Assembly (NCBI GenBank): GCA_034435095.1
Contig: DAOTYC010000143.1
Span: 1 to 59,706, forward strand
Direction of reading: 5' to 3'
Length of the DNA: 59,706 nucleotides
Source of the DNA: Anaerolineae bacterium
GTDB taxonomy: Bacteria > Chloroflexota > Anaerolineae > DAOTYC01
Shown here: positions 1 through 59,706 of the stretch, one piece after another
Position numbering within the stretch: position 1 is the first letter of the stretch
Layout of the letters: every line of letters starts with the position of its first letter
Program-made: the position numbers and the translations under genes
Notes under the pieces: model-generated
Databases searched by the model: none
Told to the model about the DNA's origin: nothing
The model's input: only the letters and a program-made list of their open reading frames with translations

Positions 1-847
1 GTGGCAGCGTGGGCGCGGGTGTGGCCGCTGCCGGGGTGGGCAGGAGACTGACGTCTTCGGGCGGCACGCGCACTTCAAAGTTGTCGAAGACGATATCCGC
101 ACGTTCGCCCTGAACCAGGTAAGACGCCAGGGCCAGCACACCCTCGCCAATGCGCCCGTCGGTGTATTGGGCCACCTGCTGCCCATTGATGAACAGGGTA
201 ATGGCACTACCCTGCGCCAGAACGCCCAGTCGGTTCACACCGCGCGACCGGATGGCCGGGTCGGTCGTCCAATCGATCAGCGTTTCCCAATTGCCGCGGT
301 ACCTCATCTCCAGCGTGTACTGGTTCGCGCTGGGGTCAACGGTCAGACCGTAGAAGTTGTCGCGGTCGAAGCGGCGGAACTGCAAACCGTACTGCGGCAC
401 GCCGGTCGGCGGACTGGCCCAGGCCACATCCACGGCGACGTACACATCGCCAAGCCGGACATCGAACGGTCGGACGGACGAGACCACGCTGTCAAACGCT
501 TCCATTTCCCAGGTATAACTGCCATCAGCGATGGTGCGTGTCGCACGCAGCAGCTCGTCCTCATCAAGGCCCACCGGCCAATTGTAGGTGTGGTCATCAA
601 ATGTATCACACAGGCCGAGCAGCCAATCGGCGGGCACGGCCGCTGGTGGCGGGCCACCGCACTCCAGCGGCGCAGCCTGTTGCGCAGGCGCGCGTTGACC
701 CTCCGGCGGGACGAACCAGGCCGCCGCAGTACCAGGCAGGGCGAGCGCACAGATTAACAGCACAACCAAAACGCGGGGAAGAACCGAACGAGGAAGCGGC
801 GATGTGTTGCTGCGGCTGAAAACGGCTGCACCAAAAGACCGTCCCAT
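1..847 (-). CDS. Secreted protein with beta-sandwich (concanavalin/DUF1080-like) domain followed by a Pro/Thr-rich linker; partial, runs off the window start
   Basis: Not in the ORF track because there is no stop in the window. Manual translation from ATG 847 (SD AAGGAGG upstream) gives MGRSF...RVLVVLLICALALPGTAAAW (signal peptide), LCDTFDDHTYNWP...YGLQFRRFDRDNFYGLTV...NRLGVLAQGSAITLFINGQQV...IVFDNFEVR, then PTPAAATPAPTLP. Confidence 0.8.
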   Translation of the reverse strand, partial: MGRSFGAAVFSRSNTSPLPRSVLPRVLVVLLICALALPGTAAAWFVPPEGQRAPAQQAAPLECGGPPPAAVPADWLLGLCDTFDDHTYNWPVGLDEDELLRATRTIADGSYTWEMEAFDSVVSSVRPFDVRLGDVYVAVDVAWASPPTGVPQYGLQFRRFDRDNFYGLTVDPSANQYTLEMRYRGNWETLIDWTTDPAIRSRGVNRLGVLAQGSAITLFINGQQVAQYTDGRIGEGVLALASYLVQGERADIVFDNFEVRVPPEDVSLLPTPAAATPAPTLP

Positions 848-978
848 TTTTAGCCTCCTTTCAAATCGGCAAACACAACAGCGCAGCGATATGGTTACAG
901 GACTTGTACCGTCATGACCGTCATGGAGAAGGATGTTTAGTGGAGAAAGCGATGTTCTACCGGATTCCTGTGCCTACA

Positions 979-1007
979 ATTATATCATACTTCGGGCGAG
1001 CTGACAA
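979..1007 (-). promoter_or_regulatory. sigma70-type promoter for the leftward secreted-protein gene
   Basis: Reverse strand TTGTCA-17 nt-TATAAT with TGn extended -10. Confidence 0.7.
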
Positions 1008-1033
1008 TTTCATAATTTTGCGACCACACGCTT

Positions 1034-1061
1034 TTGCCAAATCGGCCATCTCGTCTATAAT
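1034..1061 (+). promoter_or_regulatory. sigma70-type promoter for recJ (divergent pair)
   Basis: TTGCCA-16 nt-TATAAT. Confidence 0.6.
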
Positions 1062-1081
1062 TACAGGCGTGCTGTAATGCC

Positions 1082-2869
1082 ATGACGCAAGGGGCGGAAC
1101 GCTCGCCTGACACCATCGTCAGAGGGATTGTTTTGATCTATCGTCACAAACGCTGGAAGCTGGCTCCCCCTGCTTCGGCATCCGAACTCCAAGAACTTGC
1201 CGACGAGCTGGGCGTTTCACCTTATCTGGCTCAGATTTTGTTCAACCGAGGCATCACTTCGCCGCAAGCTGCTCAGGAGTTCCTCGGCGTGGCGAAGCCC
1301 CCTCCGCCGCCGTTCCGCCTGAAGGGCGTCAACGAGGCGGTCAACCGCATCCGCCGCGCCATCCGCGTTGGCGAGGAAATCGTGGTCTACGGCGATTTCG
1401 ACGTGGATGGCATCACGGCGACCGCCTTATTGACCGAGACGCTCCAGTCTCTGGGTGCCAAAGTGCGTCCTTATATTCCCAACCGCTTCAGTGAAGGCTA
1501 CGGACTGAACAAAGACGCCCTCAGCGCACTGGCCCAAGAAGGCGTGGGCCTGGTCATCACCGTTGATTGCGGCATCCGCTCGCCAGAGGAAGTCGCCCAC
1601 GCGCAGAAGGCTGGCCTGGATGTGATTGTGACCGACCATCACTCCGTTGGGGCAGATGTGCCGAAGGCGGTGGCCGTCGTCAATCCCAAGCAAGAGGCGT
1701 GCACCTACGGCTTTCGTTCGCTGGCCGGAGTGGGGGTCGCGTTCCGGCTGGCGCAGGCCCTGCTCCGCGTCAATGGCAGGGTGCCGCTGGCCCGTGAGGT
1801 GAACCTCTCCGAGGACGACCTGCTCGACCTGGTGGCGCTCGGGACGGTGGCTGACCTGGCGCCGCTGGAAGGCGAGAACCGCGACCTGGTCCGGCGTGGC
1901 TTGCCGGTCCTGCGTGAGATGCGCCGCCCCGGCGTCAAGGCGATGATCGAGCTGGCCGGCGTGCGCCCCGAACGGATTGGCTCGGCCACGATTGGCTACA
2001 TCCTGGGCCCTCGCCTGAATGCCGCCGGGCGACTCGACGACGCCCGCAAGAGCTACGAGCTATTGACATGCCGCGACCCGCTTCAGGCCGCTGCCCTGGC
2101 CCAAGAACTGGACGAGACCAACCGCGAACGCCAACGACAGACCCAACAGGCCCTGGAACTGGCCCGCCAGCAGGTGTTGGACAATGGCCTTGATCTGCCG
2201 CTGCTGGTCGCTGCCCATGCTGAGTTCCCACAGGGCATCGTCGGCCTGGTGGCCGGCCGCCTGACGGAGGAATTCTATCGCCCGTCGGTGGTCATCGAGC
2301 TGGGCGAGGAGGAGTGCCGGGCCTCAGCGCGCAGCATTGAGGAATTTGACATAACGGGTGCGCTGGACCTGTGCGCCGAGCTCCTGGTTCGCTATGGCGG
2401 CCATGCGGCGGCGGCCGGGTTCACAGCGTCGAAGGACAAATTGGGCAGCGTGATTGAGCGACTGCACGCCATCGCCCGCGAGCGACTGGGCGGACAGGAG
2501 CTTATCCCCTCGCTCAATGTTGATGTAGAAGTGCCTTTGCACGCGGCGAACTGGGACACGCTGAAGCAGGTCGAGAGCTGGGAGCCCTTTGGCGTTGGCA
2601 ATCCCTATCCGTTGTTCCTGAGCACCCATCTGATTGTACAGAACCCCCGCGCGGTTGGCGCAGAGGGACAGCATCTGAAGTTGACGTTGTTCGATGGCCG
2701 AACTACGCGGGAGGCCATTGGCTTTGGCATGGGCGACCTCTTGCCAGAGGTCTCGGCCTGCTCGTGGGTTGACGTGGTCTATTGTCTGGAACGCAACGAA
2801 TGGAACGGCGAGGAGCGATTGCAGTTGCGCCTGGAAGATGTGCGCCCGTCCGGCCCACGTAAGCGGTAA
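1082..2869 (+). CDS. recJ: Single-stranded-DNA-specific exonuclease RecJ
   Basis: DHH motifs YGDFDVDG, ITVDCG, TDHH, LGTVAD, PRLNAAGR; DHHA1 YGGHAAAAG; EPFGVGNP. True start may be TTG 1133 (SD AGAGGG). Confidence 0.97.
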   Translation: MTQGAERSPDTIVRGIVLIYRHKRWKLAPPASASELQELADELGVSPYLAQILFNRGITSPQAAQEFLGVAKPPPPPFRLKGVNEAVNRIRRAIRVGEEIVVYGDFDVDGITATALLTETLQSLGAKVRPYIPNRFSEGYGLNKDALSALAQEGVGLVITVDCGIRSPEEVAHAQKAGLDVIVTDHHSVGADVPKAVAVVNPKQEACTYGFRSLAGVGVAFRLAQALLRVNGRVPLAREVNLSEDDLLDLVALGTVADLAPLEGENRDLVRRGLPVLREMRRPGVKAMIELAGVRPERIGSATIGYILGPRLNAAGRLDDARKSYELLTCRDPLQAAALAQELDETNRERQRQTQQALELARQQVLDNGLDLPLLVAAHAEFPQGIVGLVAGRLTEEFYRPSVVIELGEEECRASARSIEEFDITGALDLCAELLVRYGGHAAAAGFTASKDKLGSVIERLHAIARERLGGQELIPSLNVDVEVPLHAANWDTLKQVESWEPFGVGNPYPLFLSTHLIVQNPRAVGAEGQHLKLTLFDGRTTREAIGFGMGDLLPEVSACSWVDVVYCLERNEWNGEERLQLRLEDVRPSGPRKR

Positions 2870-2899
2870 CGAAGCGGTCAGCCACTGAAGAGGTTACGG

Positions 2900-4633
2900 T
2901 TGCGTCGAATACTTCGCGTTTGGTTGCTTGCGCTGCTGGCGTTGACACCAGGCTGGGTGGACGCCCAGTCCCCTCCGCTGGATCATCGCTTAGGGGCGGT
3001 GGAGGCATTTCGCTATCCCCAGGGCGCCACGGAGGCCCGCGTAGGGTGGCAGCGGGTAATCTTTTGGTGGCGGGGCCTGCAGCCCAACAATTCCGACGAG
3101 TGGAACGAACACTATTTCCCCGATGGCGTGTTGAACGACGAGTTGGCTGCCGGTCGGGAAGTCATCGGCATGTTGTCGAATCCGCCCGACTGGGCCAATG
3201 GCGGACAGGGGCCAGCCGGCGTGCCGAACGGCCTGTATCTGCCATACAATGACACCAACAACCTGTGGGGCCAATTCGTCATGAAGATCGCCGCCCGCTA
3301 CCGCGGGCGTATCAATCGTTGGGTGATTTGGAATGAACCAGATGTATGGTCGGAAGAACAGCCGGGCTACACCTGGAAGGGGACGGTTGAAGAATTCTAT
3401 CAGTTGCTCAAAGTGGGCTACCTGGCCGCCAAGGAAGGCAATCCCGACTGCAAGGTGCATCTCTGCGGGCTGACCTATTGGTGGGACAAGGAACACAATC
3501 GCGAGCAATATTTCAATCGGCTGCTGGACCTCATTGTCCGAGACCCGACCGCGCCTGCCCACAATTACTATTTCGATGTGGTGACTCTGCACCTGTACTT
3601 CAGGTCGCAGAGCGTGTACGACATCGTGCAGGAATTCCGCAAGATGATGGCGGCGCACGGCATTGACAAACCCATCTGGATCAACGAGACCAACGCGCCG
3701 CCCTCACAGGACCCACAGGACCCTGTGCCCAACGCGGTGTTCCACGTCACGCTGGACGAACAGGCGTCGTTCATCATCCATTCGTTCGCGCTGGGGATCG
3801 CGGCAGGTGTGGAGCGTATCGCGGTGTACAAGCTCATTGACCGACCCAAGGCGCCGGGTAGCCTGGAGCCTTACGGCCTGTATCGGGAAGATGAGAGCAA
3901 GCGGCCGGGCTTCTATGCCTTCCAGGTAGTCACGAACTATTTTGCCGGCTTCCGAACGGCCAGCCTGGAACAGAAAGGGCCGATCCAGATCGTCACCATT
4001 GACCGCGGCGACTCCACCACGACGGTGGTCTGGACAAACAGCCATGAGCCGCAGTCCTACGCGCTGCCCGCCATCGCCGAACAGGCGCAGTTGATTGACA
4101 AGCTGGGCAACGTCCGCCTGATCACGCCGCTGAATGGCTACTATAACCTGCCGCTGGAAGGGGCGGTGTGCACGCACCCGGGCTGCATCATCGGCGGCAG
4201 CCCCTGGGTCATTGTGGAGCCGGGCCAGCCGCGCGAGCGGGGCCGCTTCTTGCCGACGCCGACCCGCCGGCCGCCTACGGCGACACCCACCACCCAGGCG
4301 ACTCCGACGGCCACGCTTCCGCCGACCGATACGCCGACACCGACCGACACGCCAACGCCGACGCACACGCCCACCGCGACGTCGACCGGAACGCCGACTC
4401 CCACGCCCACTCAAACGCCGACGCCGACCTGGACGCCCACACCGACGCCGGTGTTGACACTCGGCCCGCGCTCGGAGACCGGCGCCTGTCTGCGGATGTA
4501 CATCCTGCTGCTCTTTGCCGGCGCCCTGATCTATTTTGGCGGCACGTACATCTGGTGGTGGTGGCGGAAACGCAAATACTACCAGGGCTACTTTGCCAAT
4601 GGCGAAGAAAACGATTATTATGATGATTACTAG
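2900..4633 (+). CDS. Secreted, C-terminally membrane-anchored clan GH-A glycoside hydrolase (GH39/GH5-like) with Thr/Pro linker
   Basis: Signal peptide; WVIWNEPD acid/base motif; IWINETN nucleophile-like motif; (PT)n linker at about 4250-4460; hydrophobic C-terminal helix followed by WWWRKRK. Confidence 0.75.
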   Translation: MRRILRVWLLALLALTPGWVDAQSPPLDHRLGAVEAFRYPQGATEARVGWQRVIFWWRGLQPNNSDEWNEHYFPDGVLNDELAAGREVIGMLSNPPDWANGGQGPAGVPNGLYLPYNDTNNLWGQFVMKIAARYRGRINRWVIWNEPDVWSEEQPGYTWKGTVEEFYQLLKVGYLAAKEGNPDCKVHLCGLTYWWDKEHNREQYFNRLLDLIVRDPTAPAHNYYFDVVTLHLYFRSQSVYDIVQEFRKMMAAHGIDKPIWINETNAPPSQDPQDPVPNAVFHVTLDEQASFIIHSFALGIAAGVERIAVYKLIDRPKAPGSLEPYGLYREDESKRPGFYAFQVVTNYFAGFRTASLEQKGPIQIVTIDRGDSTTTVVWTNSHEPQSYALPAIAEQAQLIDKLGNVRLITPLNGYYNLPLEGAVCTHPGCIIGGSPWVIVEPGQPRERGRFLPTPTRRPPTATPTTQATPTATLPPTDTPTPTDTPTPTHTPTATSTGTPTPTPTQTPTPTWTPTPTPVLTLGPRSETGACLRMYILLLFAGALIYFGGTYIWWWWRKRKYYQGYFANGEENDYYDDY

Positions 4634-4700
4634 CTGACCGTTCGCGGTGTTCAGCCATCCGCCGCGAGATTCTGTGGCGGGTTGCAGTTGGGAGGTGGTT

Positions 4701-5015
4701 ATGGTGGATACAGCAACGCAAGACAATGGGACATCTACAAGAAAAACAGGTTTGTGGCACAAACTAAGCGGGCCAGTGAAGGTCGGCCTGCTTTTTGCGG
4801 CCATCGCCATCATCATGGCCCTCGTCGGCATCCTCAGGGGCTCTTCGACCACGCCGATTACCTTCCGTTCGATAGCGATGGCCGTGCTCATCTCGGGCGG
4901 TACCTGGGGAGTGGTCAGTTGGGCCATCGCCACCGCGGTCGTCGAGGTGGAGAAGGACGTGGCGGAGGCCGAGGGCGACGAAGCCGGGCCCGGCTCTGCG
5001 CCCACGCAGCCCTGA
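4701..5015 (+). CDS. Small two-helix membrane protein, unknown function
   Basis: ATG 4701 after GGAGG (ORF track starts at 4647); two hydrophobic segments and an acidic tail. Confidence 0.7.
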   Translation: MVDTATQDNGTSTRKTGLWHKLSGPVKVGLLFAAIAIIMALVGILRGSSTTPITFRSIAMAVLISGGTWGVVSWAIATAVVEVEKDVAEAEGDEAGPGSAPTQP

Positions 5016-5019
5016 GCCG

Positions 5020-5421
5020 ATGGCGGAGCGGCCGCTTCTGCTTCTCTCCGGCCTGGCAGGGTTGATTGCCAACGCAGTCTTGTTCTCTGTCGCGGCCCTG
5101 ATCCAACGGATTCTTGTGCCGCCGCTTTTCAGCGGGTGGCTGGCCGGCGCCCTGCTGCTCTTCTGTCTGCTCCTCTCTGTGGCGGAAATCCCGATAATGG
5201 TCGTGGCTTTGCGCAAACTGGCTGCCGACCCGCACCGCAAGTCGCCGGTCTTGCTGGCGTTGACCAACGCGCTGTACGTATTCTTTGCCGCCGTGTACGC
5301 CAGCCTCTTTGTATTGCTCACGGGCCAGATAGGGCCTGGCCTCGGCCTGAGCGGGCTCGGCATCGTGCGGCTGGCTTCATCGCTCGTTTTCGTGGCGCAT
5401 GGACGGCCGCCGTCATGCTGA
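5020..5421 (+). CDS. Small four-helix membrane protein, unknown function
   Basis: Very hydrophobic 133-aa ORF 4 nt after the previous gene. Confidence 0.7.
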   Translation: MAERPLLLLSGLAGLIANAVLFSVAALIQRILVPPLFSGWLAGALLLFCLLLSVAEIPIMVVALRKLAADPHRKSPVLLALTNALYVFFAAVYASLFVLLTGQIGPGLGLSGLGIVRLASSLVFVAHGRPPSC

Positions 5422-5940
5422 GTGGCGGAGAACAGCGGATGCGCAGGACAGGGCGGATCGGGCGGCAGGCACGGAAACCTGCCCTATGCCTCTCCCTCAC
5501 CCCCTGTAGGTCGGGTTTCCATACCCGACCGTCCATCCGTGCCCTCTGAGCCGCAGGCGAAGCATCTCGCGCTGCGTGGCTGCCGTCATGCTGAGTGGCG
5601 GAGAACAGCGGATCAGCAGGATGGCACGGATGAACGGATTGCCCCGCCCCCACCCTCCGTCATGCTGAGCCGCAGCCCTGAGCGCAGCGAAGGGGCTACG
5701 AAGCATCTGCCGCAGGCGAAGCATCTCGCGCTGGCAGGCGTTGAGATTCTTCGCTTCGCTCAGAATGACGGGTGGGACGGGCTCCTCGGCATGAGGGGCG
5801 TAGCGTAGCCCTTTGTGGGCGCAACGGGCACAAGGCACGGGCACCAGGCCCTATGCTACGGCCCCAACCCGGAGATTGCTTCGCCGGCCTGCGGCGGCTG
5901 CGGCTATCCGTGCCCTCCTGCGCATCCGCTGTTCTCCGAC
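5412..5940. repeat. Mosaic of REP-like palindromic modules
   Basis: GTAG-GTCGGGTTTCCATACCCGAC at 5506-5529; inverted GGCAGGCACGGAAACCTGCCCTAT; GTCATGCTGAG.../AGATTCTTCGCTTCGCTCAGAATGAC; GTAGCGTAGCCC...GCCCTATGCTAC; GAGAACAGCGGAT in both orientations. All recur elsewhere in the window. Confidence 0.85.
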
Positions 5941-6097
5941 GCGCCTCGGACAGGACGGTCGGAAATTTCCACCGAAAAGGGCGCGATACGCCGGGACACG
6001 CGGAATTGTGCTTTTGGGGCGAACTCTGGTATAATGACACTCTTGCCAGAGGCTGACCTGATTCTGGCAGACAGATGCAATAAGGGGTTCGTTTCTT

Positions 6098-7561
6098 ATG
6101 GCGCAAAGGTCTTTGCGTGTGATGTTGATCGTGCCCGGGGCGACGCTGCCGATTGCCACGCGGACGTCCCCGCAGTTGGGCATCGCCTATCTGGCGGCGG
6201 TATCAGAAGCGCGGGGCGATGCGGTGCGCGTCTATGACGGCGATGTCGAAGACATGCCATTGGACAAAGCCGTGCGGGACTTTGAGCCAGACCTGGTGGG
6301 CATCACCGCCAACACCACCCAGATCAAGGGGGCCTGGCGCGACGCCGACATCATCAAACAGTGGCGAGACGTGCCGGTCGTCCTGGGCGGCCCGCACCCC
6401 TCCGTCCTGCCCGATGAGTCGCTGGCGCGCGGCAGCATTGATGGGGTTGTGCGCGGCGAGGGCGAGGAGACCTGGCGCGAGCTGGGCGATGTGCTGGCTG
6501 CCCATTGGCGGCGCGGAACGCCGTATCGCAGCGCTGAGTCGGGGCTGTGGCCGGAAGACGGCTCGCCGCTCGAGCGGGTCGCCGGCCTGTCCTATCGCCG
6601 GCCCGATGGGCGCATCGTACACAATCCGAACCGCCCGCCGATTTCGGATTTGAGCAGTATCCCCCTGCCGGCCTATCACCTGCTCAAGATGGACCGCTAC
6701 ACCAACCTGCAACCGACGCTCGACCAGGTGCAGGGCTTCAGCCTGCCCATCATGACCTCGCGCGGCTGTCCCTACCGCTGCACGTATTGCGCCCAGATCA
6801 TGGACCGCCGCTGGCGTATGAGAAGCCCCCAAGACGTGGTGCGCGAGTGGGAGTGGCTTGTCCGTGAGCAGGGCGCCGGCGAGATCGGCGTGCTCGACGA
6901 TTCATTCAACATAGACCGCCAACGTGTGCTGGACATCTGCGACCTGCTCATCGAGCGGAAGCTGAACCATGTGCCCTGGATCATGATCAACGGCATCCGC
7001 GCCAACCTGGCCGACGAAGAGACGCTGGGGCGGATGAAAGCCGCCGGCTGTATTCGCACGGCGTTCGGCGTGGAAAGTGGCAATCAGGCCATCCTGGACT
7101 CGGTCATCAAGAAGCGTCTGACTCTGGATCAGGTTCGACGGGCCTTCGCCGCGGCCAGAGCGGTGGGCATGGAAACCATTGGCTTCTTCATCATCGGGAT
7201 GCCCGGCGAGACAGAGCAGACCATGGAGGACACCATCCGTTTTGCCTGCGAGCTTGACCCGCTGGTCGCCAATTTCTCCATTGCCACGCCGTTCCCGGGC
7301 ACCGAAATGTATCAGACCGTGCTGCAAAAGGGCCGCCTGCTGGTCAACGATTACGACGATTACGTGTTCTTCGAGGGCAAGGCCCGCTTTGAGATGGATG
7401 GCCTGCCGGCCGGCCTGGTCGAGCGCAAGTGGCGGGAAGCCTATCGCCGCTTCTACCTGCGGCCGCACCGCGTCCTCAACATCCTGGCCCGCAAGAAAAC
7501 CTGGCTCGACCTGCCACGAACGGTCCAGATGGCCTGGCGCACGGTCGTATCGTCATCGTGA
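6098..7561 (+). CDS. B12-binding-domain radical SAM protein (paralog 1)
   Basis: PQLGIAYLAA, DLVGIT, GGPHPS, VVRGEGE (cobalamin-binding domain); TSRGCPYRCTYC (CxxxCxxC); GVESG; FFIIGMPGET; PFPGT. TGG-TATAAT -10 element near 6029-6034. Confidence 0.92.
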   Translation: MAQRSLRVMLIVPGATLPIATRTSPQLGIAYLAAVSEARGDAVRVYDGDVEDMPLDKAVRDFEPDLVGITANTTQIKGAWRDADIIKQWRDVPVVLGGPHPSVLPDESLARGSIDGVVRGEGEETWRELGDVLAAHWRRGTPYRSAESGLWPEDGSPLERVAGLSYRRPDGRIVHNPNRPPISDLSSIPLPAYHLLKMDRYTNLQPTLDQVQGFSLPIMTSRGCPYRCTYCAQIMDRRWRMRSPQDVVREWEWLVREQGAGEIGVLDDSFNIDRQRVLDICDLLIERKLNHVPWIMINGIRANLADEETLGRMKAAGCIRTAFGVESGNQAILDSVIKKRLTLDQVRRAFAAARAVGMETIGFFIIGMPGETEQTMEDTIRFACELDPLVANFSIATPFPGTEMYQTVLQKGRLLVNDYDDYVFFEGKARFEMDGLPAGLVERKWREAYRRFYLRPHRVLNILARKKTWLDLPRTVQMAWRTVVSSS

Positions 7562-7570
7562 GGGAGGAAG

Positions 7571-8554
7571 GTGACCGATTTGAGTAACCGGATTCAGTGC
7601 AGCATCGGCGTGACAGCCTACAATGAAGAGGCCAATATCGGCCAGTTGCTGACCGCCCTGCGCCGACAGCGTTTGCTGCGCGTCGAAATTGTCGAAATCA
7701 TCGTGGTCGCCAGCGCGTGCACCGACCGCACGGAAGACATCGTGCGCCAACACGCCGCCGAAGACCCGCGCATCAAGTTGATCTGTCAGGAACGGCGCGA
7801 GGGCAAGACTTCGGCGATCAATCTCTTCCTGCAAGAGGCCCGCTGCGACATCTGCGTCCTGGAGAGCGGCGACACGGTCGCCCATGAAGACTGCGTGGAG
7901 AACATGGTTTCCATGTTCGACGACCCGGCCATCGGCATGGTGGGAGCGCAGAAAGTGCCTGTCAACGCTTCGGATCAGCTCATCGGCTATCTGTCGCACC
8001 TGCGGCTCAAAATGGAACACCAGTTGTGCCTGGAGATCCCCCGTCTGGGCGAGATGATTGCCTTCCGCAGAGTCTTCGACGCCATCCCGCCCGACGTGGC
8101 GATGGACGAAGCCTTCGTTGAGGCTCTGGTTATCCGGCGTGGTCTACAGGTGCGTTACGCGCCCAACGCCATCGTCTACAACATGGGGCCGGAGACCCTG
8201 GGCGATTTCATCCGTCAGCGGCGGCGCAACCACGCCGGCCATCTGTATCTGCGCCACAAGTATGGCTACCGCGTCTCCAGCCTGGACTCGCCGCGCGTCA
8301 TGCGCATCGCGCTGGGCGAGGTCTGGGAAGCCCTGCGCATCATCTACGTGCTGGCCGTGCTGGCGGCCATCGAGATGTTCTCCCGTGCGCTGGGCGCATA
8401 CGATTTTTACATCAAGAAAGACACGCACGTCGTCTGGGATATGGCCTGGACGACCAAGCGGGTGGACACCAGCAAAATAGAGAAATCTCTGGAAGGCACG
8501 GCCGGCCTGACGAAAGCGTTTGGCCCTTCCACAGGCTTGCCGAAGGATAAGTGA
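7571..8554 (+). CDS. Glycosyltransferase family 2
   Basis: VTAYNEEANI, IIVVASAC.D, GKTSAIN, MDEAF (ED-like), QRRRN (QxxRW-like) and a C-terminal hydrophobic segment. Confidence 0.88.
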   Translation: MTDLSNRIQCSIGVTAYNEEANIGQLLTALRRQRLLRVEIVEIIVVASACTDRTEDIVRQHAAEDPRIKLICQERREGKTSAINLFLQEARCDICVLESGDTVAHEDCVENMVSMFDDPAIGMVGAQKVPVNASDQLIGYLSHLRLKMEHQLCLEIPRLGEMIAFRRVFDAIPPDVAMDEAFVEALVIRRGLQVRYAPNAIVYNMGPETLGDFIRQRRRNHAGHLYLRHKYGYRVSSLDSPRVMRIALGEVWEALRIIYVLAVLAAIEMFSRALGAYDFYIKKDTHVVWDMAWTTKRVDTSKIEKSLEGTAGLTKAFGPSTGLPKDK

Positions 8555-9576
8555 CCATTACAATCATGAAAGATAAACTGCTCACCGCTCTAAAGGTCGT
8601 CATCAGCCTGGGTCTCATCGCCTACCTGCTGTACCGGGCCGACCTGAATGTCGTGATAGCCTCCATCCGCTCGGCCAATTACGCCTATCTGGTCGGCGGT
8701 GTCCTGCTCTACGCCGGCGCGGTGACGGCCGGCGGCCTGAAGTGGTATATCCTGCTGCGGGCGCAGGGCATCCTGATCTCGTTTGGGGAACTGTTGAGCT
8801 ACACGTTTGTCGGCGTGTTCTTCAACAATTTCCTGCCGGCCAACGTCGGAGGAGATGTCATGCGCGGCTATGGCCTGGCCCGCTATACCGAGCGTGCCGC
8901 CGAAGCGGCTGTCTCCGTGGTCGTTGACCGGGTGGTCGGCCTGATCGCTTTTATGAGCGCGGCTTTTGCGTCCTCTCTGGCAGCCGTATTCATCATCGGG
9001 CGCCATGAACTGCTGACCATCGTCATCGCCTCCGGCCTGGCGACACTGGCCCTCGCTTGTCTGTTCGCCGCCGTTTTGAGCCGCCACATCCGTGCCTGGG
9101 TCGAACGCCTGTTTGCCGTCAGGCTGCTGGCCCGCTTCGCGCCACTCTATCATCGGTTGTCGGATGCGCTGACCGCCTATCGCTTCAAGTTCGGCCGGCT
9201 GTTCGTGGCCTACTGTGTCTCCCTGATGACGCTGGCTCTGTCGAACTTCTCCATTTACGTGACGGCAGAGGCCCTGGGCGGCGGAGTGCCGCTGTGGGCC
9301 ATCTTTCTCTTCAACCCGCTCATCGCCTTCGTCTTGCTCATTCCCATTTCGGTCGGCGGGCTGGGCCTGAACCAGGGCGCGTTTGTGTTCTTCTACGGTC
9401 TGGTGGGCATACCCGGCCAGGTCATCTTCCCTGTCTCGCTGATGATGCAGTTTATCATTTATCTGACCAGCCTGCCGGGCGGGTTGCTCTGGCTGCGTTC
9501 CAGGAGACGCGGGGCAGCCTGGCCTGACGCCGTCGCCCCCTCGCATGTGCGAGCCGACGACGTGCGGCTGCGCTAG
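8551..9576 (+). CDS. UPF0104 / lysylphosphatidylglycerol-synthase TM-domain (flippase-like) membrane protein
   Basis: LKVVISLGLIAYLL, KW.ILL, FFNNFLPANVGGD, VVVDR..G, IPISVGGLG; overlaps the GT2 stop (GTGA). Confidence 0.88.
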   Translation: MTITIMKDKLLTALKVVISLGLIAYLLYRADLNVVIASIRSANYAYLVGGVLLYAGAVTAGGLKWYILLRAQGILISFGELLSYTFVGVFFNNFLPANVGGDVMRGYGLARYTERAAEAAVSVVVDRVVGLIAFMSAAFASSLAAVFIIGRHELLTIVIASGLATLALACLFAAVLSRHIRAWVERLFAVRLLARFAPLYHRLSDALTAYRFKFGRLFVAYCVSLMTLALSNFSIYVTAEALGGGVPLWAIFLFNPLIAFVLLIPISVGGLGLNQGAFVFFYGLVGIPGQVIFPVSLMMQFIIYLTSLPGGLLWLRSRRRGAAWPDAVAPSHVRADDVRLR

Positions 9577-9593
9577 GGAGGTCAAGGCCCGCG

Positions 9594-11066
9594 ATGAAGT
9601 GTCTGTTCGTCAGCCCCATCTCCGACGTCTGGAATGAACGCAAACACATCTCATTGGGACTGGGCTATCTGGCCGCTGTCGTGTTGCAGGCCGGCCACCA
9701 GGCCCGCATCTTCGACGCCGCGGTCGAAGACATGTCGCTGGCCGATGTCCTGGCCCAAGAACGCTTTGACATCGTGGGGATCACCGCCACCACGCCGCTC
9801 ATCTACGAGGCCTGGCAGGCGGCCAGGCTGGCTAAAGAGCACGGCGCGCTGACCATCCTGGGCGGGGCGCATCCCACGCTGCTGCCCCAGGAGAGCATCG
9901 AACGGCCTGAAGTGGACCTGGTCGTGCGCGGCGAAGGCGAGGACACGCTGCTGGAGATCATCGAGCTCGCGTCAGGCCTGCCAGATGTCGCCGGCCAGCA
10001 GCGCCGTTTCGACCGCGCGACCTGGGAGCGCGTGCGGGGCATTACCTTCCGCTCATTGGAGGGCGAAATTGTCCATACGCCGGCCCGCCCGCTGCGCAAG
10101 GACCTGGATAGCCTGCCGTTCCCGGCCCATCACTTGATTGACATAACCAAATACACCAACCTGCAGCCGCTGACCGATGGCCTTGATCCCCACGCGCGGG
10201 CCTACACCATCGTGACCTCGCGCGGCTGCCCCTACAGTTGCATCTATTGTTCAAAGGCCATTACCGGCCGGAGCTGGCGGCCCCGTTCGCCGGACAGCGT
10301 GGTGGCCGAGTGGCGCTGGCTGGTGCGCGACCTGAAGGCCACTGAGATCGGCGTCACCGACGACTCGATGACCACCGACCTGAACCGCGCCAAGGCCATT
10401 TGCCGTCGGCTGATTGATGAGGGGCTGAACACCGTGCCCTGGATCACCGTTCACGGTATCCGCGCCGGCGACACCGACCTGGAGCTGCTGCGTCTGATGA
10501 AACAGGCCGGCTGCAAGCGGGTCGGTTTTGGCGTGGAAAGCGGCAACCAGCGCATCCTCGACTCTATCAAGAAGAAACAGACCATCGAGGAGGTGCGTCG
10601 CGCCTTCGACAACGCCAGGAAGGCGGGCCTGGAGACGATGGGCTTCTTCATTTTCGGCCTGCCGGGCGAGACCGAAGAGACGATGGACGACACCATCCGA
10701 CTGGCGCTCGAGCTCGAGCCGGACATGGCTAATTTCATGATCGCCGCCCCTTATCCGGGCACCGAAATGTATGAGACCGTGTTGCAGCACGGCCGTTTAT
10801 TCAGCCACAACTGGCGCGACTTTGCCATCCACGACGAGAAGGCCCGCTTCGAGATCGGCGACGTGACGGCGGAGCTGGTGGAACGCAAGTGGCACGAAGC
10901 CTATCGCCGCTTCTACCTGCGCCCGAGCCGCATCTGGCGCAAGGCGACCAACCCGCGCTTCTGGCGTGACCTGCCGACCGTGGTGTCCAATTTCCGGCGG
11001 TTCTTTTTGGCGAAGCGAGCGCATCGAGAGAGTGGACTGAGCGGCACCACGGCTGGGCGCAGATGA
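9594..11066 (+). CDS. B12-binding-domain radical SAM protein (paralog 2)
   Basis: SLGLGYLAA, GGAHPT, VVRGEGE, TSRGCPYSCIYC, GVESG, FFIFGLPGET; clearly homologous to 6098..7561 (e.g. KYTNLQP, EAYRRFYLRP). Confidence 0.92.
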   Translation: MKCLFVSPISDVWNERKHISLGLGYLAAVVLQAGHQARIFDAAVEDMSLADVLAQERFDIVGITATTPLIYEAWQAARLAKEHGALTILGGAHPTLLPQESIERPEVDLVVRGEGEDTLLEIIELASGLPDVAGQQRRFDRATWERVRGITFRSLEGEIVHTPARPLRKDLDSLPFPAHHLIDITKYTNLQPLTDGLDPHARAYTIVTSRGCPYSCIYCSKAITGRSWRPRSPDSVVAEWRWLVRDLKATEIGVTDDSMTTDLNRAKAICRRLIDEGLNTVPWITVHGIRAGDTDLELLRLMKQAGCKRVGFGVESGNQRILDSIKKKQTIEEVRRAFDNARKAGLETMGFFIFGLPGETEETMDDTIRLALELEPDMANFMIAAPYPGTEMYETVLQHGRLFSHNWRDFAIHDEKARFEIGDVTAELVERKWHEAYRRFYLRPSRIWRKATNPRFWRDLPTVVSNFRRFFLAKRAHRESGLSGTTAGRR

Positions 11067-11120
11067 ACGCCGATGCCGGCGTGATGGCTGTCCATCCGCG
11101 TGACTCTGCGTTCATCTGCG
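11058..11120. repeat. 13-bp perfect inverted repeat (CGCAGATGAACGC / GCGTTCATCTGCG)
   Basis: Arms at 11058-11070 and 11108-11120; the left arm contains the stop codon of radical SAM 2. Confidence 0.7.
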
Positions 11121-11151
11121 GTTTCAAGAACCGGAGGGCGAATGTGAGCAC

Positions 11152-11787
11152 ATGATTACAGAGGAGCAGGCCAGGGCCTATTACGCCGATAACGACGTCT
11201 CGCACGATTTCGACCATGTGTTGCGGGTCACCGCGCTGGCGGAACGCATCGCTCGCGCTGAAGGCGCGGACCCGGCGGTCGTCCGCACTGCCGCGCTTCT
11301 CCACGACATCGGCCGGGCAGAGCAGTCGCGCACGGGGGCGTGCCACGCTGAGACCGGCGCGCGCCGGGCACGGGAGATCCTGGCCGCCTGCCCTCCTGAG
11401 TTCGTCGAGGCTGTCGCCCATGCCATCGCCGCCCACCGCTACCGCGACCCGGAGCACGCGCCGCAGACGTTGGAGGCCAAAGTGCTGTTCGACGCCGATA
11501 AGCTCGATGCCATGGGCGCTATCGGCGTGGGGCGGGCCTTCGCCATGGCCGGCAAGCGACGGCAGCACCTGTGGAGCCCGCTCGATGCGCCAGTCGTCGG
11601 CGACCGGAGCGCGATCATCGAGGGAGTGACCGAAGACCATACGCCGGTGCAGGAGTACTTGTTCAAACTGCGCCACCTGCGCGATGCGATGTTCACCAAC
11701 ACGGGGCGCGCGCTGGCCGCCGGGCGGCATCGCTTCATGGCCGCCTTCTTCGAGCGGCTCGAACGTGAGGTAAAGGGCGAGATATAG
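11152..11787 (+). CDS. HD-domain phosphohydrolase
   Basis: HDFDHVLRV, LLHDIG, DADKLDAMGAIG. Confidence 0.9.
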   Translation: MITEEQARAYYADNDVSHDFDHVLRVTALAERIARAEGADPAVVRTAALLHDIGRAEQSRTGACHAETGARRAREILAACPPEFVEAVAHAIAAHRYRDPEHAPQTLEAKVLFDADKLDAMGAIGVGRAFAMAGKRRQHLWSPLDAPVVGDRSAIIEGVTEDHTPVQEYLFKLRHLRDAMFTNTGRALAAGRHRFMAAFFERLEREVKGEI

Positions 11788-11918
11788 GGGCGGATGGGCG
11801 ACAACAAAGGATATGTGACCGTTCGCATTGCCATCAGCACGCCGCAGGCGGCAGAGTAGACCGCGCTTCGTTATCGCCATTCTTCGTGTATACTTGTAGC
11901 CATGATGAGGAGAGGGGT

Positions 11919-13265
11919 GTGAACGGATCAGAACCGGAGGCCGGGCCTGGCGGTGTGAGGAGCCACGCGGATCGTGTCTCTGTCGGCCACTCCCTGGGGC
12001 TGGTCATTTTGGCTGTGGCCGTTTTTGTCCTGTACTCGTTTGGTCTGTACGCCGCGTTTACTTCCAGGTGGCAGGGCGGCAGTGACTTTTTCCCGCGTTG
12101 GTCGGGCGCCCAGATGCTGTTCCTGGAGGGCAAAAGCCCGTATTCGCTGGAAGCCACGCAGCGAACACAGCGCGCGCTCTACAACGGCCGCCTGGCCCGA
12201 GAAGACGAGGATCAGGTCGCTTTTGCCTACCCCATCTATGCGGTCTATTTTGTTGCGCCGTTGATCTTTCTAAGTTACGCGCAGGCTCTGGCGGTCTGGA
12301 TGGTGATGCTGCAATTCGCGCTGTGCGCTATGTTGGGCCTGTGCATGTCTCTCTACGGCTGGCGGCCGGCGGCATGGCTGACCGCGGCGACCGGCCTCTG
12401 GATGATCCTCAATTACAACAGCGGCGAGGCGATCATCGTCGGCCAATTGGGGGTCATCGTCGCCCTGATGGTGACGCTGGCCTTGTGGTCGCTCCACGCT
12501 GGCCGCGACTGGTGGGCCGGCGCATTTCTCGCGCTCAGCACCATCAAGCCGCAGATGGTCTTTCTGATCATCCCTTTGCTGCTGTTGTGGTCGCTGACCA
12601 AACGTCGCTGGGGAGTGGCGCTTGGGTTCGGGCTCGCCATGATCGCGCTGGCCGGTTCAGGCTGGTTGCTTGTCCCTGACTGGATTGTCCAGTCTATCGC
12701 CGGAATGCAGCAATATGCTCGCTACACGGCCTACGGCGGGCCGAGCTGGCTGCTGACTGAATACTACTTCCCCTTTCTTGGCCGCCCGGCGAACATAGCC
12801 CTGACCCTGGCTCTGGTGGGCTACCTGGCATGGCAGTGGCGCGCGGTATGGGGGCTGCACATGGCAGGCCGCGGAATGCGAATCCCCCAATCCGAAATCT
12901 CAGGTGCCGAATGCGGAAGGCCATCCGCCTGGCCGTCGCTCTGGTGGGTAACGGGGCTGACCCTGATCGTTACGCAGCTCATCGCGCCACACACGGCGAC
13001 GGCCAACTACGTCATTCTGTACATCCCGGTGCTGTTCGCTTTCAGCGTCTTAGACCGCCAGTTCCGCTTCGGGCGGTGGTACATCCTGGCGTTCGAGCTG
13101 GGCAGCCTGGTCGGGTTTTGGACGCTGTTCGCGCTGACGGTCGTGCCCGAGCGCGGCGGCAACCTGCCGCAGGAAGACCCTATCATGTACCTCCCGCTGC
13201 CTCTTCTGCTGTTGCTGGCCTTCATCCTGGGCCGCAGCCGACTGATGCGCGTGGAGGGGGGATAG
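11919..13265 (+). CDS. GT87 / DUF2029-like polyprenyl-phospho-sugar-dependent glycosyltransferase (GT-C fold)
   Basis: GTG 11919 after AGGAGAGG; SDFFPRW, FAYP, GQLG, IKPQ motifs; about 10 TM segments. Confidence 0.8.
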   Translation: MNGSEPEAGPGGVRSHADRVSVGHSLGLVILAVAVFVLYSFGLYAAFTSRWQGGSDFFPRWSGAQMLFLEGKSPYSLEATQRTQRALYNGRLAREDEDQVAFAYPIYAVYFVAPLIFLSYAQALAVWMVMLQFALCAMLGLCMSLYGWRPAAWLTAATGLWMILNYNSGEAIIVGQLGVIVALMVTLALWSLHAGRDWWAGAFLALSTIKPQMVFLIIPLLLLWSLTKRRWGVALGFGLAMIALAGSGWLLVPDWIVQSIAGMQQYARYTAYGGPSWLLTEYYFPFLGRPANIALTLALVGYLAWQWRAVWGLHMAGRGMRIPQSEISGAECGRPSAWPSLWWVTGLTLIVTQLIAPHTATANYVILYIPVLFAFSVLDRQFRFGRWYILAFELGSLVGFWTLFALTVVPERGGNLPQEDPIMYLPLPLLLLLAFILGRSRLMRVEGG

Positions 13266-13269
13266 GCCG

Positions 13270-15354
13270 ATGAAGGAGAGGCCAGATTGGCGGTGGCTGC
13301 TCTCGGTGGCAGCAGCGATGGCGTGGGCTTTCGTGGTCATCGCGCTGTACTATGTGGTTCACAAGCCCATCGGGCTAAGTAATGCCGCTGCCCTGCTCTC
13401 CGCGCTGCGCGACTTGCTGGTCGCCGCCCTGGTGATCGGGGCAGGGACAGGGATCGGCCTGCGTTGTTTGGCGAGGGCAGGAGACATGGCGGGTGGGCAG
13501 GGCGCCGACGCGCTTGAGACGCTGCTGTTCGGCGCGGGATTGGGCCTCGGTGCGCTCGGCCTGATCATGCTGGGCGTGGGCCTGGTGGGCGGACTCTACC
13601 GGCCGGTGATGTGGGCTCTGGTCATCGGCGGGCTGGCGCTGGGGGGACGTGAGGCGATTCGGCTGGTCCGGCGTGCTTGGGGTGAGGCATTGCCCTTGCC
13701 GGCCGGGCTGTTCTACCGATTTGTCGCCGTTTTCATCGGCGCCACGCTCGTGCTGGCGTTGCTGCAGGCCCTCTTGCCGCCAACCGCCTGGGACAGCCTG
13801 ACCTATCACCTGACCGGGCCAAAGCTGTATCTTGAGGCGCACCGCTTCATCCCAGATGTGGACATCGTTCACCTGGGCTTTCCGGCTCTGATCGAGATGC
13901 TCTACGCGGCGGGCATGTCGCTGGGCAGCTCGGCAGTCCCACAGGTTATCGGGTGGGCCTTTGGGCTCTTGACGCTGCTGCTCATGTACGCTTTTGTGCG
14001 CCGCCATCTGGCCGGTGAGTTGAGCAGCGATGGACAGGCCCGGACGGGTGGGACGCCGTCAACTTGGGACGTGCGAGTGGCCTGGCTCGCTATGGCCCTG
14101 CTGCTCAGCGCGCCAACCGTTGTTTTGCTCTTGCATTGGGCATACGTTGAGCCCGCGCTCATGTTCTATGAACTGAGCGCGGTTTATGCCTTCGTCCGCT
14201 GGCGCGAATCGGATGACCGGCGCTGGCTGGCCCTGGCTGGCGTCTGCTGTGGCTTCGGGATGGGGGCCAAGTATACCGCCGTAAGCCTGACCGTGGCCCT
14301 GGCCTTGCTCGTGCTGTGGCGCCGGCGGGCGATGCTCTGGCGCGGCGGCCTGCCCGACGTATTGCGGTTCGGCGGCGTGGCTGGCCTGGTCACATTGCCC
14401 TGGTTGCTCAAGAATGGTTTCTTCTTGGGCAACCCTTTCTACCCGTTTGTGTTCGGCGGTGTTCATTGGGATGCGCAGCGACAGGCCTGGTATGCGCAGC
14501 CAGGCAGCGGGCTGGCCTATACGGCGCCATGGCAACTGCTGACCGCCCCCTGGGACATGACGATCTACGGGATTGAAGGCAAAGTCGGTTTCTCGGCGAC
14601 CATCGGCCCGCTCTACCTGATCGGTCTGTTTATCCTGCCCTTTGTGTGGCGCCACATCCCCACGTCACAAAGAGACGTATTGCGCCCCGTGCTGGCGGTC
14701 TGCGGCGTGCAGTATGTGCTCTGGCTGGCGGCAGCGGCGCAATCGGGCCCGCTGGTGCAGACGCGCTTGCTGCTGCCGGCCTTCCCGCTTCTGGCGATGC
14801 TGGCCGCCAGTGGATTCGTCCATGCCGCTGCGCTCCGTCGGCCGCAGTTTGCACTGGACTGGGTGCTGAAAGTTGTGGTCGCGTTGAGCCTGAGCTTAAA
14901 CCTGCTGGGCGCCCTCGTGGATGCGGTTGCCACCAACCCGCTCGCCCATACCTTCGGCTGGGAGTCGGAGAGGGATTACCTGAACCGCCGCCTGGGCTGG
15001 CATTATGCGACGATGGAGCACATCAACCGTGAGCTGCCGCAGGGCAGCCGGCTGTACTATCTGTGGGAGACGCGCAGCTTCTATTGTGATCGCCCCTCTC
15101 GGCCCGATGCGGTCCTGGACGCCTTTTTGCACCTGGTGTACCGCTTCGGCGACGCCTCGGCCATCGCCGCCCATCTAAAAGCGGCAGGCTACACGCACGT
15201 CTTGCTGTACCAACAGGGCCTGGAGTTCGTGCTGGCCGAAACGGATACGCCTTTGGGCGAACGCGAACTCGCCATCCTGGATGAGCTTCGGGCCGACTAC
15301 CTGCGGCCCGTCCATGTGGGAGGCCAGGCGTATGTCCTGTACGAGCTGCGTTAG
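13270..15354 (+). CDS. Large polytopic GT-C (PMT_2/ArnT-like) membrane protein, paralog 1
   Basis: PPTAWDSLTYHL loop motif, GMGAKYT, PWLLKN..GNP; many TM helices; soluble C-terminal domain. Confidence 0.75.
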   Translation: MKERPDWRWLLSVAAAMAWAFVVIALYYVVHKPIGLSNAAALLSALRDLLVAALVIGAGTGIGLRCLARAGDMAGGQGADALETLLFGAGLGLGALGLIMLGVGLVGGLYRPVMWALVIGGLALGGREAIRLVRRAWGEALPLPAGLFYRFVAVFIGATLVLALLQALLPPTAWDSLTYHLTGPKLYLEAHRFIPDVDIVHLGFPALIEMLYAAGMSLGSSAVPQVIGWAFGLLTLLLMYAFVRRHLAGELSSDGQARTGGTPSTWDVRVAWLAMALLLSAPTVVLLLHWAYVEPALMFYELSAVYAFVRWRESDDRRWLALAGVCCGFGMGAKYTAVSLTVALALLVLWRRRAMLWRGGLPDVLRFGGVAGLVTLPWLLKNGFFLGNPFYPFVFGGVHWDAQRQAWYAQPGSGLAYTAPWQLLTAPWDMTIYGIEGKVGFSATIGPLYLIGLFILPFVWRHIPTSQRDVLRPVLAVCGVQYVLWLAAAAQSGPLVQTRLLLPAFPLLAMLAASGFVHAAALRRPQFALDWVLKVVVALSLSLNLLGALVDAVATNPLAHTFGWESERDYLNRRLGWHYATMEHINRELPQGSRLYYLWETRSFYCDRPSRPDAVLDAFLHLVYRFGDASAIAAHLKAAGYTHVLLYQQGLEFVLAETDTPLGERELAILDELRADYLRPVHVGGQAYVLYELR

Positions 15355-15383
15355 TCAGGCCCTCACGCCAGGAGGGCCTTGAC

Positions 15384-17414
15384 ATGAAACCAACCCGCAG
15401 CGGGCCGTGGTTTCTGCCGGTCGCCGCCATCACCGTCTGGTCGTTCGTTGTGATGGCGCTTTATTACCTGGTCCACAAACCACTCGGCCCGGTCAACGCG
15501 CAAGCCATTGTTTTGGCCTGTCTGGACCTGGCCGCTGCCGGCAGCGTCGTTTACGTTGGAATCGGCGTCGGGGCGCGGCTGCTGCCGGAATTGCCGGCGA
15601 CTTCCCCGGCGGAGCGTCTGGCCCTGTCGGCCGGCCTGGGAATGGGCGCCATCGGCCTGATCGTACTGGCCGTAGGGGTGATGGGCGGCCTATATCTCAG
15701 CATCTTGGGCCTCTTGATGTGCGTCGGGCTTGTCTGGGCCACGCCGCACACCGTCTCGCTCATAAAAAGCGTTCAGCAGGCCGGCCGCGCTGCCCTGTCC
15801 CGTCGCCAGCCAGGCGACGCGGTCTCTCGCTTCATGATGGTCTTCACGGTAGCGCTTCTCCTCTTGTCTCTTCTGAAGTCGCTTACGCCGCCAACCTCCT
15901 GGGATAGCCTGGTCTATCACTTGACGGGGCCCAAGCTGTGGGTGCAGGCGCATCGCATCTGGCCCGCCCTGGAAATGCCGTTCGGAGGCTACCCGTCTCT
16001 GACGGAAATGCTTTTCACGGTGGGGATGTTGCTCGGACGGCCGGCGGTAGCCCAGCTCATCCATTGGACTTTTGGCGTGTTGCTGCTGCTGTTGCTCTAC
16101 GCGCTGGTGCGCAGATACTTCGATCCCAGAATAGCCTGGCTGTCTGTGGCTATCCTGGTTGGCTCGCCAGTCGTGACGGGCCAGCTCTCGTGGGCTTACG
16201 TGGACATCGCGTTGATGTATTTTGCTCTGGCTGCTGTGTATGCTGTGCTGCGCTGGCAGGAGACTGATGAAGTGCGGTGGCTGTGGGTCGCCGGCGTGTT
16301 CGGTGGATTGGCGATGGGCGTGAAGTACACCGGCGTCGCGACAGTGGGGGCGCTATGTCTCTTCACACTTTGGCGCAGCCGTTCAGGAGGCTTCGCCAGA
16401 GTGCGCGGCCATTTGCTTGCGCTCGGCCTGCCGGCAGCCGCTCTGGCCCTGCCGTGGCTGTTGCGCAACTGGGCGTTCACCGGCAACCCGGTCGCCCCTT
16501 TTGTGTTTGAGACGGCGGGCTGGGACGCCGCGCGCCAGGCCTTTTGTGCGCGGCCTGGCACTGGCCTGGCGTATGTGGCGCCGTGGCGACTGCTGACGGC
16601 CCCCTGGGACATGACCATGCAGCATCCGGAGTCTGTGGCGGGCTTCGGCTCGGAGATTGGGCCGCTCCTGCTGCTCGGCCTGCCGTTGTTGGCCGTGACC
16701 TGGCGCTCCGCCCCGCCGCGCGAGAAGAACGTGCTGCGCGCTCTGCTGCTGATGAGCCTGCCTCAGTACATGTTCTGGCTCGTCGGCGTCGCTGAATCGC
16801 TGATGTTGCAGCAGGTTCGCCTGCTGCTCCCCGTTTTTCCGCTCGCATCTGTGGCGGCTGCATTTGGGCTGGCGCGTATGCACGATTTGCGCCGTCCCAT
16901 GCTCAATGTAGGCTGGGTGCTTCAGGCCATCGTTGTGCTTGCGTTGTGTTTGACTTTGCTCCAAAACATGGCAGACTTTGTGCGACAGAACCCGCTGGCC
17001 TATATCGCCGGCTACCAGTCGGCGGACGACTATCTGAAAGCGCACCTGTGGTCCCATTACCTGGCCATGGACTACATCAATCGGGAATTGCCGCCGCAGG
17101 CCAACGTGTTCTTCCTTTGGGAGACACGCAGTTTCTATTGCGACCGCCGCTGTCGTCCAGACCTTGTGCCGGATGCCTTCCGGGAGCTGCGCGCCCGTTT
17201 TGGCACTGCGCCGGGTATCGCGGAGCACCTCAAAGGCGCGGGCTATACCCATGTGCTGCTCTATCAGTGGGGGATGGACTTTGTCATCAATGAGGAGGAT
17301 GGTTCGCTGGATGAGCAGGACCTGGCGGTCTTTCGAGAACTGGAGCGGGACTACCTGAGGCCGGTTCACCGGGTTGCAGAAGGCCAGCCCTTTGTGCTCT
17401 ATGAGATCCGCTAA
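15384..17414 (+). CDS. Large polytopic GT-C (PMT_2/ArnT-like) membrane protein, paralog 2
   Basis: PPTSWDSLVYHL, AMGVKYT, PWLLRN..GNP, LAYVAPWRLLTAPWDMT, LWETRSFYCDR shared with 13270..15354. Confidence 0.75.
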   Translation: MKPTRSGPWFLPVAAITVWSFVVMALYYLVHKPLGPVNAQAIVLACLDLAAAGSVVYVGIGVGARLLPELPATSPAERLALSAGLGMGAIGLIVLAVGVMGGLYLSILGLLMCVGLVWATPHTVSLIKSVQQAGRAALSRRQPGDAVSRFMMVFTVALLLLSLLKSLTPPTSWDSLVYHLTGPKLWVQAHRIWPALEMPFGGYPSLTEMLFTVGMLLGRPAVAQLIHWTFGVLLLLLLYALVRRYFDPRIAWLSVAILVGSPVVTGQLSWAYVDIALMYFALAAVYAVLRWQETDEVRWLWVAGVFGGLAMGVKYTGVATVGALCLFTLWRSRSGGFARVRGHLLALGLPAAALALPWLLRNWAFTGNPVAPFVFETAGWDAARQAFCARPGTGLAYVAPWRLLTAPWDMTMQHPESVAGFGSEIGPLLLLGLPLLAVTWRSAPPREKNVLRALLLMSLPQYMFWLVGVAESLMLQQVRLLLPVFPLASVAAAFGLARMHDLRRPMLNVGWVLQAIVVLALCLTLLQNMADFVRQNPLAYIAGYQSADDYLKAHLWSHYLAMDYINRELPPQANVFFLWETRSFYCDRRCRPDLVPDAFRELRARFGTAPGIAEHLKGAGYTHVLLYQWGMDFVINEEDGSLDEQDLAVFRELERDYLRPVHRVAEGQPFVLYEIR

Positions 17415-17426
17415 TCGGAGGGCGAC

Positions 17427-19007
17427 ATGAAGTCGGCGGAAAGCATCCTGAAATATCTGCTGGTGGTCGCTGCGCTTGGCTACCTGGTGATGTATCTGTT
17501 TGTTGCTCTGTCGCGGCTGGGCTATCCGTTCGGACTGGAATGGATGGAAGGCGGGGCAGTGGATCATGTGCGCTGGATTCTGGCCGGGCGTCCACTGTAC
17601 GGCCGACCGATGCTTGAGTTTATTGCCTATGCCTATACGCCGTTGTATTACTATCTGGGGGCGGCTGTGGCCTACGTTCTGGGCGTGGGGCTTATGCCGT
17701 TGCGCCTGATTTCATTGCTGGCCTCGCTGGGCTGTTTCGCCGTTATCTACCTGTGGGTCAGGCGCGAGACGCGCGCCGCGTTCTTCGGCCTGCTGTCGGC
17801 CGGCATGTTCGCAGCAACGTTCCGGCCTGGCGGGGCCTGGTTCGACCTGGCCCGCGTGGACACGCTGTTTCTGTTGTTCGTGCTGCTGGCCCTCTACGCC
17901 CTTCGCTGGATGGCCCCGTCCGCCAGCTCAGGAGCGGAGCAGAGCGACGGACCGCAGGCGCGTCGGCCTGCGCGGGCCTGGCTTGCGTCTTCCGCCGCGG
18001 CCGGGCTGTGGCTGGTTCTGGCCTTTCAGACCAAGCAGACGGCACTGGTGGTGGCTCTGCCGCTGATGGCCTACGCGCTGGTCGCCCACGGGCGACGGGC
18101 GGTAACGTTCGTTGGCGTGGCCGGCCTCGGTATAGTCGGCAGCGTGTGGTCGCTGAACTACCTGTATGGCGGCTGGTACAACTACTACGTCTTCGACCTG
18201 CCTCGCCGACATGCCATCGTCCCGCGCGTGTGGATTGATTTCTGGGTCACTGACATTTTCCTGGCCCTGTTCGTTGTCTGTCTGGTGACGCTGGCTTTGG
18301 GGGTCGGGCTGGCCCTGGACAGAAACCCCGGCAGACGCGACCTGTGGTTTTATCTGGCGGCCTTCGGCGGAATGCTGGCTGCGTCATGGGGGTCGCGGCT
18401 GTCCGATGGCGGCTATAACAATGTGCTGCTGCCCGCCTACGCGATGCTCTCAATCGGTTTTGGCCTGGGCGTCCATTGGCTTCTGGCGCGGACGGCGCAG
18501 TGGGCGACGGCCAGAAGGACAATGGCACATTGCTATCTGTTCCTGCTGTGCCTCATTCAGTTCCTGACCTTGCGCTACGACCCGTGGGCGCAGATTCCCA
18601 CGCGAGCCGACCTGGACAGCGGCTACCGGGCGGTCGAGCAGATCGCCCAACTGGACGGCGAGGTGTTCATCCCATACTGCGGTGGCCTGTCGGCGATGGC
18701 CGGCAAGCCGGCGCACGCCTCGGCGATGGGCCTGTTCGATGTCATCGGCTGGGACCGGCGGAGCCAGGCGGCGCAGGCCCTGGCCGCCGAGGTCCGCCAG
18801 GCGTTGGTCGGGCAGCGTTTCGGTGCGCTCATCCTGAACGAGCCGCAGGACTGGTTCGAACGCGCCTGGCGAGCCGAAACGACGACATATTACTCCCCGA
18901 CGGGCCAACTATTCGACGATCCGGCGGTCTTCTGGCCGGTAACGGGCATGAGGACGAGGCCGCAGACGATCTACCTGCCGACGGCGCCGCGCCAAGAGAC
19001 GCCCTGA
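17427..19007 (+). CDS. GT-C (ArnT/PMT_2-like) membrane glycosyltransferase
   Basis: GLEWMEG first-loop motif, YTPLYY, DLARVD, FQTKQT; polytopic. Confidence 0.7.
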   Translation: MKSAESILKYLLVVAALGYLVMYLFVALSRLGYPFGLEWMEGGAVDHVRWILAGRPLYGRPMLEFIAYAYTPLYYYLGAAVAYVLGVGLMPLRLISLLASLGCFAVIYLWVRRETRAAFFGLLSAGMFAATFRPGGAWFDLARVDTLFLLFVLLALYALRWMAPSASSGAEQSDGPQARRPARAWLASSAAAGLWLVLAFQTKQTALVVALPLMAYALVAHGRRAVTFVGVAGLGIVGSVWSLNYLYGGWYNYYVFDLPRRHAIVPRVWIDFWVTDIFLALFVVCLVTLALGVGLALDRNPGRRDLWFYLAAFGGMLAASWGSRLSDGGYNNVLLPAYAMLSIGFGLGVHWLLARTAQWATARRTMAHCYLFLLCLIQFLTLRYDPWAQIPTRADLDSGYRAVEQIAQLDGEVFIPYCGGLSAMAGKPAHASAMGLFDVIGWDRRSQAAQALAAEVRQALVGQRFGALILNEPQDWFERAWRAETTTYYSPTGQLFDDPAVFWPVTGMRTRPQTIYLPTAPRQETP

Positions 19008-19138
19008 GGACAAACGGGGGCGTTGCAGCCACATGACAGTTTGCTCCAGGAGTTGAAATGCCCCCAGTCAATTGACCATGTTTGGGATTTGGCCCGCTGC
19101 GTTATATACTGCGAGTATTACCGGAAGGAGGGGGAGCC

Positions 19139-19753
19139 ATGAGGATTGCGGTGCTTGGAATTGGCAATGTTGGCGGGGCGTTGGGCAAGAAGTGGGCCGC
19201 CGCCGGGCACGAGGTTGTGTTCGGCGTGCGCGAACCGGACAGCCCAAAGGTGGGCGTCTTCCTGGAGACGGTCAAGGGGCCGGCGCGGGCCGCCGCGCTG
19301 GGCGAGTCCATCGCCTTCGGCGATGTGGTGCTGTTCGCCATACCCGCCGGCGCAACGGCGGAGACGGTCGCGGCGCATGGCGGCATGTTGAACGACAAGA
19401 TAGTCATTGATGCGACCAATCAGTTTGGCGCGCCGGTGGTGAACTGCATTGACGTGTTGGCTGCCAGGGCTCCCAGGGCGCACATCTACCGTGCGTTCAA
19501 TTCGCTGGGTTGGGAGAATTTTGTGAAACCGTATTTTGGGCGGATACAGGCTGACCTGTTGTATTGTGGGCCGGATGGCGAGCCTCGTCTGGTCATGGAG
19601 ACGCTGATTACCGATGTGGGCCTGCGGCCGGTGCGCGTGGGCGACCTGGACAAGGTCAGGCTGGTCGACGCGGTGGGTGAGATTTGGATTGCGCTGGCTT
19701 TCGGCCAGAACATGGGCCGACGCCTGGCGTTCAAAGTGCTGACCGAGCCATGA
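19139..19753 (+). CDS. NADPH-dependent F420 reductase-like / NADP oxidoreductase family protein
   Basis: MRIAVLGIGNVGGAL Rossmann motif, IVIDATN, RAFN; ATG 19139 after GGAGG. Confidence 0.85.
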   Translation: MRIAVLGIGNVGGALGKKWAAAGHEVVFGVREPDSPKVGVFLETVKGPARAAALGESIAFGDVVLFAIPAGATAETVAAHGGMLNDKIVIDATNQFGAPVVNCIDVLAARAPRAHIYRAFNSLGWENFVKPYFGRIQADLLYCGPDGEPRLVMETLITDVGLRPVRVGDLDKVRLVDAVGEIWIALAFGQNMGRRLAFKVLTEP

Positions 19754-19810
19754 ATTGCATCTTGGACGGCACGATGACCCCGGTTGGTGGGCGGAGGGCC
19801 GCGGCGGAAG

Positions 19811-19839
19811 TTGACAACCTGTGCGTGGGATGGTAGACT
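19811..19839 (+). promoter_or_regulatory. sigma70-type promoter
   Basis: TTGACA-17 nt-TAGACT with TGG extension. Confidence 0.7.
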
Positions 19840-19887
19840 GAGGCGCGTATCGTGCTGCGACGAACGCTACGAGGAGAAGCCGATCCC

Positions 19888-21111
19888 ATGGAATCTACGC
19901 TCCAATTTCTGCTTGCCCTGGCAGTCATCATCGCTGCGGCAAAAGCAGCCGGTTACTTCAGCAGTTGTCTGGGCCAACCCGCCGTGCTGGGCGAGCTGGT
20001 GGTGGGCCTGCTGCTCGGCCCCACCCTGCTTGATATGCTGCACTGGTCAATATTCACGTCTCAGGAGGGCCACCTGGGCGAGGTGGTGTATGACATCGCC
20101 CAGTTGGGTGTCCTGTTTCTGATGTTCATGGCCGGCTTGGAGGTAGATGTGCAGGCCATGCGCCTGGCCGGCCGGACGGCGTTGCTGTCCGGTGTGTTGG
20201 GCGTCCTCGCGCCCATCGTGCTGGGCATGTTGGCGGTCATGCCATTCGGTTTCAGTCCCCAGCAGGGCATTTTCATCGGGTTGATGCTGGCGGCGACCAG
20301 CGTGAGCATCTCCGCTCAGACCCTCATGGAGCTGGACGTCTTGCGCAGTCGGGTGGGCATCACGTTGCTGGGCGGCGCGGTGGTGGACGACGTGTTGGTC
20401 ATCCTGTGTCTCTCGGTTTTCACCGCCCTGGCCGATGGCAGCAGAGGAGGTCCGTTGGCGATTGGCTGGGTGGTGCTGCGGATGGCGTTGTTCGTCGCGG
20501 CAGCCGTATGGCTTGGTTTGCGCTATCTTCCCCGCCTTGGACGGCTGGTTGATTACCTGCCGATCAGCGAGGGCCTCATGGCGTTGGCGGTAGTCGTCAC
20601 TCTGGTCTACGCCTATGCGGCTGAGGCCCTCGGCGGAATGGCGGCCATCACCGGAGCATTCCTGGCCGGGCTGCTGTTCGGCCGCACAACTTTTCGCCAA
20701 CATTTAGAATCGGGCGTGCATGTCCTGACCTACGCTTTCTTGGTGCCGGTCTTCTTCGTCAGCATTGGCCTGGAGGCCGACATCAAATCGGTTGGGGTGA
20801 GCGGCCTGCCCCTGTCGCTGCTCATCATCGTGGTGGCCGTCATCTCCAAAGTGCTTGGATGTGGCGCGGGCGGCTTGCTGGGCGGTCTGTCGGGCAAGGA
20901 CGCACTGCGGCTGGGGGTCGGTATGACCTCACGGGGCGAGGTCGGCCTGATTGTTGCCAGCGTGGGCCTCAACGCCGGCCTGATCGGCCAGGATGTCTTT
21001 GCTGCGGTGGTGTTGATGGTGCTGGTGACCACGTTGCTGACGCCGGTGCTCTTGCGCCTGCTCTATCCGAAAACTGAGTTAGAAGCTCAAGCCCAGGCCA
21101 ACGCCGTTTGA
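19888..21111 (+). CDS. Cation:proton antiporter (CPA2 family)
   Basis: GQPAVLGEL..G..LGP, ATSVSI, AVVDD, FVSIGL, RGEVGLI; no C-terminal KTN domain. Confidence 0.9.
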   Translation: MESTLQFLLALAVIIAAAKAAGYFSSCLGQPAVLGELVVGLLLGPTLLDMLHWSIFTSQEGHLGEVVYDIAQLGVLFLMFMAGLEVDVQAMRLAGRTALLSGVLGVLAPIVLGMLAVMPFGFSPQQGIFIGLMLAATSVSISAQTLMELDVLRSRVGITLLGGAVVDDVLVILCLSVFTALADGSRGGPLAIGWVVLRMALFVAAAVWLGLRYLPRLGRLVDYLPISEGLMALAVVVTLVYAYAAEALGGMAAITGAFLAGLLFGRTTFRQHLESGVHVLTYAFLVPVFFVSIGLEADIKSVGVSGLPLSLLIIVVAVISKVLGCGAGGLLGGLSGKDALRLGVGMTSRGEVGLIVASVGLNAGLIGQDVFAAVVLMVLVTTLLTPVLLRLLYPKTELEAQAQANAV

Positions 21112-21195
21112 TCGCTTGACGAGCCCGACCATCGGAATCCAGTTTCTTAGCAGTGTTGCGTGCGACGCATGATTCTTTGTTAAGGAGATTGCCTT

Positions 21196-21540
21196 ATGGC
21201 GCATTTGGTGGTTTTCATTCTCGAATGTGGTGACGCGTGTCACGACATCCTGGACGAATGGGCGAAGGCTGGCGCGCCGGGAGCGACTATTCTGGAGAGC
21301 ATCGGCCTGGCCCGTATGCGCCGGGCAATGCGCGACGACCTGCCGCTGGTGCCATCGTTGCGCGACCTGCTGCGCAGCGACGAGATGCACAACCGCACCA
21401 TTTTCACGGTCATTGACGATGATGAGGTTCTGGAGCGCGTCATCCAGGTGACCCGCGAGATGGTGGACTTCAGCCAGCCCCACTCTGGCCTGCTTTTCGT
21501 CGTGCCGATCAGCCGCGTGTACGGCCTGAAGAAGCATTGA
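21196..21540 (+). CDS. PII-like regulatory protein
   Basis: 114 aa; GAPGATILESIG and terminal GLLFVVPISRVYG, typical of the PII superfamily; lacks the canonical GlnB T-loop Tyr. Confidence 0.7.
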   Translation: MAHLVVFILECGDACHDILDEWAKAGAPGATILESIGLARMRRAMRDDLPLVPSLRDLLRSDEMHNRTIFTVIDDDEVLERVIQVTREMVDFSQPHSGLLFVVPISRVYGLKKH

Positions 21541-21542
21541 GG

Positions 21543-21571
21543 TTGACAGATATGTCGTCCTGTGCTATAAT
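21543..21571 (+). promoter_or_regulatory. Consensus sigma70 promoter upstream of aor
   Basis: TTGACA-17 nt-TATAAT with TGn extension; about 360 nt before the aor ATG. Confidence 0.85.
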
Positions 21572-21611
21572 AGCTTCGAAAAATAATTCTATAGAATATA
21601 GGATCGATGCT

Positions 21612-21742
21612 GTATCTCCGATTCGTTTTGTCCCTTGCGGAGGAAACGAACGATAGGTGTCGCGAGCGATTGCGGCGCCCGCCAGTGCGCAAAGGAGGTG
21701 CTCTTGTACCCGCACCAAGCGGTGGGAGCACCTTTGCTTTTT
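21612..21742 (+). promoter_or_regulatory. Structured 5' leader with overlapping multi-stem junction and intrinsic terminator (candidate Moco/W-cofactor-like riboswitch)
   Basis: GTATCTCC (21612-19) pairs with GGAGGTGC (21694-701) after AAA; inner TTCGTTT/AAACGAA and GGTGTC/GGCGCC stems; alternative hairpin 21689-21737 followed by TTTTT. Confidence 0.45.
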
Positions 21743-21936
21743 GCGTTTCTAATCCCGAAGTTTTGTGCCTGTGGTTCTGGACTGTTTGAGTAGGCTTGAG
21801 GGTGGACTTGTTGAGGTGTAGGAAGGGGGTGGTCTCCAGGACTCGGGGAATTCGAAGCGAGATTCAAATTTCATGGACGCAACAGAGTTGAAATGATTTT
21901 TGACAGAGTGGTTTGAACAATGAGGAGGTTACCGAA

Positions 21937-23889
21937 ATGCCATACGGTTACACAGGCAAGATCCTGAGGGTGGATCTCACCACCGGCAAGATTTGGACTG
22001 ACGAGCACGACGAGTACTGGTATCGCACGTATATGGGCGGCGCGCTCTATGCCGCCTGGTATCTGCTGCATGAGACTCCCCCCGGCGTTGATCCACTGGG
22101 GCCGGAGAACATGTTGATCTTTGCCAACAGCCCGATTGTGGGCGCGCCAGCGGCGGGCTTCAACCGCCTGGTGGTGTGCGCGCGTTCGCCGGTCACCGGC
22201 GGCTTTGGTGAGTCGCAGACCGGTGGGTTCTGCGGGCCGGAGCTCAAGTTCGCCGGCTTCGACGCCGTGGTCATCACCGGCAAGGCGCCCAAGCCGGTCT
22301 ATCTGTGGATCCACGACGGACAATGTGAGATTCGGGACGCCGGCCACCTGTGGGGCAAATTGACCGCCGATACAGAAGAGGCCGTCCGTGCCGAACTGGG
22401 CGACAAGCAGATCAAGGTCATCGGCATCGGCCCCGGCGGCGAGAAGTTGGTCCGCTTCGCCTGCATCATTGACAGCCGCCGTGAGGCAGCCGGCCGCACG
22501 GGCATGGGCGCGGTGATGGGCTCTAAGAACCTGAAATGCCTGGCCATCCGCGGCAAGCTGGGCATCAACATGAAGAACCCCGATTTCGTCAAAGAGCGGG
22601 CCAGGTGGTTCGCCGAGAATTTCATGAACAACCCCGACAACTCCAATCTGGCGACGTTTGGCACTGCCGTCTACATCGCCCCACAGAGCGAACGTGGGAT
22701 GCAGCCCACCAAAAACTTCCGCAAAGGCTCTTTTGAGCAGGTTGACAAGATCTCCGGCGAGACAATGCGCGAAACCATCCTGGTCGACACCGAAGGCTGC
22801 TACGCCTGCCCGGTGAGGTGTAAGCGCGTGGTCGAGGTGAAAGAAGGCCCCTTCCGCGCCGAGCCGAAGTACGGCGGCCCCGAATATGAGACCCTGGCCT
22901 CCATGGGCAGCTACTGCGAAGTGTCCGATCTGGCGGCTATCGCCGCAGCCAACCAGCTCTGCAACGCTTACAGCGTGGATACCATCGCCTGTGGCAACAC
23001 CGTTGGCTTCGCGATGGAACTCTATGAGAAGGGCATCCTGACCAAAGAAGATACCGGCGGCGTTGATTTGACCTGGGGCAACGCCGAAGGCATGGTCAAG
23101 ATGGTCGAGATGATCTGCAAGCGCGAGGGCATTGGCAAGGAACTGGGCGAGGGCGTTGCCCGCTTCGCCAAGAAATGGGACAAAGGCGCGCAGCAATATG
23201 CCATCCACGTGAAGGCGGCTGAAATGGCGATGCACGAACCGCGCTACAAAGGCATGTTGGGCATCACCTACGCCGTGTCCGAGCTGGGCGCGGAGCACAC
23301 CCGCGTCGAACACGACCCCGACTTCGATTTCGTCGCGCCGGAGACCAATGTCGAGCAGGTGAAGTGCCTGGGCCTGTTGGAGCGCCTGCCCAACCCGAGC
23401 ATTGACTGGAAGAAGATGCGCATGTATTACTACTTGCAGCACCACTTCAGCATGTTGGATGTCTTGGGTGGCTGCCTGCTCACGTTCGCCCCGGTCCGCA
23501 CCTTCACCATGACCGACCTGGTGTTGATGACCAATGCCATCACCGGTTGGGAGACCAGCCTGTGGGAACTGATGAAGCTCGGCGAACGTCGCTGGAACCT
23601 GGTCCGCCTGTACAACATCCGTGAGGGCTTCACCAAAGAAGACGACTGGTTGCCGGAGCGCATGTTCACCGGCCTGGAGAACGGCCCGGAGAAAGGCCGC
23701 GCCATTGACCGCAAGGCGTTCCGCGAGGCGCTCGACCTGTATTACGAAATGTGCAACTGGGATGAGAATGCCGTGCCACGTACCGCCAAGCTGGTTGAGC
23801 TCGACCTGATGTGGGCCGCCGAGCGCAAGGACGAATGGGTGGCGCAGGGCAAGCTCATGCGCGTCAAAGGCAACCTAGACTGGCTATAG
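21937..23889 (+). CDS. aor: Aldehyde:ferredoxin oxidoreductase (tungsten AOR family)
   Basis: GYTGKILRVDLT, DPLGPEN, GPGGEKLVRFA, GRTGMGAVMGSKNLK, GCYACPVRC, GPEYET, RLYNIREG, P.R; ATG 21937 after GAGGAGG. Confidence 0.95.
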   Translation: MPYGYTGKILRVDLTTGKIWTDEHDEYWYRTYMGGALYAAWYLLHETPPGVDPLGPENMLIFANSPIVGAPAAGFNRLVVCARSPVTGGFGESQTGGFCGPELKFAGFDAVVITGKAPKPVYLWIHDGQCEIRDAGHLWGKLTADTEEAVRAELGDKQIKVIGIGPGGEKLVRFACIIDSRREAAGRTGMGAVMGSKNLKCLAIRGKLGINMKNPDFVKERARWFAENFMNNPDNSNLATFGTAVYIAPQSERGMQPTKNFRKGSFEQVDKISGETMRETILVDTEGCYACPVRCKRVVEVKEGPFRAEPKYGGPEYETLASMGSYCEVSDLAAIAAANQLCNAYSVDTIACGNTVGFAMELYEKGILTKEDTGGVDLTWGNAEGMVKMVEMICKREGIGKELGEGVARFAKKWDKGAQQYAIHVKAAEMAMHEPRYKGMLGITYAVSELGAEHTRVEHDPDFDFVAPETNVEQVKCLGLLERLPNPSIDWKKMRMYYYLQHHFSMLDVLGGCLLTFAPVRTFTMTDLVLMTNAITGWETSLWELMKLGERRWNLVRLYNIREGFTKEDDWLPERMFTGLENGPEKGRAIDRKAFREALDLYYEMCNWDENAVPRTAKLVELDLMWAAERKDEWVAQGKLMRVKGNLDWL

Positions 23890-23961
23890 GCCACCTGGAA
23901 GAGCCTGAGCCCCTGGCAAACGCCAGGCAAGCCAGGTTGCTTCGGACTTGAGTAGCACCAG

Positions 23962-24005
23962 CAGACGGCCAACGTCTTGGCATCGAAGGAGGGGTTGGCC
24001 GTCTG
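23962..24005 (+). terminator. 12-bp perfect inverted repeat downstream of aor (possible terminator or repeat)
   Basis: CAGACGGCCAAC / GTTGGCCGTCTG; only a weak T-tract follows. Confidence 0.4.
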
Positions 24006-24048
24006 TATTCTCCGGGTATGTCCGAAATTTCCGGTAACCGCCCTAAAT

Positions 24049-24078
24049 TTGACACTCCCCTCCGAGCGACACTATAAT
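24049..24078 (+). promoter_or_regulatory. Consensus sigma70 promoter of hicBA
   Basis: TTGACA-18 nt-TATAAT. Confidence 0.8.
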
Positions 24079-24085
24079 ACTTACC

Positions 24086-24382
24086 GTGAGGAGGGAGAAT
24101 ATGTTAACATACAAAGCAATGTACAAGTACCTGGATGACGGGGTTCACGCTGAGGTGCTGGATTTCCCTGGAACCATCTCTTATGGCCGAGACCTGGACG
24201 AAGCCCGTCGCATGTTGTCCAGCGCATTGGTGGACATGGCGGAGACTTGCTTGCTGCGAGGAGAACCATTGCCTCTCCCCGATGCAACCAGGAGCGAGCC
24301 CGATGCTGACCTGGAAGAGCCGATCCACTTGTTGTTATCGGCGGCGTCTCGCGTCGCCGTACTGCCGCAGGCCGTTCCATGA
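24086..24382 (+). CDS. hicB: HicB-family antitoxin (no HTH)
   Basis: YKAMYKY...AEVLDFPGTISYGRDLDEARRML..AL; start may be ATG 24101. Confidence 0.85.
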   Translation: MRRENMLTYKAMYKYLDDGVHAEVLDFPGTISYGRDLDEARRMLSSALVDMAETCLLRGEPLPLPDATRSEPDADLEEPIHLLLSAASRVAVLPQAVP

Positions 24383-24399
24383 GGCTATGAAACGAGGCT

Positions 24400-24513
24400 A
24401 TGAAACGCCGCGAACTGCTGCAGCACTTGCGACAGCACGGTTGCGTCTTTGTGCGAGAAAGGGCAGAGCATTCAATTTGGGAGAATCGTACTGAAGCGTG
24501 GTACTACAGTTAG
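24400..24513 (+). pseudogene. hicA: Truncated HicA-family mRNA interferase
   Basis: Manual translation MKRRELLQHLRQHGCVFVRERAEHSIWENRTEAWYYS* (37 aa). The N-half matches HicA (KRR.L..HL..HGC...REG..H..W.N); the VP.H and C-terminal helix are missing. A 13-bp tandem duplication GAGGCTATGAAAC x2 (24381-24406) sits at the start. Confidence 0.75.
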
Positions 24514-24557
24514 ACCACCTGTTCAAGAATAGTACCAAATTTTAATGTCCGAAACCC

Positions 24558-24586
24558 TTGACAAAATCTGGCTTTTGGCGTATAAT
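24558..24586 (+). promoter_or_regulatory. Perfect consensus sigma70 promoter with no downstream protein gene
   Basis: TTGACA-17 nt-TATAAT. Confidence 0.9.
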
Positions 24587-24592
24587 ATAATC

Positions 24593-24900
24593 AGGAAAGG
24601 GAGCTAAAGAACTAAAGCTCGAAGCTCGATTAAGAGATTGTCATTAACACCTTGAAACTGACAGATGGGGCGATGCCTCCGCCGTGAGGTGGGGGATAAG
24701 TTTCCGGAGCCGGCGGAAATCTATTGGACGCTGAGTGGGAAGCCACAAACGTTCAGGAGGGAAACCGGTGAGCGAAGGCGCACGGTACTATGAGACCGAG
24801 CGGTTTCGGGAGTCAGGGTAGGGGCAGCCCGGGCGAAAGGCCGGGTATGGCAACACTCGAGAGATAAGAGTCAGGTTAGTTAGCCCCTTTCCGTTTTTTT
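24593..24900 (+). ncRNA. Candidate ~300-nt structured non-coding RNA of unrecognised family
   Basis: Begins at the expected +1 of the 24558 promoter. 5' GGAAAGGG(A)GCTAA pairs with 3' TTAGCCCCTTTCC (24880-92), followed by T8. Internal hairpins CCTCCGCC-GTGA-GGTGGGGG and CCCGGGC-GAAA-GGCCGGG, and a GAAACCG/CGGTTTC-closed junction. The next gene (hpt) is convergent. Confidence 0.65.
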
Positions 24901-25489
24901 ATGCCTGTGATGCAGACAGCACACTCCTCTTCAGCGTAGCCACATACGGCAGGTTACGGTACTTCTGACGGTAGTCCAGGCCATAACCCACCACAAACAG
25001 GTCGGGCAGCTCGAAACCCTTGTAGGCGATCTCGAAATCAATCAGGCGACGGCGAGGGCGGTCGAAGAGCACACAGGTCTTCAGCGAGGCGGGCTCGCGA
25101 GCTCTCAGGGTTCTCAAGATATAGTTCGAGGTCAAGCCAGTGTCAATTACATCTTCCACGAAAAGCACATGTCGCCCTTCAATGTGCTCGTCCAGGTCTT
25201 TGGTCAGACGGACCACGCCGCGCGTCTCGCTGGTGGGGCCATACCGCGAAATTGCCATGAAATCATACGCCATCGGAATGGCAACCGCGCGCATCAGGTC
25301 GGCCATGAAGAAAACCACGCCGCGCAGCACACCCACCATGACCAGGTCTTTGCCATAATAATCTTGGGAAATTCGTTCGCCCAATTCGGCAATCCGCGCC
25401 TGGATTTGCTCCTGCGAAATAATGATCTGGTCAATGTCGGCCTGCATGTCGTGGCCGGGCGACCGTTCATTGTTCGCGCTTGTCGCCAT
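24899..25489 (-). CDS. hpt: Hypoxanthine phosphoribosyltransferase
   Basis: VGVLRG...F.ADL, VLFVEDVIDTGLT (PRPP loop), FVVGYGLDY...YRNLPY; SD GAAGGAGG. Confidence 0.96.
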   Translation of the reverse strand: MATSANNERSPGHDMQADIDQIIISQEQIQARIAELGERISQDYYGKDLVMVGVLRGVVFFMADLMRAVAIPMAYDFMAISRYGPTSETRGVVRLTKDLDEHIEGRHVLFVEDVIDTGLTSNYILRTLRAREPASLKTCVLFDRPRRRLIDFEIAYKGFELPDLFVVGYGLDYRQKYRNLPYVATLKRSVLSASQA

Positions 25490-25934
25490 GTTCCTCCTTC
25501 TCCTTCTCGGCTTCGATGGCGGCCTGGCCGACCAGCTCTTCTTCTTCGCTTTCCAGGCCGTATTTGAACAACAGATTGGAAAAGTCGCGCCGATTGACCA
25601 GCTTGACCCGGACGTTGGGATACAGTTCTTGCAAGCGGCGCAGCTTGCGGTTCTTACGATTCATCAGCGCGGACCGCAGCGTGGTCAGTTCGATATAGAG
25701 GTCCTGATCAGGCAGATAGAAGTCAGGCGCGAAAGCCTCTTTCACACGCCCATCTTCATCCCATTCAAGGGCGAATGTCCTCGGCTCATATTCCCAGGGT
25801 ATCTGGTAGAAGTCCAGGATGCGTGCAAACTCTCGCTCGCTTGGATGGGAGAATTCTGCTGGTTTGCGGCCGGTGGACGACGGCTTCTCTTCGGGCGTAT
25901 CGGCATCCGGCGGCAACTGGTTCATGGGCGGCAT
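25467..25934 (-). CDS. Conserved hypothetical protein with PD-(D/E)xK-nuclease-like motif
   Basis: HPSEREFARILDFYQIPWEYEPRTF...F.PDFYLPDQDLYIELTT; start ATG 25934 or 25925 (ATGA overlap with the upstream stop); 3' end overlaps the hpt start. Confidence 0.75.
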   Translation of the reverse strand: MPPMNQLPPDADTPEEKPSSTGRKPAEFSHPSEREFARILDFYQIPWEYEPRTFALEWDEDGRVKEAFAPDFYLPDQDLYIELTTLRSALMNRKNRKLRRLQELYPNVRVKLVNRRDFSNLLFKYGLESEEEELVGQAAIEAEKEKEEHGDKREQ

Positions 25935-26491
25935 GAAACTCCGTGCAACAGGGCCAGGATACAGTTGACGACAGACTCTGGGTCGAGCTTGGCCGTGTTG
26001 ACCACCAGGTCGTACAGGGCGGGGTCGAGCCAATTGACCCCATAGTGTTTCTTCAGATATTCCGCCCGACGTTTGTCGCAGGCCAGCAGTCGCTCCATGG
26101 CAGCAGATTCCGGGATGGCTTCCTGGGCCATGAGGCGGGCCAGCCGTACCTCGAAGGGCGCGACGACCTGGACGTGCAACGCGCGCGGATGGTCAGCCAA
26201 CACCTTCTGGGCAGCGCAGCCGACGATGACCACCTCACCTTTGTCAGCCAGCTCGCGGATGATGCTTTCGACCTGATTCAGGTAGGCGCGATGTTCTTCG
26301 GGCGAGGGGCTGATGCCCAGAAACCCCAGCTCGTCAATGTGAGCCAGGGCCACTTCAGGCACGCCAGCTTCGCGCGCTGCACGATTGATGAGGGCATGGT
26401 CCATATAAGCCCACTTCAGCGATTGAGCAACCGCCGTGGCGATGCGGTCGCCCTCTGAACCAAGCTGCCTGGAGAAGGTCAAGACGTTCAT
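25922..26491 (-). CDS. Cytidylate kinase-like family protein
   Basis: VLTFSRQLGSEGDRIA P-loop variant, VIVGCAA, D..R..Y...Y..W.DP..YDLVVNT. Confidence 0.88.
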   Translation of the reverse strand: MNVLTFSRQLGSEGDRIATAVAQSLKWAYMDHALINRAAREAGVPEVALAHIDELGFLGISPSPEEHRAYLNQVESIIRELADKGEVVIVGCAAQKVLADHPRALHVQVVAPFEVRLARLMAQEAIPESAAMERLLACDKRRAEYLKKHYGVNWLDPALYDLVVNTAKLDPESVVNCILALLHGVSCRP

Positions 26492-26499
26492 GCCGTCGC

Positions 26500-27714
26500 C
26501 TATCCGAGACACGACTCCACAAACTGGGTGATGTCTACGACCCGCAGGCGGGCTTTGCTGGCTTTGGCGGCTTTTTGCAGGGTGCGCACGCACTGTGGGC
26601 AGGCCGACACGAGATAACCTGCGCCGGTCTCGACTGCCTGGGCGATGCGTCGGCCCGAGACTTCCTCCAACACGCTCGGATCGAACGTCTCAATGTCACC
26701 ACCGCCGCCGCAGCACAGGGCGTGCTCGCGGTTTTGCACCATTTCCACAAGCTCACAGTCGGCGATAGCCGACAGAACCCGCCGCGGCGCGTCGTAGAGG
26801 CCGCCCTTGCGGCCCAGGTCGCATGGGTCATGGTAGGTGACCACCGTGCCTGCGCGCGGCGCGTTGAGCTTCAGCCGGCCCTCGGCCACGAGCTGTTCCA
26901 GCACTTCTACGGCATGGACCACCTCGAAGCCCAATTCCTCTTCGGCGATCTCCGGATAGACGTGCTTCCACATGTGGTAACACGATGGGCAGGTGGCGAC
27001 GACGCGCGGCGTCCCCAGCGCGCGCATCTGTTCGATGTTGTGCCGCACGAGCGGTTTGGCCTGCTCCAATTGGCCGCCCATCATCTGAGGGAAGCCACAA
27101 CACCATTCATCGGGGCCAAGCGTGGTGAACCGAACGCCCGCTTTCTCCAGCACCGCCGTGAACGCCTGCGGGATCGGATAAGTCATGGGGAACATGGCGG
27201 AAACACAGCCGACAAAATAGGCCATCTCTGCCGTACGGTCCTGCACCAGACTGGCCGGTTTCTGTTCCAGGTTCTCGGTCCAGGCGAGACGGTTGGCGTT
27301 GTCCTCGCCGGAGACGTTGTGGTACGACTCGATGCGCGCGCCCATCATGCCCAGCGCGCGCAGGCCGGTGTGCAGGGCCTGGTCGTCGCCCAATAGCTTC
27401 TCCCCATGGGCGCGGTAGCGCTCCTGCATGACTTTCTGGCGCATGGCTTCGACCAGCCGCCGCACCGACACGCCGTGGGGGCAATGTTGGGTGCAACTGT
27501 CGCAGCCCAGGCATCGCCACAGGCTGGCGTCGGTCGCCAGTAAGTCGTCCAAGCCAAACTGAGCGGCGCGCATCATCTGCGCCGGCCGGAAACGCATCGC
27601 CAGCGCGGTGGGGCAGCCCAACGAACACCGCTCGCACTGATAACAGAGGTAGACATTTTCGCCACACATTTGGCGGACGAACGTCGACAGGTCTGTGTTC
27701 AACGTTGATTCCAT
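26500..27714 (-). CDS. HdrC/HdrD(GlpC)-like Fe-S oxidoreductase: 4Fe-4S dicluster plus two CCG domains
   Basis: CYQCERCSLGCP and CLGCDSCTQHCP; YFVGC...CCG...CPSC and YHDPC...CCGGGG...ACPQC; ATG 27714 after GAGGAAGGAG. Confidence 0.9.
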   Translation of the reverse strand: MESTLNTDLSTFVRQMCGENVYLCYQCERCSLGCPTALAMRFRPAQMMRAAQFGLDDLLATDASLWRCLGCDSCTQHCPHGVSVRRLVEAMRQKVMQERYRAHGEKLLGDDQALHTGLRALGMMGARIESYHNVSGEDNANRLAWTENLEQKPASLVQDRTAEMAYFVGCVSAMFPMTYPIPQAFTAVLEKAGVRFTTLGPDEWCCGFPQMMGGQLEQAKPLVRHNIEQMRALGTPRVVATCPSCYHMWKHVYPEIAEEELGFEVVHAVEVLEQLVAEGRLKLNAPRAGTVVTYHDPCDLGRKGGLYDAPRRVLSAIADCELVEMVQNREHALCCGGGGDIETFDPSVLEEVSGRRIAQAVETGAGYLVSACPQCVRTLQKAAKASKARLRVVDITQFVESCLG

Positions 27715-27821
27715 TGCCGCTCCTTCCTCACCGCATCTTGGGGCATAGCCATTGCAGGCAACATGCCTGACTTTGCTCAATGGCGGGCCGCCTTTTTGTG
27801 TTTCCACCGATGACGGCAGCT

Positions 27822-27850
27822 ATTGTATCACAGCCGGGCCGATGACGCAA
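27822..27850 (-). promoter_or_regulatory. sigma70-type promoter of the Fe-S/cmk-like/hpt operon
   Basis: Reverse strand TTGCGT-17 nt-TACAAT with TGn. Confidence 0.6.
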
Positions 27851-27891
27851 ACGAAGCTGTCAACGGGTGCATCCAGGATTTTAGGCGAGCC

Positions 27892-28022
27892 GTAGGGCAG
27901 GTTTCCAAACCTGCCGCCGTAGTCGGGTATGGAAACCCGACCTACGGCTGAGCCGAAGGCGAAGCATGACAAGAGGGGGCGGCGTTTCTTCCCCCCCACG
28001 AGCAGCCTACCCACGCGCTGTG
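27892..28022. repeat. REP-like doublet and mosaic
   Basis: GTAGGGCAGGTTTCCAAACCTGCC (27892-915) facing GTCGGGTATGGAAACCCGACCTAC (27922-945), then GCTGAGCCGAAGGCGAAGCATGAC and a TTTCTTCCCC...CCCACGCG module. Confidence 0.8.
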
Positions 28023-28029
28023 AGGAAGC

Positions 28030-28821
28030 TCAGAGCGAGAACTCGGCCACCAGGAAAGTATGGTCAGAAGGCCGCTCGGCCTTCCGCGGCTCGACGTCAA
28101 TCCAGCTATCGAGTGACTTTTGGGCCAGTGGTTGGGTGGCCCAGATGTGGTCAACACGCCAGCCGAGGCCACGTTCCATCGCCCCGCGCACACGGTAATC
28201 CCAGAAGGTGTATTGGCCTGCTTCGTTTGGGTGATGCTTGCGGAAGACGTCCACAAACCCCCATTGCCGGACACGCTCCAGAGCGGCGCGCGCCGCCGGG
28301 TGAAAATCAACGTGATTGGTCAGTCGCCTGGGGTCATGGACATCAATTTCTTCCGTTGCGACGTTGAAGTCGCCGATCCACAGCAATGGCTCGTGCGGCG
28401 AATGGTGTCGCTCGAACCAGTCGCGCAGACGAGCCAGCCACTCCAGTTTGTATTGGAACTGCTCGGATTCGACCGATTGGCCCTGAGGGACATAGGTGTT
28501 GACGATGGGAATGCCGCGGATCACCGCGCTGATCAGGCGTGCCTCATCGGCCGGGCGGCCGTCGTCGAGGCCGTAGACGATGTCCTGCGCCGGTTCACGG
28601 CTGATGAGCGCCACGCCCGCATGAGATTTCTGCCCCCGGAAAGCGACCGCATAGCCCAGCTCCTGAATCGGTTCGACGGGAAAGTCGGCGTCTGTCACTT
28701 TGGTCTCCTGCAGGCCCAGCACATCCGGCTGATTCCTGGCGAGCCAGTCGAGCAACACGGGCAGCCGCGCCCGGATGGATGCGCAGTTAAACGTAGCGAC
28801 CCTGAACGCTGATTTCGACAT
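28030..28821 (-). CDS. xth: Exodeoxyribonuclease III
   Basis: ATFNCASIR, LQETK, NTYVPQG, GDFNVA, YTFWDYR, GWRVDH, PSDH; ATG 28821 after AAGGAGG. Confidence 0.96.
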   Translation of the reverse strand: MSKSAFRVATFNCASIRARLPVLLDWLARNQPDVLGLQETKVTDADFPVEPIQELGYAVAFRGQKSHAGVALISREPAQDIVYGLDDGRPADEARLISAVIRGIPIVNTYVPQGQSVESEQFQYKLEWLARLRDWFERHHSPHEPLLWIGDFNVATEEIDVHDPRRLTNHVDFHPAARAALERVRQWGFVDVFRKHHPNEAGQYTFWDYRVRGAMERGLGWRVDHIWATQPLAQKSLDSWIDVEPRKAERPSDHTFLVAEFSL

Positions 28822-28929
28822 GGAGCGACCTCCTTCACCGCTTACGTCGGGCCAATTATATGCCCGATTCGCCCGTCGGCCAAATGAAGGGCAGGGGCAC
28901 AAGCATGGTTGAAACCTCATGACCCAAAC

Positions 28930-28970
28930 AAAAAATCCGGCCGATAGACGGCGAGTCCATCAGTCGGATT
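28930..28970 (-). terminator. Intrinsic terminator after tRNA-Gln
   Basis: Reverse strand AATCCGACTGATGGAC-TCGCC-GTCTATCGGCCGGATT followed by TTTT. Confidence 0.75.
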
Positions 28971-28981
28971 GGGTGCTTTCA

Positions 28982-29052
28982 CTGGGGGACAGGGATTCGA
29001 ACCCCGACTTACTGATCCAGAGTCAGCTGTCCTACCATTAGACGATCCCCCA
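28982..29052 (-). tRNA. tRNA-Gln (anticodon CTG), CCA not encoded
   Basis: TGGGGGA/TCCCCCA acceptor stem, D-loop TAATGGTA, anticodon arm GCTGA-CTCTGGA-TCAGT, GGTTCGAATCC T-arm. Confidence 0.97.
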
Positions 29053-29068
29053 TCAGCTTGACAGTGCC

Positions 29069-29097
29069 ATTGTAGCACAGGTCGCTGTTTTTTGCAA
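29069..29097 (-). promoter_or_regulatory. tRNA promoter
   Basis: Reverse strand TTGCAA-17 nt-TACAAT with TGn. Confidence 0.7.
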
Positions 29098-29099
29098 AT

Positions 29100-29325
29100 C
29101 CCTGGCGAAGGCCCGCAAATCAAGCGGCTTTCCGTAGCCGCCAGAAGCGCGGCAGGCATGGAAACCTGCCCCACGGTGCGATTAACCGGCCATCTGAAAT
29201 ACACCCTGGCGAAGGCCCGCAGACCAAGTAGGGCGGCTTTCCATAGCCGCCAGACGCGCGGCAGGCATGGAAACCTGCCCTACGGTGTGATTAACCCGCC
29301 ATCTGAAATAGACCCTGGCGAAGGC
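29100..29325. repeat. BIME-like tandem repeat: two ~105-110-bp units, each with an inverted REP pair, plus the start of a third
   Basis: CCCTGGCGAAGG at about 29100, 29204 and 29313; each unit carries GGCGGCTTTCC.TAGCCGCC and GGCAGGCATGGAAACCTGCCC.AC. Confidence 0.8.
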
Positions 29326-29360
29326 TCTGTGACCTTCGCCAGGGAGAACGCCAGGTTCGT

Positions 29361-31427
29361 TCACGGGCCGGGCGCCATTGCCGTCAGAACAATCCCGGGA
29401 TTGACCGTCACAATCAGGCCAGGCAACAGAATGGGCGAAGTCGGCGTGGGGGCCAGCGCTGTCAATATGCCTGGGGCGAGCGTGATGAACGGGCCAGGCG
29501 CCATGGAAGTCAGAACGCCGGGCGGTATGAGCGGCAACGATGTCACCTGGATGGTCAGGTCCTTCGAATTGTTGCCCTCGTTGCTTTCAGTGACATTGTT
29601 CAGGTAGTCCACACGCACCTGCGTGTTGTAGTCGCCGGCCTCGCTGTACGTGTAGCTCCAGTTGATCCACTTGTCCTCGCCGGGCGCCAGGTTGATGGTA
29701 TCGGCGACGATGATCCAGGTCGCGCCCAATGGCCGCCAGGCGACGGCCAGGTTGACCGCCTGGGTCGCGCCCTCGTTCTTGATGCGCGCCTTCAGGTTGA
29801 TTGGGTTGCCCTTCAATTGCGATGGCGGGTCCGCTTCCAGGTCTTTGACCACCAGGTCGGGCTTGTCGGCCGGACACACGCCGACGACGTTGACCGTCAC
29901 GCTGCGGAAGATGTGTTCGCCGCCGGTGGTCACCGCTTCCAGGTTGTAGGTGGTGTTGGTGCACGGACAGACCGACTTCTCTTTATAGCCGCCGACGATG
30001 GCTTCGCCGTCCAGCCAGCCGGCCGCCACGTTCTGGATCAGGGCGCGCACCGTGGTACAGTTGCCGGCGGTGACGAGCAGGCTATCGGCCGTCAACTGCA
30101 CGACCGGGCCCGGCGGCGGAGGCGACGTCGGCGTGACAGTTGGCGTGGCCGTGCTGGGCGGCGGCACCTGAATCAGCACGGTGAGGCTCTGGCCGAACAG
30201 CTCGCCAGTGTTGCTCACCATGCGCCAGATGCCTTTGTAGATGCCGGGCGCAGGCGGGGCGTACATCGTCACGGTCACATCGGCGACGCCGCCGGGCGCC
30301 GTCGGTACGACGGCCTGGCTGTCCGGCGCGCCCATCTTGTCGCCGGAGACGAACCGGAGCTGGTACCCGACCTGCCACGGACAGGTGCCGCTGTTGCGAA
30401 TACGCCAGGTCTTGTCTATCCTCGCGCCAGGCGCGAACACGGAGTTGTCAGGCACAGTCACATCGGCGACGAACGCGCTGTTGTTGACACAGGTGGGCGC
30501 AGCAGTAGTTGCCATAACGACCGCTGGCGTCGTCGGAGTAGCTTCAGTCGCCGGTGTCACCGTGCCCGCCGGCGCGGCGCCGACGACGTTGATGACGACG
30601 CTGAACGGCTCGCTCATCTTGCCGTCCACGTTGAAGGCCCGCAGGGAAAGCGTGTGCAGCCCGCCAGACTGAGGCGTCCAGGTTTGCTGAACGAGCATCT
30701 CCTTCTGACCCTCTGGCGAACCGCTGGGGATCATCGCTTCGAGCGCATTATTGACCCAGAATTCGACCCGCGCGACGCCTTTCGGGTCCTTGACCGAGGC
30801 GAGGATGGTCAAGGGTTGGCCGACCTGCACCTGCGAACCGGCGAGCGGCTGTTGAATGCTGACTTTGGGGCCGGCCTGAGATGGGAGTACCAGCAGGAGC
30901 AACACACCGGCGATCACGACCAGGCCGAGTACAGCGGCCAGGCCGAGACCCACCCAGAGCGCAGTGTTGCTCTTCCGCCGGGCTGGCGGTATCGGGATGG
31001 TGCCGACGCCCATGCTGGTGGGGCCCGCAGCAATGCCAGCAGGCGGCGGGCTGGGGCGCATGTACGTCTCGCCATGCGAGGTCATGCCGGTCGTGCCTTT
31101 GAAGGTCAGGATGACATCGCCCAGCCCGATGACATCGCCATCGCGCAGGGGACATGGCCCGGTCAGCCGCACGCCGTTGACGGTGGTGCCGTTCGCGCTG
31201 CCCAGGTCGCGGATGACGAACTGGTTGTTCTCCCAGGTGATGGTGGCGTGGTTGCGCGAGACTTGCTGGTCCTGGATCGCTATATCATTGTCGGGCAGAC
31301 GGCCAATGGTGACAGAGTCTTTGTTGACCGTGAATCTCTGCCCTGCGGAGGGGCCCTGCCTCATCGTCAGGGTAACGGAACGGGGCGGTTGGTTGCCTGT
31401 AACCGTTTCACTACTGTTCTGACTCAT
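29361..31427 (-). CDS. FHA-domain membrane protein with extracellular Ig-like, Nbr1-FW-like and CARDB-like domains (paralog 1)
   Basis: TIGR..DNDI.I.D..VSRNHA...DLGSANGT.VNG (FHA); TM; FVADVTVPD....PG..I.KTWRIRNSGTCPW (Nbr1 FW); PDLVV...IKNEG...YN..V.VD..N.V.ESNEGNN (CARDB); ATG 31427 after GAGGAGG. Confidence 0.88.
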   Translation of the reverse strand: MSQNSSETVTGNQPPRSVTLTMRQGPSAGQRFTVNKDSVTIGRLPDNDIAIQDQQVSRNHATITWENNQFVIRDLGSANGTTVNGVRLTGPCPLRDGDVIGLGDVILTFKGTTGMTSHGETYMRPSPPPAGIAAGPTSMGVGTIPIPPARRKSNTALWVGLGLAAVLGLVVIAGVLLLLVLPSQAGPKVSIQQPLAGSQVQVGQPLTILASVKDPKGVARVEFWVNNALEAMIPSGSPEGQKEMLVQQTWTPQSGGLHTLSLRAFNVDGKMSEPFSVVINVVGAAPAGTVTPATEATPTTPAVVMATTAAPTCVNNSAFVADVTVPDNSVFAPGARIDKTWRIRNSGTCPWQVGYQLRFVSGDKMGAPDSQAVVPTAPGGVADVTVTMYAPPAPGIYKGIWRMVSNTGELFGQSLTVLIQVPPPSTATPTVTPTSPPPPGPVVQLTADSLLVTAGNCTTVRALIQNVAAGWLDGEAIVGGYKEKSVCPCTNTTYNLEAVTTGGEHIFRSVTVNVVGVCPADKPDLVVKDLEADPPSQLKGNPINLKARIKNEGATQAVNLAVAWRPLGATWIIVADTINLAPGEDKWINWSYTYSEAGDYNTQVRVDYLNNVTESNEGNNSKDLTIQVTSLPLIPPGVLTSMAPGPFITLAPGILTALAPTPTSPILLPGLIVTVNPGIVLTAMAPGP

Positions 31428-31547
31428 TTCACACCTCCTCAATGGGCGCCTGTCCGGAGGTTCAGTCGTCAGGGCGGCGACCTATACAGCCAAAGTCGGC
31501 CCTGTCGCCTGGCTTCGGACAGGCTACTAAGAAACTACCAAGCCACT

Positions 31548-31712
31548 GCGAGCGAAGCGAAGCAATCTCCAGGTTGGCGGCTGTAGCATAGGGCCTCGTG
31601 CCCGTTACGCCCACAAGGGGCTATGCTACGCGGTCTTCTCGCGCAATGACACCCGGCGGCTGTTTCTCCCCCCGTAAGCGGCGCGCCCGCGCGCCGTGGG
31701 GGATCTCAGAAT
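31548..31712. repeat. REP-like mosaic between the two FHA genes
   Basis: GCGAGCGAAGCGAAGCAATCTCC-GGTTGGCGGCT-GTAGCATAGGGCCTCGTGCCCGTTACGCCCACAAGGGGCTATGCTAC, nearly identical to the mosaic at 59550-59630; inverted GCGCGCCGTGGGG module. Confidence 0.8.
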
Positions 31713-31736
31713 GATCAGAGGGTATGAAGAACAGCG

Positions 31737-33761
31737 TCATGGTTCGGATACCTCGATTGTTAACGTTCGAGTATTGTTCCCCTCGTTCGCTTCGTCTAGC
31801 TCGTTGGTATAGTCCACTTTGGCGAAGGACTCGAATTCACCCGCTTCGGGGTAGGCATATTCAACGAATGGTTTCCAATCCTTGCTCTCGCCGGGAGCGA
31901 GTTCATCAACTCGTTTGGTGAAGACGGTCTCGGAGCCTTCTCCTTTCGGCAGCCAGGCCACAACGAAGTCCCTGGCCGGTTCACTGCCCACGTTCTTGAT
32001 CTTTATGCGTATCTGGATAGTTTCTCCTTTTTTCGCTTTGGGTTCCCTGTCCATCACCTGGAACTCGCGGATCTCCAAGTCTGGTTTGGGCACAATGCAG
32101 GTGCCCTCTACCTGAACGGTGGTATCCCTTTCTTCTCGTTTGCCGCCCGGCAAATCCACGGTCAGGACGTATCTGGTGTTTTCACACGGGCAGACCCGCT
32201 TCTCCCTGTAGCCACCGGCTATCGGCTCGCCGTCCAGCCAGGCTGCCTTGACGCCTTCCACCTGGGCGCGGACGGTAGTGCACTCGCCTGCATTGACACG
32301 GTCTGGGTCGGCCCAGATGACGATGACCGGCCCCGGCAGCGGCGTGAAAGTCGGCGTGGCGACTGGCGTAGGCGTATCGGGCGACGGGATCTGGATGACG
32401 ATGGTGAAACGTCCCCCGAATGGCTGGCCGCTGGGATCAACCATACGCCAGACGCCGGTGTGCACGCCGTAGCTACGGGGCGCGTACATGGTCACGGTCA
32501 CGTCTGTTGTCCCGCCCGGTGCAGTGGGCACGACCGGCTGACTGTCCGGCGCGCCCATTTTGTTGCCGGACGAGAAAACCAGCCGATAGCCTGGCCCCCA
32601 CGGGCAGGTGCCGCTGTTGCGGATGCGCCAGGTTTTGTCTATCCGCGCGCCAGGCTGAAAGATCGTATTGTCGGGGACAGTGACGTCGGCGACAAAGGCG
32701 GCATCGTTGGTACACGATTGCGGCGTGAACGTGGGCGTCAGCAGGACGATGGGCGTGTTCGTCGGCGGCGGGGTCGCCAGCGCCAGGAACGCGGCTGTCG
32801 GAGTGGGCGACGGCTGTTGCGACGGCGCCGGCTGTACGCGGGGAATATCCACGACGCCCACTGTGATGTTGGCCGGTTCGCTGACGTTGCCTGCGACGTT
32901 GTAGGCCTTGAGCGAGATGTTATGAAGGCCGCCGCTGGTTGGCGTCCACGGATACTGCACCGGCAATACAGGTTGCCCGGCCGGGCTGTTGCTGGTAATA
33001 TTCGCGCTCAACACGCCGTTGATCCAAACCTCGACTCGGCTGACGCCCTTGCGGTCCGAGGCAGATGCCAGAATGAGCACCGGCTCGCCGACTCTGGCCT
33101 GAGAGCCATTCAGCGGTTGTTGGACGGCCAGTTCCGGAACGGATGGCGTCTGGCTGAAAACCAGCAGTACGATGACCACCGTGAAGATGAGAGCCAAGAA
33201 GATGGCGAGGCTGACCCCGATCAGAATGGGCCACAGGATTCCGACACTGCCGTTGTCGCGGCGCTTGCCGACGGGGGTGGAATCCATCCCGATTGTGCTC
33301 GCCGGCTGGGCCGCCCTTACTTGCCTGGACGACCAGGTCGGATCATTCCTCGGGGCGGCTGTGCGATAGGGGACTCTGCTGGCCCCCCTGCTTTCCGAAT
33401 CTATCCCTGCACCGGGTCCCTGGAAGGTCAACAGGATCTCGCCGAGGCCGATGACATCGCCGTCTCGTAAGGGGCAGGGCGCGGAAATGAGCACGCCGTT
33501 TACTGTGGTACCGTTGGCACTGCCCAGGTCTCGGATGAAAAATTGCTCATTCTCCCACGTAATTGTAGCATGGTGGCGAGAGACCTGCTGGTCGGGTATG
33601 GAGACATCGTTGGCTGGCAGCCTGCCAATGGTGATATTCCCCTTTCGGATAATGAACCGCTGGCCTGGCTTGGGCCCTTGTCGCATGGTGAGGACAGCGT
33701 AAGGGGAAGGGTCGCCGACAGATGCGCGACTGCCCCAGCCACTATTCTCGCCGTTTCTCAT
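31737..33761 (-). CDS. FHA-domain membrane protein with Ig-like, Nbr1-FW-like and CARDB-like domains (paralog 2)
   Basis: Same domain order and motifs as 29361..31427 (TIGRLPANDV...VSRHHA; GARIDKTWRIRNSGTCPW; PDLEI...NEGNN). Confidence 0.88.
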   Translation of the reverse strand: MRNGENSGWGSRASVGDPSPYAVLTMRQGPKPGQRFIIRKGNITIGRLPANDVSIPDQQVSRHHATITWENEQFFIRDLGSANGTTVNGVLISAPCPLRDGDVIGLGEILLTFQGPGAGIDSESRGASRVPYRTAAPRNDPTWSSRQVRAAQPASTIGMDSTPVGKRRDNGSVGILWPILIGVSLAIFLALIFTVVIVLLVFSQTPSVPELAVQQPLNGSQARVGEPVLILASASDRKGVSRVEVWINGVLSANITSNSPAGQPVLPVQYPWTPTSGGLHNISLKAYNVAGNVSEPANITVGVVDIPRVQPAPSQQPSPTPTAAFLALATPPPTNTPIVLLTPTFTPQSCTNDAAFVADVTVPDNTIFQPGARIDKTWRIRNSGTCPWGPGYRLVFSSGNKMGAPDSQPVVPTAPGGTTDVTVTMYAPRSYGVHTGVWRMVDPSGQPFGGRFTIVIQIPSPDTPTPVATPTFTPLPGPVIVIWADPDRVNAGECTTVRAQVEGVKAAWLDGEPIAGGYREKRVCPCENTRYVLTVDLPGGKREERDTTVQVEGTCIVPKPDLEIREFQVMDREPKAKKGETIQIRIKIKNVGSEPARDFVVAWLPKGEGSETVFTKRVDELAPGESKDWKPFVEYAYPEAGEFESFAKVDYTNELDEANEGNNTRTLTIEVSEP

Positions 33762-33813
33762 GACTCATCACCTCCAAAGCGGGATGAAGGGTGTGCGATG
33801 TGTTTCTATGGAC

Positions 33814-33892
33814 ATTGTAACAAATAAACTGCCGCATGTCAAAGATTTTGCATATTGTAAAATTTGAATACCAGAGGAAGTGAGGTTATAGT
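33814..33892. promoter_or_regulatory. Divergent sigma70 promoter pair (FHA genes / dgt)
   Basis: Minus: TTGACA-17-TACAAT (33842-33814). Plus: TTGAAT-17-TATAGT (33864-33892). Confidence 0.7.
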
Positions 33893-33943
33893 AATAGGTG
33901 TGTGCGACGCCGTTGACCGCGGCCAGTTGTGGGAGGTGGCCCG

Positions 33944-35098
33944 ATGCTAGTAACCCGTGAGATCTTTGAGGCAGCCGAGTCGGAACGCTTGGCGCCCTAT
34001 GCGATGTCCAGCCGTCAATCCAGAGGGAGACGCTATCCGGAAGAAGAAGCACCTTATCGTTCCATTTTTGCCCGCGACCGAGACCGAATCATCCATACCA
34101 CAGCGTTTCGCCGATTGGAATACAAGACCCAGGTGTTCGTAAACTCAGAAGGAGATCATTACCGTACTCGCTTAACCCATACTTTGGAGGTGGCGCAAAT
34201 CGGGCGGAGCATCGCCCGGGCGCTGGGAGCAAATGAAGACCTGGTCGAGGCCATTGCGCTGGCCCATGACCTGGGCCATACCCCCTTCGGCCATGCTGGG
34301 GAACAGGTGCTGCACGAACTGATGGCCGGGCACGGCGGCTTCGATCACAATCGCCAGGGATTGCGGATTGTGGACGAACTGGAACGGCGCTATCCCCACT
34401 TCCCAGGCTTGAACCTGACCTGGGAGGTGCGAGAGGGTATCATCAAGCATGAGACCGATTACGACCGGTGCATTGCCGATGGCTTTGAGCCCGAGCTGAA
34501 GGGGACAATCGAGGCGCAGGTCGTGAATGTGGCCGACGAAATCGCCTACAACAGCCATGACCTGGACGATGGCCTGCGAGCTGGCATCCTCTCGCCCGCT
34601 GCGCTCAAGGGCATTGACTTGTGGGACGAGGCGACAGACGATGTCGGCTTTCGGGCGGATGGGCCGCTGACCGACCAGGCGCGCTATGGCATCGTGCGTT
34701 ATCTGATCCGCCGCGAAGTGGAAGACGTGATCCAGGAGACCGACCTGCGCCTGACCGCCGGGAAAATTGACTCTGTGGATAAAGTGAGAAGGTCAGGCCA
34801 CAATCTCGTACAGTTCTCGGCGGAGATGAGGGAAAAGAACCGACACTTGAAGGCCTGCTTGCTCAATAACTTCTACCTGGACTATCGCCTGGTGCGCAGG
34901 ACGATGAAGGCCCAGTACGTGCTGCGCCGTTTGTTTGAGTCCTACTGTAAGGAACCCAAACAACTGCCGACGGACGTACAGGATGCCATAGAGACGCGAG
35001 GGCTGCATCGAGCTGTCTGCGACTATATCGCCGGTATGACCGACCGCTATGCGGCCCAAGAATACAACAAGCTGTTCGATGTGGCCGAATGGATGTAG
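33944..35098 (+). CDS. dgt: Deoxyguanosinetriphosphate triphosphohydrolase
   Basis: RDRDRIIH..AFRRL..KTQV, RTRLTHTLEV, HDLGHTPFGHAGE, ADEIAY..HDLDD, DYIAGMTDRYA. Confidence 0.96.
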   Translation: MLVTREIFEAAESERLAPYAMSSRQSRGRRYPEEEAPYRSIFARDRDRIIHTTAFRRLEYKTQVFVNSEGDHYRTRLTHTLEVAQIGRSIARALGANEDLVEAIALAHDLGHTPFGHAGEQVLHELMAGHGGFDHNRQGLRIVDELERRYPHFPGLNLTWEVREGIIKHETDYDRCIADGFEPELKGTIEAQVVNVADEIAYNSHDLDDGLRAGILSPAALKGIDLWDEATDDVGFRADGPLTDQARYGIVRYLIRREVEDVIQETDLRLTAGKIDSVDKVRRSGHNLVQFSAEMREKNRHLKACLLNNFYLDYRLVRRTMKAQYVLRRLFESYCKEPKQLPTDVQDAIETRGLHRAVCDYIAGMTDRYAAQEYNKLFDVAEWM

Positions 35099-35124
35099 TA
35101 GTAGGCGCGATAGCACGCCCCTCC

Positions 35125-35335
35125 ACCATTCTGAGCTCCCCCACGGCGCGTGGGCGCGCCGCTCTTTGGGGGAAGAAACAGCACTGGGTGTCATTGCTTC
35201 GTCGGCCCGTAGGGCGACGAGGCAATGTAGCGTAGCCCCTTGTGGGCGTGACGGGCACAAGGCACGGGCACGAGGCCCTATGCTACGGCCGCCAACCCGG
35301 AGATTGCTTCGCTTCGCTCGCAATGACCGGAGGGG
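35125..35335. repeat. REP-like mosaic between convergent genes
   Basis: CATTCTGAGCTCCCCCACGGCGCGTGGGCGCGCCGCTC (identical copy near 56690), GTCATTGCTTCGTCG..., GTAGCGTAGCCCCTTGTGGGCG...GCCCTATGCTAC, GAGATTGCTTCGCTTCGCTCGCAATGAC. Confidence 0.85.
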
Positions 35336-35405
35336 GACGCCCCCAATGAGCGGCGTGTCCCATCGGGCAGGCCGACGATGCGCGGGCGGTCCACAGGTTG
35401 ACAGG

Positions 35406-36476
35406 TCAGGCCGAAAGCCCGGCTTGCTGCTCTCTCACAATCAGTTCTACGGTGAGATTCTCAAAGTAGCTGTTAGGTCGCTCGTCTTCCTTGCCGTACT
35501 CACAGCCTATAACCCGCGCTTCCATGGCGAGCGCATCTGTCTTCAGGCCAAAGGTCTGGCCTGTCGCAGCCAATAGGACCTCGCCCTTGGCGGCCATCTT
35601 GCTTCGTAAGTCAGGGTCATTGAAAGCGAATTCGCTCGTCAGGACTTTGGTGATGGTGCGAATGTCGCTTTTATCGAAAAGCCATACTTCAAGGGCGGTT
35701 ACTTTGCTTGGCACGCCACCCTCCTCCAGACTTTCCGAGATGCCGACCCCGCATTCGCCGAGGAAGTCGCCTGCTGCCGTTTCGATGCTGAACGATTCAT
35801 CATAATGGTCATCGCCAAAGGTGTATTTCGTGACGAAATGGCCCAATGCCGTTTCGTCCCTTTTTATCTCAGGGGCCAACTTCCCCCCTGTCACCGATTT
35901 GGGAACGGCCGGCTTCGACTTTCTTCGGCGCAAGTCAATGATAAACAGAACCGCAGCGATGACAATCAGAATGACGATCAGGCCGATACATATCTGCACG
36001 ATGCTCATGATTGAGAAACCGGCCGCTCGTGGCAAAGCCTCTGGCGGTTTGGACGGCGCAGAGGGCGGAACTTCCGCAGGCAGAGCTACCGTTGGCGCCG
36101 CGGCGGGTGAAGCCATGCTCAACGCACTCGCCAGGTCCTCAACGCGCTGGGCCTGCTCAATCTGCCCTTGGTTCCTCAGCTTGGTTGAAAGGTTCGCGAT
36201 CAGCACCGCCAGCTCACTGTCGTTCCAGCCCTTAAGCCGGTCTTTGGCCTCCAGCGCGTTGCCAGTCAGTCGGTAGGAATCGGCCAGCATGGAGAGGTAC
36301 TGTTCTTTCTCAGGCAAGCTGAGCTCATAACTGTGCGATTCGCCGGTATACTGCACCGGCCAGATCACATAACCCATAACCCACCAGCCGAAGAGACAGC
36401 CGACCACTGAAAAAACGACCAGGAACAAGATTGGTTTGCTTTTAATCACATCTCGTAGGATATCGAGCGGTTTCAT
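35406..36476 (-). CDS. Conserved hypothetical two-TM membrane protein with acidic C-terminal domain
   Basis: 356-aa ORF with SD GAGGTG; N-terminal TM, Ala/Pro linker, second TM, globular acidic tail (YDESFSIE...GEFLGECG-like). Confidence 0.8.
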   Translation of the reverse strand: MKPLDILRDVIKSKPILFLVVFSVVGCLFGWWVMGYVIWPVQYTGESHSYELSLPEKEQYLSMLADSYRLTGNALEAKDRLKGWNDSELAVLIANLSTKLRNQGQIEQAQRVEDLASALSMASPAAAPTVALPAEVPPSAPSKPPEALPRAAGFSIMSIVQICIGLIVILIVIAAVLFIIDLRRRKSKPAVPKSVTGGKLAPEIKRDETALGHFVTKYTFGDDHYDESFSIETAAGDFLGECGVGISESLEEGGVPSKVTALEVWLFDKSDIRTITKVLTSEFAFNDPDLRSKMAAKGEVLLAATGQTFGLKTDALAMEARVIGCEYGKEDERPNSYFENLTVELIVREQQAGLSA

Positions 36477-36712
36477 CTCTTCTTCACCTCAATTCTTGAA
36501 CGGCCTGGTTAAAATCAGTACCAACGGTAAACCCATCAACACTATTTTAGCACAGATTTCATCAATGTGCAAGTACTCAATTGACTTAAAATTGACCTTC
36601 TGAGATAAATGGTGAGGCCGCCCATATATCCTGCTTGACAGAAGGCGAACCGCATGGTATCCTTCTTTACCAGTGGTAGTCCTTTTTCCGTCGGCCACGT
36701 TCGCGAGAGGAT

Positions 36713-38497
36713 GTGAGAGTGAACGAAGAGTCGTTGGAGATGAACGGCGACAGTCTCTGGCCAGCGGGCCATGTCCTTTGTAGCCGGTATGTGATAGACC
36801 GTGTCATGATGCGTCGGCCCTTGCTGGTGAGCTATCGGGCCTTCGACCTGGCGCGTTCAAAGCCGGTGGTCCTGCAGGCTCTGGACGAGACCCTCGTTCG
36901 CGATCCGGCCCTGATGCCGCGCTTGCGTGAGGAAGCGAGCCGGGCCCAAAAGTTGGCTCACGACCATGTCGTCGCCTTCCATGGACTGGAGGAAGACGGG
37001 CCGCACGTGTTCGCCGTGCGAGATTATGTGGACGGCCTGGTTCTGGCCGAGTATCTGGCGGAAACCAATCGACCGCTGGTTTTCTATGAGGCGCTGCAAA
37101 TCATCGAACAGGCTGGCCGCGCTTTACATTATGCCCACAGTGCCGGAATTCTGCACCGGGCCCTCAACTTGCAGAGCATTGTGTTAAGTTGTGATGGGCA
37201 GGTATTGGTGCGCGGCCTGGCGCTGCCCAGCCTCATCGGCATTTCTGGCGAAAGCGACTTCGACCCGCATTACCTGTCGCCGGAGCAATGTCTCGGGCGG
37301 AAGATCGATCACCGCGCTGACCTCTACTCGCTGGCTGCCATCGCGTATCGGCTGTATGTCGGACGGCCCCCTTTCCTCAGCAATGAAGCGGACGGAGATG
37401 CCGCAGCGGGGTGGAAGAGAATCTGCTGGCAGCATGTCCATTCCCCCCCGCCGTTCGCCAGCACGGTGAACCGTGATGTACCTAAAGAAATTAGCTGGGT
37501 CTTGAGCAAAGCCCTGGCCAAGCGTCCGGAGGAGAGATTCCGCTCTACCGCTGAGTTCACCGCAGTCATGAAACGTGCCTGGCGAGAAGCGGGTTTGGAC
37601 CCGGAGGCGATGTGCGTTGAGCCGCCCTCATGGATCAGAGAGCCCGAGTTCATTTCCCCACCCAAACCACTCCGGGTTCGCCCGACGGCGCAGACGATGG
37701 GCCGTCAGCCGATACCCACTGTGAAGGCAACATCGCCGCAGCAAAAGGTCTCTCTTTTCTGGCTGGGCGGGCTGGCGTTGGTTGTTTTGGCGGTATGGAC
37801 CGTCCTGCTGGCTGTCTTGCTTGACAACAATGCGCGCGAGCAGGCCAGCATGGTGTTCGGCCAAAGGCCGCCCGTAGACGCCGGTGTCACCGGCTTCTAC
37901 GAACTGCCTACCTGGACGCCGCCCATCATTCCGACGCCGACCGGCACGCGCGTCAGCCTGGGCGTCAACGTGGCCGAGTTTGCAGCCCCGCCGGCGGCTG
38001 TCCCCGCTGGCCTGCCGTTCAACGGGTTGCGGCCTCTTTCGGGTGAGTTCAACTGGGCTGGTTATGTGAGCAGCGTCAAATGGCGCGCATACACTGAGCC
38101 GCGCTTTGGCTACGCACTGGTGTATCCCGACGGCTGGGAAATTGAGCCCGGACAGAATGTGTTGCGGCTGTACATGCCGGAACGCGACGTGGGCGTGGCG
38201 ATTTGTGCTTGTGGGACGCGCGTGGCCGACGCCAGCCAGTGGGCCGCGCGGGTGCTCGACATTTTGCGCAACGACTTTCCAGGTCTGCAACAATTGGAAC
38301 AGCGCGTTTATCAGCCCGGCTGGCTGGCGACCGCCGCCCGCGCGCCGCAGGAGGGCGATGACGAAATCCAGATCGCCATACTGAGCTCCGGGCAGGCCCA
38401 GCGCGGTTATGCGGTTGTCTTCGTGGCCTGGGCTTCGGATTGGCAAGGAGTGAAGCCGATATTTGACCAGATGGCGCAAAACGCGCGTTTCCCATAG
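36713..38497 (+). CDS. Membrane Ser/Thr pseudokinase with extracellular PsbP-like domain
   Basis: Kinase-fold landmarks kept (RY, LAHDHVV, YLSPEQ, DLYSL..I.Y....G.PPF), but Gly loop, VAIK Lys, HRD and DFG are all replaced. TM at about aa 350; [19 protein letters not shown]. Upstream TTGACA-17-TATCCT at 36635-36663. Confidence 0.85.
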
Positions 38498-38508
38498 GTT
38501 GGACGGAG

Positions 38509-39306
38509 GTGTGCGACATGGTGCGGTTTCAGGTGATTCGGCTGGCAATCAGGCGTATAGGGCGAGCGGTCCTGTGGTTTGGGGTGGCCCTTCTCCTCGG
38601 CAGTGGTTTGCTGCCGGCCACCCAGGCAGGGGCCGACTGTGGCTGGCGCGCGGCTAACAGATGGCCAGGCTACAACGTTATAGCCCAAGAGGAGCCGACT
38701 GCCGAGCCGGCGACCGACACGCCAGTGCCAACCGACACGCCAGTGCCGACCGACACGCCGGTGCCGACCGATACACCAGCCCCCACCAATACACCGCTTC
38801 CGACCGACACGCCAGTTCCCACCAATACGCCAGCCCCAACCCATACGCCTACTGCGACCGTGCCGCCAACGCCGACGAATACGCCACGGCCGACCAGGAC
38901 GCCGACTCCGACCAAAACGCCGACGCGCCCGCCCCTGCCCATCATCGCGCGGTTTGTGGCCGACAGGTATACAGTGCGGCAGGGAGAGGCGGTCGTTTTG
39001 GAGTGGGAGGTGAAAGGGCCGACGACGTTGGTGGAAATTATCCCCGGCTGGGAAGGCGGCGTGCCTAATGTCGGTTCGGTGACGGCTTATCCGATGACCA
39101 GTCTGTCATATCGGCTACATGCGTGCAACCAGGACCGCTGTACGGATCAGTCTGTCTTGATCCAGGTTGGCCCAGCGTTGCCCACCGCGCCTCCCGCGCC
39201 AACAGAAACGCCGACCAACACCCCCTCTCCCACGCCGCGGCCGTTGCGGGCCCGACAGCTCATTGACCGCCTGGCGGCGGGCTGGCCGGCCGTCTGTCCA
39301 CCGTGA
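38509..39306 (+). CDS. Secreted Thr/Pro-rich protein with one Ig-like domain
   Basis: Signal-like hydrophobic N-terminus, (TDTPVP)n linker, P.IARFVAD...V..GE.V.L.WEV module also seen in the FHA proteins. Confidence 0.7.
38713..38860 (+). repeat. Coding 18-bp degenerate tandem repeat (T-D/N-T-P-V/A-P) x ~8
   Basis: ACCGACACGCCAGTGCCA, ACCGACACGCCAGTGCCG, ACCGACACGCCGGTGCCG, ACCGATACACCAGCCCCC... Confidence 0.8.
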
Positions 39307-39366
39307 GGGTTGCGCCATGGTGGTCTGACGCGCTGGGGCTCTGCTTCTCACATGATAGGGCCCTTG

Positions 39367-41931
39367 TCACACAGCCCAGCGTATCAAATCGGGATCGAAG
39401 ATGTAGTCCATCTCCGGCCGGTGCGGAGTCACGCGCAGGGTGTAGCCCTGCAGGCCACTTTTCGAATAGGTAATCGTCCCCTCGAATTCATGTCGCCCGT
39501 CGTCCAACGTGCGCGCAAATGTCATGGGCAGGTAGGTCCCATTTTGAATTTGCCCGTCGCTGTCCACGTCTCCCAGATAGATTTCAACCCGCACATCGTC
39601 GGGCGACAGTTCGCCCAGGTAGACCTGGGCGCGGATGAGGTCGCTTTGTCCCGTTTTCGTTTCGGCTGGCGCCGAAACAGATGTCTCGGCAAAGGCCACC
39701 GCTCCCCAATTGGCTCTTACCTTTCTCTTCCAGGCTGCCAGTTCTCGCGCCAGCTTGCCCTCGTCGGCCATCAACTCGTCATAACGCTCCAGGCCGGGGA
39801 TGTAAAAACGTTCGGTGTATTCCTGCACCATGCGCGCGGTGTTAAAAGTTGGGCAAACCGTTGACATCGAGGCCTTGATTTTGGCGATCCACTTTCTGGG
39901 CAAACCGGTGTGATTGCGGTCGTAGAAGAGAGGGATGATCTCCTTTTCCAGCAAATCGTACAGGGCGTTGGCCTCCACGCTGTCCTGATAATCCCGGTCA
40001 TCGGCGGTGTCGCCGTTGCCGATGGCCCAGCCGATTTCCGGGCTATAGGCTTCGTCCCACCAGCCGTCAAGCGTGCTGCAATTGACCACGCCGTTGATGG
40101 CCGCTTTCATGCCGCTGGTGCCGCTGGCCTCGCGGGGTCGGCGCGGGGTGTTCAGCCACAGGTCGCAGCCCTGCACCATGTAGCGTGCCAGGCTCATGTC
40201 GTAGTTTTCCAGAAAGACGATGTGACTGCGGAAAGGCTCTTTCTGGGCCTGATAGACGATCTGACGGATAAGCTGTTTGCCGGCGTCGTCGCGCGGGTGG
40301 GCCTTGCCAGCGAAGATGAATTGCACAGGCCGCTGCGGGTCTGATACAATGCGGGCCAGTCGTTCGATGTCGTGGAACAATAGATTGGCCCGCTTGTAGG
40401 TGGCAAAGCGGCGGGCAAAGCCTATCGTCAAGGCAGCCGGATTGAGAACGGCATCGGCCTGGGCGAGGTCTGCCGCCGGCGCTCCACGCTGGCGCAGTTG
40501 CCTGGTCAGCCGCTGACGGGCAATCGCCACCAGACGTTCGCGGCGACGTTCATGCGTGCGCCAGATTTCTTCGTCTGAAATGCTGTTCACGGCCTCCCAT
40601 TTCTTCTGGTGGAGGGCAAATTCGCCCCAGTTCGGGCCGAGGTAGCGGGACAGCAGGTCGCCCATGTCTTGGGATATCCAGGTCTGCAAATGGACGCCAT
40701 TGGTGATGGAAGTGATCGGGACGTCGTTCTCGGGCAGTTTGGGCCAGATGTTGCGCCACATTTTCTTGGAGACCTGAGCATGAAGTTTGCTGACCCCATT
40801 GATGATGGACGACAGGCGCATGGCCAGGACCGCCATGCAGAACATCTCGTTTCGGTCGTCAGGGTTTTCGCGCCCCAGCGCCAGGAACTCATCTCGCGAG
40901 AGCTTGAGCTGGCCATAATAGTCGGAGAAATAGCGGTCCATCAGGTCAACCGGAAAGCGGTCAATGCCGGCCGGCACGGTGGTGTGGGTGGTGAAGACGT
41001 TGCTGGCAACGGTGGCTTCCCGGCTCTCATCGAAGCTCATGTTGTACTTTTGCATGTGCATACGGATGCGCTCGAGCGCCAGGAAGGCGGAATGGCCTTC
41101 GTTCATGTGGCAGACGGCGGGCTGGATGCCGAGCGCGTCGAGTGCGCGCAGGCCGCCGATGCCCAACAAGATCTCCTGGCGGATGCGCATATCCAGGTCG
41201 CCGCCGTACAGCTCGTCGGATAAGTTCCTGTCTTCCGGCGAGTTGGCCGGAATGTTCGTATCGAGCATGTAGAGTGGCACGCGGCCAACCTGCGCGCGCC
41301 AGACCTGGGCCCGGACGGAGCGGCCAGGGTAATGGACGTCAATGGTCAGCGGCGAACCGTCGCTGTTGCGCTCCAGGTAGAGCGGCAGATTGTAGAAGTC
41401 GTTGATCGGGTAATCTTCTTTTTGCCAGCCGTCGGCGGTCAGGTATTGGCGGAAGTACCCTTCCTGGTAGAGCAAACCTACGCCCGCCAGAGGAATGGAC
41501 AGGTCGCTGGCCGATTTCAGGTGGTCGCCGGACAGGATGCCCAGCCCGCCGGAGTAGATGGGCATGCATTCGGTCAGGCCAAACTCAGCCGAAAAGTAGG
41601 CGATGCTGGGCCGGTCATAGGTCCCGTGTGTCTGGGTATACCAGCTCAGCTTCCTGGACATGTATTCGTCGAACCGTGCACAGGCGCGGTCAAATTGGGC
41701 CAGGAATCCGTCGTTGCTCGCCGCATCTTCCAGCAGCTTCTGGTCAATAATTCCCAGCAGCTTGACCGGGTTGTGTTCCGTCTCCTCCCACAGCTCACGG
41801 GAGAGGCGTCGGAAAAGGTCTCGGGTTTCAAAATCCCATGACCACCGCAGATTGTAAGCCAGCTCTCGTAACCGTTCGATGCGTTTGGGCAGTGAGGGAA
41901 CCACGGTAAAGGTTTGGATGGGTCTGATCAT
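39367..41931 (-). CDS. glgP: Alpha-glucan (glycogen/maltodextrin) phosphorylase
   Basis: IAYFSAEFG, YSGGLGILSGDHLK, HMNEGH, FARRFATYKRA, FAGKAHP, EASGTSGMK (PLP lysine); upstream TTGCCC-17-TATAAT on minus (42034-42006). Confidence 0.97.
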   Translation of the reverse strand: MIRPIQTFTVVPSLPKRIERLRELAYNLRWSWDFETRDLFRRLSRELWEETEHNPVKLLGIIDQKLLEDAASNDGFLAQFDRACARFDEYMSRKLSWYTQTHGTYDRPSIAYFSAEFGLTECMPIYSGGLGILSGDHLKSASDLSIPLAGVGLLYQEGYFRQYLTADGWQKEDYPINDFYNLPLYLERNSDGSPLTIDVHYPGRSVRAQVWRAQVGRVPLYMLDTNIPANSPEDRNLSDELYGGDLDMRIRQEILLGIGGLRALDALGIQPAVCHMNEGHSAFLALERIRMHMQKYNMSFDESREATVASNVFTTHTTVPAGIDRFPVDLMDRYFSDYYGQLKLSRDEFLALGRENPDDRNEMFCMAVLAMRLSSIINGVSKLHAQVSKKMWRNIWPKLPENDVPITSITNGVHLQTWISQDMGDLLSRYLGPNWGEFALHQKKWEAVNSISDEEIWRTHERRRERLVAIARQRLTRQLRQRGAPAADLAQADAVLNPAALTIGFARRFATYKRANLLFHDIERLARIVSDPQRPVQFIFAGKAHPRDDAGKQLIRQIVYQAQKEPFRSHIVFLENYDMSLARYMVQGCDLWLNTPRRPREASGTSGMKAAINGVVNCSTLDGWWDEAYSPEIGWAIGNGDTADDRDYQDSVEANALYDLLEKEIIPLFYDRNHTGLPRKWIAKIKASMSTVCPTFNTARMVQEYTERFYIPGLERYDELMADEGKLARELAAWKRKVRANWGAVAFAETSVSAPAETKTGQSDLIRAQVYLGELSPDDVRVEIYLGDVDSDGQIQNGTYLPMTFARTLDDGRHEFEGTITYSKSGLQGYTLRVTPHRPEMDYIFDPDLIRWAV

Positions 41932-42079
41932 GTCGCCTCCATTTGCGATTTTGGACGCTTATTGCTATAACAGTTGCTTGGATTAGAAGCTCCTGTCAGC
42001 ATATCATTATACCACGCTCTGATTGGAGGGGCAATACGACGATAAATCACAGGTGCGTCCAGAATTTTAATGGTGAACC

Positions 42080-42748
42080 ATGCGTGGTCTAATCGAACGA
42101 TTGGGTCGGCTGCTCATTCGGCTGCTTTTCCGCCTGCAAATTGAGGGTCTGGAACGCTTTCCGCTACAGGGTCCCGTCATCATGATGGTGAACCACATCA
42201 ATTTTACCGACGTGTCGGTTTTAAGCGTGATGATGCCACGCGAGCCGGTTGGCCTGGCCAAACAAGAGCTGGCCGACCATTGGCTGCTGGGGCCGATTGT
42301 GCGGCTCTACGGCGTGATTCCGATCAAGCGGGGGATGGTGGACCGTGCCGCACTGCGCCGGGCTGAGGCCCTGTTGCGCGAGGCCAAACACGTGTTGATG
42401 ATCGCGCCTGAAGGACATCGAAGCGGTAGCGGGCAACTGCAATGGGCGCACGACGGCGTTGCCCTGTTGGCGGTCAGGACGGGGGCGACTGTGGCGCCGG
42501 TTGCGGTGACCGGTGTGGAAAATTTCTGGCGAAACGTGCTGCGTTTTCGCAAAACAGACATGCGAGTGATCGTAGGTCGCCCTTTCCGGTTTGTGTCCAC
42601 GCAGAGCAAGCCTGACCGTGAGACGCTGCGGGCCATGACCACCGAAGCGATGTATCAGTTGGCTGCGCTGTGTCCGCCGCAGTATCGGGGAGTGTATGCC
42701 GACTTGTCTCGATTGACTACCCAACATTTGGACTTTACCCAACAGTAG
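42080..42748 (+). CDS. plsC: 1-acyl-sn-glycerol-3-phosphate acyltransferase family protein
   Basis: NHINFTD (HxxxxD), AKQEL, APEGHRS, G.A.LA, PVAVTG. Confidence 0.85.
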   Translation: MRGLIERLGRLLIRLLFRLQIEGLERFPLQGPVIMMVNHINFTDVSVLSVMMPREPVGLAKQELADHWLLGPIVRLYGVIPIKRGMVDRAALRRAEALLREAKHVLMIAPEGHRSGSGQLQWAHDGVALLAVRTGATVAPVAVTGVENFWRNVLRFRKTDMRVIVGRPFRFVSTQSKPDRETLRAMTTEAMYQLAALCPPQYRGVYADLSRLTTQHLDFTQQ

Positions 42749-42895
42749 GTCGGGTTTCCATACCCGACAGTCGGGTTTCCATACCCGACAGTCGGGTTTC
42801 CATACCCGACAGTCGGGTTTCCATACCCGACAATCGGGTTTCCATACCCGACAATCGGGTTTCCATACCCGACAATCGGGTTTCCATACCCGACA
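42749..42895. repeat. Spacer-free tandem array, 7 x 21 bp (RTCGGGTTTCCATACCCGACA)
   Basis: Units start at 42749, 42770, 42791, 42812 (G form) and 42833, 42854, 42875 (A form); each is a GTCGGGT/ACCCGAC hairpin; preceded by GTAG. Confidence 0.97.
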
Positions 42896-42896
42896 G

Positions 42897-44663
42897 CTAT
42901 TTCGCTGGCGCCTCAAGGAGCTTGTTCAGCATCAGCGCAAACTGTGCCTTAAGCCGGCCTGGGCCGGAAAATGGGTCGAAGCCCAGCATCTCGCGGATGC
43001 GCATCTGGCGATAGTTGAGGGTGTTGCGATGAATGTAGAGTTTCCTGGCTACGCCAACATTGTCTTCGCCCGACAGACAGAGCAATTCCAGTGTTTTCAG
43101 CAGGTCTGTCCCGTTGGCGCGGTCATACGCCTTGACTGGCCCCAGCACATCTTCGACGATTTGGCGCGATTCCCGTCGCTCGGCCACCGAGTCGAGCAGA
43201 GAATACAGGTATGTGTCGCTGATGTGCACCACGTGGCCGGGCCCGAGCAATCGCTGACCGATTTCCAGGGCGCGCACGGCATCGGCGTACCCTCGATGGA
43301 GTGTGATGTAGTTGTGCTCAGGGCCGCTTACTCCAATGGACAGGTCCAACGATTGAGTCGCCGCCCCACCCGAATTCAGGTGGTTTCTGACTTCTCGCAA
43401 AATGGTTTCTGCCAGGGCGATGCTTTTCTCCTTGGCGGCGTTGGCGGAGGACAAAGGCCCTTCTGTGGCAAGCAGGATCAGAATTCGACTGCCTCTGGGC
43501 ACAACCATGTTACGGCGTGACTCGCGATGAACGATGTCTTCGATCACGCGAAAGACCAGTTCCCTGGTGTGATCCATCCTTTGGCCGGCGCCATCCGTGG
43601 GCGCGCTGCCAGAGGGGTCGCTGAGGCCGATCACCATCACCGCACATTTGTCCTCGATATTGATGCCCAGGGCGAGGGCCTGACGCTTGATGATTTCCGG
43701 ACTTAAACTGGATCGGCTCAACAGGTCATCGAGAAAATCTCCTTGCAATCGCCGTTCGGTCTCCCGAATGGAGATCGCTCTCATGCGTTCGAGTGCGATC
43801 GCAGTTACCCCGACCTGCAGGACATAGTCCTGGATTTCTGGGATGACCTCGCCGCAATTGAACACGACCAGGTGTCCGGTCAGGGTCCTTTCCACTTGAA
43901 CGGGCCTGGATGAAATCTCGATCGCGCAACCAAGGGTTTGTTCCCAATCTCGCCTGCTCTCTTGGAGGGCATCCATCAAGCAAGTGATGTCCTGAGTCGA
44001 GGCCGCCTGGCGATATGGACGCTTCCAGCCGGCATCTGCGACTATCTGGTTGAGCAACGTCCGGCCCGCGAGGTGGTATGGGCTGGCAGCGATGATATTG
44101 AGTCGCTCGTCTACCATGAGCACCGTGCTCCTGAGGAGCTCGGACAGGGATTCGATCAGCGTTTGCAGCGATGCCCCCATCAGCACTTCATGAGTCAAAC
44201 GCTCGTGAACGGATAACGCGAATTCCAGTTTCCTGGTCTGTAGTTGGAGCAGCTCGGCCAGCACCGACGTGATAATGTCGGAATATACGACACGCTTGTC
44301 GGTTGCCTCTTCGGGTATTGTGAGCAGAGGAAAGGCTAATTCCTCAGCGCGCTGAACGAGCTGATCGAGGGTATTCCCCTTGAAATAGCGGCCGATGTAG
44401 CAGATGATCAGCCCGGCGCAGCCCCGCTTCGCCAGCTCATCAATCCAGCGCAATTGAGCCTGAAGGTCATCGCGTACCGCATAGAAGGCGGTGATCAGCA
44501 GTTCGTTGCCGTTGAGCAGCAGGAAAGAGTCGTCGGTCTCCATTACATTCACCGTGCTCACGATGCGGTCGAGGCCGGCGTGTCCGCCCAGCACAACGGC
44601 TTGAGACAGGGGGGCCAATTTTAGAACTTCACGAAGCGGGATTCCAACTGTCTGTCTTGACAT
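42897..44663 (-). CDS. PucR-family transcriptional regulator
   Basis: N-terminal PucR ligand domain (VLGGHAGLDRIVSTVNVME...ELLIT), GGDEF-like middle, C-terminal LLKTL...ARKLYIHRNTLNYR...I HTH; promoter TTGACA-17-TAGAAT on minus (44719-44691). Confidence 0.93.
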   Translation of the reverse strand: MSRQTVGIPLREVLKLAPLSQAVVLGGHAGLDRIVSTVNVMETDDSFLLLNGNELLITAFYAVRDDLQAQLRWIDELAKRGCAGLIICYIGRYFKGNTLDQLVQRAEELAFPLLTIPEEATDKRVVYSDIITSVLAELLQLQTRKLEFALSVHERLTHEVLMGASLQTLIESLSELLRSTVLMVDERLNIIAASPYHLAGRTLLNQIVADAGWKRPYRQAASTQDITCLMDALQESRRDWEQTLGCAIEISSRPVQVERTLTGHLVVFNCGEVIPEIQDYVLQVGVTAIALERMRAISIRETERRLQGDFLDDLLSRSSLSPEIIKRQALALGINIEDKCAVMVIGLSDPSGSAPTDGAGQRMDHTRELVFRVIEDIVHRESRRNMVVPRGSRILILLATEGPLSSANAAKEKSIALAETILREVRNHLNSGGAATQSLDLSIGVSGPEHNYITLHRGYADAVRALEIGQRLLGPGHVVHISDTYLYSLLDSVAERRESRQIVEDVLGPVKAYDRANGTDLLKTLELLCLSGEDNVGVARKLYIHRNTLNYRQMRIREMLGFDPFSGPGRLKAQFALMLNKLLEAPAK

Positions 44664-44995
44664 GGCAGAACTCCTTCTTTTCAGGCCATCATTCTAGCAG
44701 CTACAGCCAGATATGTCAACTGAGCCAGGTCGTTTGTTCACCTGCACAATCACAAGGCTTTCTGGAGGCCTTGACATTATGCATTCGCCCTATGTATTAT
44801 TTACCCAAAGTGTGCTATACTTAAAGAGCGTGGGGGATGTTCATTTGCCCACTCTTCTCATCCTTGCCATCATGCACAAACCTGGTATCTGTCGAAATGA
44901 TTGTCAGGCATGGGAAGCCCGCTCTCGTCAGGCTGGAAGGACGGGGAGCTCAGTTGTTCTCTTGAAATCTGCATGGCACACATCGAGGAGGAGCA

Positions 44996-46129
44996 ATGCT
45001 AACTCATGAGTTGAAAACAAGACAACAATGTGAAGACTTTGTACGGGGCTGTACGATCATGGGCACCGGCGGGGGCGGCAGCCCCGCGCGCGGCGTGGAA
45101 AAGTTGGCGAAGGGCCTTGACGAAGGGTTGAGACTGGGCTGGATCGATGTCAGCCGCATCGCCGATGACGCCTGGGTCGTCTGCCCTTTCTTGATGGGCT
45201 CGATTGCACCCAAGACGCCCAAAGACCTGGCTGAAATGAGAGAACTGGGCCTGACCGAGGTTCGCTATCCGAACGCCATTATGAACGCCATCCAGGAGCT
45301 GGAGACCTATACCGGCAAGAAGATCGGGGCCGTTGTGCCCATCGAGCTGGGCGGCGGCAATACCGCCGAATCGGTTGTGCAGGCTGCGCGGCTGGGCATT
45401 CCCTGCGTGGATGGCGACTACACCGGACGCGCCATCCCCGAAATCACGCAAATCACGCCGGTTCTGTTTGACAAGCGACTGGACCCGTTGACCGGTGTGG
45501 ATGAATGGGGCAACATCACCATCGTGAAAGCGGCGATCAATGAGCCGATGGCCGAGCGCATCGGCAAGTACCTGGCTGTAGCGGCGCATGGCCTGGTCTG
45601 CATGGCCGGCATCCTGCTGACTGGCCAGGAATGCAAAGAGATCATCGTACCGGGCACGCTCACTCTGTGTGAAAATCTGGGGCGGACTGTGCGTGAGGCC
45701 CGGCAGCAGGGTGGCGATGTGCCACAGGCCGTCGCCGCGGCGATGGGGGGCTGGATCATCTTCAAGGGCCGGGTCACCGAGAAGCAGTGGGAGGACCGGG
45801 CCGGCTATTACTGGGGCACCCACACCCTGACGGGCATTGAGGAATACAGCGGGCAGACCTTCAAGGTCTGGTTTAAGAATGAGAACCATATTTCCTGGCT
45901 AAACGACCGGCCGTTTGTGACCAGCCCAGACCTCATCTGCCTGGTTGACCGGACAAGCGGAGAGCCCAAGACCAATGACGCAGTGGCCGAAGGGGATGTC
46001 ATGTCGGTGATCGGCGCCAGGGCGCCCGAGCCGTTCCTCACCCGACCGAAGGGCCTGGAGGTGTTGGGTCCCAGGCATTTCGGCTTTGACTATCCGTTCA
46101 CGCCCATAGAGAAACTGCTGGGCCGCTGA
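44996..46129 (+). CDS. DUF917 family protein (family that includes S-methyl-thiohydantoin desulfurase)
   Basis: GTGGGGSP, PIELGGGN, DGDYTGRAIPE, NENH, PDLIC; typical DUF917 motifs. Confidence 0.88.
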   Translation: MLTHELKTRQQCEDFVRGCTIMGTGGGGSPARGVEKLAKGLDEGLRLGWIDVSRIADDAWVVCPFLMGSIAPKTPKDLAEMRELGLTEVRYPNAIMNAIQELETYTGKKIGAVVPIELGGGNTAESVVQAARLGIPCVDGDYTGRAIPEITQITPVLFDKRLDPLTGVDEWGNITIVKAAINEPMAERIGKYLAVAAHGLVCMAGILLTGQECKEIIVPGTLTLCENLGRTVREARQQGGDVPQAVAAAMGGWIIFKGRVTEKQWEDRAGYYWGTHTLTGIEEYSGQTFKVWFKNENHISWLNDRPFVTSPDLICLVDRTSGEPKTNDAVAEGDVMSVIGARAPEPFLTRPKGLEVLGPRHFGFDYPFTPIEKLLGR

Positions 46130-46166
46130 GCCGTGCGCGACGGTACCCACAGGGAAAGGAAGAGAA

Positions 46167-47246
46167 ATGAGTAGCCGATTGGTGTCTGTATTCTGTGAAA
46201 TGGTCAGGATCGACAGTGAGTCTGGCAATGAGCAGGCCTTCCTGGATTATCTGGCCCGCCTTTTTGTGCAGGATTTGGGCGCGAGCTGTCAGTTTGATGG
46301 GTTTGGCAACCTGGTCGCTCGCGTCCCCGCCAGGCATTGCGCGGACAAACCGCCTGTCCTGTTTGGGTGCCACGGCGACACAGTTAAACCAGGGCGCGGC
46401 ATTGTGCCTGTGGTGAAAGATGGGGTGGTCCGTTCACAGGGCGACACCATTCTGGGGGCGGATGACAAGGCCGGCATCGCCGAGCTGTATGAGGCCGTTT
46501 TGACAGCGACACAGCATCCGCCGCTGGAAATTGTCATCACGCGCGAGGAGGAAACGGGCCTGGTAGGGGCCAAGAATCTCGATGTCTCTCTGCTGACGGC
46601 CCAAATGGGCTTCATTCTGGACGGCGACACGATTGACTCTGTGGTGATAGGTGGGCCGTCCCACATGTTGATTGATGTCGAGATCACCGGGCGCGCCGCT
46701 CACGCCGGTATGGAGCCGGAGAAGGGCGTTTCGGCCATCAGGGCGGCCGCCCATGCCATCTCGATTCTGAAGGAAGGCTGGGTTGATCCCCAAACGACCT
46801 GTAATGTGGGCATCATCGAGGGCGGGCGCATCCGCAATGGCGTGCCGGAAAAGGCCTTTGTCAAGGCGGAGTGCCGCAGCCTTGACCACGACACCTGCCT
46901 GGCGTACAGCGATACTATTAAAGAAGCGTTCGAGGTGTCGGCCAGGGCCATCGGCGCGCAGGCAGAGGTCAAACTGGAGCTGGGCTATCGGGCGATGCGC
47001 GTGCCAGATGACGCACCGGTGCTGGCGGCGGCGCGCCAGGCCATCGAGCGGGCTGGCTTGACGCCCGACCTGCGAGTCATCTGCGGGGGGACGGACGCCT
47101 CCATTCTGAACGCCAAGGGCATTCAAAGCGTTATCTTGGGGGTTGGCGGCCGCGCTGAACACTCATCGGATGAGCATATTTACATAAGCGACATGGAAGC
47201 CGCTGTGAAGTTGCTGCACCATCTGTTTGCTGTGCTGTGCGAATGA
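46167..47246 (+). CDS. M20 family metallo-amidohydrolase (peptidase T-like)
   Basis: HGDTV, LGADDKAG, REEETG, GRAAHAG..PEKG, GGTDA, EHS.DE. Confidence 0.92.
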   Translation: MSSRLVSVFCEMVRIDSESGNEQAFLDYLARLFVQDLGASCQFDGFGNLVARVPARHCADKPPVLFGCHGDTVKPGRGIVPVVKDGVVRSQGDTILGADDKAGIAELYEAVLTATQHPPLEIVITREEETGLVGAKNLDVSLLTAQMGFILDGDTIDSVVIGGPSHMLIDVEITGRAAHAGMEPEKGVSAIRAAAHAISILKEGWVDPQTTCNVGIIEGGRIRNGVPEKAFVKAECRSLDHDTCLAYSDTIKEAFEVSARAIGAQAEVKLELGYRAMRVPDDAPVLAAARQAIERAGLTPDLRVICGGTDASILNAKGIQSVILGVGGRAEHSSDEHIYISDMEAAVKLLHHLFAVLCE

Positions 47247-47260
47247 GAGGGAACGGCCCG

Positions 47261-47794
47261 ATGGATGTCATGGAGGCGATTCTGGGGCGTAGAAGCGTGC
47301 GTTCCTACGAAGCTGAGCCTGTGCCCGCAGAAGTGCTGCGTAAGCTGGTGGAGGCCGGCATTTGGGCGCCTTCGGGAGGCAATGCGCAGACCTGGCGCTT
47401 CGTGGTGGTCACCGAACCCCGCCGCATCCGACAGCTCAAGATGCTCAGCCCGGGCCTGCTGGGCGACCCACCCGCGGTCATTGTGATCTGTCAGGACGTG
47501 GCTGAGGCTGAACGCCGCGGAGATAAGCTCGGCAGAGAGGTCCTCACTCTGATGGATACGGCCATGGCGGCGCAGAACATCATGTTGGCGGCCTATGCCG
47601 AGGGCCTGGGCACGTGCGCCATCTGTTCTTTTCACCCGGGCGGCGTTCAGAAGCTCTTGCGGTTGCCGGAGAACATCATCCCGCAGATGTTGGTCTCTGT
47701 CGGTGTGCCCAAAACAATTCCCAGGCCGCCGAAGCGCAGGTTTGACGTGATTTGGTTCGATGAGTATACTGAACACGATGGATCGGTCAGTTGA
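47261..47794 (+). CDS. Nitroreductase family flavoprotein
   Basis: RRSVRSY, APSGGNAQTWRF, AAQNIMLAAYAEGLGTC. Confidence 0.92.
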   Translation: MDVMEAILGRRSVRSYEAEPVPAEVLRKLVEAGIWAPSGGNAQTWRFVVVTEPRRIRQLKMLSPGLLGDPPAVIVICQDVAEAERRGDKLGREVLTLMDTAMAAQNIMLAAYAEGLGTCAICSFHPGGVQKLLRLPENIIPQMLVSVGVPKTIPRPPKRRFDVIWFDEYTEHDGSVS

Positions 47795-48062
47795 GCCCAA
47801 AGTGTTCGAATTGGTTTGCTATATGGTGACCAGTGCCTGTAACCTGCTCAACGAGAACAGGTTATACGGCCCTTTTCGCCTGGTTGACGCGGCCAGTCGT
47901 TTGATTGCACTCATGGCAGAAGAGGGGGTAGAAAGCGCCCGGCTTCAACAAATCCGTGAGCGGATTCTGGCAGGCCAATATAGTGTGATGGACGACGAGA
48001 AAGCCTTCTCTGATTTCCTCCAAGACCTGGTGCTTTCTCTTGTACCCTTGATGGAAGAGTGA
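47778..48062 (+). CDS. Small conserved protein (DUF6092-like)
   Basis: FELVCYMVTSA.NL..E...YGPFRLVDAASRLI motif; overlaps the nitroreductase 3' end. Confidence 0.7.
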   Translation: MDRSVEPKVFELVCYMVTSACNLLNENRLYGPFRLVDAASRLIALMAEEGVESARLQQIRERILAGQYSVMDDEKAFSDFLQDLVLSLVPLMEE

Positions 48063-48290
48063 ATGGGAGAGACGGGTGGGGGACTCTTCTCTTCTCAGTT
48101 GCAGCCGTTGATTCCAATGAAGGATGATTAGAATCGCATATTGCTTTCTCAAATACCTCTGTCGCTCTTTGGAAAGGAGGTGGTTTGCAGGCTGGTTGTC
48201 CAATGAGATGTGATTGATCGGAACGTTGGGATTGTTTCGGAATTAGGTCGTTGCAAACGACGTTTGTATTCTGAGAGGAAGGAGAATAGC

Positions 48291-49979
48291 ATGAAAAGCC
48301 TGAAGTCAATGCTGTATGGGGTGGTATTGGTTGTTTTGCTCTCTGTTCCCGCGTTGGGGGTCGCCCCCGTAGCGGCGCAGGGGCACAATCCGGACAGCAT
48401 CGTGCGTTGGTGCGAGGACTGGCCGACGTACATTGATCCGGCGGTGGGGACCGACTTCTCCGACTCGATGGCGCTGGCCAACCTGTACGATACCCTTGTG
48501 TTCCCGAACCTCGACGGCTCGATCAGGCCACACCTGGCTGAGAGCTGGGATATTTCCGATGATGGCCTGACCTACACATTCCATCTGCGCAAGGGCGTCA
48601 AGTTCCACAACGGCGATGAGCTCACCGCGGAAGATGTTGTCTTCAGCGCGGAGCGGTTGTTTACCATCGGCGAAGGATTTGCTTACCTGTTGCAGACTAA
48701 AGACAAGGACGGGAACATCACCGCCGGGATCAAGTCAGCCAAAGCACTCGATGACTATACGGTCGAGTTCACTTTGGCCAGGCCGTTCGGCCCGTTCGTG
48801 CCAGCTTTGGTGCGGCTGTACATCCTCAACAAGTCGCAGGTGTTGGAACACATTGACAAATCCGAGACCATGTATGGCGAGATGGGCGACTACGGCAAGA
48901 AGTGGCTTTTGACCAACGACGCTGGCAGTGGCCCGTACATGGTCAAAGAGATGAAGATGGAGGAGTCCCTGCTGGCCGAGAAGTTCGATGACTACTGGGG
49001 CGGCTGGGAGGAGAACGCGCCCGATTTCTTCAAGGAGTTCGCTTTCCCTGGCGAAGTGGCGACGCGGACGCTGATGAAGAACCGTGAGCTGGAGATTTCC
49101 TCCGAAACGCTGCCGCAGGAAGGCTATGCGGCCATCCGCGAGATCCCTGGCTGCAACACGGTGGCCTATCTTGCGCCGCATAACCTGCAGATCATGCTCA
49201 ACACCAAGAAACCGCCCACCGACGACATCCACTTCCGCAAGGCGCTCTCGTGGATCATGGACTACGACGCGGTGAACAATGATATTTGGCCGAACTATGT
49301 CCAGTCCATCGGGCCGGTGCCGCAGACTCTGCCGGGCCACAATCCAAATGTTTTCCAGTATCACTACAACCCGGAGAAAGCCAAAGAGGAGATGGCCAAG
49401 TCGGCCTACGCCGGCCAGACGAACATCCCGTTCACGCTGTCCTGGTGTGCCGAGGTGCCCGACGAGGAGAAGGTCGCCCTGTTGTTCCAGGCCAATGCTG
49501 CCGAGATCGGGGTCAATGTGGAAATCTTCAAGAAACCCTTCGGCGCCATGATTGACGATGCGCAGACGGTGGACACCACGCCGAACGGTTCTATCGTCTA
49601 CGTGGCTGCCCACTACAACGAAGCGGGGTCCATGCTGGAGACGCGGTATCACTCCAAGTCGCAGGGCACGTGGGAGCAGTGTGAGTGGCTGGGTATGCCG
49701 GACATTGACGCAGCCATCGAGGACGCGCTGGCGACGGTTGACCGCGAGGAGCGGTTCAAGAAGTACGCCGCGATTCAGGAGACACTCGTCGAGCTGGCGC
49801 CGACCATCTGGCTGGCCGACCAGGCGCAGGAGTTCGGATACCAGGAGGCCTATCTGATGTGGCCGCTGGCCGAGCGCATCAAGGCCGGCGAACCCACCAG
49901 CGCGGTGATGGGCTACAGCCACTACGTCCATGACATGAAGGTCTACCCGGAGAAGAGGGCGGAGCTGCTGGGTAAATAG
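48291..49979 (+). CDS. ABC transporter substrate-binding protein, family 5 (DppA/OppA-like)
   Basis: NLYDTLV, PHLAESWDIS.DGLTYTFHLRKGVKFHNG, GSGPY; ATG 48291 after GAGGAAGGAG; signal peptide ends VAA-QG. Confidence 0.95.
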   Translation: MKSLKSMLYGVVLVVLLSVPALGVAPVAAQGHNPDSIVRWCEDWPTYIDPAVGTDFSDSMALANLYDTLVFPNLDGSIRPHLAESWDISDDGLTYTFHLRKGVKFHNGDELTAEDVVFSAERLFTIGEGFAYLLQTKDKDGNITAGIKSAKALDDYTVEFTLARPFGPFVPALVRLYILNKSQVLEHIDKSETMYGEMGDYGKKWLLTNDAGSGPYMVKEMKMEESLLAEKFDDYWGGWEENAPDFFKEFAFPGEVATRTLMKNRELEISSETLPQEGYAAIREIPGCNTVAYLAPHNLQIMLNTKKPPTDDIHFRKALSWIMDYDAVNNDIWPNYVQSIGPVPQTLPGHNPNVFQYHYNPEKAKEEMAKSAYAGQTNIPFTLSWCAEVPDEEKVALLFQANAAEIGVNVEIFKKPFGAMIDDAQTVDTTPNGSIVYVAAHYNEAGSMLETRYHSKSQGTWEQCEWLGMPDIDAAIEDALATVDREERFKKYAAIQETLVELAPTIWLADQAQEFGYQEAYLMWPLAERIKAGEPTSAVMGYSHYVHDMKVYPEKRAELLGK

Positions 49980-50005
49980 CCCGCCAGTTTCAGCGCAGCA
50001 GTGCA

Positions 50006-50270
50006 GGGGGCGCAATTGGATTGCGCCCCCACAGGCGTCAAGTTAAGGGTAGAAATCATCCAAACCTGCCTGACATCACAGGTATTTGTCGTTGCGAGGA
50101 ACCCGCAGGGCGACGAAGCAACGTAGCCCGGCCCCTCGTGGGCGTCTCAACGGGCGCAAGGCCCTATGCTACGGCCGCCAAGCGGGGATTGCTTCGCTTC
50201 GCTCGCAGCAATGTAGCATAGCCCCTTGTGGGCGTAACGGGCACAAGGCCCTACGCTACTCGCAATGACT
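50006..50270. repeat. REP-like mosaic between the SBP and permease genes
   Basis: GGGGGCGCAAT-TGG-ATTGCGCCCCC perfect hairpin (50006-30); two GTAGC...GCCCT(A/G)(T/C)GCTAC modules; GGATTGCTTCGCTTCGCTCGCA. Confidence 0.8.
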
Positions 50271-50411
50271 GACAGGCCCTGCCAGCTTTGCTTAGATTTG
50301 GACTTGTCTCGCGTGCCTGGACGTGTCTTAACTTGACTCCTATGGGCAGGTATGGAAGCCTGCCCTGCGCGATTGTTGAAGTATTGACATCCCTTGAAAT
50401 CAGGAGGGTTC

Positions 50412-51437
50412 ATGAGGTTAGGACCATTCATACTTCGTCGTTTGGGCCTGTCCATATTTGTCTTGTTCGGCCTTTCCATACTTATTTTCATCATTGCACG
50501 GATTGTGCCGGGCGACCCGGCGCGCATGGCCCTGGGCCCCAGGGCGCCGGTAGAAGTCGTCGAGCGTCTGCGCCAGCAGATGAACCTGGATAAGCCTTTG
50601 CCCCAGCAGTATGTTCTGTGGCTGTGGGGGGTGGTGCATGGCGACTTAGGAGACTCCCTGGTTTCTCGTCGTCCAGTAGCCCAAGATATTCGGGAGTTCT
50701 TCCCGGCCACTCTGGAGCTGGTCGCTGTGACGGCGGTACTGATCGCCAGCCTGGGCATATCTTTGGGCGTATTGTCGGCCCGTTACGCCAACACGTGGCT
50801 GGACAGCATCATTCGTTTGTTATCCTATCTGGGTATCGTTACTCCGGCCTTTGCCTGGGCGGTTATTCTGGTGCTGTTGTTTGGTTTCGTGTGGCATTTC
50901 TTCCCAACCTATGGTCGCCTGACTGAAGGCACTGTTCCTCCTCCCATGATCACCGGCATGTACACCGTTGACAGCCTGCTGACCGGACAACCGGCCAAAT
51001 TCTGGGATGCCTTTGTCCACCTGCTCTTACCGGCCATCGCGCTGGCCTTGCCGCCGATGTCGCAGGCGGCGCGCATCACGCGGTCGAGCATGGCCGACAA
51101 TCAGAGCAAGGACTATGTGGCTTCGATGATCGCCTATGGCGTGCCCCATCGGGTTGTCGTTGGAAAGTATCTGCTGAAGCCTTCTTTGATCTCACCGATT
51201 ACGGTCATGGCTATGGACATCGCGGCAACCTTCGGATACGCATTTATGGTGGAGAAAATCTTCGGATATCCCGGCCTGGCCCGCTATGGCATCCAGGTCA
51301 TGCTCAACAAGGATGTGAATGCCATAGTAGGAGTGGTCATGGTGTTGGGGATCGTGTTTGTCACCCTGAACATTGTGGTTGACATTGTGGTAGCTTATCT
51401 GGATCCGCGTATCCGGCTGTTGGGGAGGAGTTCCTGA
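50412..51437 (+). CDS. Peptide/nickel ABC transporter permease (DppB-like)
   Basis: PGDPA, GDLG.S, PATLEL, P.F, ARITRSSM, PGLARY. Confidence 0.94.
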   Translation: MRLGPFILRRLGLSIFVLFGLSILIFIIARIVPGDPARMALGPRAPVEVVERLRQQMNLDKPLPQQYVLWLWGVVHGDLGDSLVSRRPVAQDIREFFPATLELVAVTAVLIASLGISLGVLSARYANTWLDSIIRLLSYLGIVTPAFAWAVILVLLFGFVWHFFPTYGRLTEGTVPPPMITGMYTVDSLLTGQPAKFWDAFVHLLLPAIALALPPMSQAARITRSSMADNQSKDYVASMIAYGVPHRVVVGKYLLKPSLISPITVMAMDIAATFGYAFMVEKIFGYPGLARYGIQVMLNKDVNAIVGVVMVLGIVFVTLNIVVDIVVAYLDPRIRLLGRSS

Positions 51438-51438
51438 T

Positions 51439-52344
51439 ATGACGACGCAGGGCATTGCGCTGACCGAGATGCTCGAAAATCCCTGGCTGAGAAGATGGGA
51501 CTCAGCGAAGCGGGCATGGTACAAGTTCTCCAGGAACTGGCTTTCGGTGCTCGGGCTGTTCATGGTGGCGACGATTGTCTTCCTGGCCGTTTTTGCCCCG
51601 TATGTGGCCCCTTACCCCCAGCACGCCGGCAAATTTGTTGATTTCAAAGGCATGAACCAACCGCCCAGCCTCAAGCATCTGATGGGCACCGATACAGTGG
51701 GGCGAGACATTCTCTCGCGCATCATCTTTGCTTTTGGCAACGCGTTGTTCATGGCGATCGGCGTTTTGATTGTCAGCGTCCCCCTGGGGACCTTGACCGG
51801 CCTCATGGCCGGTTACTACTCAGGGACGTGGGTGGATACGGTCATTATGCGTGTCACCGATGTGTTTATCAGCCTTCCCTCGCTGGTTCTGGCACTCTCC
51901 ATTGCCGCCATGCTGAAGCCAACCTTGATGAATTCGATGATGGCCGTGACGGTGAGCTGGTGGCCCTGGTATACGCGCATGACCTATACCCTGGCCTCTT
52001 CCATACGAAACGAGTATTACGTCCAGGCCGCCGAACTGACCGGCGCCAGCAAATGGCACATCCTGTTCCGGGAGATACTGCCCAATTGTTCATCGTCCTT
52101 GTTCACCAAGATGGCGCTGGACGTGGGGTGGGTGACGCTGGTAGGCGCGGCCCTGAGTTTCGTCGGCCTGGGCGAGCAACCGCCTAATCCGGCGTTGGGC
52201 ACCATGATCTCAGAAGGGGTCGAGCGTATGCCGGCCCAGTGGTGGATCGCGGTCTTCCCCTCGCTGGCGGTGATGCTCGTGGTTTTGGGCTTCAATCTGT
52301 TCGGCGATGGCATCCGCGATATGCTGAGCCCTGAGGAGGCGTAG
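51439..52344 (+). CDS. Peptide/nickel ABC transporter permease (DppC-like)
   Basis: HLMGTDTVGRDILSR, AAELTGAS...LFREILPN, LSFVGLG.QPP.P.LG. Confidence 0.94.
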   Translation: MTTQGIALTEMLENPWLRRWDSAKRAWYKFSRNWLSVLGLFMVATIVFLAVFAPYVAPYPQHAGKFVDFKGMNQPPSLKHLMGTDTVGRDILSRIIFAFGNALFMAIGVLIVSVPLGTLTGLMAGYYSGTWVDTVIMRVTDVFISLPSLVLALSIAAMLKPTLMNSMMAVTVSWWPWYTRMTYTLASSIRNEYYVQAAELTGASKWHILFREILPNCSSSLFTKMALDVGWVTLVGAALSFVGLGEQPPNPALGTMISEGVERMPAQWWIAVFPSLAVMLVVLGFNLFGDGIRDMLSPEEA

Positions 52345-52349
52345 TCATC

Positions 52350-53348
52350 ATGGCTGAAACGTTGCTTGACATACGGGACCTCCACGTCTGGTACAAGGTG
52401 TATGGGGGGGTGTTGAAAGTCCTGAACGGGGTGAACTTCACCGTCCATGTCGGCGAGAAGGTCGGCCTGGTGGGAGAGACCGGCTGCGGCAAGACGACGA
52501 CCATGAAAGCCGTGCTGCGAATCCTGCCGCCGCAGGCCCAAATCCCCAAAGGCCAGATCCTGGTGCACGGCAAGGACGTGCTCAAGATGAACTCGCGGGA
52601 ACTGGCCGACCTGCGCGGCAGGGGCCTGTCCATGATTTTTCAGGACCCGACTTCGGCGTTGAATCCGGTGTTCACAGTGGGGCAGCAGTTGTACGATGTC
52701 ATCCGCTATTCGGCCGGAGCGACCGGAGAGGCCGTGAAAGACAAGCGGGCCGTGGCTCTGCGCGCCCTGCGCGAAGCCCGCCTGCCAGACGCGGAACGCA
52801 TGTTGGACAGCTACCCCATCCAGCTCAGCGGCGGGATGCGCCAGCGGGTGTGTATCGCCTTCGCCATCGCCACAGCCCGCGACCTGCTGATCGCCGATGA
52901 GCCGACGACCAACCTGGACGTGACCATTCAGGACCAGGTGCTGCGCCTGATCCGCGACCTGGTGGAGCAGAAGGGCACGTCTCTGATCCTGATCACCCAT
53001 TCGCTGGGCCTGGCCCGCGAGATGACCGACCGCGTATACGTCATGTACGCCGGCAACATGATTGAGATGGCCGACACGCCGGCGTTGTTCAAAGAGCCCC
53101 TGCACCCGTATACCCAGGGCCTGTTTGCCTCGATCCCACGCCTGACCGGCGGCGGATTTGCCGAAGGCATACCGGGCCGCATCCCCGACTACAGAAACCC
53201 GCCGCCTGGCTGTCGCTTTCAGCCGCGCTGCCCGCACGCCTTCCAACCGTGCGGACAGGCCATGCCGCCGTATTTCGATGTGGGGGAGGGCCATCAAGTC
53301 GCCTGCTACCTGTATCAGTCCGGACGGGAGGTGACCACCAATGCCTGA
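52350..53348 (+). CDS. Oligopeptide ABC transporter ATPase (DppD-like)
   Basis: [44 protein letters not shown]. Confidence 0.95.
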
Positions 53349-54339
53349 GGCAGCAGCATCGAACAACGATATTCTGGTAGCCGACAAGCTGGTCAAGTAT
53401 TTCCCCATCAACCGTTCCGGCCTGTTCAATCAGCGATGGATCATCGTGAAAGCGGTAGATGGCATCAATTTCACCATCAAGCAGGGCGAGTGCTTCGGCC
53501 TGGTCGGCGAGTCCGGCTCGGGCAAGAGCACGACGGCCTATATGACAGTGGGGACTTATGCGCCCACAAGCGGTTCGCTTACGTTCAAGGGAGAGGACAT
53601 CGCCCGTCCGGCGGTGCAGCGTCCCATGCACCTGAAGAAGGACATCCAGATTGTCTTTCAAGACCCCGGCTCTTCGCTGAATCCCAGGCGTACCATCGCC
53701 GACATCATTGAGATGCCCCTGCGGGTGCACAACATGGTCAAGAAGGGGGAGTCGGTAGAAAAGAAGATCATCGAATTGCTCGACATGGTTGAGCTGCCGG
53801 CCCACTACCGTTTCAAGTCGCCGGTGACCATCGGCGGCGGCGAACGCCAGATGGTCGCCATCGCCCGCGCGTTGGCGACTGAGCCATCGTTCATGATCCT
53901 GGATGAGCCGACCTCAGCCCTGGATGTCTCCGTGCAGGGCAAGATCATCAACATGCTGATGCGCATCCAGAAAGAGTTTAACCTGACCTACATGTTCATC
54001 ACCCATGACCTGAGCCTGATGCGCAACGTGGCGACCCGCATCGCCATCATGTATCTGGGCAAGATTGCCGAAGTCGCACCAGCAACAGAGTTCTTCGAGA
54101 AGCCGTTGCACCCCTATACGCAGATGTTGCTGTCGTCTATCCCGGTCGTCTCGGAAGAAGAAGAGCGCTTCAAGCCGAGCAAGATTCACTCGGTGGGCGA
54201 AATCCCCAGCCCGGTAGATGTGCCGCCGGGTTGCAGTTTCAATACGCGCTGTCCGTTCAAGACGGATAGATGTCTGGTCGAAGACCCGGTCATGCGTGAA
54301 ATAGAGCCTGGACATTTTGCTCGATGCCATAACATCTGA
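53341..54339 (+). CDS. Oligopeptide ABC transporter ATPase (DppF-like)
   Basis: GESGSGKS, ILDEPTSALD, HPYTQML, PPGCSFNTRCP; atypical signature IGGGERQ. Confidence 0.94.
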   Translation: MPEAAASNNDILVADKLVKYFPINRSGLFNQRWIIVKAVDGINFTIKQGECFGLVGESGSGKSTTAYMTVGTYAPTSGSLTFKGEDIARPAVQRPMHLKKDIQIVFQDPGSSLNPRRTIADIIEMPLRVHNMVKKGESVEKKIIELLDMVELPAHYRFKSPVTIGGGERQMVAIARALATEPSFMILDEPTSALDVSVQGKIINMLMRIQKEFNLTYMFITHDLSLMRNVATRIAIMYLGKIAEVAPATEFFEKPLHPYTQMLLSSIPVVSEEEERFKPSKIHSVGEIPSPVDVPPGCSFNTRCPFKTDRCLVEDPVMREIEPGHFARCHNI

Positions 54340-54366
54340 GACTTTCTTACGAGGAGGTAAAGTATT

Positions 54367-55416
54367 ATGCCAACAACGATGGATTTGGAAATTGGAATGG
54401 GTGCTTATAAGGTCGTGCGTGACCTGTTGGCGGTGAAGAAGGGTGAGAGTGTGCTGATCACCATTGACTCGGCCGGCCACTGGCGCATGGCGGAGGAAAC
54501 GGCCAAAGCCGCCGAGGCAATGGGCGCCAAGGTGATGGTGGCCTGGCACTCGACGCCGCCCGGCTATGGCAAGGTGGGCGACCCCTATCTGCCGGACAGC
54601 CTGCACGCGGCGATACCGGAGACCGATTGCTGGGTAGAGTATAACTACCAATGGCTGCTTTATTCCACGCCGTGGGAAAAGGCCCTGACCAACCCCAAGC
54701 GGGTACGCTACCTGTTCCTGGGTGGCCTGAACGAAGAACAGTTCGTGCGTTGCGTCGCCAAGGTTGACCTGGACCTGCAGAAGCAGTTCCAGGACACGCT
54801 GGTAGATTTGACCAAAAAGGCCCGCAAGATGCGCATCACCAACCCGGCGGGGACCGATGTGCAGTTTGAAAACGACCCGAAGCGGCCCATTACCAACGAG
54901 GGCTGGGCGTTGGAGCCGGGCGCACACTTCCTGCTGGGGCAAATTGGCTGGGCGCCGGTCGAGGAGACTATCAATGGCGTCATCGCCTTCAACGGCTCGT
55001 TCTCCGGCGGCGGCGAAGCCGACCTGGGCATTCTCAAAGAGCCGGTGTTGTTCCATGTCAAGGAAGGGGTGTGTGTGGACATCACCGGCGGCGAAGAGGC
55101 CAAGTTCCTGAAGGGCTGGTTCGCCCGGTTGGAGGACCCACTGATGTATCATGCGGCCCATGTGTGCTATGGCTTCAACCCCGGCGCGAAGCTGTCCGGC
55201 CTGTGCACGGAAGATGAGCGGGTGTGGGGCTCGACCGAATGGGGCTTCGGTTATCAGGGGCCTTTCTTTAAGGCCAAGGGCATCAACGCCAAGACCCACG
55301 TGGACGGCATCTGCCTGAACTCGTCGGTCTGGCTGGACGGCGAGCAAATCATGGATCAGGGACGATTGCTGCATCCGAAGCTGGCCGAGCTGGCCGCCAA
55401 GATTGGCAAGCAATAG
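54367..55416 (+). CDS. M29/aminopeptidase-T-fold metalloprotein with NicX-like His...HxD motif (paralog 1)
   Basis: VKKGESVLITID, ITNPAGTD, G.I..AP.E..NG.I.F.GS, AHVCYGFNP, EDER.WG, THVDGI. Confidence 0.75.
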   Translation: MPTTMDLEIGMGAYKVVRDLLAVKKGESVLITIDSAGHWRMAEETAKAAEAMGAKVMVAWHSTPPGYGKVGDPYLPDSLHAAIPETDCWVEYNYQWLLYSTPWEKALTNPKRVRYLFLGGLNEEQFVRCVAKVDLDLQKQFQDTLVDLTKKARKMRITNPAGTDVQFENDPKRPITNEGWALEPGAHFLLGQIGWAPVEETINGVIAFNGSFSGGGEADLGILKEPVLFHVKEGVCVDITGGEEAKFLKGWFARLEDPLMYHAAHVCYGFNPGAKLSGLCTEDERVWGSTEWGFGYQGPFFKAKGINAKTHVDGICLNSSVWLDGEQIMDQGRLLHPKLAELAAKIGKQ

Positions 55417-55432
55417 GGGGACCATATAGGAT

Positions 55433-56476
55433 ATGCCAAATACGTTAGACCTGGAATTGGGTGCCGTGGCTTACAAGGTGGTGCGCGACATCACGGCGGT
55501 GAAGCAGGGCGAGAGCGTCCTGATTACGGTTGATTCAGCCGGCTCGTGGACGGTCGCGGAGGAGCTGGCCAAGGCGGCTGAGTCGCTGGGGGCGAAGGTG
55601 ATGGTGGCGTACCACTCGACGCCAGTAGGTGTCGGCAAGGTGGCTGAACCGTACCTGCCCGACAGCCTGAAAGCGGCCATACCCAACACCGATGTCTGGC
55701 TCGAGCTGAACTGGCAGTGGCTGGGCTATTCCTCGCCCTACGAACAGGCGTTGGTGCCGCCCAACCGGGTGCGGTACATGTGCCTGTGCGGGCTGGACGT
55801 GGAGCGGATGGTGCGCTTTTTCAACGTTGACCTGGAAGCGCAAGATGCTTTTCAAAAGAAGGTCGTGGAGCTGACCAAACGGGCGCGCGAGATGCACATC
55901 ACCACGCCGGCCGGCACCGATGTACGCTTCGAGAACGACCCGCGGCGGCCGGTCATCAGCGAGCTGTGGTGTCACACGCCGGGCGCGCATTTCCCGCTGG
56001 GCCAGATCGCCTGGGCGCCCATCGAGAAGTCCATCAACGGCGTTATCGTCTTCGACGGCTCGTTCTATGCCGGCGGGCCGGCCGACCTGCCCTCACTGTC
56101 CGAGCCGATAGCCTTTCATGTGAGGGAGGGCGTCTGTGTGGAGATTACCGGCGGCGAGGAGGCCAAGATCGCCCGCCAGTGGCTGAATTCGCTGAACGAC
56201 CCGGGCATGTACCATGAAGCGCACATCTGCTACGGTTTCAATCCGGGGGCCAAACCCTCCGGCATCTGCGTCGAGGACGAGCGCATCTGGGGCGTCACCG
56301 AATGGGGCTTCGGCCACCAGGGCATCCAATTCAAGGCGGACGGCGTGTCGGCGGTCTCTCACCTGGACGGCATCTGCCTGAATTCCTCAGTCTGGCAGGA
56401 CGGTGAGCAGGTGCTCGATCGGGGTCAGGTGGTGCACCCGGAGCTGGTCGAGCTGGCGCGCAAATTAGGGAAGTAG
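55433..56476 (+). CDS. M29/aminopeptidase-T-fold metalloprotein with NicX-like His...HxD motif (paralog 2)
   Basis: Colinear with paralog 1: AHICYGFNP, EDERIWG, SHLDGI. Confidence 0.75.
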   Translation: MPNTLDLELGAVAYKVVRDITAVKQGESVLITVDSAGSWTVAEELAKAAESLGAKVMVAYHSTPVGVGKVAEPYLPDSLKAAIPNTDVWLELNWQWLGYSSPYEQALVPPNRVRYMCLCGLDVERMVRFFNVDLEAQDAFQKKVVELTKRAREMHITTPAGTDVRFENDPRRPVISELWCHTPGAHFPLGQIAWAPIEKSINGVIVFDGSFYAGGPADLPSLSEPIAFHVREGVCVEITGGEEAKIARQWLNSLNDPGMYHEAHICYGFNPGAKPSGICVEDERIWGVTEWGFGHQGIQFKADGVSAVSHLDGICLNSSVWQDGEQVLDRGQVVHPELVELARKLGK

Positions 56477-56549
56477 GCTGACAGGTTCTGGTCTGTGGCC
56501 CCTCTCCCAGCTTGGGAGAGGGGCGTTTTGTTGCCGTTCTGGCCGGTGG

Positions 56550-56915
56550 CAGGTGAGAACAGCGAATGCGCGGGATGTGACGGATTGGTAGGTCGGGTTT
56601 CCATACCCGACCCACTGGGTGCATCCGAAATTTAAGGGGGCAGACGCATACGGCGTTTTCCATAGCTGCCGAACGGTGCTGGCCGTCATTCTGAGCTCCC
56701 CCACGGCGCGTGGGCGCGCCGCTCATTGGGGAAGAAACGCCGCCCGCTCCCGTCATGCTGAGCCGAAGGCGAAGCATCTCGCGCTGGCGGGCGTTGAGAT
56801 TCTTCGGCGCTATCGCGCCTCAGAATGACGGGACAGGGTAGTTTCTTAGTAGCGAAGCGAAGAATCTCATTGCCCATCGTGGAATGAGATGCTTCGCTGC
56901 GCTCAGCATGACGTG
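56550..56915. repeat. REP-like mosaic
   Basis: GTAGGTCGGGTTTCCATACCCGAC (56588-611); CATTCTGAGCTCCCCCACGGCGCGTGGG module; GTCATGCTGAGCCGAAGGCGAAGCATCTCGCGCTGGC (also near 5700-5740); AGATGCTTCGCTGCGCTCAGCATGAC. Confidence 0.85.
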
Positions 56916-57019
56916 GTTGAGGCTTCTACTAACTCGCCTAAAATTCTGGATGCACCCCGACCTACTGCGGCTGTTTTGCCGGCGTCTGATTTTGAGTATA
57001 ATAACCGTCACATGGCCCT

Positions 57020-59428
57020 GTGAACCTGGAAAATCAGGCAGACCCACTCTTGGAGCAGTCCATGATCGGCAAAATTCTGGCCGGGCGATACAAAATATAT
57101 GATGAAGTGGGCAGCGGCGGACTGGCCACGGTCTACCTGGCACGCAACATCCAGACGAATCAGATCGTGGCGGTGAAGGTTCTGCACGCCCACACCGCCG
57201 CGGACGCCGACACGCGCGCCCGTTTCGAGCGCGAAGCCAGCCTGGCCCGCCAGTTGGACGACCCACACGTCGTGCGGGTGCTGGAGTTCGGCCAGGAGGG
57301 CGGTCAGCCTTTCCTGGTCATGGAGTTCGTCGAAGGCATCACGCTCAAGGCGTTCATCAAGGCCGCCGGCAGGCTGTCCGTGGAGCAGACCCTCTATATT
57401 GCGCGACAAATCGCTGAGGGGTTGAGCGCGATTCATCGCCGCGGCATCGTGCACCGGGACATCAAGCCGCAGAACGTGATGATCCGGCCCGACGGGCTGG
57501 CGAAGGTGATGGATTTCGGCATCGCCAAGTCGGCCGATACCAGCACGCTGACCGGCACCGGCCTGATGGTCGGGACGCCCTATTACATTGCTCCCGAACA
57601 GGCCCGCGGAGAAAAGGTTGACGAGCGGGCCGACCTGTACTCGCTGGGCGTGGTGATGTATGAGATGCTGACGGGACAGCTCCTTTTCTCCGGCGACAGT
57701 CCCATCACGGTGTTGATGAAGCACCTGAACGACCCGGTGCCGGCCGGCTGGGCTCAACTACACAACATCCCCCTGCCGTTAGCCAACCTGGTGAATCGCT
57801 GCCTGGCGAAAAAACCGGCCGAGCGGTTTCAGAACGCCGCTCAGCTCATCGCCGCCATAGACCAGGTCGCGCGCGAACAGAAAGTCGGGCTCGACATCGC
57901 ACCGGCCGTCGGCTCATTTGTCGCGGCTCAGAAAACCGCGCCCGATCACACCGCCGACCTGCTCAGCGAGACGCCGCCGCGCGTGGAGCGACTGATGCCG
58001 CATCCGCCGCAGCGGCCTGCGCCTGCGCCGCCGACCGTCCCGATCGCGGTCTACACGCCGCCGGCTGAGCCGGCCGAGCAGTCGAGCGGGCTGCCGTGGT
58101 TGACGCTGGGCGCGCTCATAGGCGTTGGCCTGTGTGTGATGGCGGTCATCGCTGCCCTGCTTTACGCCAAAGCGAACGGCAGCCTCGACCTGGCGTCGCT
58201 GTCGCGCAGGGCGACTGCGACAGTCCGTCTGTCGCCAGCGTCCACCCGCCTGGTTGGCGGAACGATGGTGCGCGTGGCCCCCACGGCCACGGCGACGGTC
58301 GGGGCTGCGTTGCAGACGCCCACTCCATTGCCGCCTCCACCGCAGCCCACCCTGCCGCCTTCGCCCGTTGTCGCGCCAACTCCGCTGCCGACTGTGGGCT
58401 TCATCATCTTGCAGGTTGAGCCGCCGCCACCGGGGGCCTGGACGGTTGTCCAGTGGCGCGACGCGCAGGGCAATTGGCATGACGTCGAAGGCTGGCGGCG
58501 TCCCCTGCAAATGGGAAAACAAGTCTGGGAGGTGTTTCCGTCTGAGTTTGGCAAGGGGCCATTTCGCTGGCTGGTGCTGGGCGGCCAAACTGGCCCCGTC
58601 CTGGGCGAAAGTTCGCCCTTCTTCCTGCCCGGCTCGGTCGGCCAGACCGTGCGCGTCAGCATCGGCCTGCCGTCGGCCAACCACCCGCCCGTTGTTCAAG
58701 CCATCTTTGCCGATGCGCCGCAGGTGGAGATCAACCGCTCGCTCAAACTGCGAGCAGTGACCTATGACCCCGATGGCGACCCGCTGAGCTATGCATGGAC
58801 GGCGGCCGTTGGCGTCGTGTCGGGCGCCGATATGGAAGCGGTGTACACCGCGCCGGGCGTCGCCGGCGTCTATCCCGTCTCGGTGGCTGTGACCGATGGC
58901 CGGGGCGGCCGCGCCGAACGCAGCCTGGCCGTGCAGGTCGTCCCGCCCGCCGCGCCGGCCGCTGCCCGGGAACCATCGGGCAAGTTTGGCAAAGTCTGGC
59001 ATGAGAACCCGCTGGTCGCCCAAAGAATCGGGCTGGCTCTGGAAGACGAACGCGCCCCGCAAATGGCCCGCCAGGAGTTCGAACGCGGCAAGATGCTGTA
59101 CGTCGGCGACAGTCAACACATCTTCCTGTTCACGCCTGACGGCCGCTGGCAGCGTTACGCCGACACCTGGGCAGCCGGACAGCCCGAGGATGACCCGACG
59201 CTCGTTCCACCGCCGGGCCTGTTCCAGCCGCGCTTCGGCTTCGGCAAGGTCTGGCGCGAGCAATTGCGGGGGACGCCGCTGGACCCCGGCTGGGCCAGGA
59301 CGCCCGAAGTGGGATACACAGGCGCGGCCATGCGTTTTGAACGTGGCTTGATGCTGTGGACCGATGAACGGCTGATCTACGTGCTGTCCGACGACGGCAT
59401 TTACCGTGTCTTACCGGACACGTTCTGA
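57020..59428 (+). CDS. Transmembrane Hanks-type Ser/Thr protein kinase with multi-domain ectodomain
   Basis: GSGGLATVY, VAVK, HRDIKPQN, DFG, APE intact; TM; Pro/Thr linker; DPDGDPLSYAW Ig/PKD-like domain; duplicated FGKVW...FERG.ML C-terminal motif. Confidence 0.95.
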   Translation: MNLENQADPLLEQSMIGKILAGRYKIYDEVGSGGLATVYLARNIQTNQIVAVKVLHAHTAADADTRARFEREASLARQLDDPHVVRVLEFGQEGGQPFLVMEFVEGITLKAFIKAAGRLSVEQTLYIARQIAEGLSAIHRRGIVHRDIKPQNVMIRPDGLAKVMDFGIAKSADTSTLTGTGLMVGTPYYIAPEQARGEKVDERADLYSLGVVMYEMLTGQLLFSGDSPITVLMKHLNDPVPAGWAQLHNIPLPLANLVNRCLAKKPAERFQNAAQLIAAIDQVAREQKVGLDIAPAVGSFVAAQKTAPDHTADLLSETPPRVERLMPHPPQRPAPAPPTVPIAVYTPPAEPAEQSSGLPWLTLGALIGVGLCVMAVIAALLYAKANGSLDLASLSRRATATVRLSPASTRLVGGTMVRVAPTATATVGAALQTPTPLPPPPQPTLPPSPVVAPTPLPTVGFIILQVEPPPPGAWTVVQWRDAQGNWHDVEGWRRPLQMGKQVWEVFPSEFGKGPFRWLVLGGQTGPVLGESSPFFLPGSVGQTVRVSIGLPSANHPPVVQAIFADAPQVEINRSLKLRAVTYDPDGDPLSYAWTAAVGVVSGADMEAVYTAPGVAGVYPVSVAVTDGRGGRAERSLAVQVVPPAAPAAAREPSGKFGKVWHENPLVAQRIGLALEDERAPQMARQEFERGKMLYVGDSQHIFLFTPDGRWQRYADTWAAGQPEDDPTLVPPPGLFQPRFGFGKVWREQLRGTPLDPGWARTPEVGYTGAAMRFERGLMLWTDERLIYVLSDDGIYRVLPDTF

Positions 59429-59706
59429 GCCTCCCCACGGCGCGTGGGGGCCGCCGCTCGTTGGGGAAGAAACACCGCTGGGTGTCATGGCCGGATCGTT
59501 TCTTAGTGGGCGCCGCCCGATTCCGTCATGCTGAGCGAAGCGAAGCATCTGCCGAAGGCGAAGCAATCTCCGGGTTGGCGGCTGTAGCATAGGGCCTTGT
59601 GCCCGTTACGCCCACAAGGGGCTATGCTACATTGCTTCGTCGCCCTGTGGGCGACTCGCAGGGCCTTGTGCCCGTTACGCCCACAAGGGGCTATGCTACA
59701 TTGCTT
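59422..59706. repeat. REP-like mosaic (continues past the window end)
   Basis: TTCTGAGC.CCCCACGGCGCGTGGG, GTCATGCTGAGCGAAGCGAAGCATCT, and GTAGCATAGGGCCTTGTGCCCGTTACGCCCACAAGGGGCTATGCTAC plus a partial second copy. Confidence 0.85.

Follow-up and report, generated by a model that had tools for sequence, protein, structure and literature searches.

Background

A cluster of nine genes in an Anaerolineae bacterium (Chloroflexota) raises the question whether two radical SAM enzymes (rSAM1 and rSAM2), a family-2 glycosyltransferase (GT2), a flippase-like membrane protein (FLP), an HD phosphohydrolase and four GT-C glycosyltransferases serve one envelope pathway, and which of them form its conserved part. 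The window in which the cluster lies, i.e. the whole stretch of DNA that was analysed, comprises 59,706 nucleotides of contig DAOTYC010000143.1. A first-pass annotation had proposed that a radically modified sugar is built on a lipid carrier, flipped and passed to the GT-C enzymes. The same logic operates in the GtrA/GtrB/GtrC, ArnC-ArnD-ArnE/F-ArnT and AglD-AglR-AglS systems, in which a GT2 step is followed by an optional modification, a flippase and a GT-C enzyme acting outside. These gene classes all lie in one operon both in arn and at the locus in the window, and in the ArnC/ArnD/ArnEF/ArnT pathway the sugar undergoes modification on its lipid, ahead of flipping and of use by the GT-C enzyme. 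The present genes differ in that the putative tailoring is assigned to radical SAMs, for which no such role in these three-component systems is known to us, and in that the GT-C partner varies by lineage. The donors of PimE and similar GT-C enzymes are polyprenyl-phosphate sugars from cytoplasmic synthases (PMC12041525), and the archaeal GT2 AglD, which loads mannose on dolichol phosphate, provides together with AglR and AglS a precedent for the transfer of a lipid-linked monosaccharide to a transferase outside (PMC3871713). In the literature we found neither a characterised member of the cassette described here nor a publication on it.

Results and discussion

Organization of the locus

All nine genes are encoded on the + strand between 6098 and 19007, in line with the first-pass annotation of a co-directional series with short or overlapping junctions (-4 to ~130 nt). 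In gene order, the intergenic distances are 9, -4 (or +11), 17, 85, 98-131, 4, 29 and 12 nt. The domain assignments also proved correct throughout, with all Pfam matches above their gathering scores. The region 5990..6097 on the same strand probably contains the operon promoter and leader, as read from the sequence: it holds an AAGGGG motif that resembles a Shine-Dalgarno sequence and, ~65 nt 5' of the start codon (ATG) of rSAM1, an extended -10-like element, TGGTATAAT. This element is absent from the output of the automatic sigma-70 scan because the -35 hexamer is weak, and no Rfam match to a riboswitch was obtained in the leader.

A conserved core smaller than the cluster

Comparison with other loci separated the cluster into conserved and variable parts. 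Among the independent Chloroflexota genome loci that were anchored on rSAM1 and had enough downstream sequence, 31 of 32 kept both the order and the strand of rSAM1-GT2-FLP, while the flanking genes varied widely. FLP lies directly 3' of GT2 in 52 of 57 metagenome loci anchored on GT2. The gap between rSAM1 and GT2-FLP is mostly short (<=131 nt in 19 of 31 loci), and the linkage persists where 0.3-2.3 kb has been inserted between rSAM1 and GT2. This recurrence of gene order is more than chance. The conserved core is GT2 plus FLP: rSAM1 stands directly 5' of GT2 in just 19 of 44 GT2-anchored loci (~43%), and one complete genome carries GT2-FLP with no rSAM adjoining. The absence of rSAM1 near GT2 in the other ~57% is an observation that weighs against a radically tailored, lipid-linked sugar as the product.

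rSAM2 and the HD gene constitute a second conserved pair, found either next to the trio or at another site of the genomes that carry it. rSAM2 accompanies rSAM1-GT2-FLP at ~10 genome loci and lies on a different contig of the same metagenome-assembled genome (MAG) in at least 14 MAGs. In 8 of 17 loci the HD gene lies no more than 4 kb downstream of rSAM2, and at five metagenome loci it directly follows GT2-FLP without rSAM2. The combinations rSAM1-GT2-FLP-rSAM2-HD, GT2-FLP-HD, rSAM2-HD and rSAM1-GT2-FLP thus all occur, which is the pattern expected if the five genes share one pathway. The first-pass view of the two rSAMs as flanking members of one pathway unit holds for rSAM1 at the loci anchored on it, and less so for rSAM2, which is usually encoded elsewhere; the two paralogues seem to serve in tailoring and not as obligate core components. 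The core is therefore an uncharacterised cassette that is conserved across Anaerolineae (Chloroflexota), usually with two rSAM paralogues and the HD protein. Its genes are under strong purifying selection, and the class-wide identity of 65-75% for rSAM1 and GT2 indicates a strongly constrained function.

Adjacency might also be synteny inherited within one class, with the rSAMs acting on a peptide, a cofactor or RNA and no pathway in common. All loci belong to one phylum, and MutS2, PheT and other housekeeping genes are neighbours shared by many of them; over half of the loci anchored on GT2 have no rSAM1 beside it, rSAM-only clusters without GT2 (L058-L060, L049) also contain relatives of the rSAMs, and the rSAM family, with more than 220,000 members, is chemically very diverse (PMC12931638). 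Inherited synteny fits poorly, however, with a trio that stays constant, and often tightly spaced, between variable flanks and across insertions, or with an HD gene linked both to rSAM2 and to GT2-FLP. Moreover, no precursor peptide, PqqD/RRE domain or tetrapyrrole genes were found near the cassette, and we regard this explanation as very improbable.

Two radical SAM paralogues

rSAM1 (6098..7561; 487 aa) is a class-B-type radical SAM protein with an N-terminal B12-binding domain (75.5 bits) and a radical SAM core (85 bits), in which the CxxxCxxC cysteines C224, C228 and C231 are invariant. It has more than 5000 homologues, with 65-86% identity within Anaerolineae. Its paralogue rSAM2 (9594..11066; 490 aa) has the same B12-binding and Radical_SAM domains and is 50% identical over the full length (BLASTP, E 8e-152). 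In the tree, rSAM1 and rSAM2 form clades with 99% and 100% bootstrap, respectively, grouped as sisters with 100%, and among the sampled loci both clades are limited to Chloroflexota. No clustering with characterised enzymes of unrelated function was seen. Since the rSAMs form clades of their own and the linkage of rSAM1 to GT2 and FLP is both tight and widespread, the first-pass interpretation of these enzymes withstands both comparisons.

The top NCBIfam match of both proteins is HpnJ, with scores of 202 and 214 bits (cutoff 578), while the BchE profile gives rSAM1 181 bits against a cutoff of 481. Identity to HpnJ and BchE is ~30% (~31-33% over the full length for HpnJ), and HpnJ groups in the tree with rSAMs from glycan clusters. 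The best PDB matches of rSAM1 are AprD4 (4e-31) and QCMT/9CCB (3e-19). The nearest annotated relatives, HpnJ, BchE and AprD4, act on sugars or rings, and the role proposed here for rSAM1 and rSAM2 resembles that of Cds from Sulfolobus, AprD4 and OxsB, radical SAMs that remodel sugars. The sugar substrate of Cds is already attached to a membrane lipid (PMC13459092), whereas AprD4, the best sequence match of rSAM1 in the PDB, has a soluble aminoglycoside as its substrate and is not a cobalamin-binding enzyme (PMC12931638). As a rough estimate, a non-methylating rearrangement, ring contraction or dehydration has somewhat less than an even chance of being the chemistry involved; C-methylation would be a serious but lesser candidate, and some other reaction is rather unlikely.

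A synthase-like GT2 coupled to a flippase-like protein

GT2 (7571..8554; 327 aa) matches PF00535 (Glycos_transf_2), PF13641 (Glyco_tranf_2_3) and PF13632, and consists of a GT-A domain, an interface helix with QRRRN and one long hydrophobic helix (240-282). Among its 3612 homologues (70-90% identity), D52, D101, D179/E180 and Q216-R-R-R-N220 are invariant, and some match PF13506 (GT21, which covers ceramide glucosyltransferase and HpnI). The first-pass annotation had counted GT2 among enzymes that load sugars on polyprenyl phosphate, an assignment that did not hold. With hhalign, ArnC aligned with the N-terminal half only (probability 57) and HpnI reached a probability of 27, while PgaC aligned over 214 columns (probability 97.6, E 3e-12). 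The best PDB match by sequence is the Pyrobaculum calidifontis enzyme PcManGT (6YV7, E 1e-12), which also gave the best fold match to an AF2 model of mean pLDDT 76 (Foldseek TMq 0.57, 23% identity); hyaluronan and cellulose synthases are among the next-best folds (0.50-0.54), and GtrB scores lower (0.40-0.44). An ArnC/GtrB type was rejected on these grounds, and GT2 is synthase-like (PgaC/PcManGT-like) where GtrB, ArnC and DPMS are not. Polyprenyl phosphate as the acceptor is consequently an assumption here. PcManGT, which we take to be a dolichyl-phosphate-dependent mannosyltransferase, is a minimal cellulose-synthase-like enzyme and, like GT2, short, membrane-anchored and without a full channel, although it has three TM helices against one predicted in GT2 and the identity is low. 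Two properties of GT2 speak against a lipid-linked sugar: it is closest to PgaC, a processive synthase, and to families whose members glycosylate the hydroxyl groups of lipids (PF13506), and it is not detectably of the polyprenyl-phosphate subfamily.

FLP (8551 (or 8566)..9576) overlaps the GT2 stop codon or begins directly after it. It is a polytopic PF03706/TIGR00374/UPF0104 protein with ~8 or more hydrophobic segments, and matches LPG_synthase_TM (137 bits vs 33.4) and TIGR00374 (87.6 vs 43.2); it had no PDB match by sequence. Its family belongs to the superfamily of the MprF flippase, AglD and HpnL, and InterPro IPR022791 unites AglD with the lysyl-PG synthase TM region. FLP is not HpnL, given a score of 50 bits against a cutoff of 196, and BLAST between the two was not significant. 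To our knowledge, flippase activity in PF03706 has been demonstrated solely for lysyl-PG in MprF, a limit that counts against export of a lipid-linked sugar, and HpnL has no established role.

A split synthase offers another account of this pair: a PgaC/NodC-like GT2 would make a short beta-linked oligomer or polymer, the PF03706 protein would supply the membrane passage that GT2 has lost, and the rSAMs and the HD protein would modify the product or its primer. The PgaC alignment, in which QRRRN lies over QRLRW, the synthase folds and the nearly constant adjacency of GT2 and FLP with overlapping reading frames agree with such an arrangement. Processive synthases stack the acceptor sugar on the Trp of QxxRW; in GT2, which has a single hydrophobic helix, this position is however an invariant Asn, and we know of no PF03706 protein that conducts a polymer. 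PgaA/B/D-type export or polymer-modifying partners, as in the pga operon used for comparison, are missing, and the GT-C adjacency is left unexplained. We consider a split synthase improbable.

The HD protein (11152..11787; 211 aa) is a metal-dependent phosphohydrolase of the YedJ/YpgQ type. It matches Pfam HD with 74 bits and PRK10119 with 104 bits, the latter under the cutoff of 286, and its PDB matches are 2PQ7, 3GW7 (YedJ) and 5DQV (E 1e-21 to 1e-25). YpgQ and YedJ are nucleotide pyrophosphohydrolases for which we know of no glycolipid role, a resemblance that also sits uneasily with a lipid-linked sugar.

Relationship to hopanoid head-group genes

The hpnI-hpnJ-(hpnK)-hpnL genes, which convert bacteriohopanetetrol glucosamine to the cyclitol ether, encode the same three families, i.e. 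a GT2, a B12-domain rSAM and a PF03706 protein, and the hpn locus of Paraburkholderia graminis pPHS1_P has them in the order rSAM-GT2-PF03706 of the cassette. The parallel drawn by the first-pass annotation is thus sound for architecture and does not extend to orthology: scores are far below the Hpn cutoffs (22 bits against 310 for HpnI), and GT2 and HpnI share only the GT-A core. Judged by sequence, the relationship is one of architectural analogy. The cassette adds a second rSAM paralogue and the HD hydrolase, and the window has no hpnK, shc or hpnH; as the first-pass annotation had noted for cyclase and HpnK, no SHC or YdjC-type domain occurs among the larger ORFs of the window. In a survey, HpnI and HpnJ TIGRFAM matches were found solely in genomes with SHC and HpnH (bioRxiv 10.1101/2025.07.29.667474).

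The cassette could nevertheless tailor the head group of a non-hopanoid lipid. The acceptor of GT2 would then be a hydroxyl group on a lipid that already resides in the membrane, whether diacylglycerol, a diol or alkyl-glycerol lipid or some other polyol lipid. Through rSAM1 and rSAM2 the sugar would become a head group that is carbocyclic or remodelled in another way, FLP would place the glycolipid in the outer leaflet, and the GT-Cs, where present, would extend it outside, as PimE does with PIMs, or be mere neighbours. Besides the shared triad, HpnJ as top match and the PF13506 matches of some GT2 homologues are consistent with this, as are the ring contraction proposed for HpnJ and calditol synthase (Cds; PMC13459092) and the ability of the GT87 enzyme PimE to use a glycolipid acceptor (PMC12041525). 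On the other hand, all three core proteins fall far under the Hpn equivalog cutoffs, the alignments of GT2 with HpnI and of FLP with HpnL are poor, and the rSAMs are equally close to BchE and HpnJ, with deep branching of the tree not resolved. An HpnK-type deacetylase is lacking in the window, no conserved neighbour points to an acceptor lipid, and this reading accounts less directly for the repeated proximity of GT-C genes. Head-group tailoring is possible, yet we think it rather unlikely.

GT-C genes beside the cassette

The GT87 gene (11886 (or 11919)..13265) encodes a GT-C glycosyltransferase of 448-459 aa with ~10-12 TM segments (Pfam GT87, 53 bits vs 25), whose first loop beyond TM1 carries the acidic residue D56 as part of 'GGSDFF'. 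GT-C 1 (13270..15354; 694 aa; PMT 39 bits, PMT_2 28.7 bits), with a 'WDSLTYH' motif after the N-terminal block of TM helices, and GT-C 2 (15384..17414; 676 aa; PMT_2 54 bits, PMT 40 bits) are PMT/PMT_2-like tandem paralogues with 48% identity. GT-C 3 (17427..19007; 526 aa) is a PMT_2-like protein with multiple TM segments and a borderline family match (27.3 bits, barely above the cutoff of 26.1). Neither the GT87 protein nor GT-C 2 had a PDB match by sequence.

Orthologues of these four genes were not found near the cassette at other loci, so that they are lineage-specific additions outside the conserved system. Non-orthologous genes of the GT-C clan (GT87, PMT_2, PIG-U-like) nonetheless lie right next to the cassette in five or more unrelated arrangements, of which the window is one. 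A PMT_2 gene sits between rSAM2 and HD at L003 and immediately 3' of FLP at L063, a divergent GT87 abuts the cassette at L004, GT87-like (c9) and PigN-like (c5) genes lie upstream of rSAM1 at 8-13 loci, and a PIG-U-like GT-C gene is directly 5' of GT2 at six. This repeated adjacency supports a tie between a lipid-linked sugar with its flippase and GT-C enzymes. The first-pass proposal that the cassette feeds GT-C enzymes stands in this general form, while the particular four are not a conserved part. Some of the adjacency may be background, as the neighbours are non-orthologous and Chloroflexota are rich in GT-C paralogues; the lack of orthology among these neighbours is also an observation against a lipid-linked donor.

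Conclusions

What the first-pass annotation observed at this locus is confirmed, and its interpretation is partly supported. Our preferred reading, tentative and just short of an even chance, is that of an envelope-glycoconjugate cassette of Chloroflexota (Anaerolineae) that makes a lipid-linked sugar, modifies it by radical chemistry and exports it to GT-C transferases facing outward. The monotopic GT2 would work on the cytoplasmic side, transferring a sugar from a nucleotide sugar to a membrane lipid carrier, most likely polyprenyl phosphate. rSAM1 and rSAM2 would then remodel the lipid-linked sugar by radical chemistry, and the HD phosphohydrolase may act on a phosphorylated intermediate or by-product. 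FLP, as the putatively translationally coupled, obligate partner of GT2, would move the product to the outer leaflet, a role for which the systems named above employ GtrA, ArnE/F (SMR-like) or members of the Wzx/AglR families. In the organism studied here, one GT87 and three PMT-like enzymes would use the product outside, as donor or acceptor, and wall polymers, lipoglycans or Pro/Thr-rich surface proteins may be the final targets.

Results

Nine co-directional genes on the plus strand

Nine open reading frames lie on the + strand between 6098 and 19007, in the order rSAM1, GT2, FLP (a PF03706/TIGR00374, UPF0104 flippase-like protein), rSAM2, HD, GT87 and the PMT/PMT_2-like genes GTC1, GTC2 and GTC3. 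Their GC3 is of the coding type (0.76-0.83), and an independent gene caller found the same nine genes on the source metagenome contig. The junctions measure 9 nt between rSAM1 and GT2, -4 nt (from the GTG start) or +11 nt (from the ATG start) between GT2 and FLP, 17 nt between FLP and rSAM2, 85 nt between rSAM2 and HD, 98-131 nt between HD and GT87, and 4, 29 and 12 nt among the GT-C genes from GT87 to GTC3. The co-directional cluster with short or overlapping junctions, as proposed in a first-pass annotation made from the sequence alone, is thus borne out by the ORF coordinates and the second gene caller, and each of its domain calls was matched by Pfam.

The closest matches of the window are MAGs of uncultured Anaerolineae (Chloroflexota), and an encoded aldehyde:ferredoxin oxidoreductase is consistent with an anaerobe. 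The remainder of the window contains no isoprenoid, lipid or nucleotide-sugar genes. Searching the whole window with Rfam at the gathering threshold returned only a tRNA-Gln and no riboswitch or other RNA, nor did the leader (5350-6150) yield any at E values up to 1, and promoters found in a sigma-70 and terminator scan did not exceed background.

Upstream of rSAM1, a 677-bp stretch without genes is built of repeats (5405-5940), comprising a 54-nt direct repeat at 5405 and 5578 (87% identical), an exact 25-nt repeat at 5550 and 5709, and 33-nt segments at 5426 and 5599 that are each complementary to 5906-5938. The core GTCATGCTGAG is present in three copies upstream of rSAM1 and in a fourth at 56752-56766. 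These repeats, which match no Rfam family, may represent a repeat element dispersed over intergenic regions. Also upstream of the cassette, two membrane proteins without family match are encoded, one of 104 aa with 2 TM helices (4701-5015, +) and one of 133 aa with 4 TM helices (5020-5421, +). Another 4-TM protein, of 132 aa, is encoded directly before GT2 in six metagenome loci and has no detectable similarity to either. Elsewhere in the window, adjacent paralogous FHA + Ig-like + CARDB proteins (29361-31442 and 31737-33761, - strand) and Ser/Thr protein kinases (36713-38497 and 57020-59428, + strand) have the appearance of a phospho-signalling module with no relation to the cassette.

Two paralogous radical SAM proteins separate from HpnJ and BchE

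rSAM1 and rSAM2 are paralogues, 50% identical over their full length. Both combine an N-terminal B12-binding Rossmann domain (PF02310, 75.5 bits in rSAM1 and 67.6 in rSAM2) with a radical SAM core (PF04055, 85 and 97 bits), and cysteines C224, C228 and C231 of the CxxxCxxC motif are invariant in the alignment of homologues; judged by domain content, both have a class B-type architecture. Among solved structures, sequence similarity is highest to AprD4, a sugar diol-dehydratase working without cobalamin, and to QCMT, a glutamine C-methyltransferase (PMC12931638). Because AprD4, the best PDB match, possesses a related N-terminal domain yet binds no cobalamin (PMC12931638), the B12-binding domain of the rSAMs is no proof of cobalamin use. 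GTC3 is followed after 74 nt by a co-directional NADP/F420-type oxidoreductase gene (19082-19753, +), which could encode a reductase partner, by analogy with AprD3 for AprD4, or be unrelated; it was not seen as a conserved neighbour at the other mapped loci.

The best curated-family match of both proteins is HpnJ (TIGR03471), with 202 bits for rSAM1 and 214.3 for rSAM2 against a cutoff of 577.6, while BchE (TIGR02026) scores 181 and 212 bits against 481.35, and identity to either reference is about 30%. The first-pass annotation had suggested comparing the rSAMs with these enzymes. In a bootstrapped NJ tree, with HpnJ, BchE and other reference genes taken from plasmid records, rSAM1 (99%) and rSAM2 (100%) form clades of their own that are sisters at 100% and stand apart from HpnJ and BchE (BchE clade 100%), the deeper nodes being unresolved. 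An assignment of either protein to HpnJ is ruled out by scores far under the cutoff and a position outside the HpnJ clade, and one to BchE by scores under the cutoff, the separate BchE clade and the genomic context, with no bch genes near the cassette.

In the same tree, the nearest non-Hpn relatives of HpnJ are found in glycan clusters on two plasmids. The Lawsonia intracellularis cluster (locus L087) contains GT2 genes, GalE, a SIS-domain gene and many SAM methyltransferases; that of Azospirillum lipoferum (L094) contains a GDP-fucose synthase, a kinase and a NUDIX gene. B12-domain radical SAM proteins that act on sugars may be commoner than thought.

A synthase-like GT2, a flippase-like protein and an HD protein

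GT2 had been taken for an enzyme of the polyprenyl-phosphate-loading type, which is not borne out. Its hhalign match to E. coli ArnC (probability 57.5) covers only 105 N-terminal columns, and Foldseek alignment with GtrB gives a TMq of 0.40-0.44 at an rmsd of at least 24 Å; the ArnC/GtrB/DPMS type was rejected on this match of the N-terminal half only and on one predicted long hydrophobic helix rather than two TM helices. HpnI (TIGR03472) was likewise rejected, on an HMM score of 22 bits against a cutoff of 310, a short BLASTP match (E 0.001 over 82 residues) and a low hhalign probability of 26.7. Nearer are PgaC (hhalign probability 97.6, E 3e-12, 214 columns) and PcManGT, a minimal cellulose-synthase-like mannosyltransferase and the best structural relative. 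An invariant QRRRN motif of GT2 aligns with QRLRW of PgaC, the Trp of QxxRW being replaced by Asn. Judged from these alignments, GT2 is probably synthase-like and not a canonical polyprenyl-phosphate GT2; it scores 69.6 bits against the TIGR03937 PgaC cutoff of 422 and has no predicted multi-TM channel. A split PgaC/NodC-like synthase would agree with the PgaC alignment, yet we find it quite improbable.

FLP has multiple hydrophobic segments and exceeds the cutoffs of PF03706 (137 bits, cutoff 33.4) and TIGR00374 (87.6 bits, cutoff 43.2), which identifies it as a predicted polytopic member of this membrane family with putative flippase activity. It was rejected as HpnL (50 bits, cutoff 195.65), and no solved relative was retrieved by PDB sequence search. 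The HD protein (Pfam HD, 74 bits) matches YedJ (3GW7) over its full length with an E value of 7e-24 and 5DQV with 5e-21, and scores 104 bits against the PRK10119 equivalog cutoff of 286; by similarity it is probably a phosphohydrolase of the YedJ/YpgQ type. The names carried by homologues of the cassette members ('BchE', 'YgiQ', 'PgaC') were assigned automatically and disagree with the curated cutoffs, and the database names of the members are generic or wrong.

Relation to hopanoid and three-component systems

A parallel with hpnJ/hpnI/hpnL, drawn in the first-pass annotation, stands at the level of architecture. The hpn locus of Mycetohabitans reads hpnI-hpnJ-hpnK-PF03706, and that of Paraburkholderia, hpnJ-hpnI-PF03706, shares its gene order with the cassette. 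This likeness is striking, yet membership of HpnJ, HpnI and HpnL failed throughout, every protein scoring under the Hpn cutoffs. HpnK and cyclase genes, already thought to be missing, were indeed not found in the 59.7-kb window, and neither the window nor the related loci contain shc, hpnH, hpnI or hpnK. Matches to the HpnI and HpnJ families have been reported only from genomes with SHC and HpnH (bioRxiv 10.1101/2025.07.29.667474). An Hpn-like head-group pathway acting on a resident membrane lipid, which the shared gene order would suit and the scores and gene content would not, appears rather unlikely to us. As in three-component lipid-linked glycosylation, GT2, flippase-like and GT-C classes occur together in one co-directional cluster; the canonical three-component GT2 subfamily, however, is not matched by the window GT2. 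By analogy, the cassette may work like an Hpn or a three-component system while belonging to neither.

Conservation of the cassette

A profile scan with rSAM1 and rSAM2, using one genome per species, yielded 481 relatives, and the window proteins were mapped onto the loci of the best 80. These 80 are Chloroflexota throughout, mostly Anaerolineae/Anaerolineales with some Caldilineae and one Ktedonobacter-labelled MAG. Conservation of the neighbourhood, proposed earlier as a check, was found in both surveys: among these best 80 of 481, an rSAM1-type gene is followed by GT2 and FLP on the same strand in 31 of the 32 loci that extend 4.5 kb or more downstream, and in a second survey of metagenome contigs, anchored on GT2, FLP directly follows GT2 in 52/57 loci. 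The rSAM1-GT2 spacer is at most 131 nt in 19 of the 31 loci; in the others, 0.3-2.3 kb of unrelated genes are inserted with the linkage intact. An rSAM2-type gene and HD form a second unit (8/17 loci), which adjoins the rSAM1-GT2-FLP trio in about 10 loci and lies on a separate contig in at least 14 MAGs. Only 19/44 GT2-anchored metagenome loci have rSAM1 upstream of GT2, five metagenome loci have GT2-FLP-HD without rSAM2, and one complete 5.35-Mb Anaerolineales genome has GT2-FLP without an adjacent rSAM. GT2-FLP is thus the obligate pair, often joined by rSAM1, rSAM2 and HD in varying sets. Such mixing is a pattern typical of genes sharing one pathway, and identities across the class of 65-75% for rSAM1 and 70-75% for GT2 indicate strong constraint. 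To mere synteny without a shared pathway we give very little credence.

GT2-FLP is missing from variant clusters in L058, L059, L060 (~10000-16300 in L060) and L049 (8288-11398), where one SPASM radical SAM gene accompanies three with a B12 domain, among them copies resembling rSAM1 (54%) and rSAM2 (56%). This composition suggests batteries of radical enzymes on a common substrate; annotation of these clusters gave no substrate clues.

GT-C genes as lineage-specific partners

The GT87 protein scores 53 bits against the Pfam GT87 cutoff of 25 and possesses an acidic residue, D56, in 'GGSDFF' just past TM1, at the position corresponding to D58 of PimE (PMC12041525). By this score and this acidic residue in the first extracytoplasmic loop, it is predicted to be a PimE-like GT-C of family GT87, although PimE gave no direct sequence match in a PDB sequence search, and neither GT87 nor GTC2 returned any match there. 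GTC1 (PMT 39.2, PMT_2 28.7 bits) and GTC2 (PMT_2 54, PMT 40.4 bits) are a tandem duplication with 48% identity, and GTC3 is borderline (PMT_2 27.3 bits, cutoff 26.1).

That these GT-C enzymes are fed by the cassette, as initially proposed, is upheld insofar as GT-C-clan genes recur beside it, and not as regards the four genes themselves. No orthologues of GT87 or the three PMT-like genes stand next to the cassette at the other mapped loci, so that the four were rejected as conserved members, and the GT-C genes that other lineages carry near the cassette show hardly any relationship to those of the window. At least five arrangements besides the window have GT-C-clan genes abutting the cassette: a PMT_2 gene between rSAM2 and HD (L003), a divergent GT87 upstream of rSAM1 (L004), a GT87-like gene with a PigN-like phosphodiesterase directly upstream of rSAM1 (8-13 genome and 4 metagenome loci), a PMT_2 gene right after FLP (L063), and a PIG-U-like GT-C directly upstream of GT2 in six loci without rSAM1. 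As Chloroflexota are rich in GT-C paralogues, this adjacency could partly be background; even so, that several independent layouts set such genes right beside the cassette and in its direction speaks for GT2-FLP and GT-C enzymes being functionally linked. As partners, the GT-C genes are interchangeable and specific to their lineage.

The PigN-like protein (L023:428-2167 and 12 other genome loci; metagenome loci L114, L118, L121 and L128) has its Phosphodiest/alkaline-phosphatase-type domain between a TM helix at the N-terminus and a TM block at the C-terminus; its gene lies directly upstream of rSAM1, with the GT87-like gene on the opposite strand, a pairing that recalls, by analogy, a GPI- or lipoglycan-type toolkit. 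Of the six loci with the PIG-U-like gene (L144:2546-5710, L120, L139, L146, L159, L169), four encode ahead of it a secreted, NosD-like beta-helix protein whose linker is rich in Pro and Thr. In the window, a 577-aa secreted protein without Pfam match (2900-4633, +) combines a 'WNEPD' motif resembling that of clan-A glycosidases with a Pro/Thr-rich linker (about 70 aa) and a membrane anchor at its C-terminus. It is a plausible candidate O-glycosylation substrate of the PMT-like GT-C enzymes. Relatives with 29% identity adjoin a PMT_2 GT-C near rSAM2 in L069 and L080.

Discussion

The cassette is real, widely conserved and uncharacterised, and its conserved unit is GT2-FLP plus rSAM1, rSAM2 and HD. 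From the interpretation first put forward, a radically modified sugar on a lipid carrier that is flipped and used by GT-C enzymes, the rSAM1-GT2-FLP linkage stands, whereas the GT-C genes are lineage-specific and GT2 is not of the canonical polyprenyl-phosphate type. Our tentative preference, held with somewhat less than even confidence, is a lipid-linked sugar pathway running from GT2 through rSAM1/rSAM2/HD and FLP to GT-C, for which we infer carrier, sugar, radical reaction and acceptors alike. GT2 would charge a membrane lipid carrier at the cytoplasmic face, rSAM1, rSAM2 and HD would tailor the product, FLP would translocate it, and GT-C enzymes would use it outside the membrane. A precedent for the tailoring step is the ArnC/ArnD/ArnEF/ArnT system, in which a lipid-linked sugar is modified before flipping. 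AglD/AglR/AglS (PMC3871713) is a precedent for handing a lipid-linked sugar to a transferase on the outside, and PimE with its polyprenyl-phosphate mannose donor (PMC12041525) is one for the GT-C step.

The more specific proposal that rSAM1/rSAM2-GT2-PF03706-HD makes a new kind of bacterial lipid-linked sugar is a speculative one that we consider unlikely as it stands. Such a carbocyclic (calditol- or cyclitol-like), ring-contracted, deoxygenated or C-branched hexose would arise by B12-type radical SAM chemistry on a lipid carrier, be flipped by the PF03706 protein and be installed by GT-C enzymes in the Anaerolineae envelope. Literature searches on HpnJ in Chloroflexi, on radical SAM, glycosyltransferase and flippase proteins of Anaerolineae and on Anaerolineae lipids and envelope found no paper describing the cassette and no characterised member, and it is absent from 2026 reviews of lipid-modifying and B12-dependent radical SAM enzymes.

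Sediments, digesters and activated sludge are rich in Anaerolineae, of whose envelope chemistry, to our knowledge, almost nothing is known. The class-wide identity of 65-75%, and the combination of a glycosyltransferase and flippase-like protein with two B12-type radical SAM proteins, point to an envelope component that is conserved and chemically unusual. The comparative data define a minimal testable unit, GT2 + FLP with or without rSAM1, rSAM2 and HD. Were the product a lipid-linked sugar remodelled by radical chemistry, the reactions known for class B radical SAM enzymes would reach beyond the hopanoid and archaeal calditol cases to polyprenyl- or lipid-linked glycans, PF03706/HpnL proteins could be tested for a role besides lysyl-PG flipping, and a new Chloroflexota lipid or glycan biomarker would be possible. 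Should the reading of a new kind of sugar hold, HpnL-type proteins would moreover get a function, and the hopanoid rSAM-GT2-PF03706 triad would be one case of a general module for radical sugar remodelling on a lipid.

Follow-up and report, generated by a model that had tools for sequence, protein, structure and literature searches.

A PucR-linked operon for a Dpp-type importer and a cyclodipeptide-oxidase-like flavoenzyme in an Anaerolineae bacterium, with cyclic dipeptides as candidate substrates

The window that we analyzed, a stretch of 59,706 nucleotides from an Anaerolineae bacterium, contains eleven co-directional genes (44996-56476, plus strand) and, opposite to them, the gene of a PucR-family transcriptional regulator of 588 amino acids (42897-44663, minus strand). 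Profile searches confirmed both the gene content and the divergent layout, which a preliminary description of the sequence had reported. The regulator matches the Pfam models PucR (3e-25), GGDEF_2 (1e-14) and HTH_30 (4e-13) and falls below all NCBIfam equivalog cut-offs; PucR homologues adjoin related clusters in 13 loci. The divergent control region (44664-44995) contains back-to-back candidates for sigma-70-like promoters, at 44771-44800 on the plus strand and at 44719-44691 on the minus strand, each with 11 of 12 consensus matches. A GAGGAGG motif is located upstream of the ATG of the first gene, and an Rfam search of the control region returned no riboswitch. An open reading frame of 98 amino acids (44713-45009) has no family match in Pfam and contains a promoter-like site, and was therefore treated as spurious.

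The intergenic gaps within the gene run range from -35 to +37 nt, except for 147 nt before and 414 nt after the gene of the solute-binding protein (SBP). A strong hairpin resembling an intrinsic terminator (56498-56524, plus strand) is located 22 nt past the last stop codon; its 12-bp stem contains 9 GC pairs and is directly followed by GTTTTGTTGC. With these sites, the eleven genes form one promoter-to-terminator unit, a real operon whose predicted products serve the import and breakdown of a substrate. In the 414-nt spacer (49980-50393), a perfect hairpin of 11 bp (50006-50030) is followed by a palindromic REP-like element that occurs twice (50114-50172 and 50204-50259). These features probably contribute to processing or stabilization of the SBP message; a third copy of the element is present at 59590-59615 on the minus strand. 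An earlier impression that parts of the cluster are more A/T-rich than the flanks proved not to be significant: its GC content is 58.8% versus 61.0% for the window, the 14th percentile among windows of equal size, and clearly lower values are limited to the DUF6092 gene (50.5%) and the spacers.

Two overlapping plus-strand genes encode a protein with a nitroreductase fold (47237-47794, likely start ATG at 47261) and a small helical protein of the DUF6092 family (47760-48062, likely start ATG at 47778). Both had been noticed previously, but not that AlbA and AlbB are their best solved relatives, and we identify them as the FMN subunit (CDOA) and the small subunit (CDOB) of a cyclodipeptide-oxidase (CDO)-like enzyme of the AlbA/AlbB type. 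The best PDB match of CDOA is AlbA (8uc3_A, 9e-31), the first match outside the CDOs having an E-value of 1e-19. CDOB matches PF19585 (4e-26), which is the CDOB family (PMC11055893), and its best solved relative is AlbB (8uc3_D, 3.8e-8). The FMN-binding arginines R24, R28 and R175 of AlbA are conserved as R18, R22 and R167, and E33, Y37, R41 and M78 of AlbB correspond to E32, Y36, R40 and M77. In 14 CDOB homologues from such clusters E32, Y36 and R40 are invariant and M77 nearly so, and the catalytic Tyr of the AlbB type is thus conserved. [quoted passage not shown]

On the other hand, two observations count against an oxidase acting on 2,5-diketopiperazines (DKPs, cyclic dipeptides), the only CDO substrates known so far. 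Firstly, S54 of AlbA is a glycine here (G48), and the mutation S54A lowers AlbAB activity 62-fold. Secondly, FMN reoxidation in the characterized CDOs requires O2, yet many of the hosts are anaerobic, so that the direction of the reaction and the electron partner may differ in them. In the present case, genes in the window for a tungsten-type aldehyde:ferredoxin oxidoreductase and for B12-radical-SAM enzymes suggest that the host is an anaerobe. Since every characterized CDO is biosynthetic, the enzyme might alternatively tailor a DKP natural product made by the host itself, by dehydrogenating it. We give this idea next to no weight: no CDPS or NRPS gene was found by Pfam among the called genes across the 59.7-kb window, the transporter is an importer with an SBP and not an exporter, and the Cys115 that links FMN in AlbA is replaced by D107. 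That cysteine is limited to CDOAs of CDPS clusters, and other CDOs outside biosynthetic clusters likewise lack it.

The importer genes, all on the plus strand, encode a family-5 (Dpp/Opp-type) SBP with a signal peptide (48210-49979, likely start ATG at 48291), DppB-like (50394-51437, likely start ATG at 50412; BPD_transp_1 1.7e-32, BPD_transp_1_N) and DppC-like (51439-52344; BPD_transp_1 3.5e-31, OppC_N) permeases, and DppD-like (52350-53348; ABC_tran 4e-29, oligo_HPY 2e-18) and DppF-like (53341-54339; ABC_tran 2e-30, oligo_HPY 4e-17) ATPases. The SBP matches SBP_bac_5 (4.5e-70), and its nearest PDB relative is Escherichia coli DppA (1e-34); it scores 113 bits against the DppA equivalog, whose cut-off is 1005. 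In an alignment of about 25% identity, the loop of DppA carrying Arg355 is deleted in the SBP and in its orthologues, and Asp408 is replaced by His; 22 of 25 orthologues lack Asp at this position (His in 16, Ser in 4), which is kept in 1 of the 25. We take Arg355 and Asp408 to be the anchors of the dipeptide termini, and the SBP therefore appears, as judged from the alignment, not to be built for gripping free peptide termini.

The M20 metallopeptidase (46167-47246, plus strand, 359 aa) resembles peptidase T: it scores 278.2 bits against the PepT-like model TIGR01883 (cut-off 274.25), its best PDB match is 3gb0, "Peptidase T" (1.6e-66), and the tripeptidase 3rza also matches. It is not a carbamoylase, although the preliminary description had mentioned carbamoyl amides among the substrates of M20 enzymes. 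An orthologue is present in a related locus (69% identity) and in five further loci; M20 is an accessory of the gene set and not universal.

The first gene of the operon encodes a DUF917 protein with the S-Me-THD fold (44996-46129, plus strand, 377 aa; S-Me-THD_N/C, PF06032 8e-43 and PF20906 1.5e-54). Its AlphaFold model has a pLDDT of 95.2, and the sole structural relative, 2o3i, has no assigned function. The last two genes encode NicX-family (PF26233) metalloenzymes with an M29 fold: paralog 1 (54367-55416, plus strand, 349 aa; PDB 7cn3, 6.7e-9) and paralog 2 (55433-56476, plus strand, 347 aa), which is 66% identical to it. Each belongs to an orthologous group of its own, and related loci of the Anaerolineae type retain both groups side by side in tandem. 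PF26233 was found on their homologues; the paralogs themselves gave no local Pfam match, the M29 model included. The earlier label "M29-fold" was nevertheless correct, because the AlphaFold model of paralog 1 (pLDDT 93.5) matches, in Foldseek, the M29 aminopeptidases PepS, AmpT and AmpS with TM scores of 0.58-0.69, as well as NicX (7cn3) with 0.78.

These two families might point to aerobic cleavage of 2,5-dihydroxypyridine by NicX-type dioxygenases or to the breakdown of ergothioneine-derived (S-methyl)thiohydantoins by DUF917, both of which seem highly improbable. NicX is the nearest solved relative of the paralogs, the His/His/Asp metal site (H265/H318/D320) is kept as H265/H311/D313 in paralog 1, and the Glu/His pair that binds the 2,5-DHP lactam in NicX (E178/H187) is apparently kept as well. 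However, the paralogs share no more than about 20% identity with NicX, the essential Fe ligand S302 is G293 and H105 is Y99, and the metal motif is HX45HXD versus HX52HXD in NicX/Hpo. Furthermore, many strict anaerobes, among them Thermotogota, Moorellaceae and the archaea Bathyarchaeia and Pyrococcus, have members of the family, which makes an O2-dependent ring cleavage unlikely. As for thiohydantoins, DUF917 belongs to the Pfam S-Me-THD family but scores only 49 and 39 bits against the thiohydantoin desulfurase equivalogs, about 10% of the cut-offs (450 and 440), and a general scan of the genes in the cluster and the rest of the window found no family suggesting NicC/D/F or Ert partners.

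DUF917, a Dpp-type ABC transporter, CDOA/CDOB and NicX-like genes, with or without M20 and PucR, recur as a module in Chloroflexota, Bacillota, Thermotogota and archaea, which makes the arrangement far beyond chance. In Thermacetogenium phaeum the order is PucR-DUF917-Dpp-CDOA-CDOB-NicX-M20, and the module is also present in a Chloroflexia genome (2.1 Mb), in Pseudothermotoga, on a Clostridia metagenome contig and, together with an OPT peptide transporter, in Pyrococcus kukulkanii. This conservation supports the proposal of the preliminary description that the locus is dedicated to the regulated import and degradation of a non-standard nitrogen compound. The system had also been called undescribed, which holds for its function only: Andreas et al. 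(2024) catalogued 274 CDO operons, 88% of them without a CDPS, and assigned no function to the latter, in which DUF917, Dpp/Opp ABC transporters, racemases and peptidases are over-represented; the T. phaeum orthologue is on their list.

Could the locus serve ordinary peptide feeding, with general peptidases behind a Dpp importer and with nitroreductase, DUF6092 and DUF917 as passengers? The DppABCDF-like transporter and the PepT-like M20 would suit this, and automatic annotations name the NicX-like proteins "leucyl aminopeptidase". We consider it very unlikely, in agreement with the earlier view, because the supposed passengers are inherited together with the importer in all of these phyla, some of them fused to each other, the genes are closely packed or overlapping in one transcription unit, and the SBP departs from DppA at the ligand-anchoring positions. 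Quite unlikely, too, is the import of unusual linear peptides with dehydro-, D- or N-modified residues, in which case the CDO-like enzyme and DUF917 would deal with the odd residue, by repair or conversion, and the M20 protein and those of the M29 fold would be peptidases. The importer, the tripeptidase relative, the M29 aminopeptidase fold, and the OPT transporters and racemases of related clusters are consistent with such peptides; the missing features for holding free termini, the lack of a match to the M29 Pfam model, and the presence of NicX-like genes beside nucleobase-type NCS1 permeases, unfit for carrying peptides, argue against them.

The single transcription unit with its importer and hydrolases, together with the divergent PucR gene, indicates a catabolic setting, and we consider it highly probable that the operon is dedicated to breaking down a peptide-like amide, cyclic or modified, via a CDO-type enzyme. 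In our preferred reading, PucR activates the operon, and the substrate taken up and degraded is a cyclic amide derived from a peptide. DKPs, already among the earlier candidates, are the leading one; naming them specifically is tentative, and we give it a probability of roughly 0.4. The compound would enter through the SBP and the DppBCDF-like transporter. CDOA/CDOB, with non-covalently bound FMN and the AlbB-type Tyr, and probably forming a filament like AlbAB, would have a C-alpha/C-beta ring bond as its target, either by dehydrogenation to an easily hydrated enamide or, in an anaerobe, by reduction of an unsaturated ring. DUF917 and the two NicX-fold metalloenzymes, as hydrolases and not dioxygenases, may then open the ring and cleave amides, and M20 would finish the linear product to amino acids (or a 2-oxo acid and NH3), with PucR sensing the substrate or an intermediate. 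DKPs are abundant and are not cleaved by ordinary peptidases (PMC3852281). We found no genes for DKP degradation in the literature searched.

The main rival to DKPs, although unlikely, is a cyclic ureide, such as a 5-substituted hydantoin, dihydropyrimidine, dihydroorotate or a creatinine-like ring, whose substituent the flavoenzyme would reduce or oxidize, with DUF917 and the NicX-like proteins replacing hydantoinase and carbamoylase and M20 completing the pathway. To our knowledge, all named DUF917 enzymes act on thiohydantoins, and PucR regulators are classically tied to purine and ureide catabolism. In addition, NicX-like genes are adjoined by CodB-like NCS1 permeases in 15 loci (the cytosine permease model gives 287 bits), by Asp/Glu/hydantoin racemases in 27, by CN-hydrolases and Hydantoinase_A in 6 each, and by Liv-type ABC systems, neighbours that suggest hydantoin- or pyrimidine-like ureides equally well and so count against DKPs; links to hydantoin or allantoin were also proposed by Andreas et al. 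However, the window contains no racemase, NCS1 permease, CN-hydrolase or Hydantoinase_A, and neither the PepT-like M20 nor the known CDO substrates fit a ureide. Finally, among NicX loci DUF917 and CDOA accompany Dpp-type importers and tend to be absent beside NCS1 and Liv systems. In 78 such loci, which are not phylogenetically independent, so that the odds ratios and p-values are only indicative, the odds ratios are 41 for DUF917 with a Dpp-type SBP, 6.4 for CDOA with this SBP and 5.9 for CDOA with DUF917, and DUF917 is present in 20 of the 22 loci having a Dpp-type SBP.

The most economical reading of the operon at 42897-56476 is that it encodes a dedicated catabolic pathway, to which we give a probability of about 0.8. 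This reading follows from the combination of a regulated unit, an importer, a CDO-type flavoenzyme (CDO, cyclodipeptide oxidase), three or four hydrolase-type enzymes, the lack of a CDPS or NRPS match among the genes called across the window, and a strong co-inheritance across phyla. With regard to the first point, the operon is a single regulated transcription unit of 11 plus-strand genes. Its divergent regulator gene (42897-44663, minus strand) encodes a protein with the architecture of the PucR family, having an N-terminal PucR domain, a GGDEF-like domain (GGDEF_2) and a C-terminal HTH_30 domain, and it reached none of the PucR equivalogs PmfR, AdeR and CdaR. The 332-nt spacer that separates it from the DUF917 gene contains two back-to-back promoter-like sites, each matching the consensus at 11 of 12 positions. 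A 98-aa open reading frame (44713-45009) was treated as spurious, because it has no family match and a promoter-like site lies inside it. The intergenic distances range from -35 to +37 nt throughout the operon, except for those flanking the binding-protein gene, and the last stop codon is followed by a 12-bp GC-rich hairpin and then a T-tract. No PucR operator motif could be called by comparing upstream regions, because only one other locus has a usable PucR-DUF917 spacer. An Rfam scan for a riboswitch or other RNA element that might give a clue to the ligand returned nothing at E<=1 in 44600-50450, and only one tRNA elsewhere in the window. The preliminary description had judged parts of the cluster to be more A/T-rich than its flanks; this impression is not borne out, since its GC content is 58.8% against 61.0% for the window, at the 14th percentile of equal-sized windows, and a foreign origin on grounds of base composition was rejected on the same figures.

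Two features were observed downstream of the gene encoding the family-5 solute-binding protein (SBP). A perfect 11-bp GC-rich hairpin (GGGGGCGCAAT/ATTGCGCCCCC, 50006-50030), lacking a T-tract, lies 27 nt past the SBP stop codon; its role may be in stabilisation or processing of the transcript, so that more SBP than membrane components is made. Furthermore, the spacer between the SBP and permease genes contains two copies of a REP-like palindrome about 56 nt long, with the core GTGGGCGT..ACGGGCRCAAGGCCCTA (50114-50172 and 50204-50259), of which a third copy is present at the end of the window (59590-59615, minus strand); zero copies would be expected by chance.

The nitroreductase-fold protein (47237-47794, plus strand; PF00881, 1.6e-32) and the DUF6092 protein (47760-48062, plus strand; PF19585, 4.4e-26) had both been recognised in the preliminary description, which left the pair unnamed. 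Their matches to AlbA and AlbB, the CDO of the Streptomyces noursei albonoursin pathway (PDB 8uc3), together with PF19585, identify them as CDOA and CDOB. Thus, the best solved relatives of CDOA are AlbA (8uc3_A, E=9e-31) and a second CDO A-subunit (9exv_A, 2.5e-26), and the first nitroreductase that is not a cyclodipeptide oxidase follows at 1e-19, eleven orders of magnitude worse than AlbA; the DUF6092 protein matches AlbB (8uc3_D) at 3.8e-8. The 2024 survey by Andreas et al. in Nat Commun (PMC11055893) defines PF19585 as CDOB, the subunit that in cyclodipeptide oxidases pairs obligately with the nitroreductase-fold CDOA, and describes the two genes as "often overlapping"; in the window the two reading frames overlap by 35 nt. 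The alignments show that the FMN-phosphate arginines R24, R28 and R175 of AlbA correspond to R18, R22 and R167 of the window CDOA. Similarly, AlbB residues E33, Y37, R41 and M78, including the catalytic base Y37, whose replacement by Phe (Y37F) abolishes activity, correspond to E32, Y36, R40 and M77 of the window CDOB; among 14 homologues from related clusters the first three are invariant and M77 is nearly so. The window CDOB differs from AlbB in having Asn in place of P34 and Asp in place of G79. In CDOA, AlbA Ser54, the partner of the catalytic Tyr, is replaced by Gly48 (APSGGNAQ), and the orthologue of Thermacetogenium phaeum keeps the Ser. AlbA Cys115, which forms the covalent 8-alpha-S-cysteinyl link to FMN, is Asp107 in the window CDOA, so that its FMN would be bound non-covalently. 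According to the survey, this Cys is restricted to the CDOAs of CDPS clusters (PMC11055893). Its replacement by Asp, together with the lack of a CDPS match among the called genes of the window, places the window CDO in the non-CDPS type. By analogy, the flavoenzyme probably forms filaments. CDOA and CDOB also occur as a natural gene fusion in Pseudothermotoga (L001, 9165-10001) and in two further loci (L002 and L003), which supports a functional coupling of the two subunits in catabolic clusters.

Like AlbA/AlbB, the window pair consists of a nitroreductase-fold CDOA and a PF19585 CDOB encoded by overlapping genes; unlike AlbA/AlbB, it is set among importer and hydrolase genes under a PucR regulator, in a host that is probably anaerobic. 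An anaerobic lifestyle of this host, probably an Anaerolineae-like Chloroflexota bacterium, is suggested by the gene content of the window, which also encodes an aldehyde:ferredoxin oxidoreductase (21913-23889) and two B12-binding radical-SAM enzymes (6098-7561 and 9594-11066). All that is known of CDOs is a role in biosynthetic tailoring, yet the majority of CDO genes lie outside biosynthetic clusters (PMC11055893). A biosynthetic role would follow this precedent and is improbable in the extreme: Pfam scans of the genes called across the window gave no match to a CDPS or NRPS, and a biosynthetic cluster was rejected on this ground. The neighbourhood of DUF917, Dpp-type ABC transporter and peptidases corresponds to the set that the survey found enriched in non-CDPS CDO operons. 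Operons of this kind, in which CDO genes are accompanied by genes for DUF917, peptidases and peptide ABC transporters but not by a CDPS, were reported in that 2024 survey on bioinformatic grounds, and its dataset includes an orthologous operon (PMC11055893). The survey text consulted does not name a NicX-family partner, and a search of the supplement gave zero matches. What we add is that NicX-family proteins are a core partner, that DUF917 is tightly linked to the Dpp-type importer, that the binding protein departs from DppA at the ligand-anchoring positions, and that the host context looks anaerobic.

The NicX-family proteins of the window are two paralogs encoded in tandem by the last genes of the operon (54367-55416 and 55433-56476, plus strand), which share 66% identity. 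Neither matched the local Pfam library, including Peptidase_M29 (PF02073), at E<=0.01; all their close homologues carry PF26233 'NicX'. Their sole solved sequence relative is NicX 7cn3 (6.7e-9 alone, 2.8e-16 with the family profile), and the family-profile search of the PDB reached NicX only and no M29 chain. The confident AlphaFold model (pLDDT 93.5) superposes on NicX 7cn3 (Foldseek TM 0.78, E 1e-25) as well as on the M29 aminopeptidases PepS, AmpT and AmpS (4ics, 4icq, 2ayi and 1zjc; TM 0.58-0.69, E 1e-14 to 1e-16), so that the earlier assignment of both proteins to the M29 fold was right. The paralogs share the overall two-domain fold of these aminopeptidases (clan MQ), but they are about 60 residues shorter, and sequence comparison detects no relationship to either the M29 model or the PDB sequences of M29 members. 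With NicX/Hpo they share the Pfam family and the fold, but identity is only about 20% and the window proteins come as a tandem pair. NicX is a 2,5-dihydroxypyridine (2,5-DHP) 5,6-dioxygenase whose four Fe(II) ligands, His265, Ser302, His318 and Asp320, are each essential (PMC7910607). Three of the four are kept in the window paralogs (H265, H311 and D313), Ser302 is replaced by Gly293, and the spacing of the metal motif is HX45HXD as compared to HX52HXD in NicX/Hpo. Of the NicX residues that position the substrate, for which the alignment at about 20% identity is uncertain by about one residue, Leu104 is kept (Leu98), His105 is Tyr99, the lactam-binding His189 is His187, and Glu177 aligns to Asn177, adjoining an invariant Glu178.

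Members of this NicX-like family that are 57-91% identical are found in Anaerolineae, Atribacterota, Spirochaetota, Bacillota, Thermotogota, Bathyarchaeia, Thermoplasmata and others; the family is also present in Moorellaceae and T. phaeum, and a NicX-family gene adjoins CDOA/B in Pyrococcus. This wide occurrence in strict anaerobes and archaea makes a dioxygenase role implausible in such hosts and a non-oxygenase, hydrolytic role likely. The NicX-like subclades track gene context, and the two window paralogs belong to two sister groups that are maintained as a tandem pair. The closest pair to that of the window (91% and 86% identity) is present on contig JAUVXZ010000261.1 (L005), which is labelled Pseudomonadota; its closeness to the Chloroflexota-like window suggests mis-binning of the contig or a recent transfer. 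Another observation concerns one NicX-like subclade, in which a gene for a 224-aa SBP_bac_3-like protein regularly lies 3' of the NicX-like gene (17 loci, e.g., L056, L061, L072, L073 and L076), often with a gene for a 404-aa protein, in which a nitroreductase domain is partly present, coming next; the arrangement looks like a separate conserved module.

The first gene of the plus-strand run (44996-46129) encodes a DUF917 protein with both S-Me-THD Pfam domains (PF06032, 8e-43; PF20906, 1.5e-54). These are the two domains of the thiohydantoin and S-methyl-thiohydantoin desulfurases of ergothioneine catabolism, but its scores are far under the equivalog cut-offs (NF058532, 49.2 bits against 450; NF058529, 38.6 bits against 440), and ergothionase, thiourocanate hydratase and ErtE are absent from the cluster genes scanned. 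A literature search on thiohydantoin desulfurases yielded nothing useful. With regard to pyridines, to which the relationship with NicX would point, an untargeted scan of the genes of the cluster and the rest of the window gave no family match suggestive of nic or nicotine pathway partners. Pyridine or ergothioneine routes are very improbable. The confident model of the DUF917 protein (pLDDT 95.2) has a single structural neighbour, the uncharacterised 2o3i, which lends no structural support to the designation 'hydantoinase' found in the literature.

Catabolism of cyclic ureides deserves more weight, since thiohydantoins are the substrates of the only DUF917 enzymes that have been named, and NCS1 permeases, hydantoin-type racemases, CN-hydrolase and Hydantoinase_A all belong to the wider NicX-like toolkit. 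The window shares with hyu operons, which comprise an NCS1 permease, a hydantoin racemase, a hydantoinase and an M20 carbamoylase, the logic of import, ring opening and amide hydrolysis. However, the NCS1 permease, racemase, CN-hydrolase and Hydantoinase_A are all absent from the window, and DUF917 and CDO avoid NCS1 contexts; moreover, the family scans found none of hydantoinase, hydantoin racemase and carbamoylase in the window operon, all of which occur in related loci. Differing also from hyu operons, the importer is of the Dpp type and the M20 protein (46167-47246, plus strand) is PepT-like: it scores above the TIGR01883 "peptidase T-like" cut-off and resembles the structures 3gb0 ("Peptidase T") and 3rza (a tripeptidase), not carbamoylases. 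We consider ureides unlikely as substrates. Recycling of muropeptides or D-peptides was rejected because the window has neither a racemase nor an amidase.

The importer has the five-component layout of E. coli DppABCDF, being composed of the SBP (48210-49979), two DppB/C-like permeases (50394-51437 and 51439-52344) and two DppD/F-like ATPases with oligo_HPY tails (52350-53348 and 53341-54339), all on the plus strand. The nearest solved relative of the SBP is E. coli DppA (1e-34), but its score against the DppA equivalog is far under the cut-off (112.8 bits against 1005), the loop bearing Arg355 is missing and Asp408 is replaced. We take these two residues of DppA to be the anchors of the dipeptide termini (carboxylate and ammonium groups). 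In an alignment of the window SBP and 24 SBPs of related clusters, with E. coli DppA as reference, the Arg355 loop is deleted in all 25 cluster-associated proteins, and the position of Asp408 is occupied by His in 16, including that of the window, by Ser in four and by Asp in only one. To judge from these sequences, the SBP seems not made to hold free peptide termini. The PepT-like M20 enzyme and the Dpp-type layout would suit the use of peptides; taking this residue pattern into account, unusual linear peptides are distinctly unlikely substrates, and generic peptide feeding even more so. Two E. coli DppA chains, 8z1z_F and 8z1y_F, differ exactly at these positions (R to D and D to R), which is consistent with Arg355 and Asp408 being regarded as ligand anchors.

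The co-inheritance that supports a dedicated catabolic pathway is seen in distant genomes. The strict anaerobe T. phaeum DSM 12270 (Tph_c17050 region), whose CDO appears in the supplement of Andreas et al. (PMC11055893), has the order PucR-DUF917-SBP5-permeases-ATPases-CDOA-CDOB-NicX-M20; a 2.1-Mb Chloroflexia genome has the gene order of the window plus Hydantoinase_A and a second DUF917; and Pseudothermotoga has IclR-DUF917-Dpp-[CDOA-CDOB fusion]-NicX-DUF917-DUF917-NicX/M29. Sampling from the CDOB side gave three contexts (Pyrococcus kukulkanii, a Clostridia metagenome contig and a 498-kb metagenome contig), all of which contain NicX-family genes and DUF917, with further neighbours drawn from DUF1177, Asp/Glu racemase, AroM, M20 or CN-hydrolase, and an OPT or Dpp transporter. 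Clustering of the reading frames from 78 genome loci with a NicX-like gene showed that the most frequent partners are DUF917 (31 loci), CDOA (29) and Asp/Glu/hydantoin racemase (27), followed by the Dpp-type SBP (22), CDOB (20), the 224-aa SBP_bac_3-like protein (17), a CodB-like NCS1 permease (15), a Liv-type ABC system (14), PucR (13), and Hydantoinase_A, CN-hydrolase and PepT-like M20 (six each). DUF917 is present in 20 of the 22 loci with a Dpp-type importer (odds ratio 41) and avoids the NCS1 and Liv systems; the odds ratios of CDOA with the Dpp-type importer and with DUF917 are 6.4 and 5.9, respectively, all these values being indicative only because the 78 loci are kin to one another. 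DUF1177 (PF06675) and AroM (PF07302) recur beside CDOA/B, DUF917 and NicX-like genes in three loci (L086, L087 and L088); in P. kukulkanii they accompany the OPT transporter, and the window carries none of these.

The substrate and mechanism of the operon are wholly what we infer. As substrates we tentatively favour 2,5-diketopiperazines (DKPs). Firstly, DKPs are the only known CDO substrates (PMC11055893). Secondly, CDO travels with Dpp importers in the NicX-like loci, Pyrococcus having an OPT transporter, and the binding protein seemingly does not grip free termini. Thirdly, many carriers are thermophilic or sediment-dwelling anaerobes. Anaerobes of this kind are peptide fermenters, and DKPs form spontaneously in their habitats. 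DKPs are common in nature and withstand ordinary peptidases. Finally, a study of 2013 described DKP degradation as a process of which little is known and failed to confirm that peptidases cleave DKPs (PMC3852281), and our literature search found no genes for DKP degradation or hydrolysis. In such a pathway, dehydrogenation by the CDO-type enzyme would yield an enamide, which could be hydrated and ring-opened by DUF917 and/or the NicX-like enzymes; the linear product might then be cut by the second NicX-like enzyme and the PepT-like M20. In anaerobes the flavoenzyme would possibly work reductively or with another acceptor, a point also remarked on by Andreas et al. (PMC11055893).

It is possible, at lower confidence, that anaerobic and thermophilic bacteria and archaea share an unrecognised O2-independent pathway for cyclic dipeptides, built on a catabolic CDO-type flavoenzyme, probably filamentous, and on NicX-fold metal-dependent lactam/amide hydrolases with DUF917, the NicX fold having so far been known only from Fe(II) dioxygenases that cleave rings. 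If so, this pathway would supply the missing genes for DKP degradation and give a physiological role to the 88% of CDO operons that lack a CDPS. If, on the other hand, the substrate is an ordinary peptide or hydantoin, the operon would be merely a variant of known nutrient-scavenging operons. The operon and its relatives in culturable anaerobes (T. phaeum, Pseudothermotoga and P. kukulkanii) constitute a defined gene set for testing, which bears on the role of CDOs outside biosynthetic clusters, on whether the NicX fold can also accommodate chemistry other than that of oxygenases, and on the roles of the large DUF917 family beyond thiohydantoin desulfuration.

Two observations on gene neighbourhoods can be added. 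In T. phaeum (L084, 1-8086), the operon lies directly downstream of glycine-cleavage and L-serine dehydratase genes, which may hint at end products of the Gly/Ser type. In the window, two paralogous FHA proteins with Ig-like and CARDB domains and two Ser/Thr kinases, of which one has PKD/Ig domains (29361-31442 and 31737-33761, minus strand; 36713-38497 and 57020-59428, plus strand), form a signalling neighbourhood that is unrelated to the operon.
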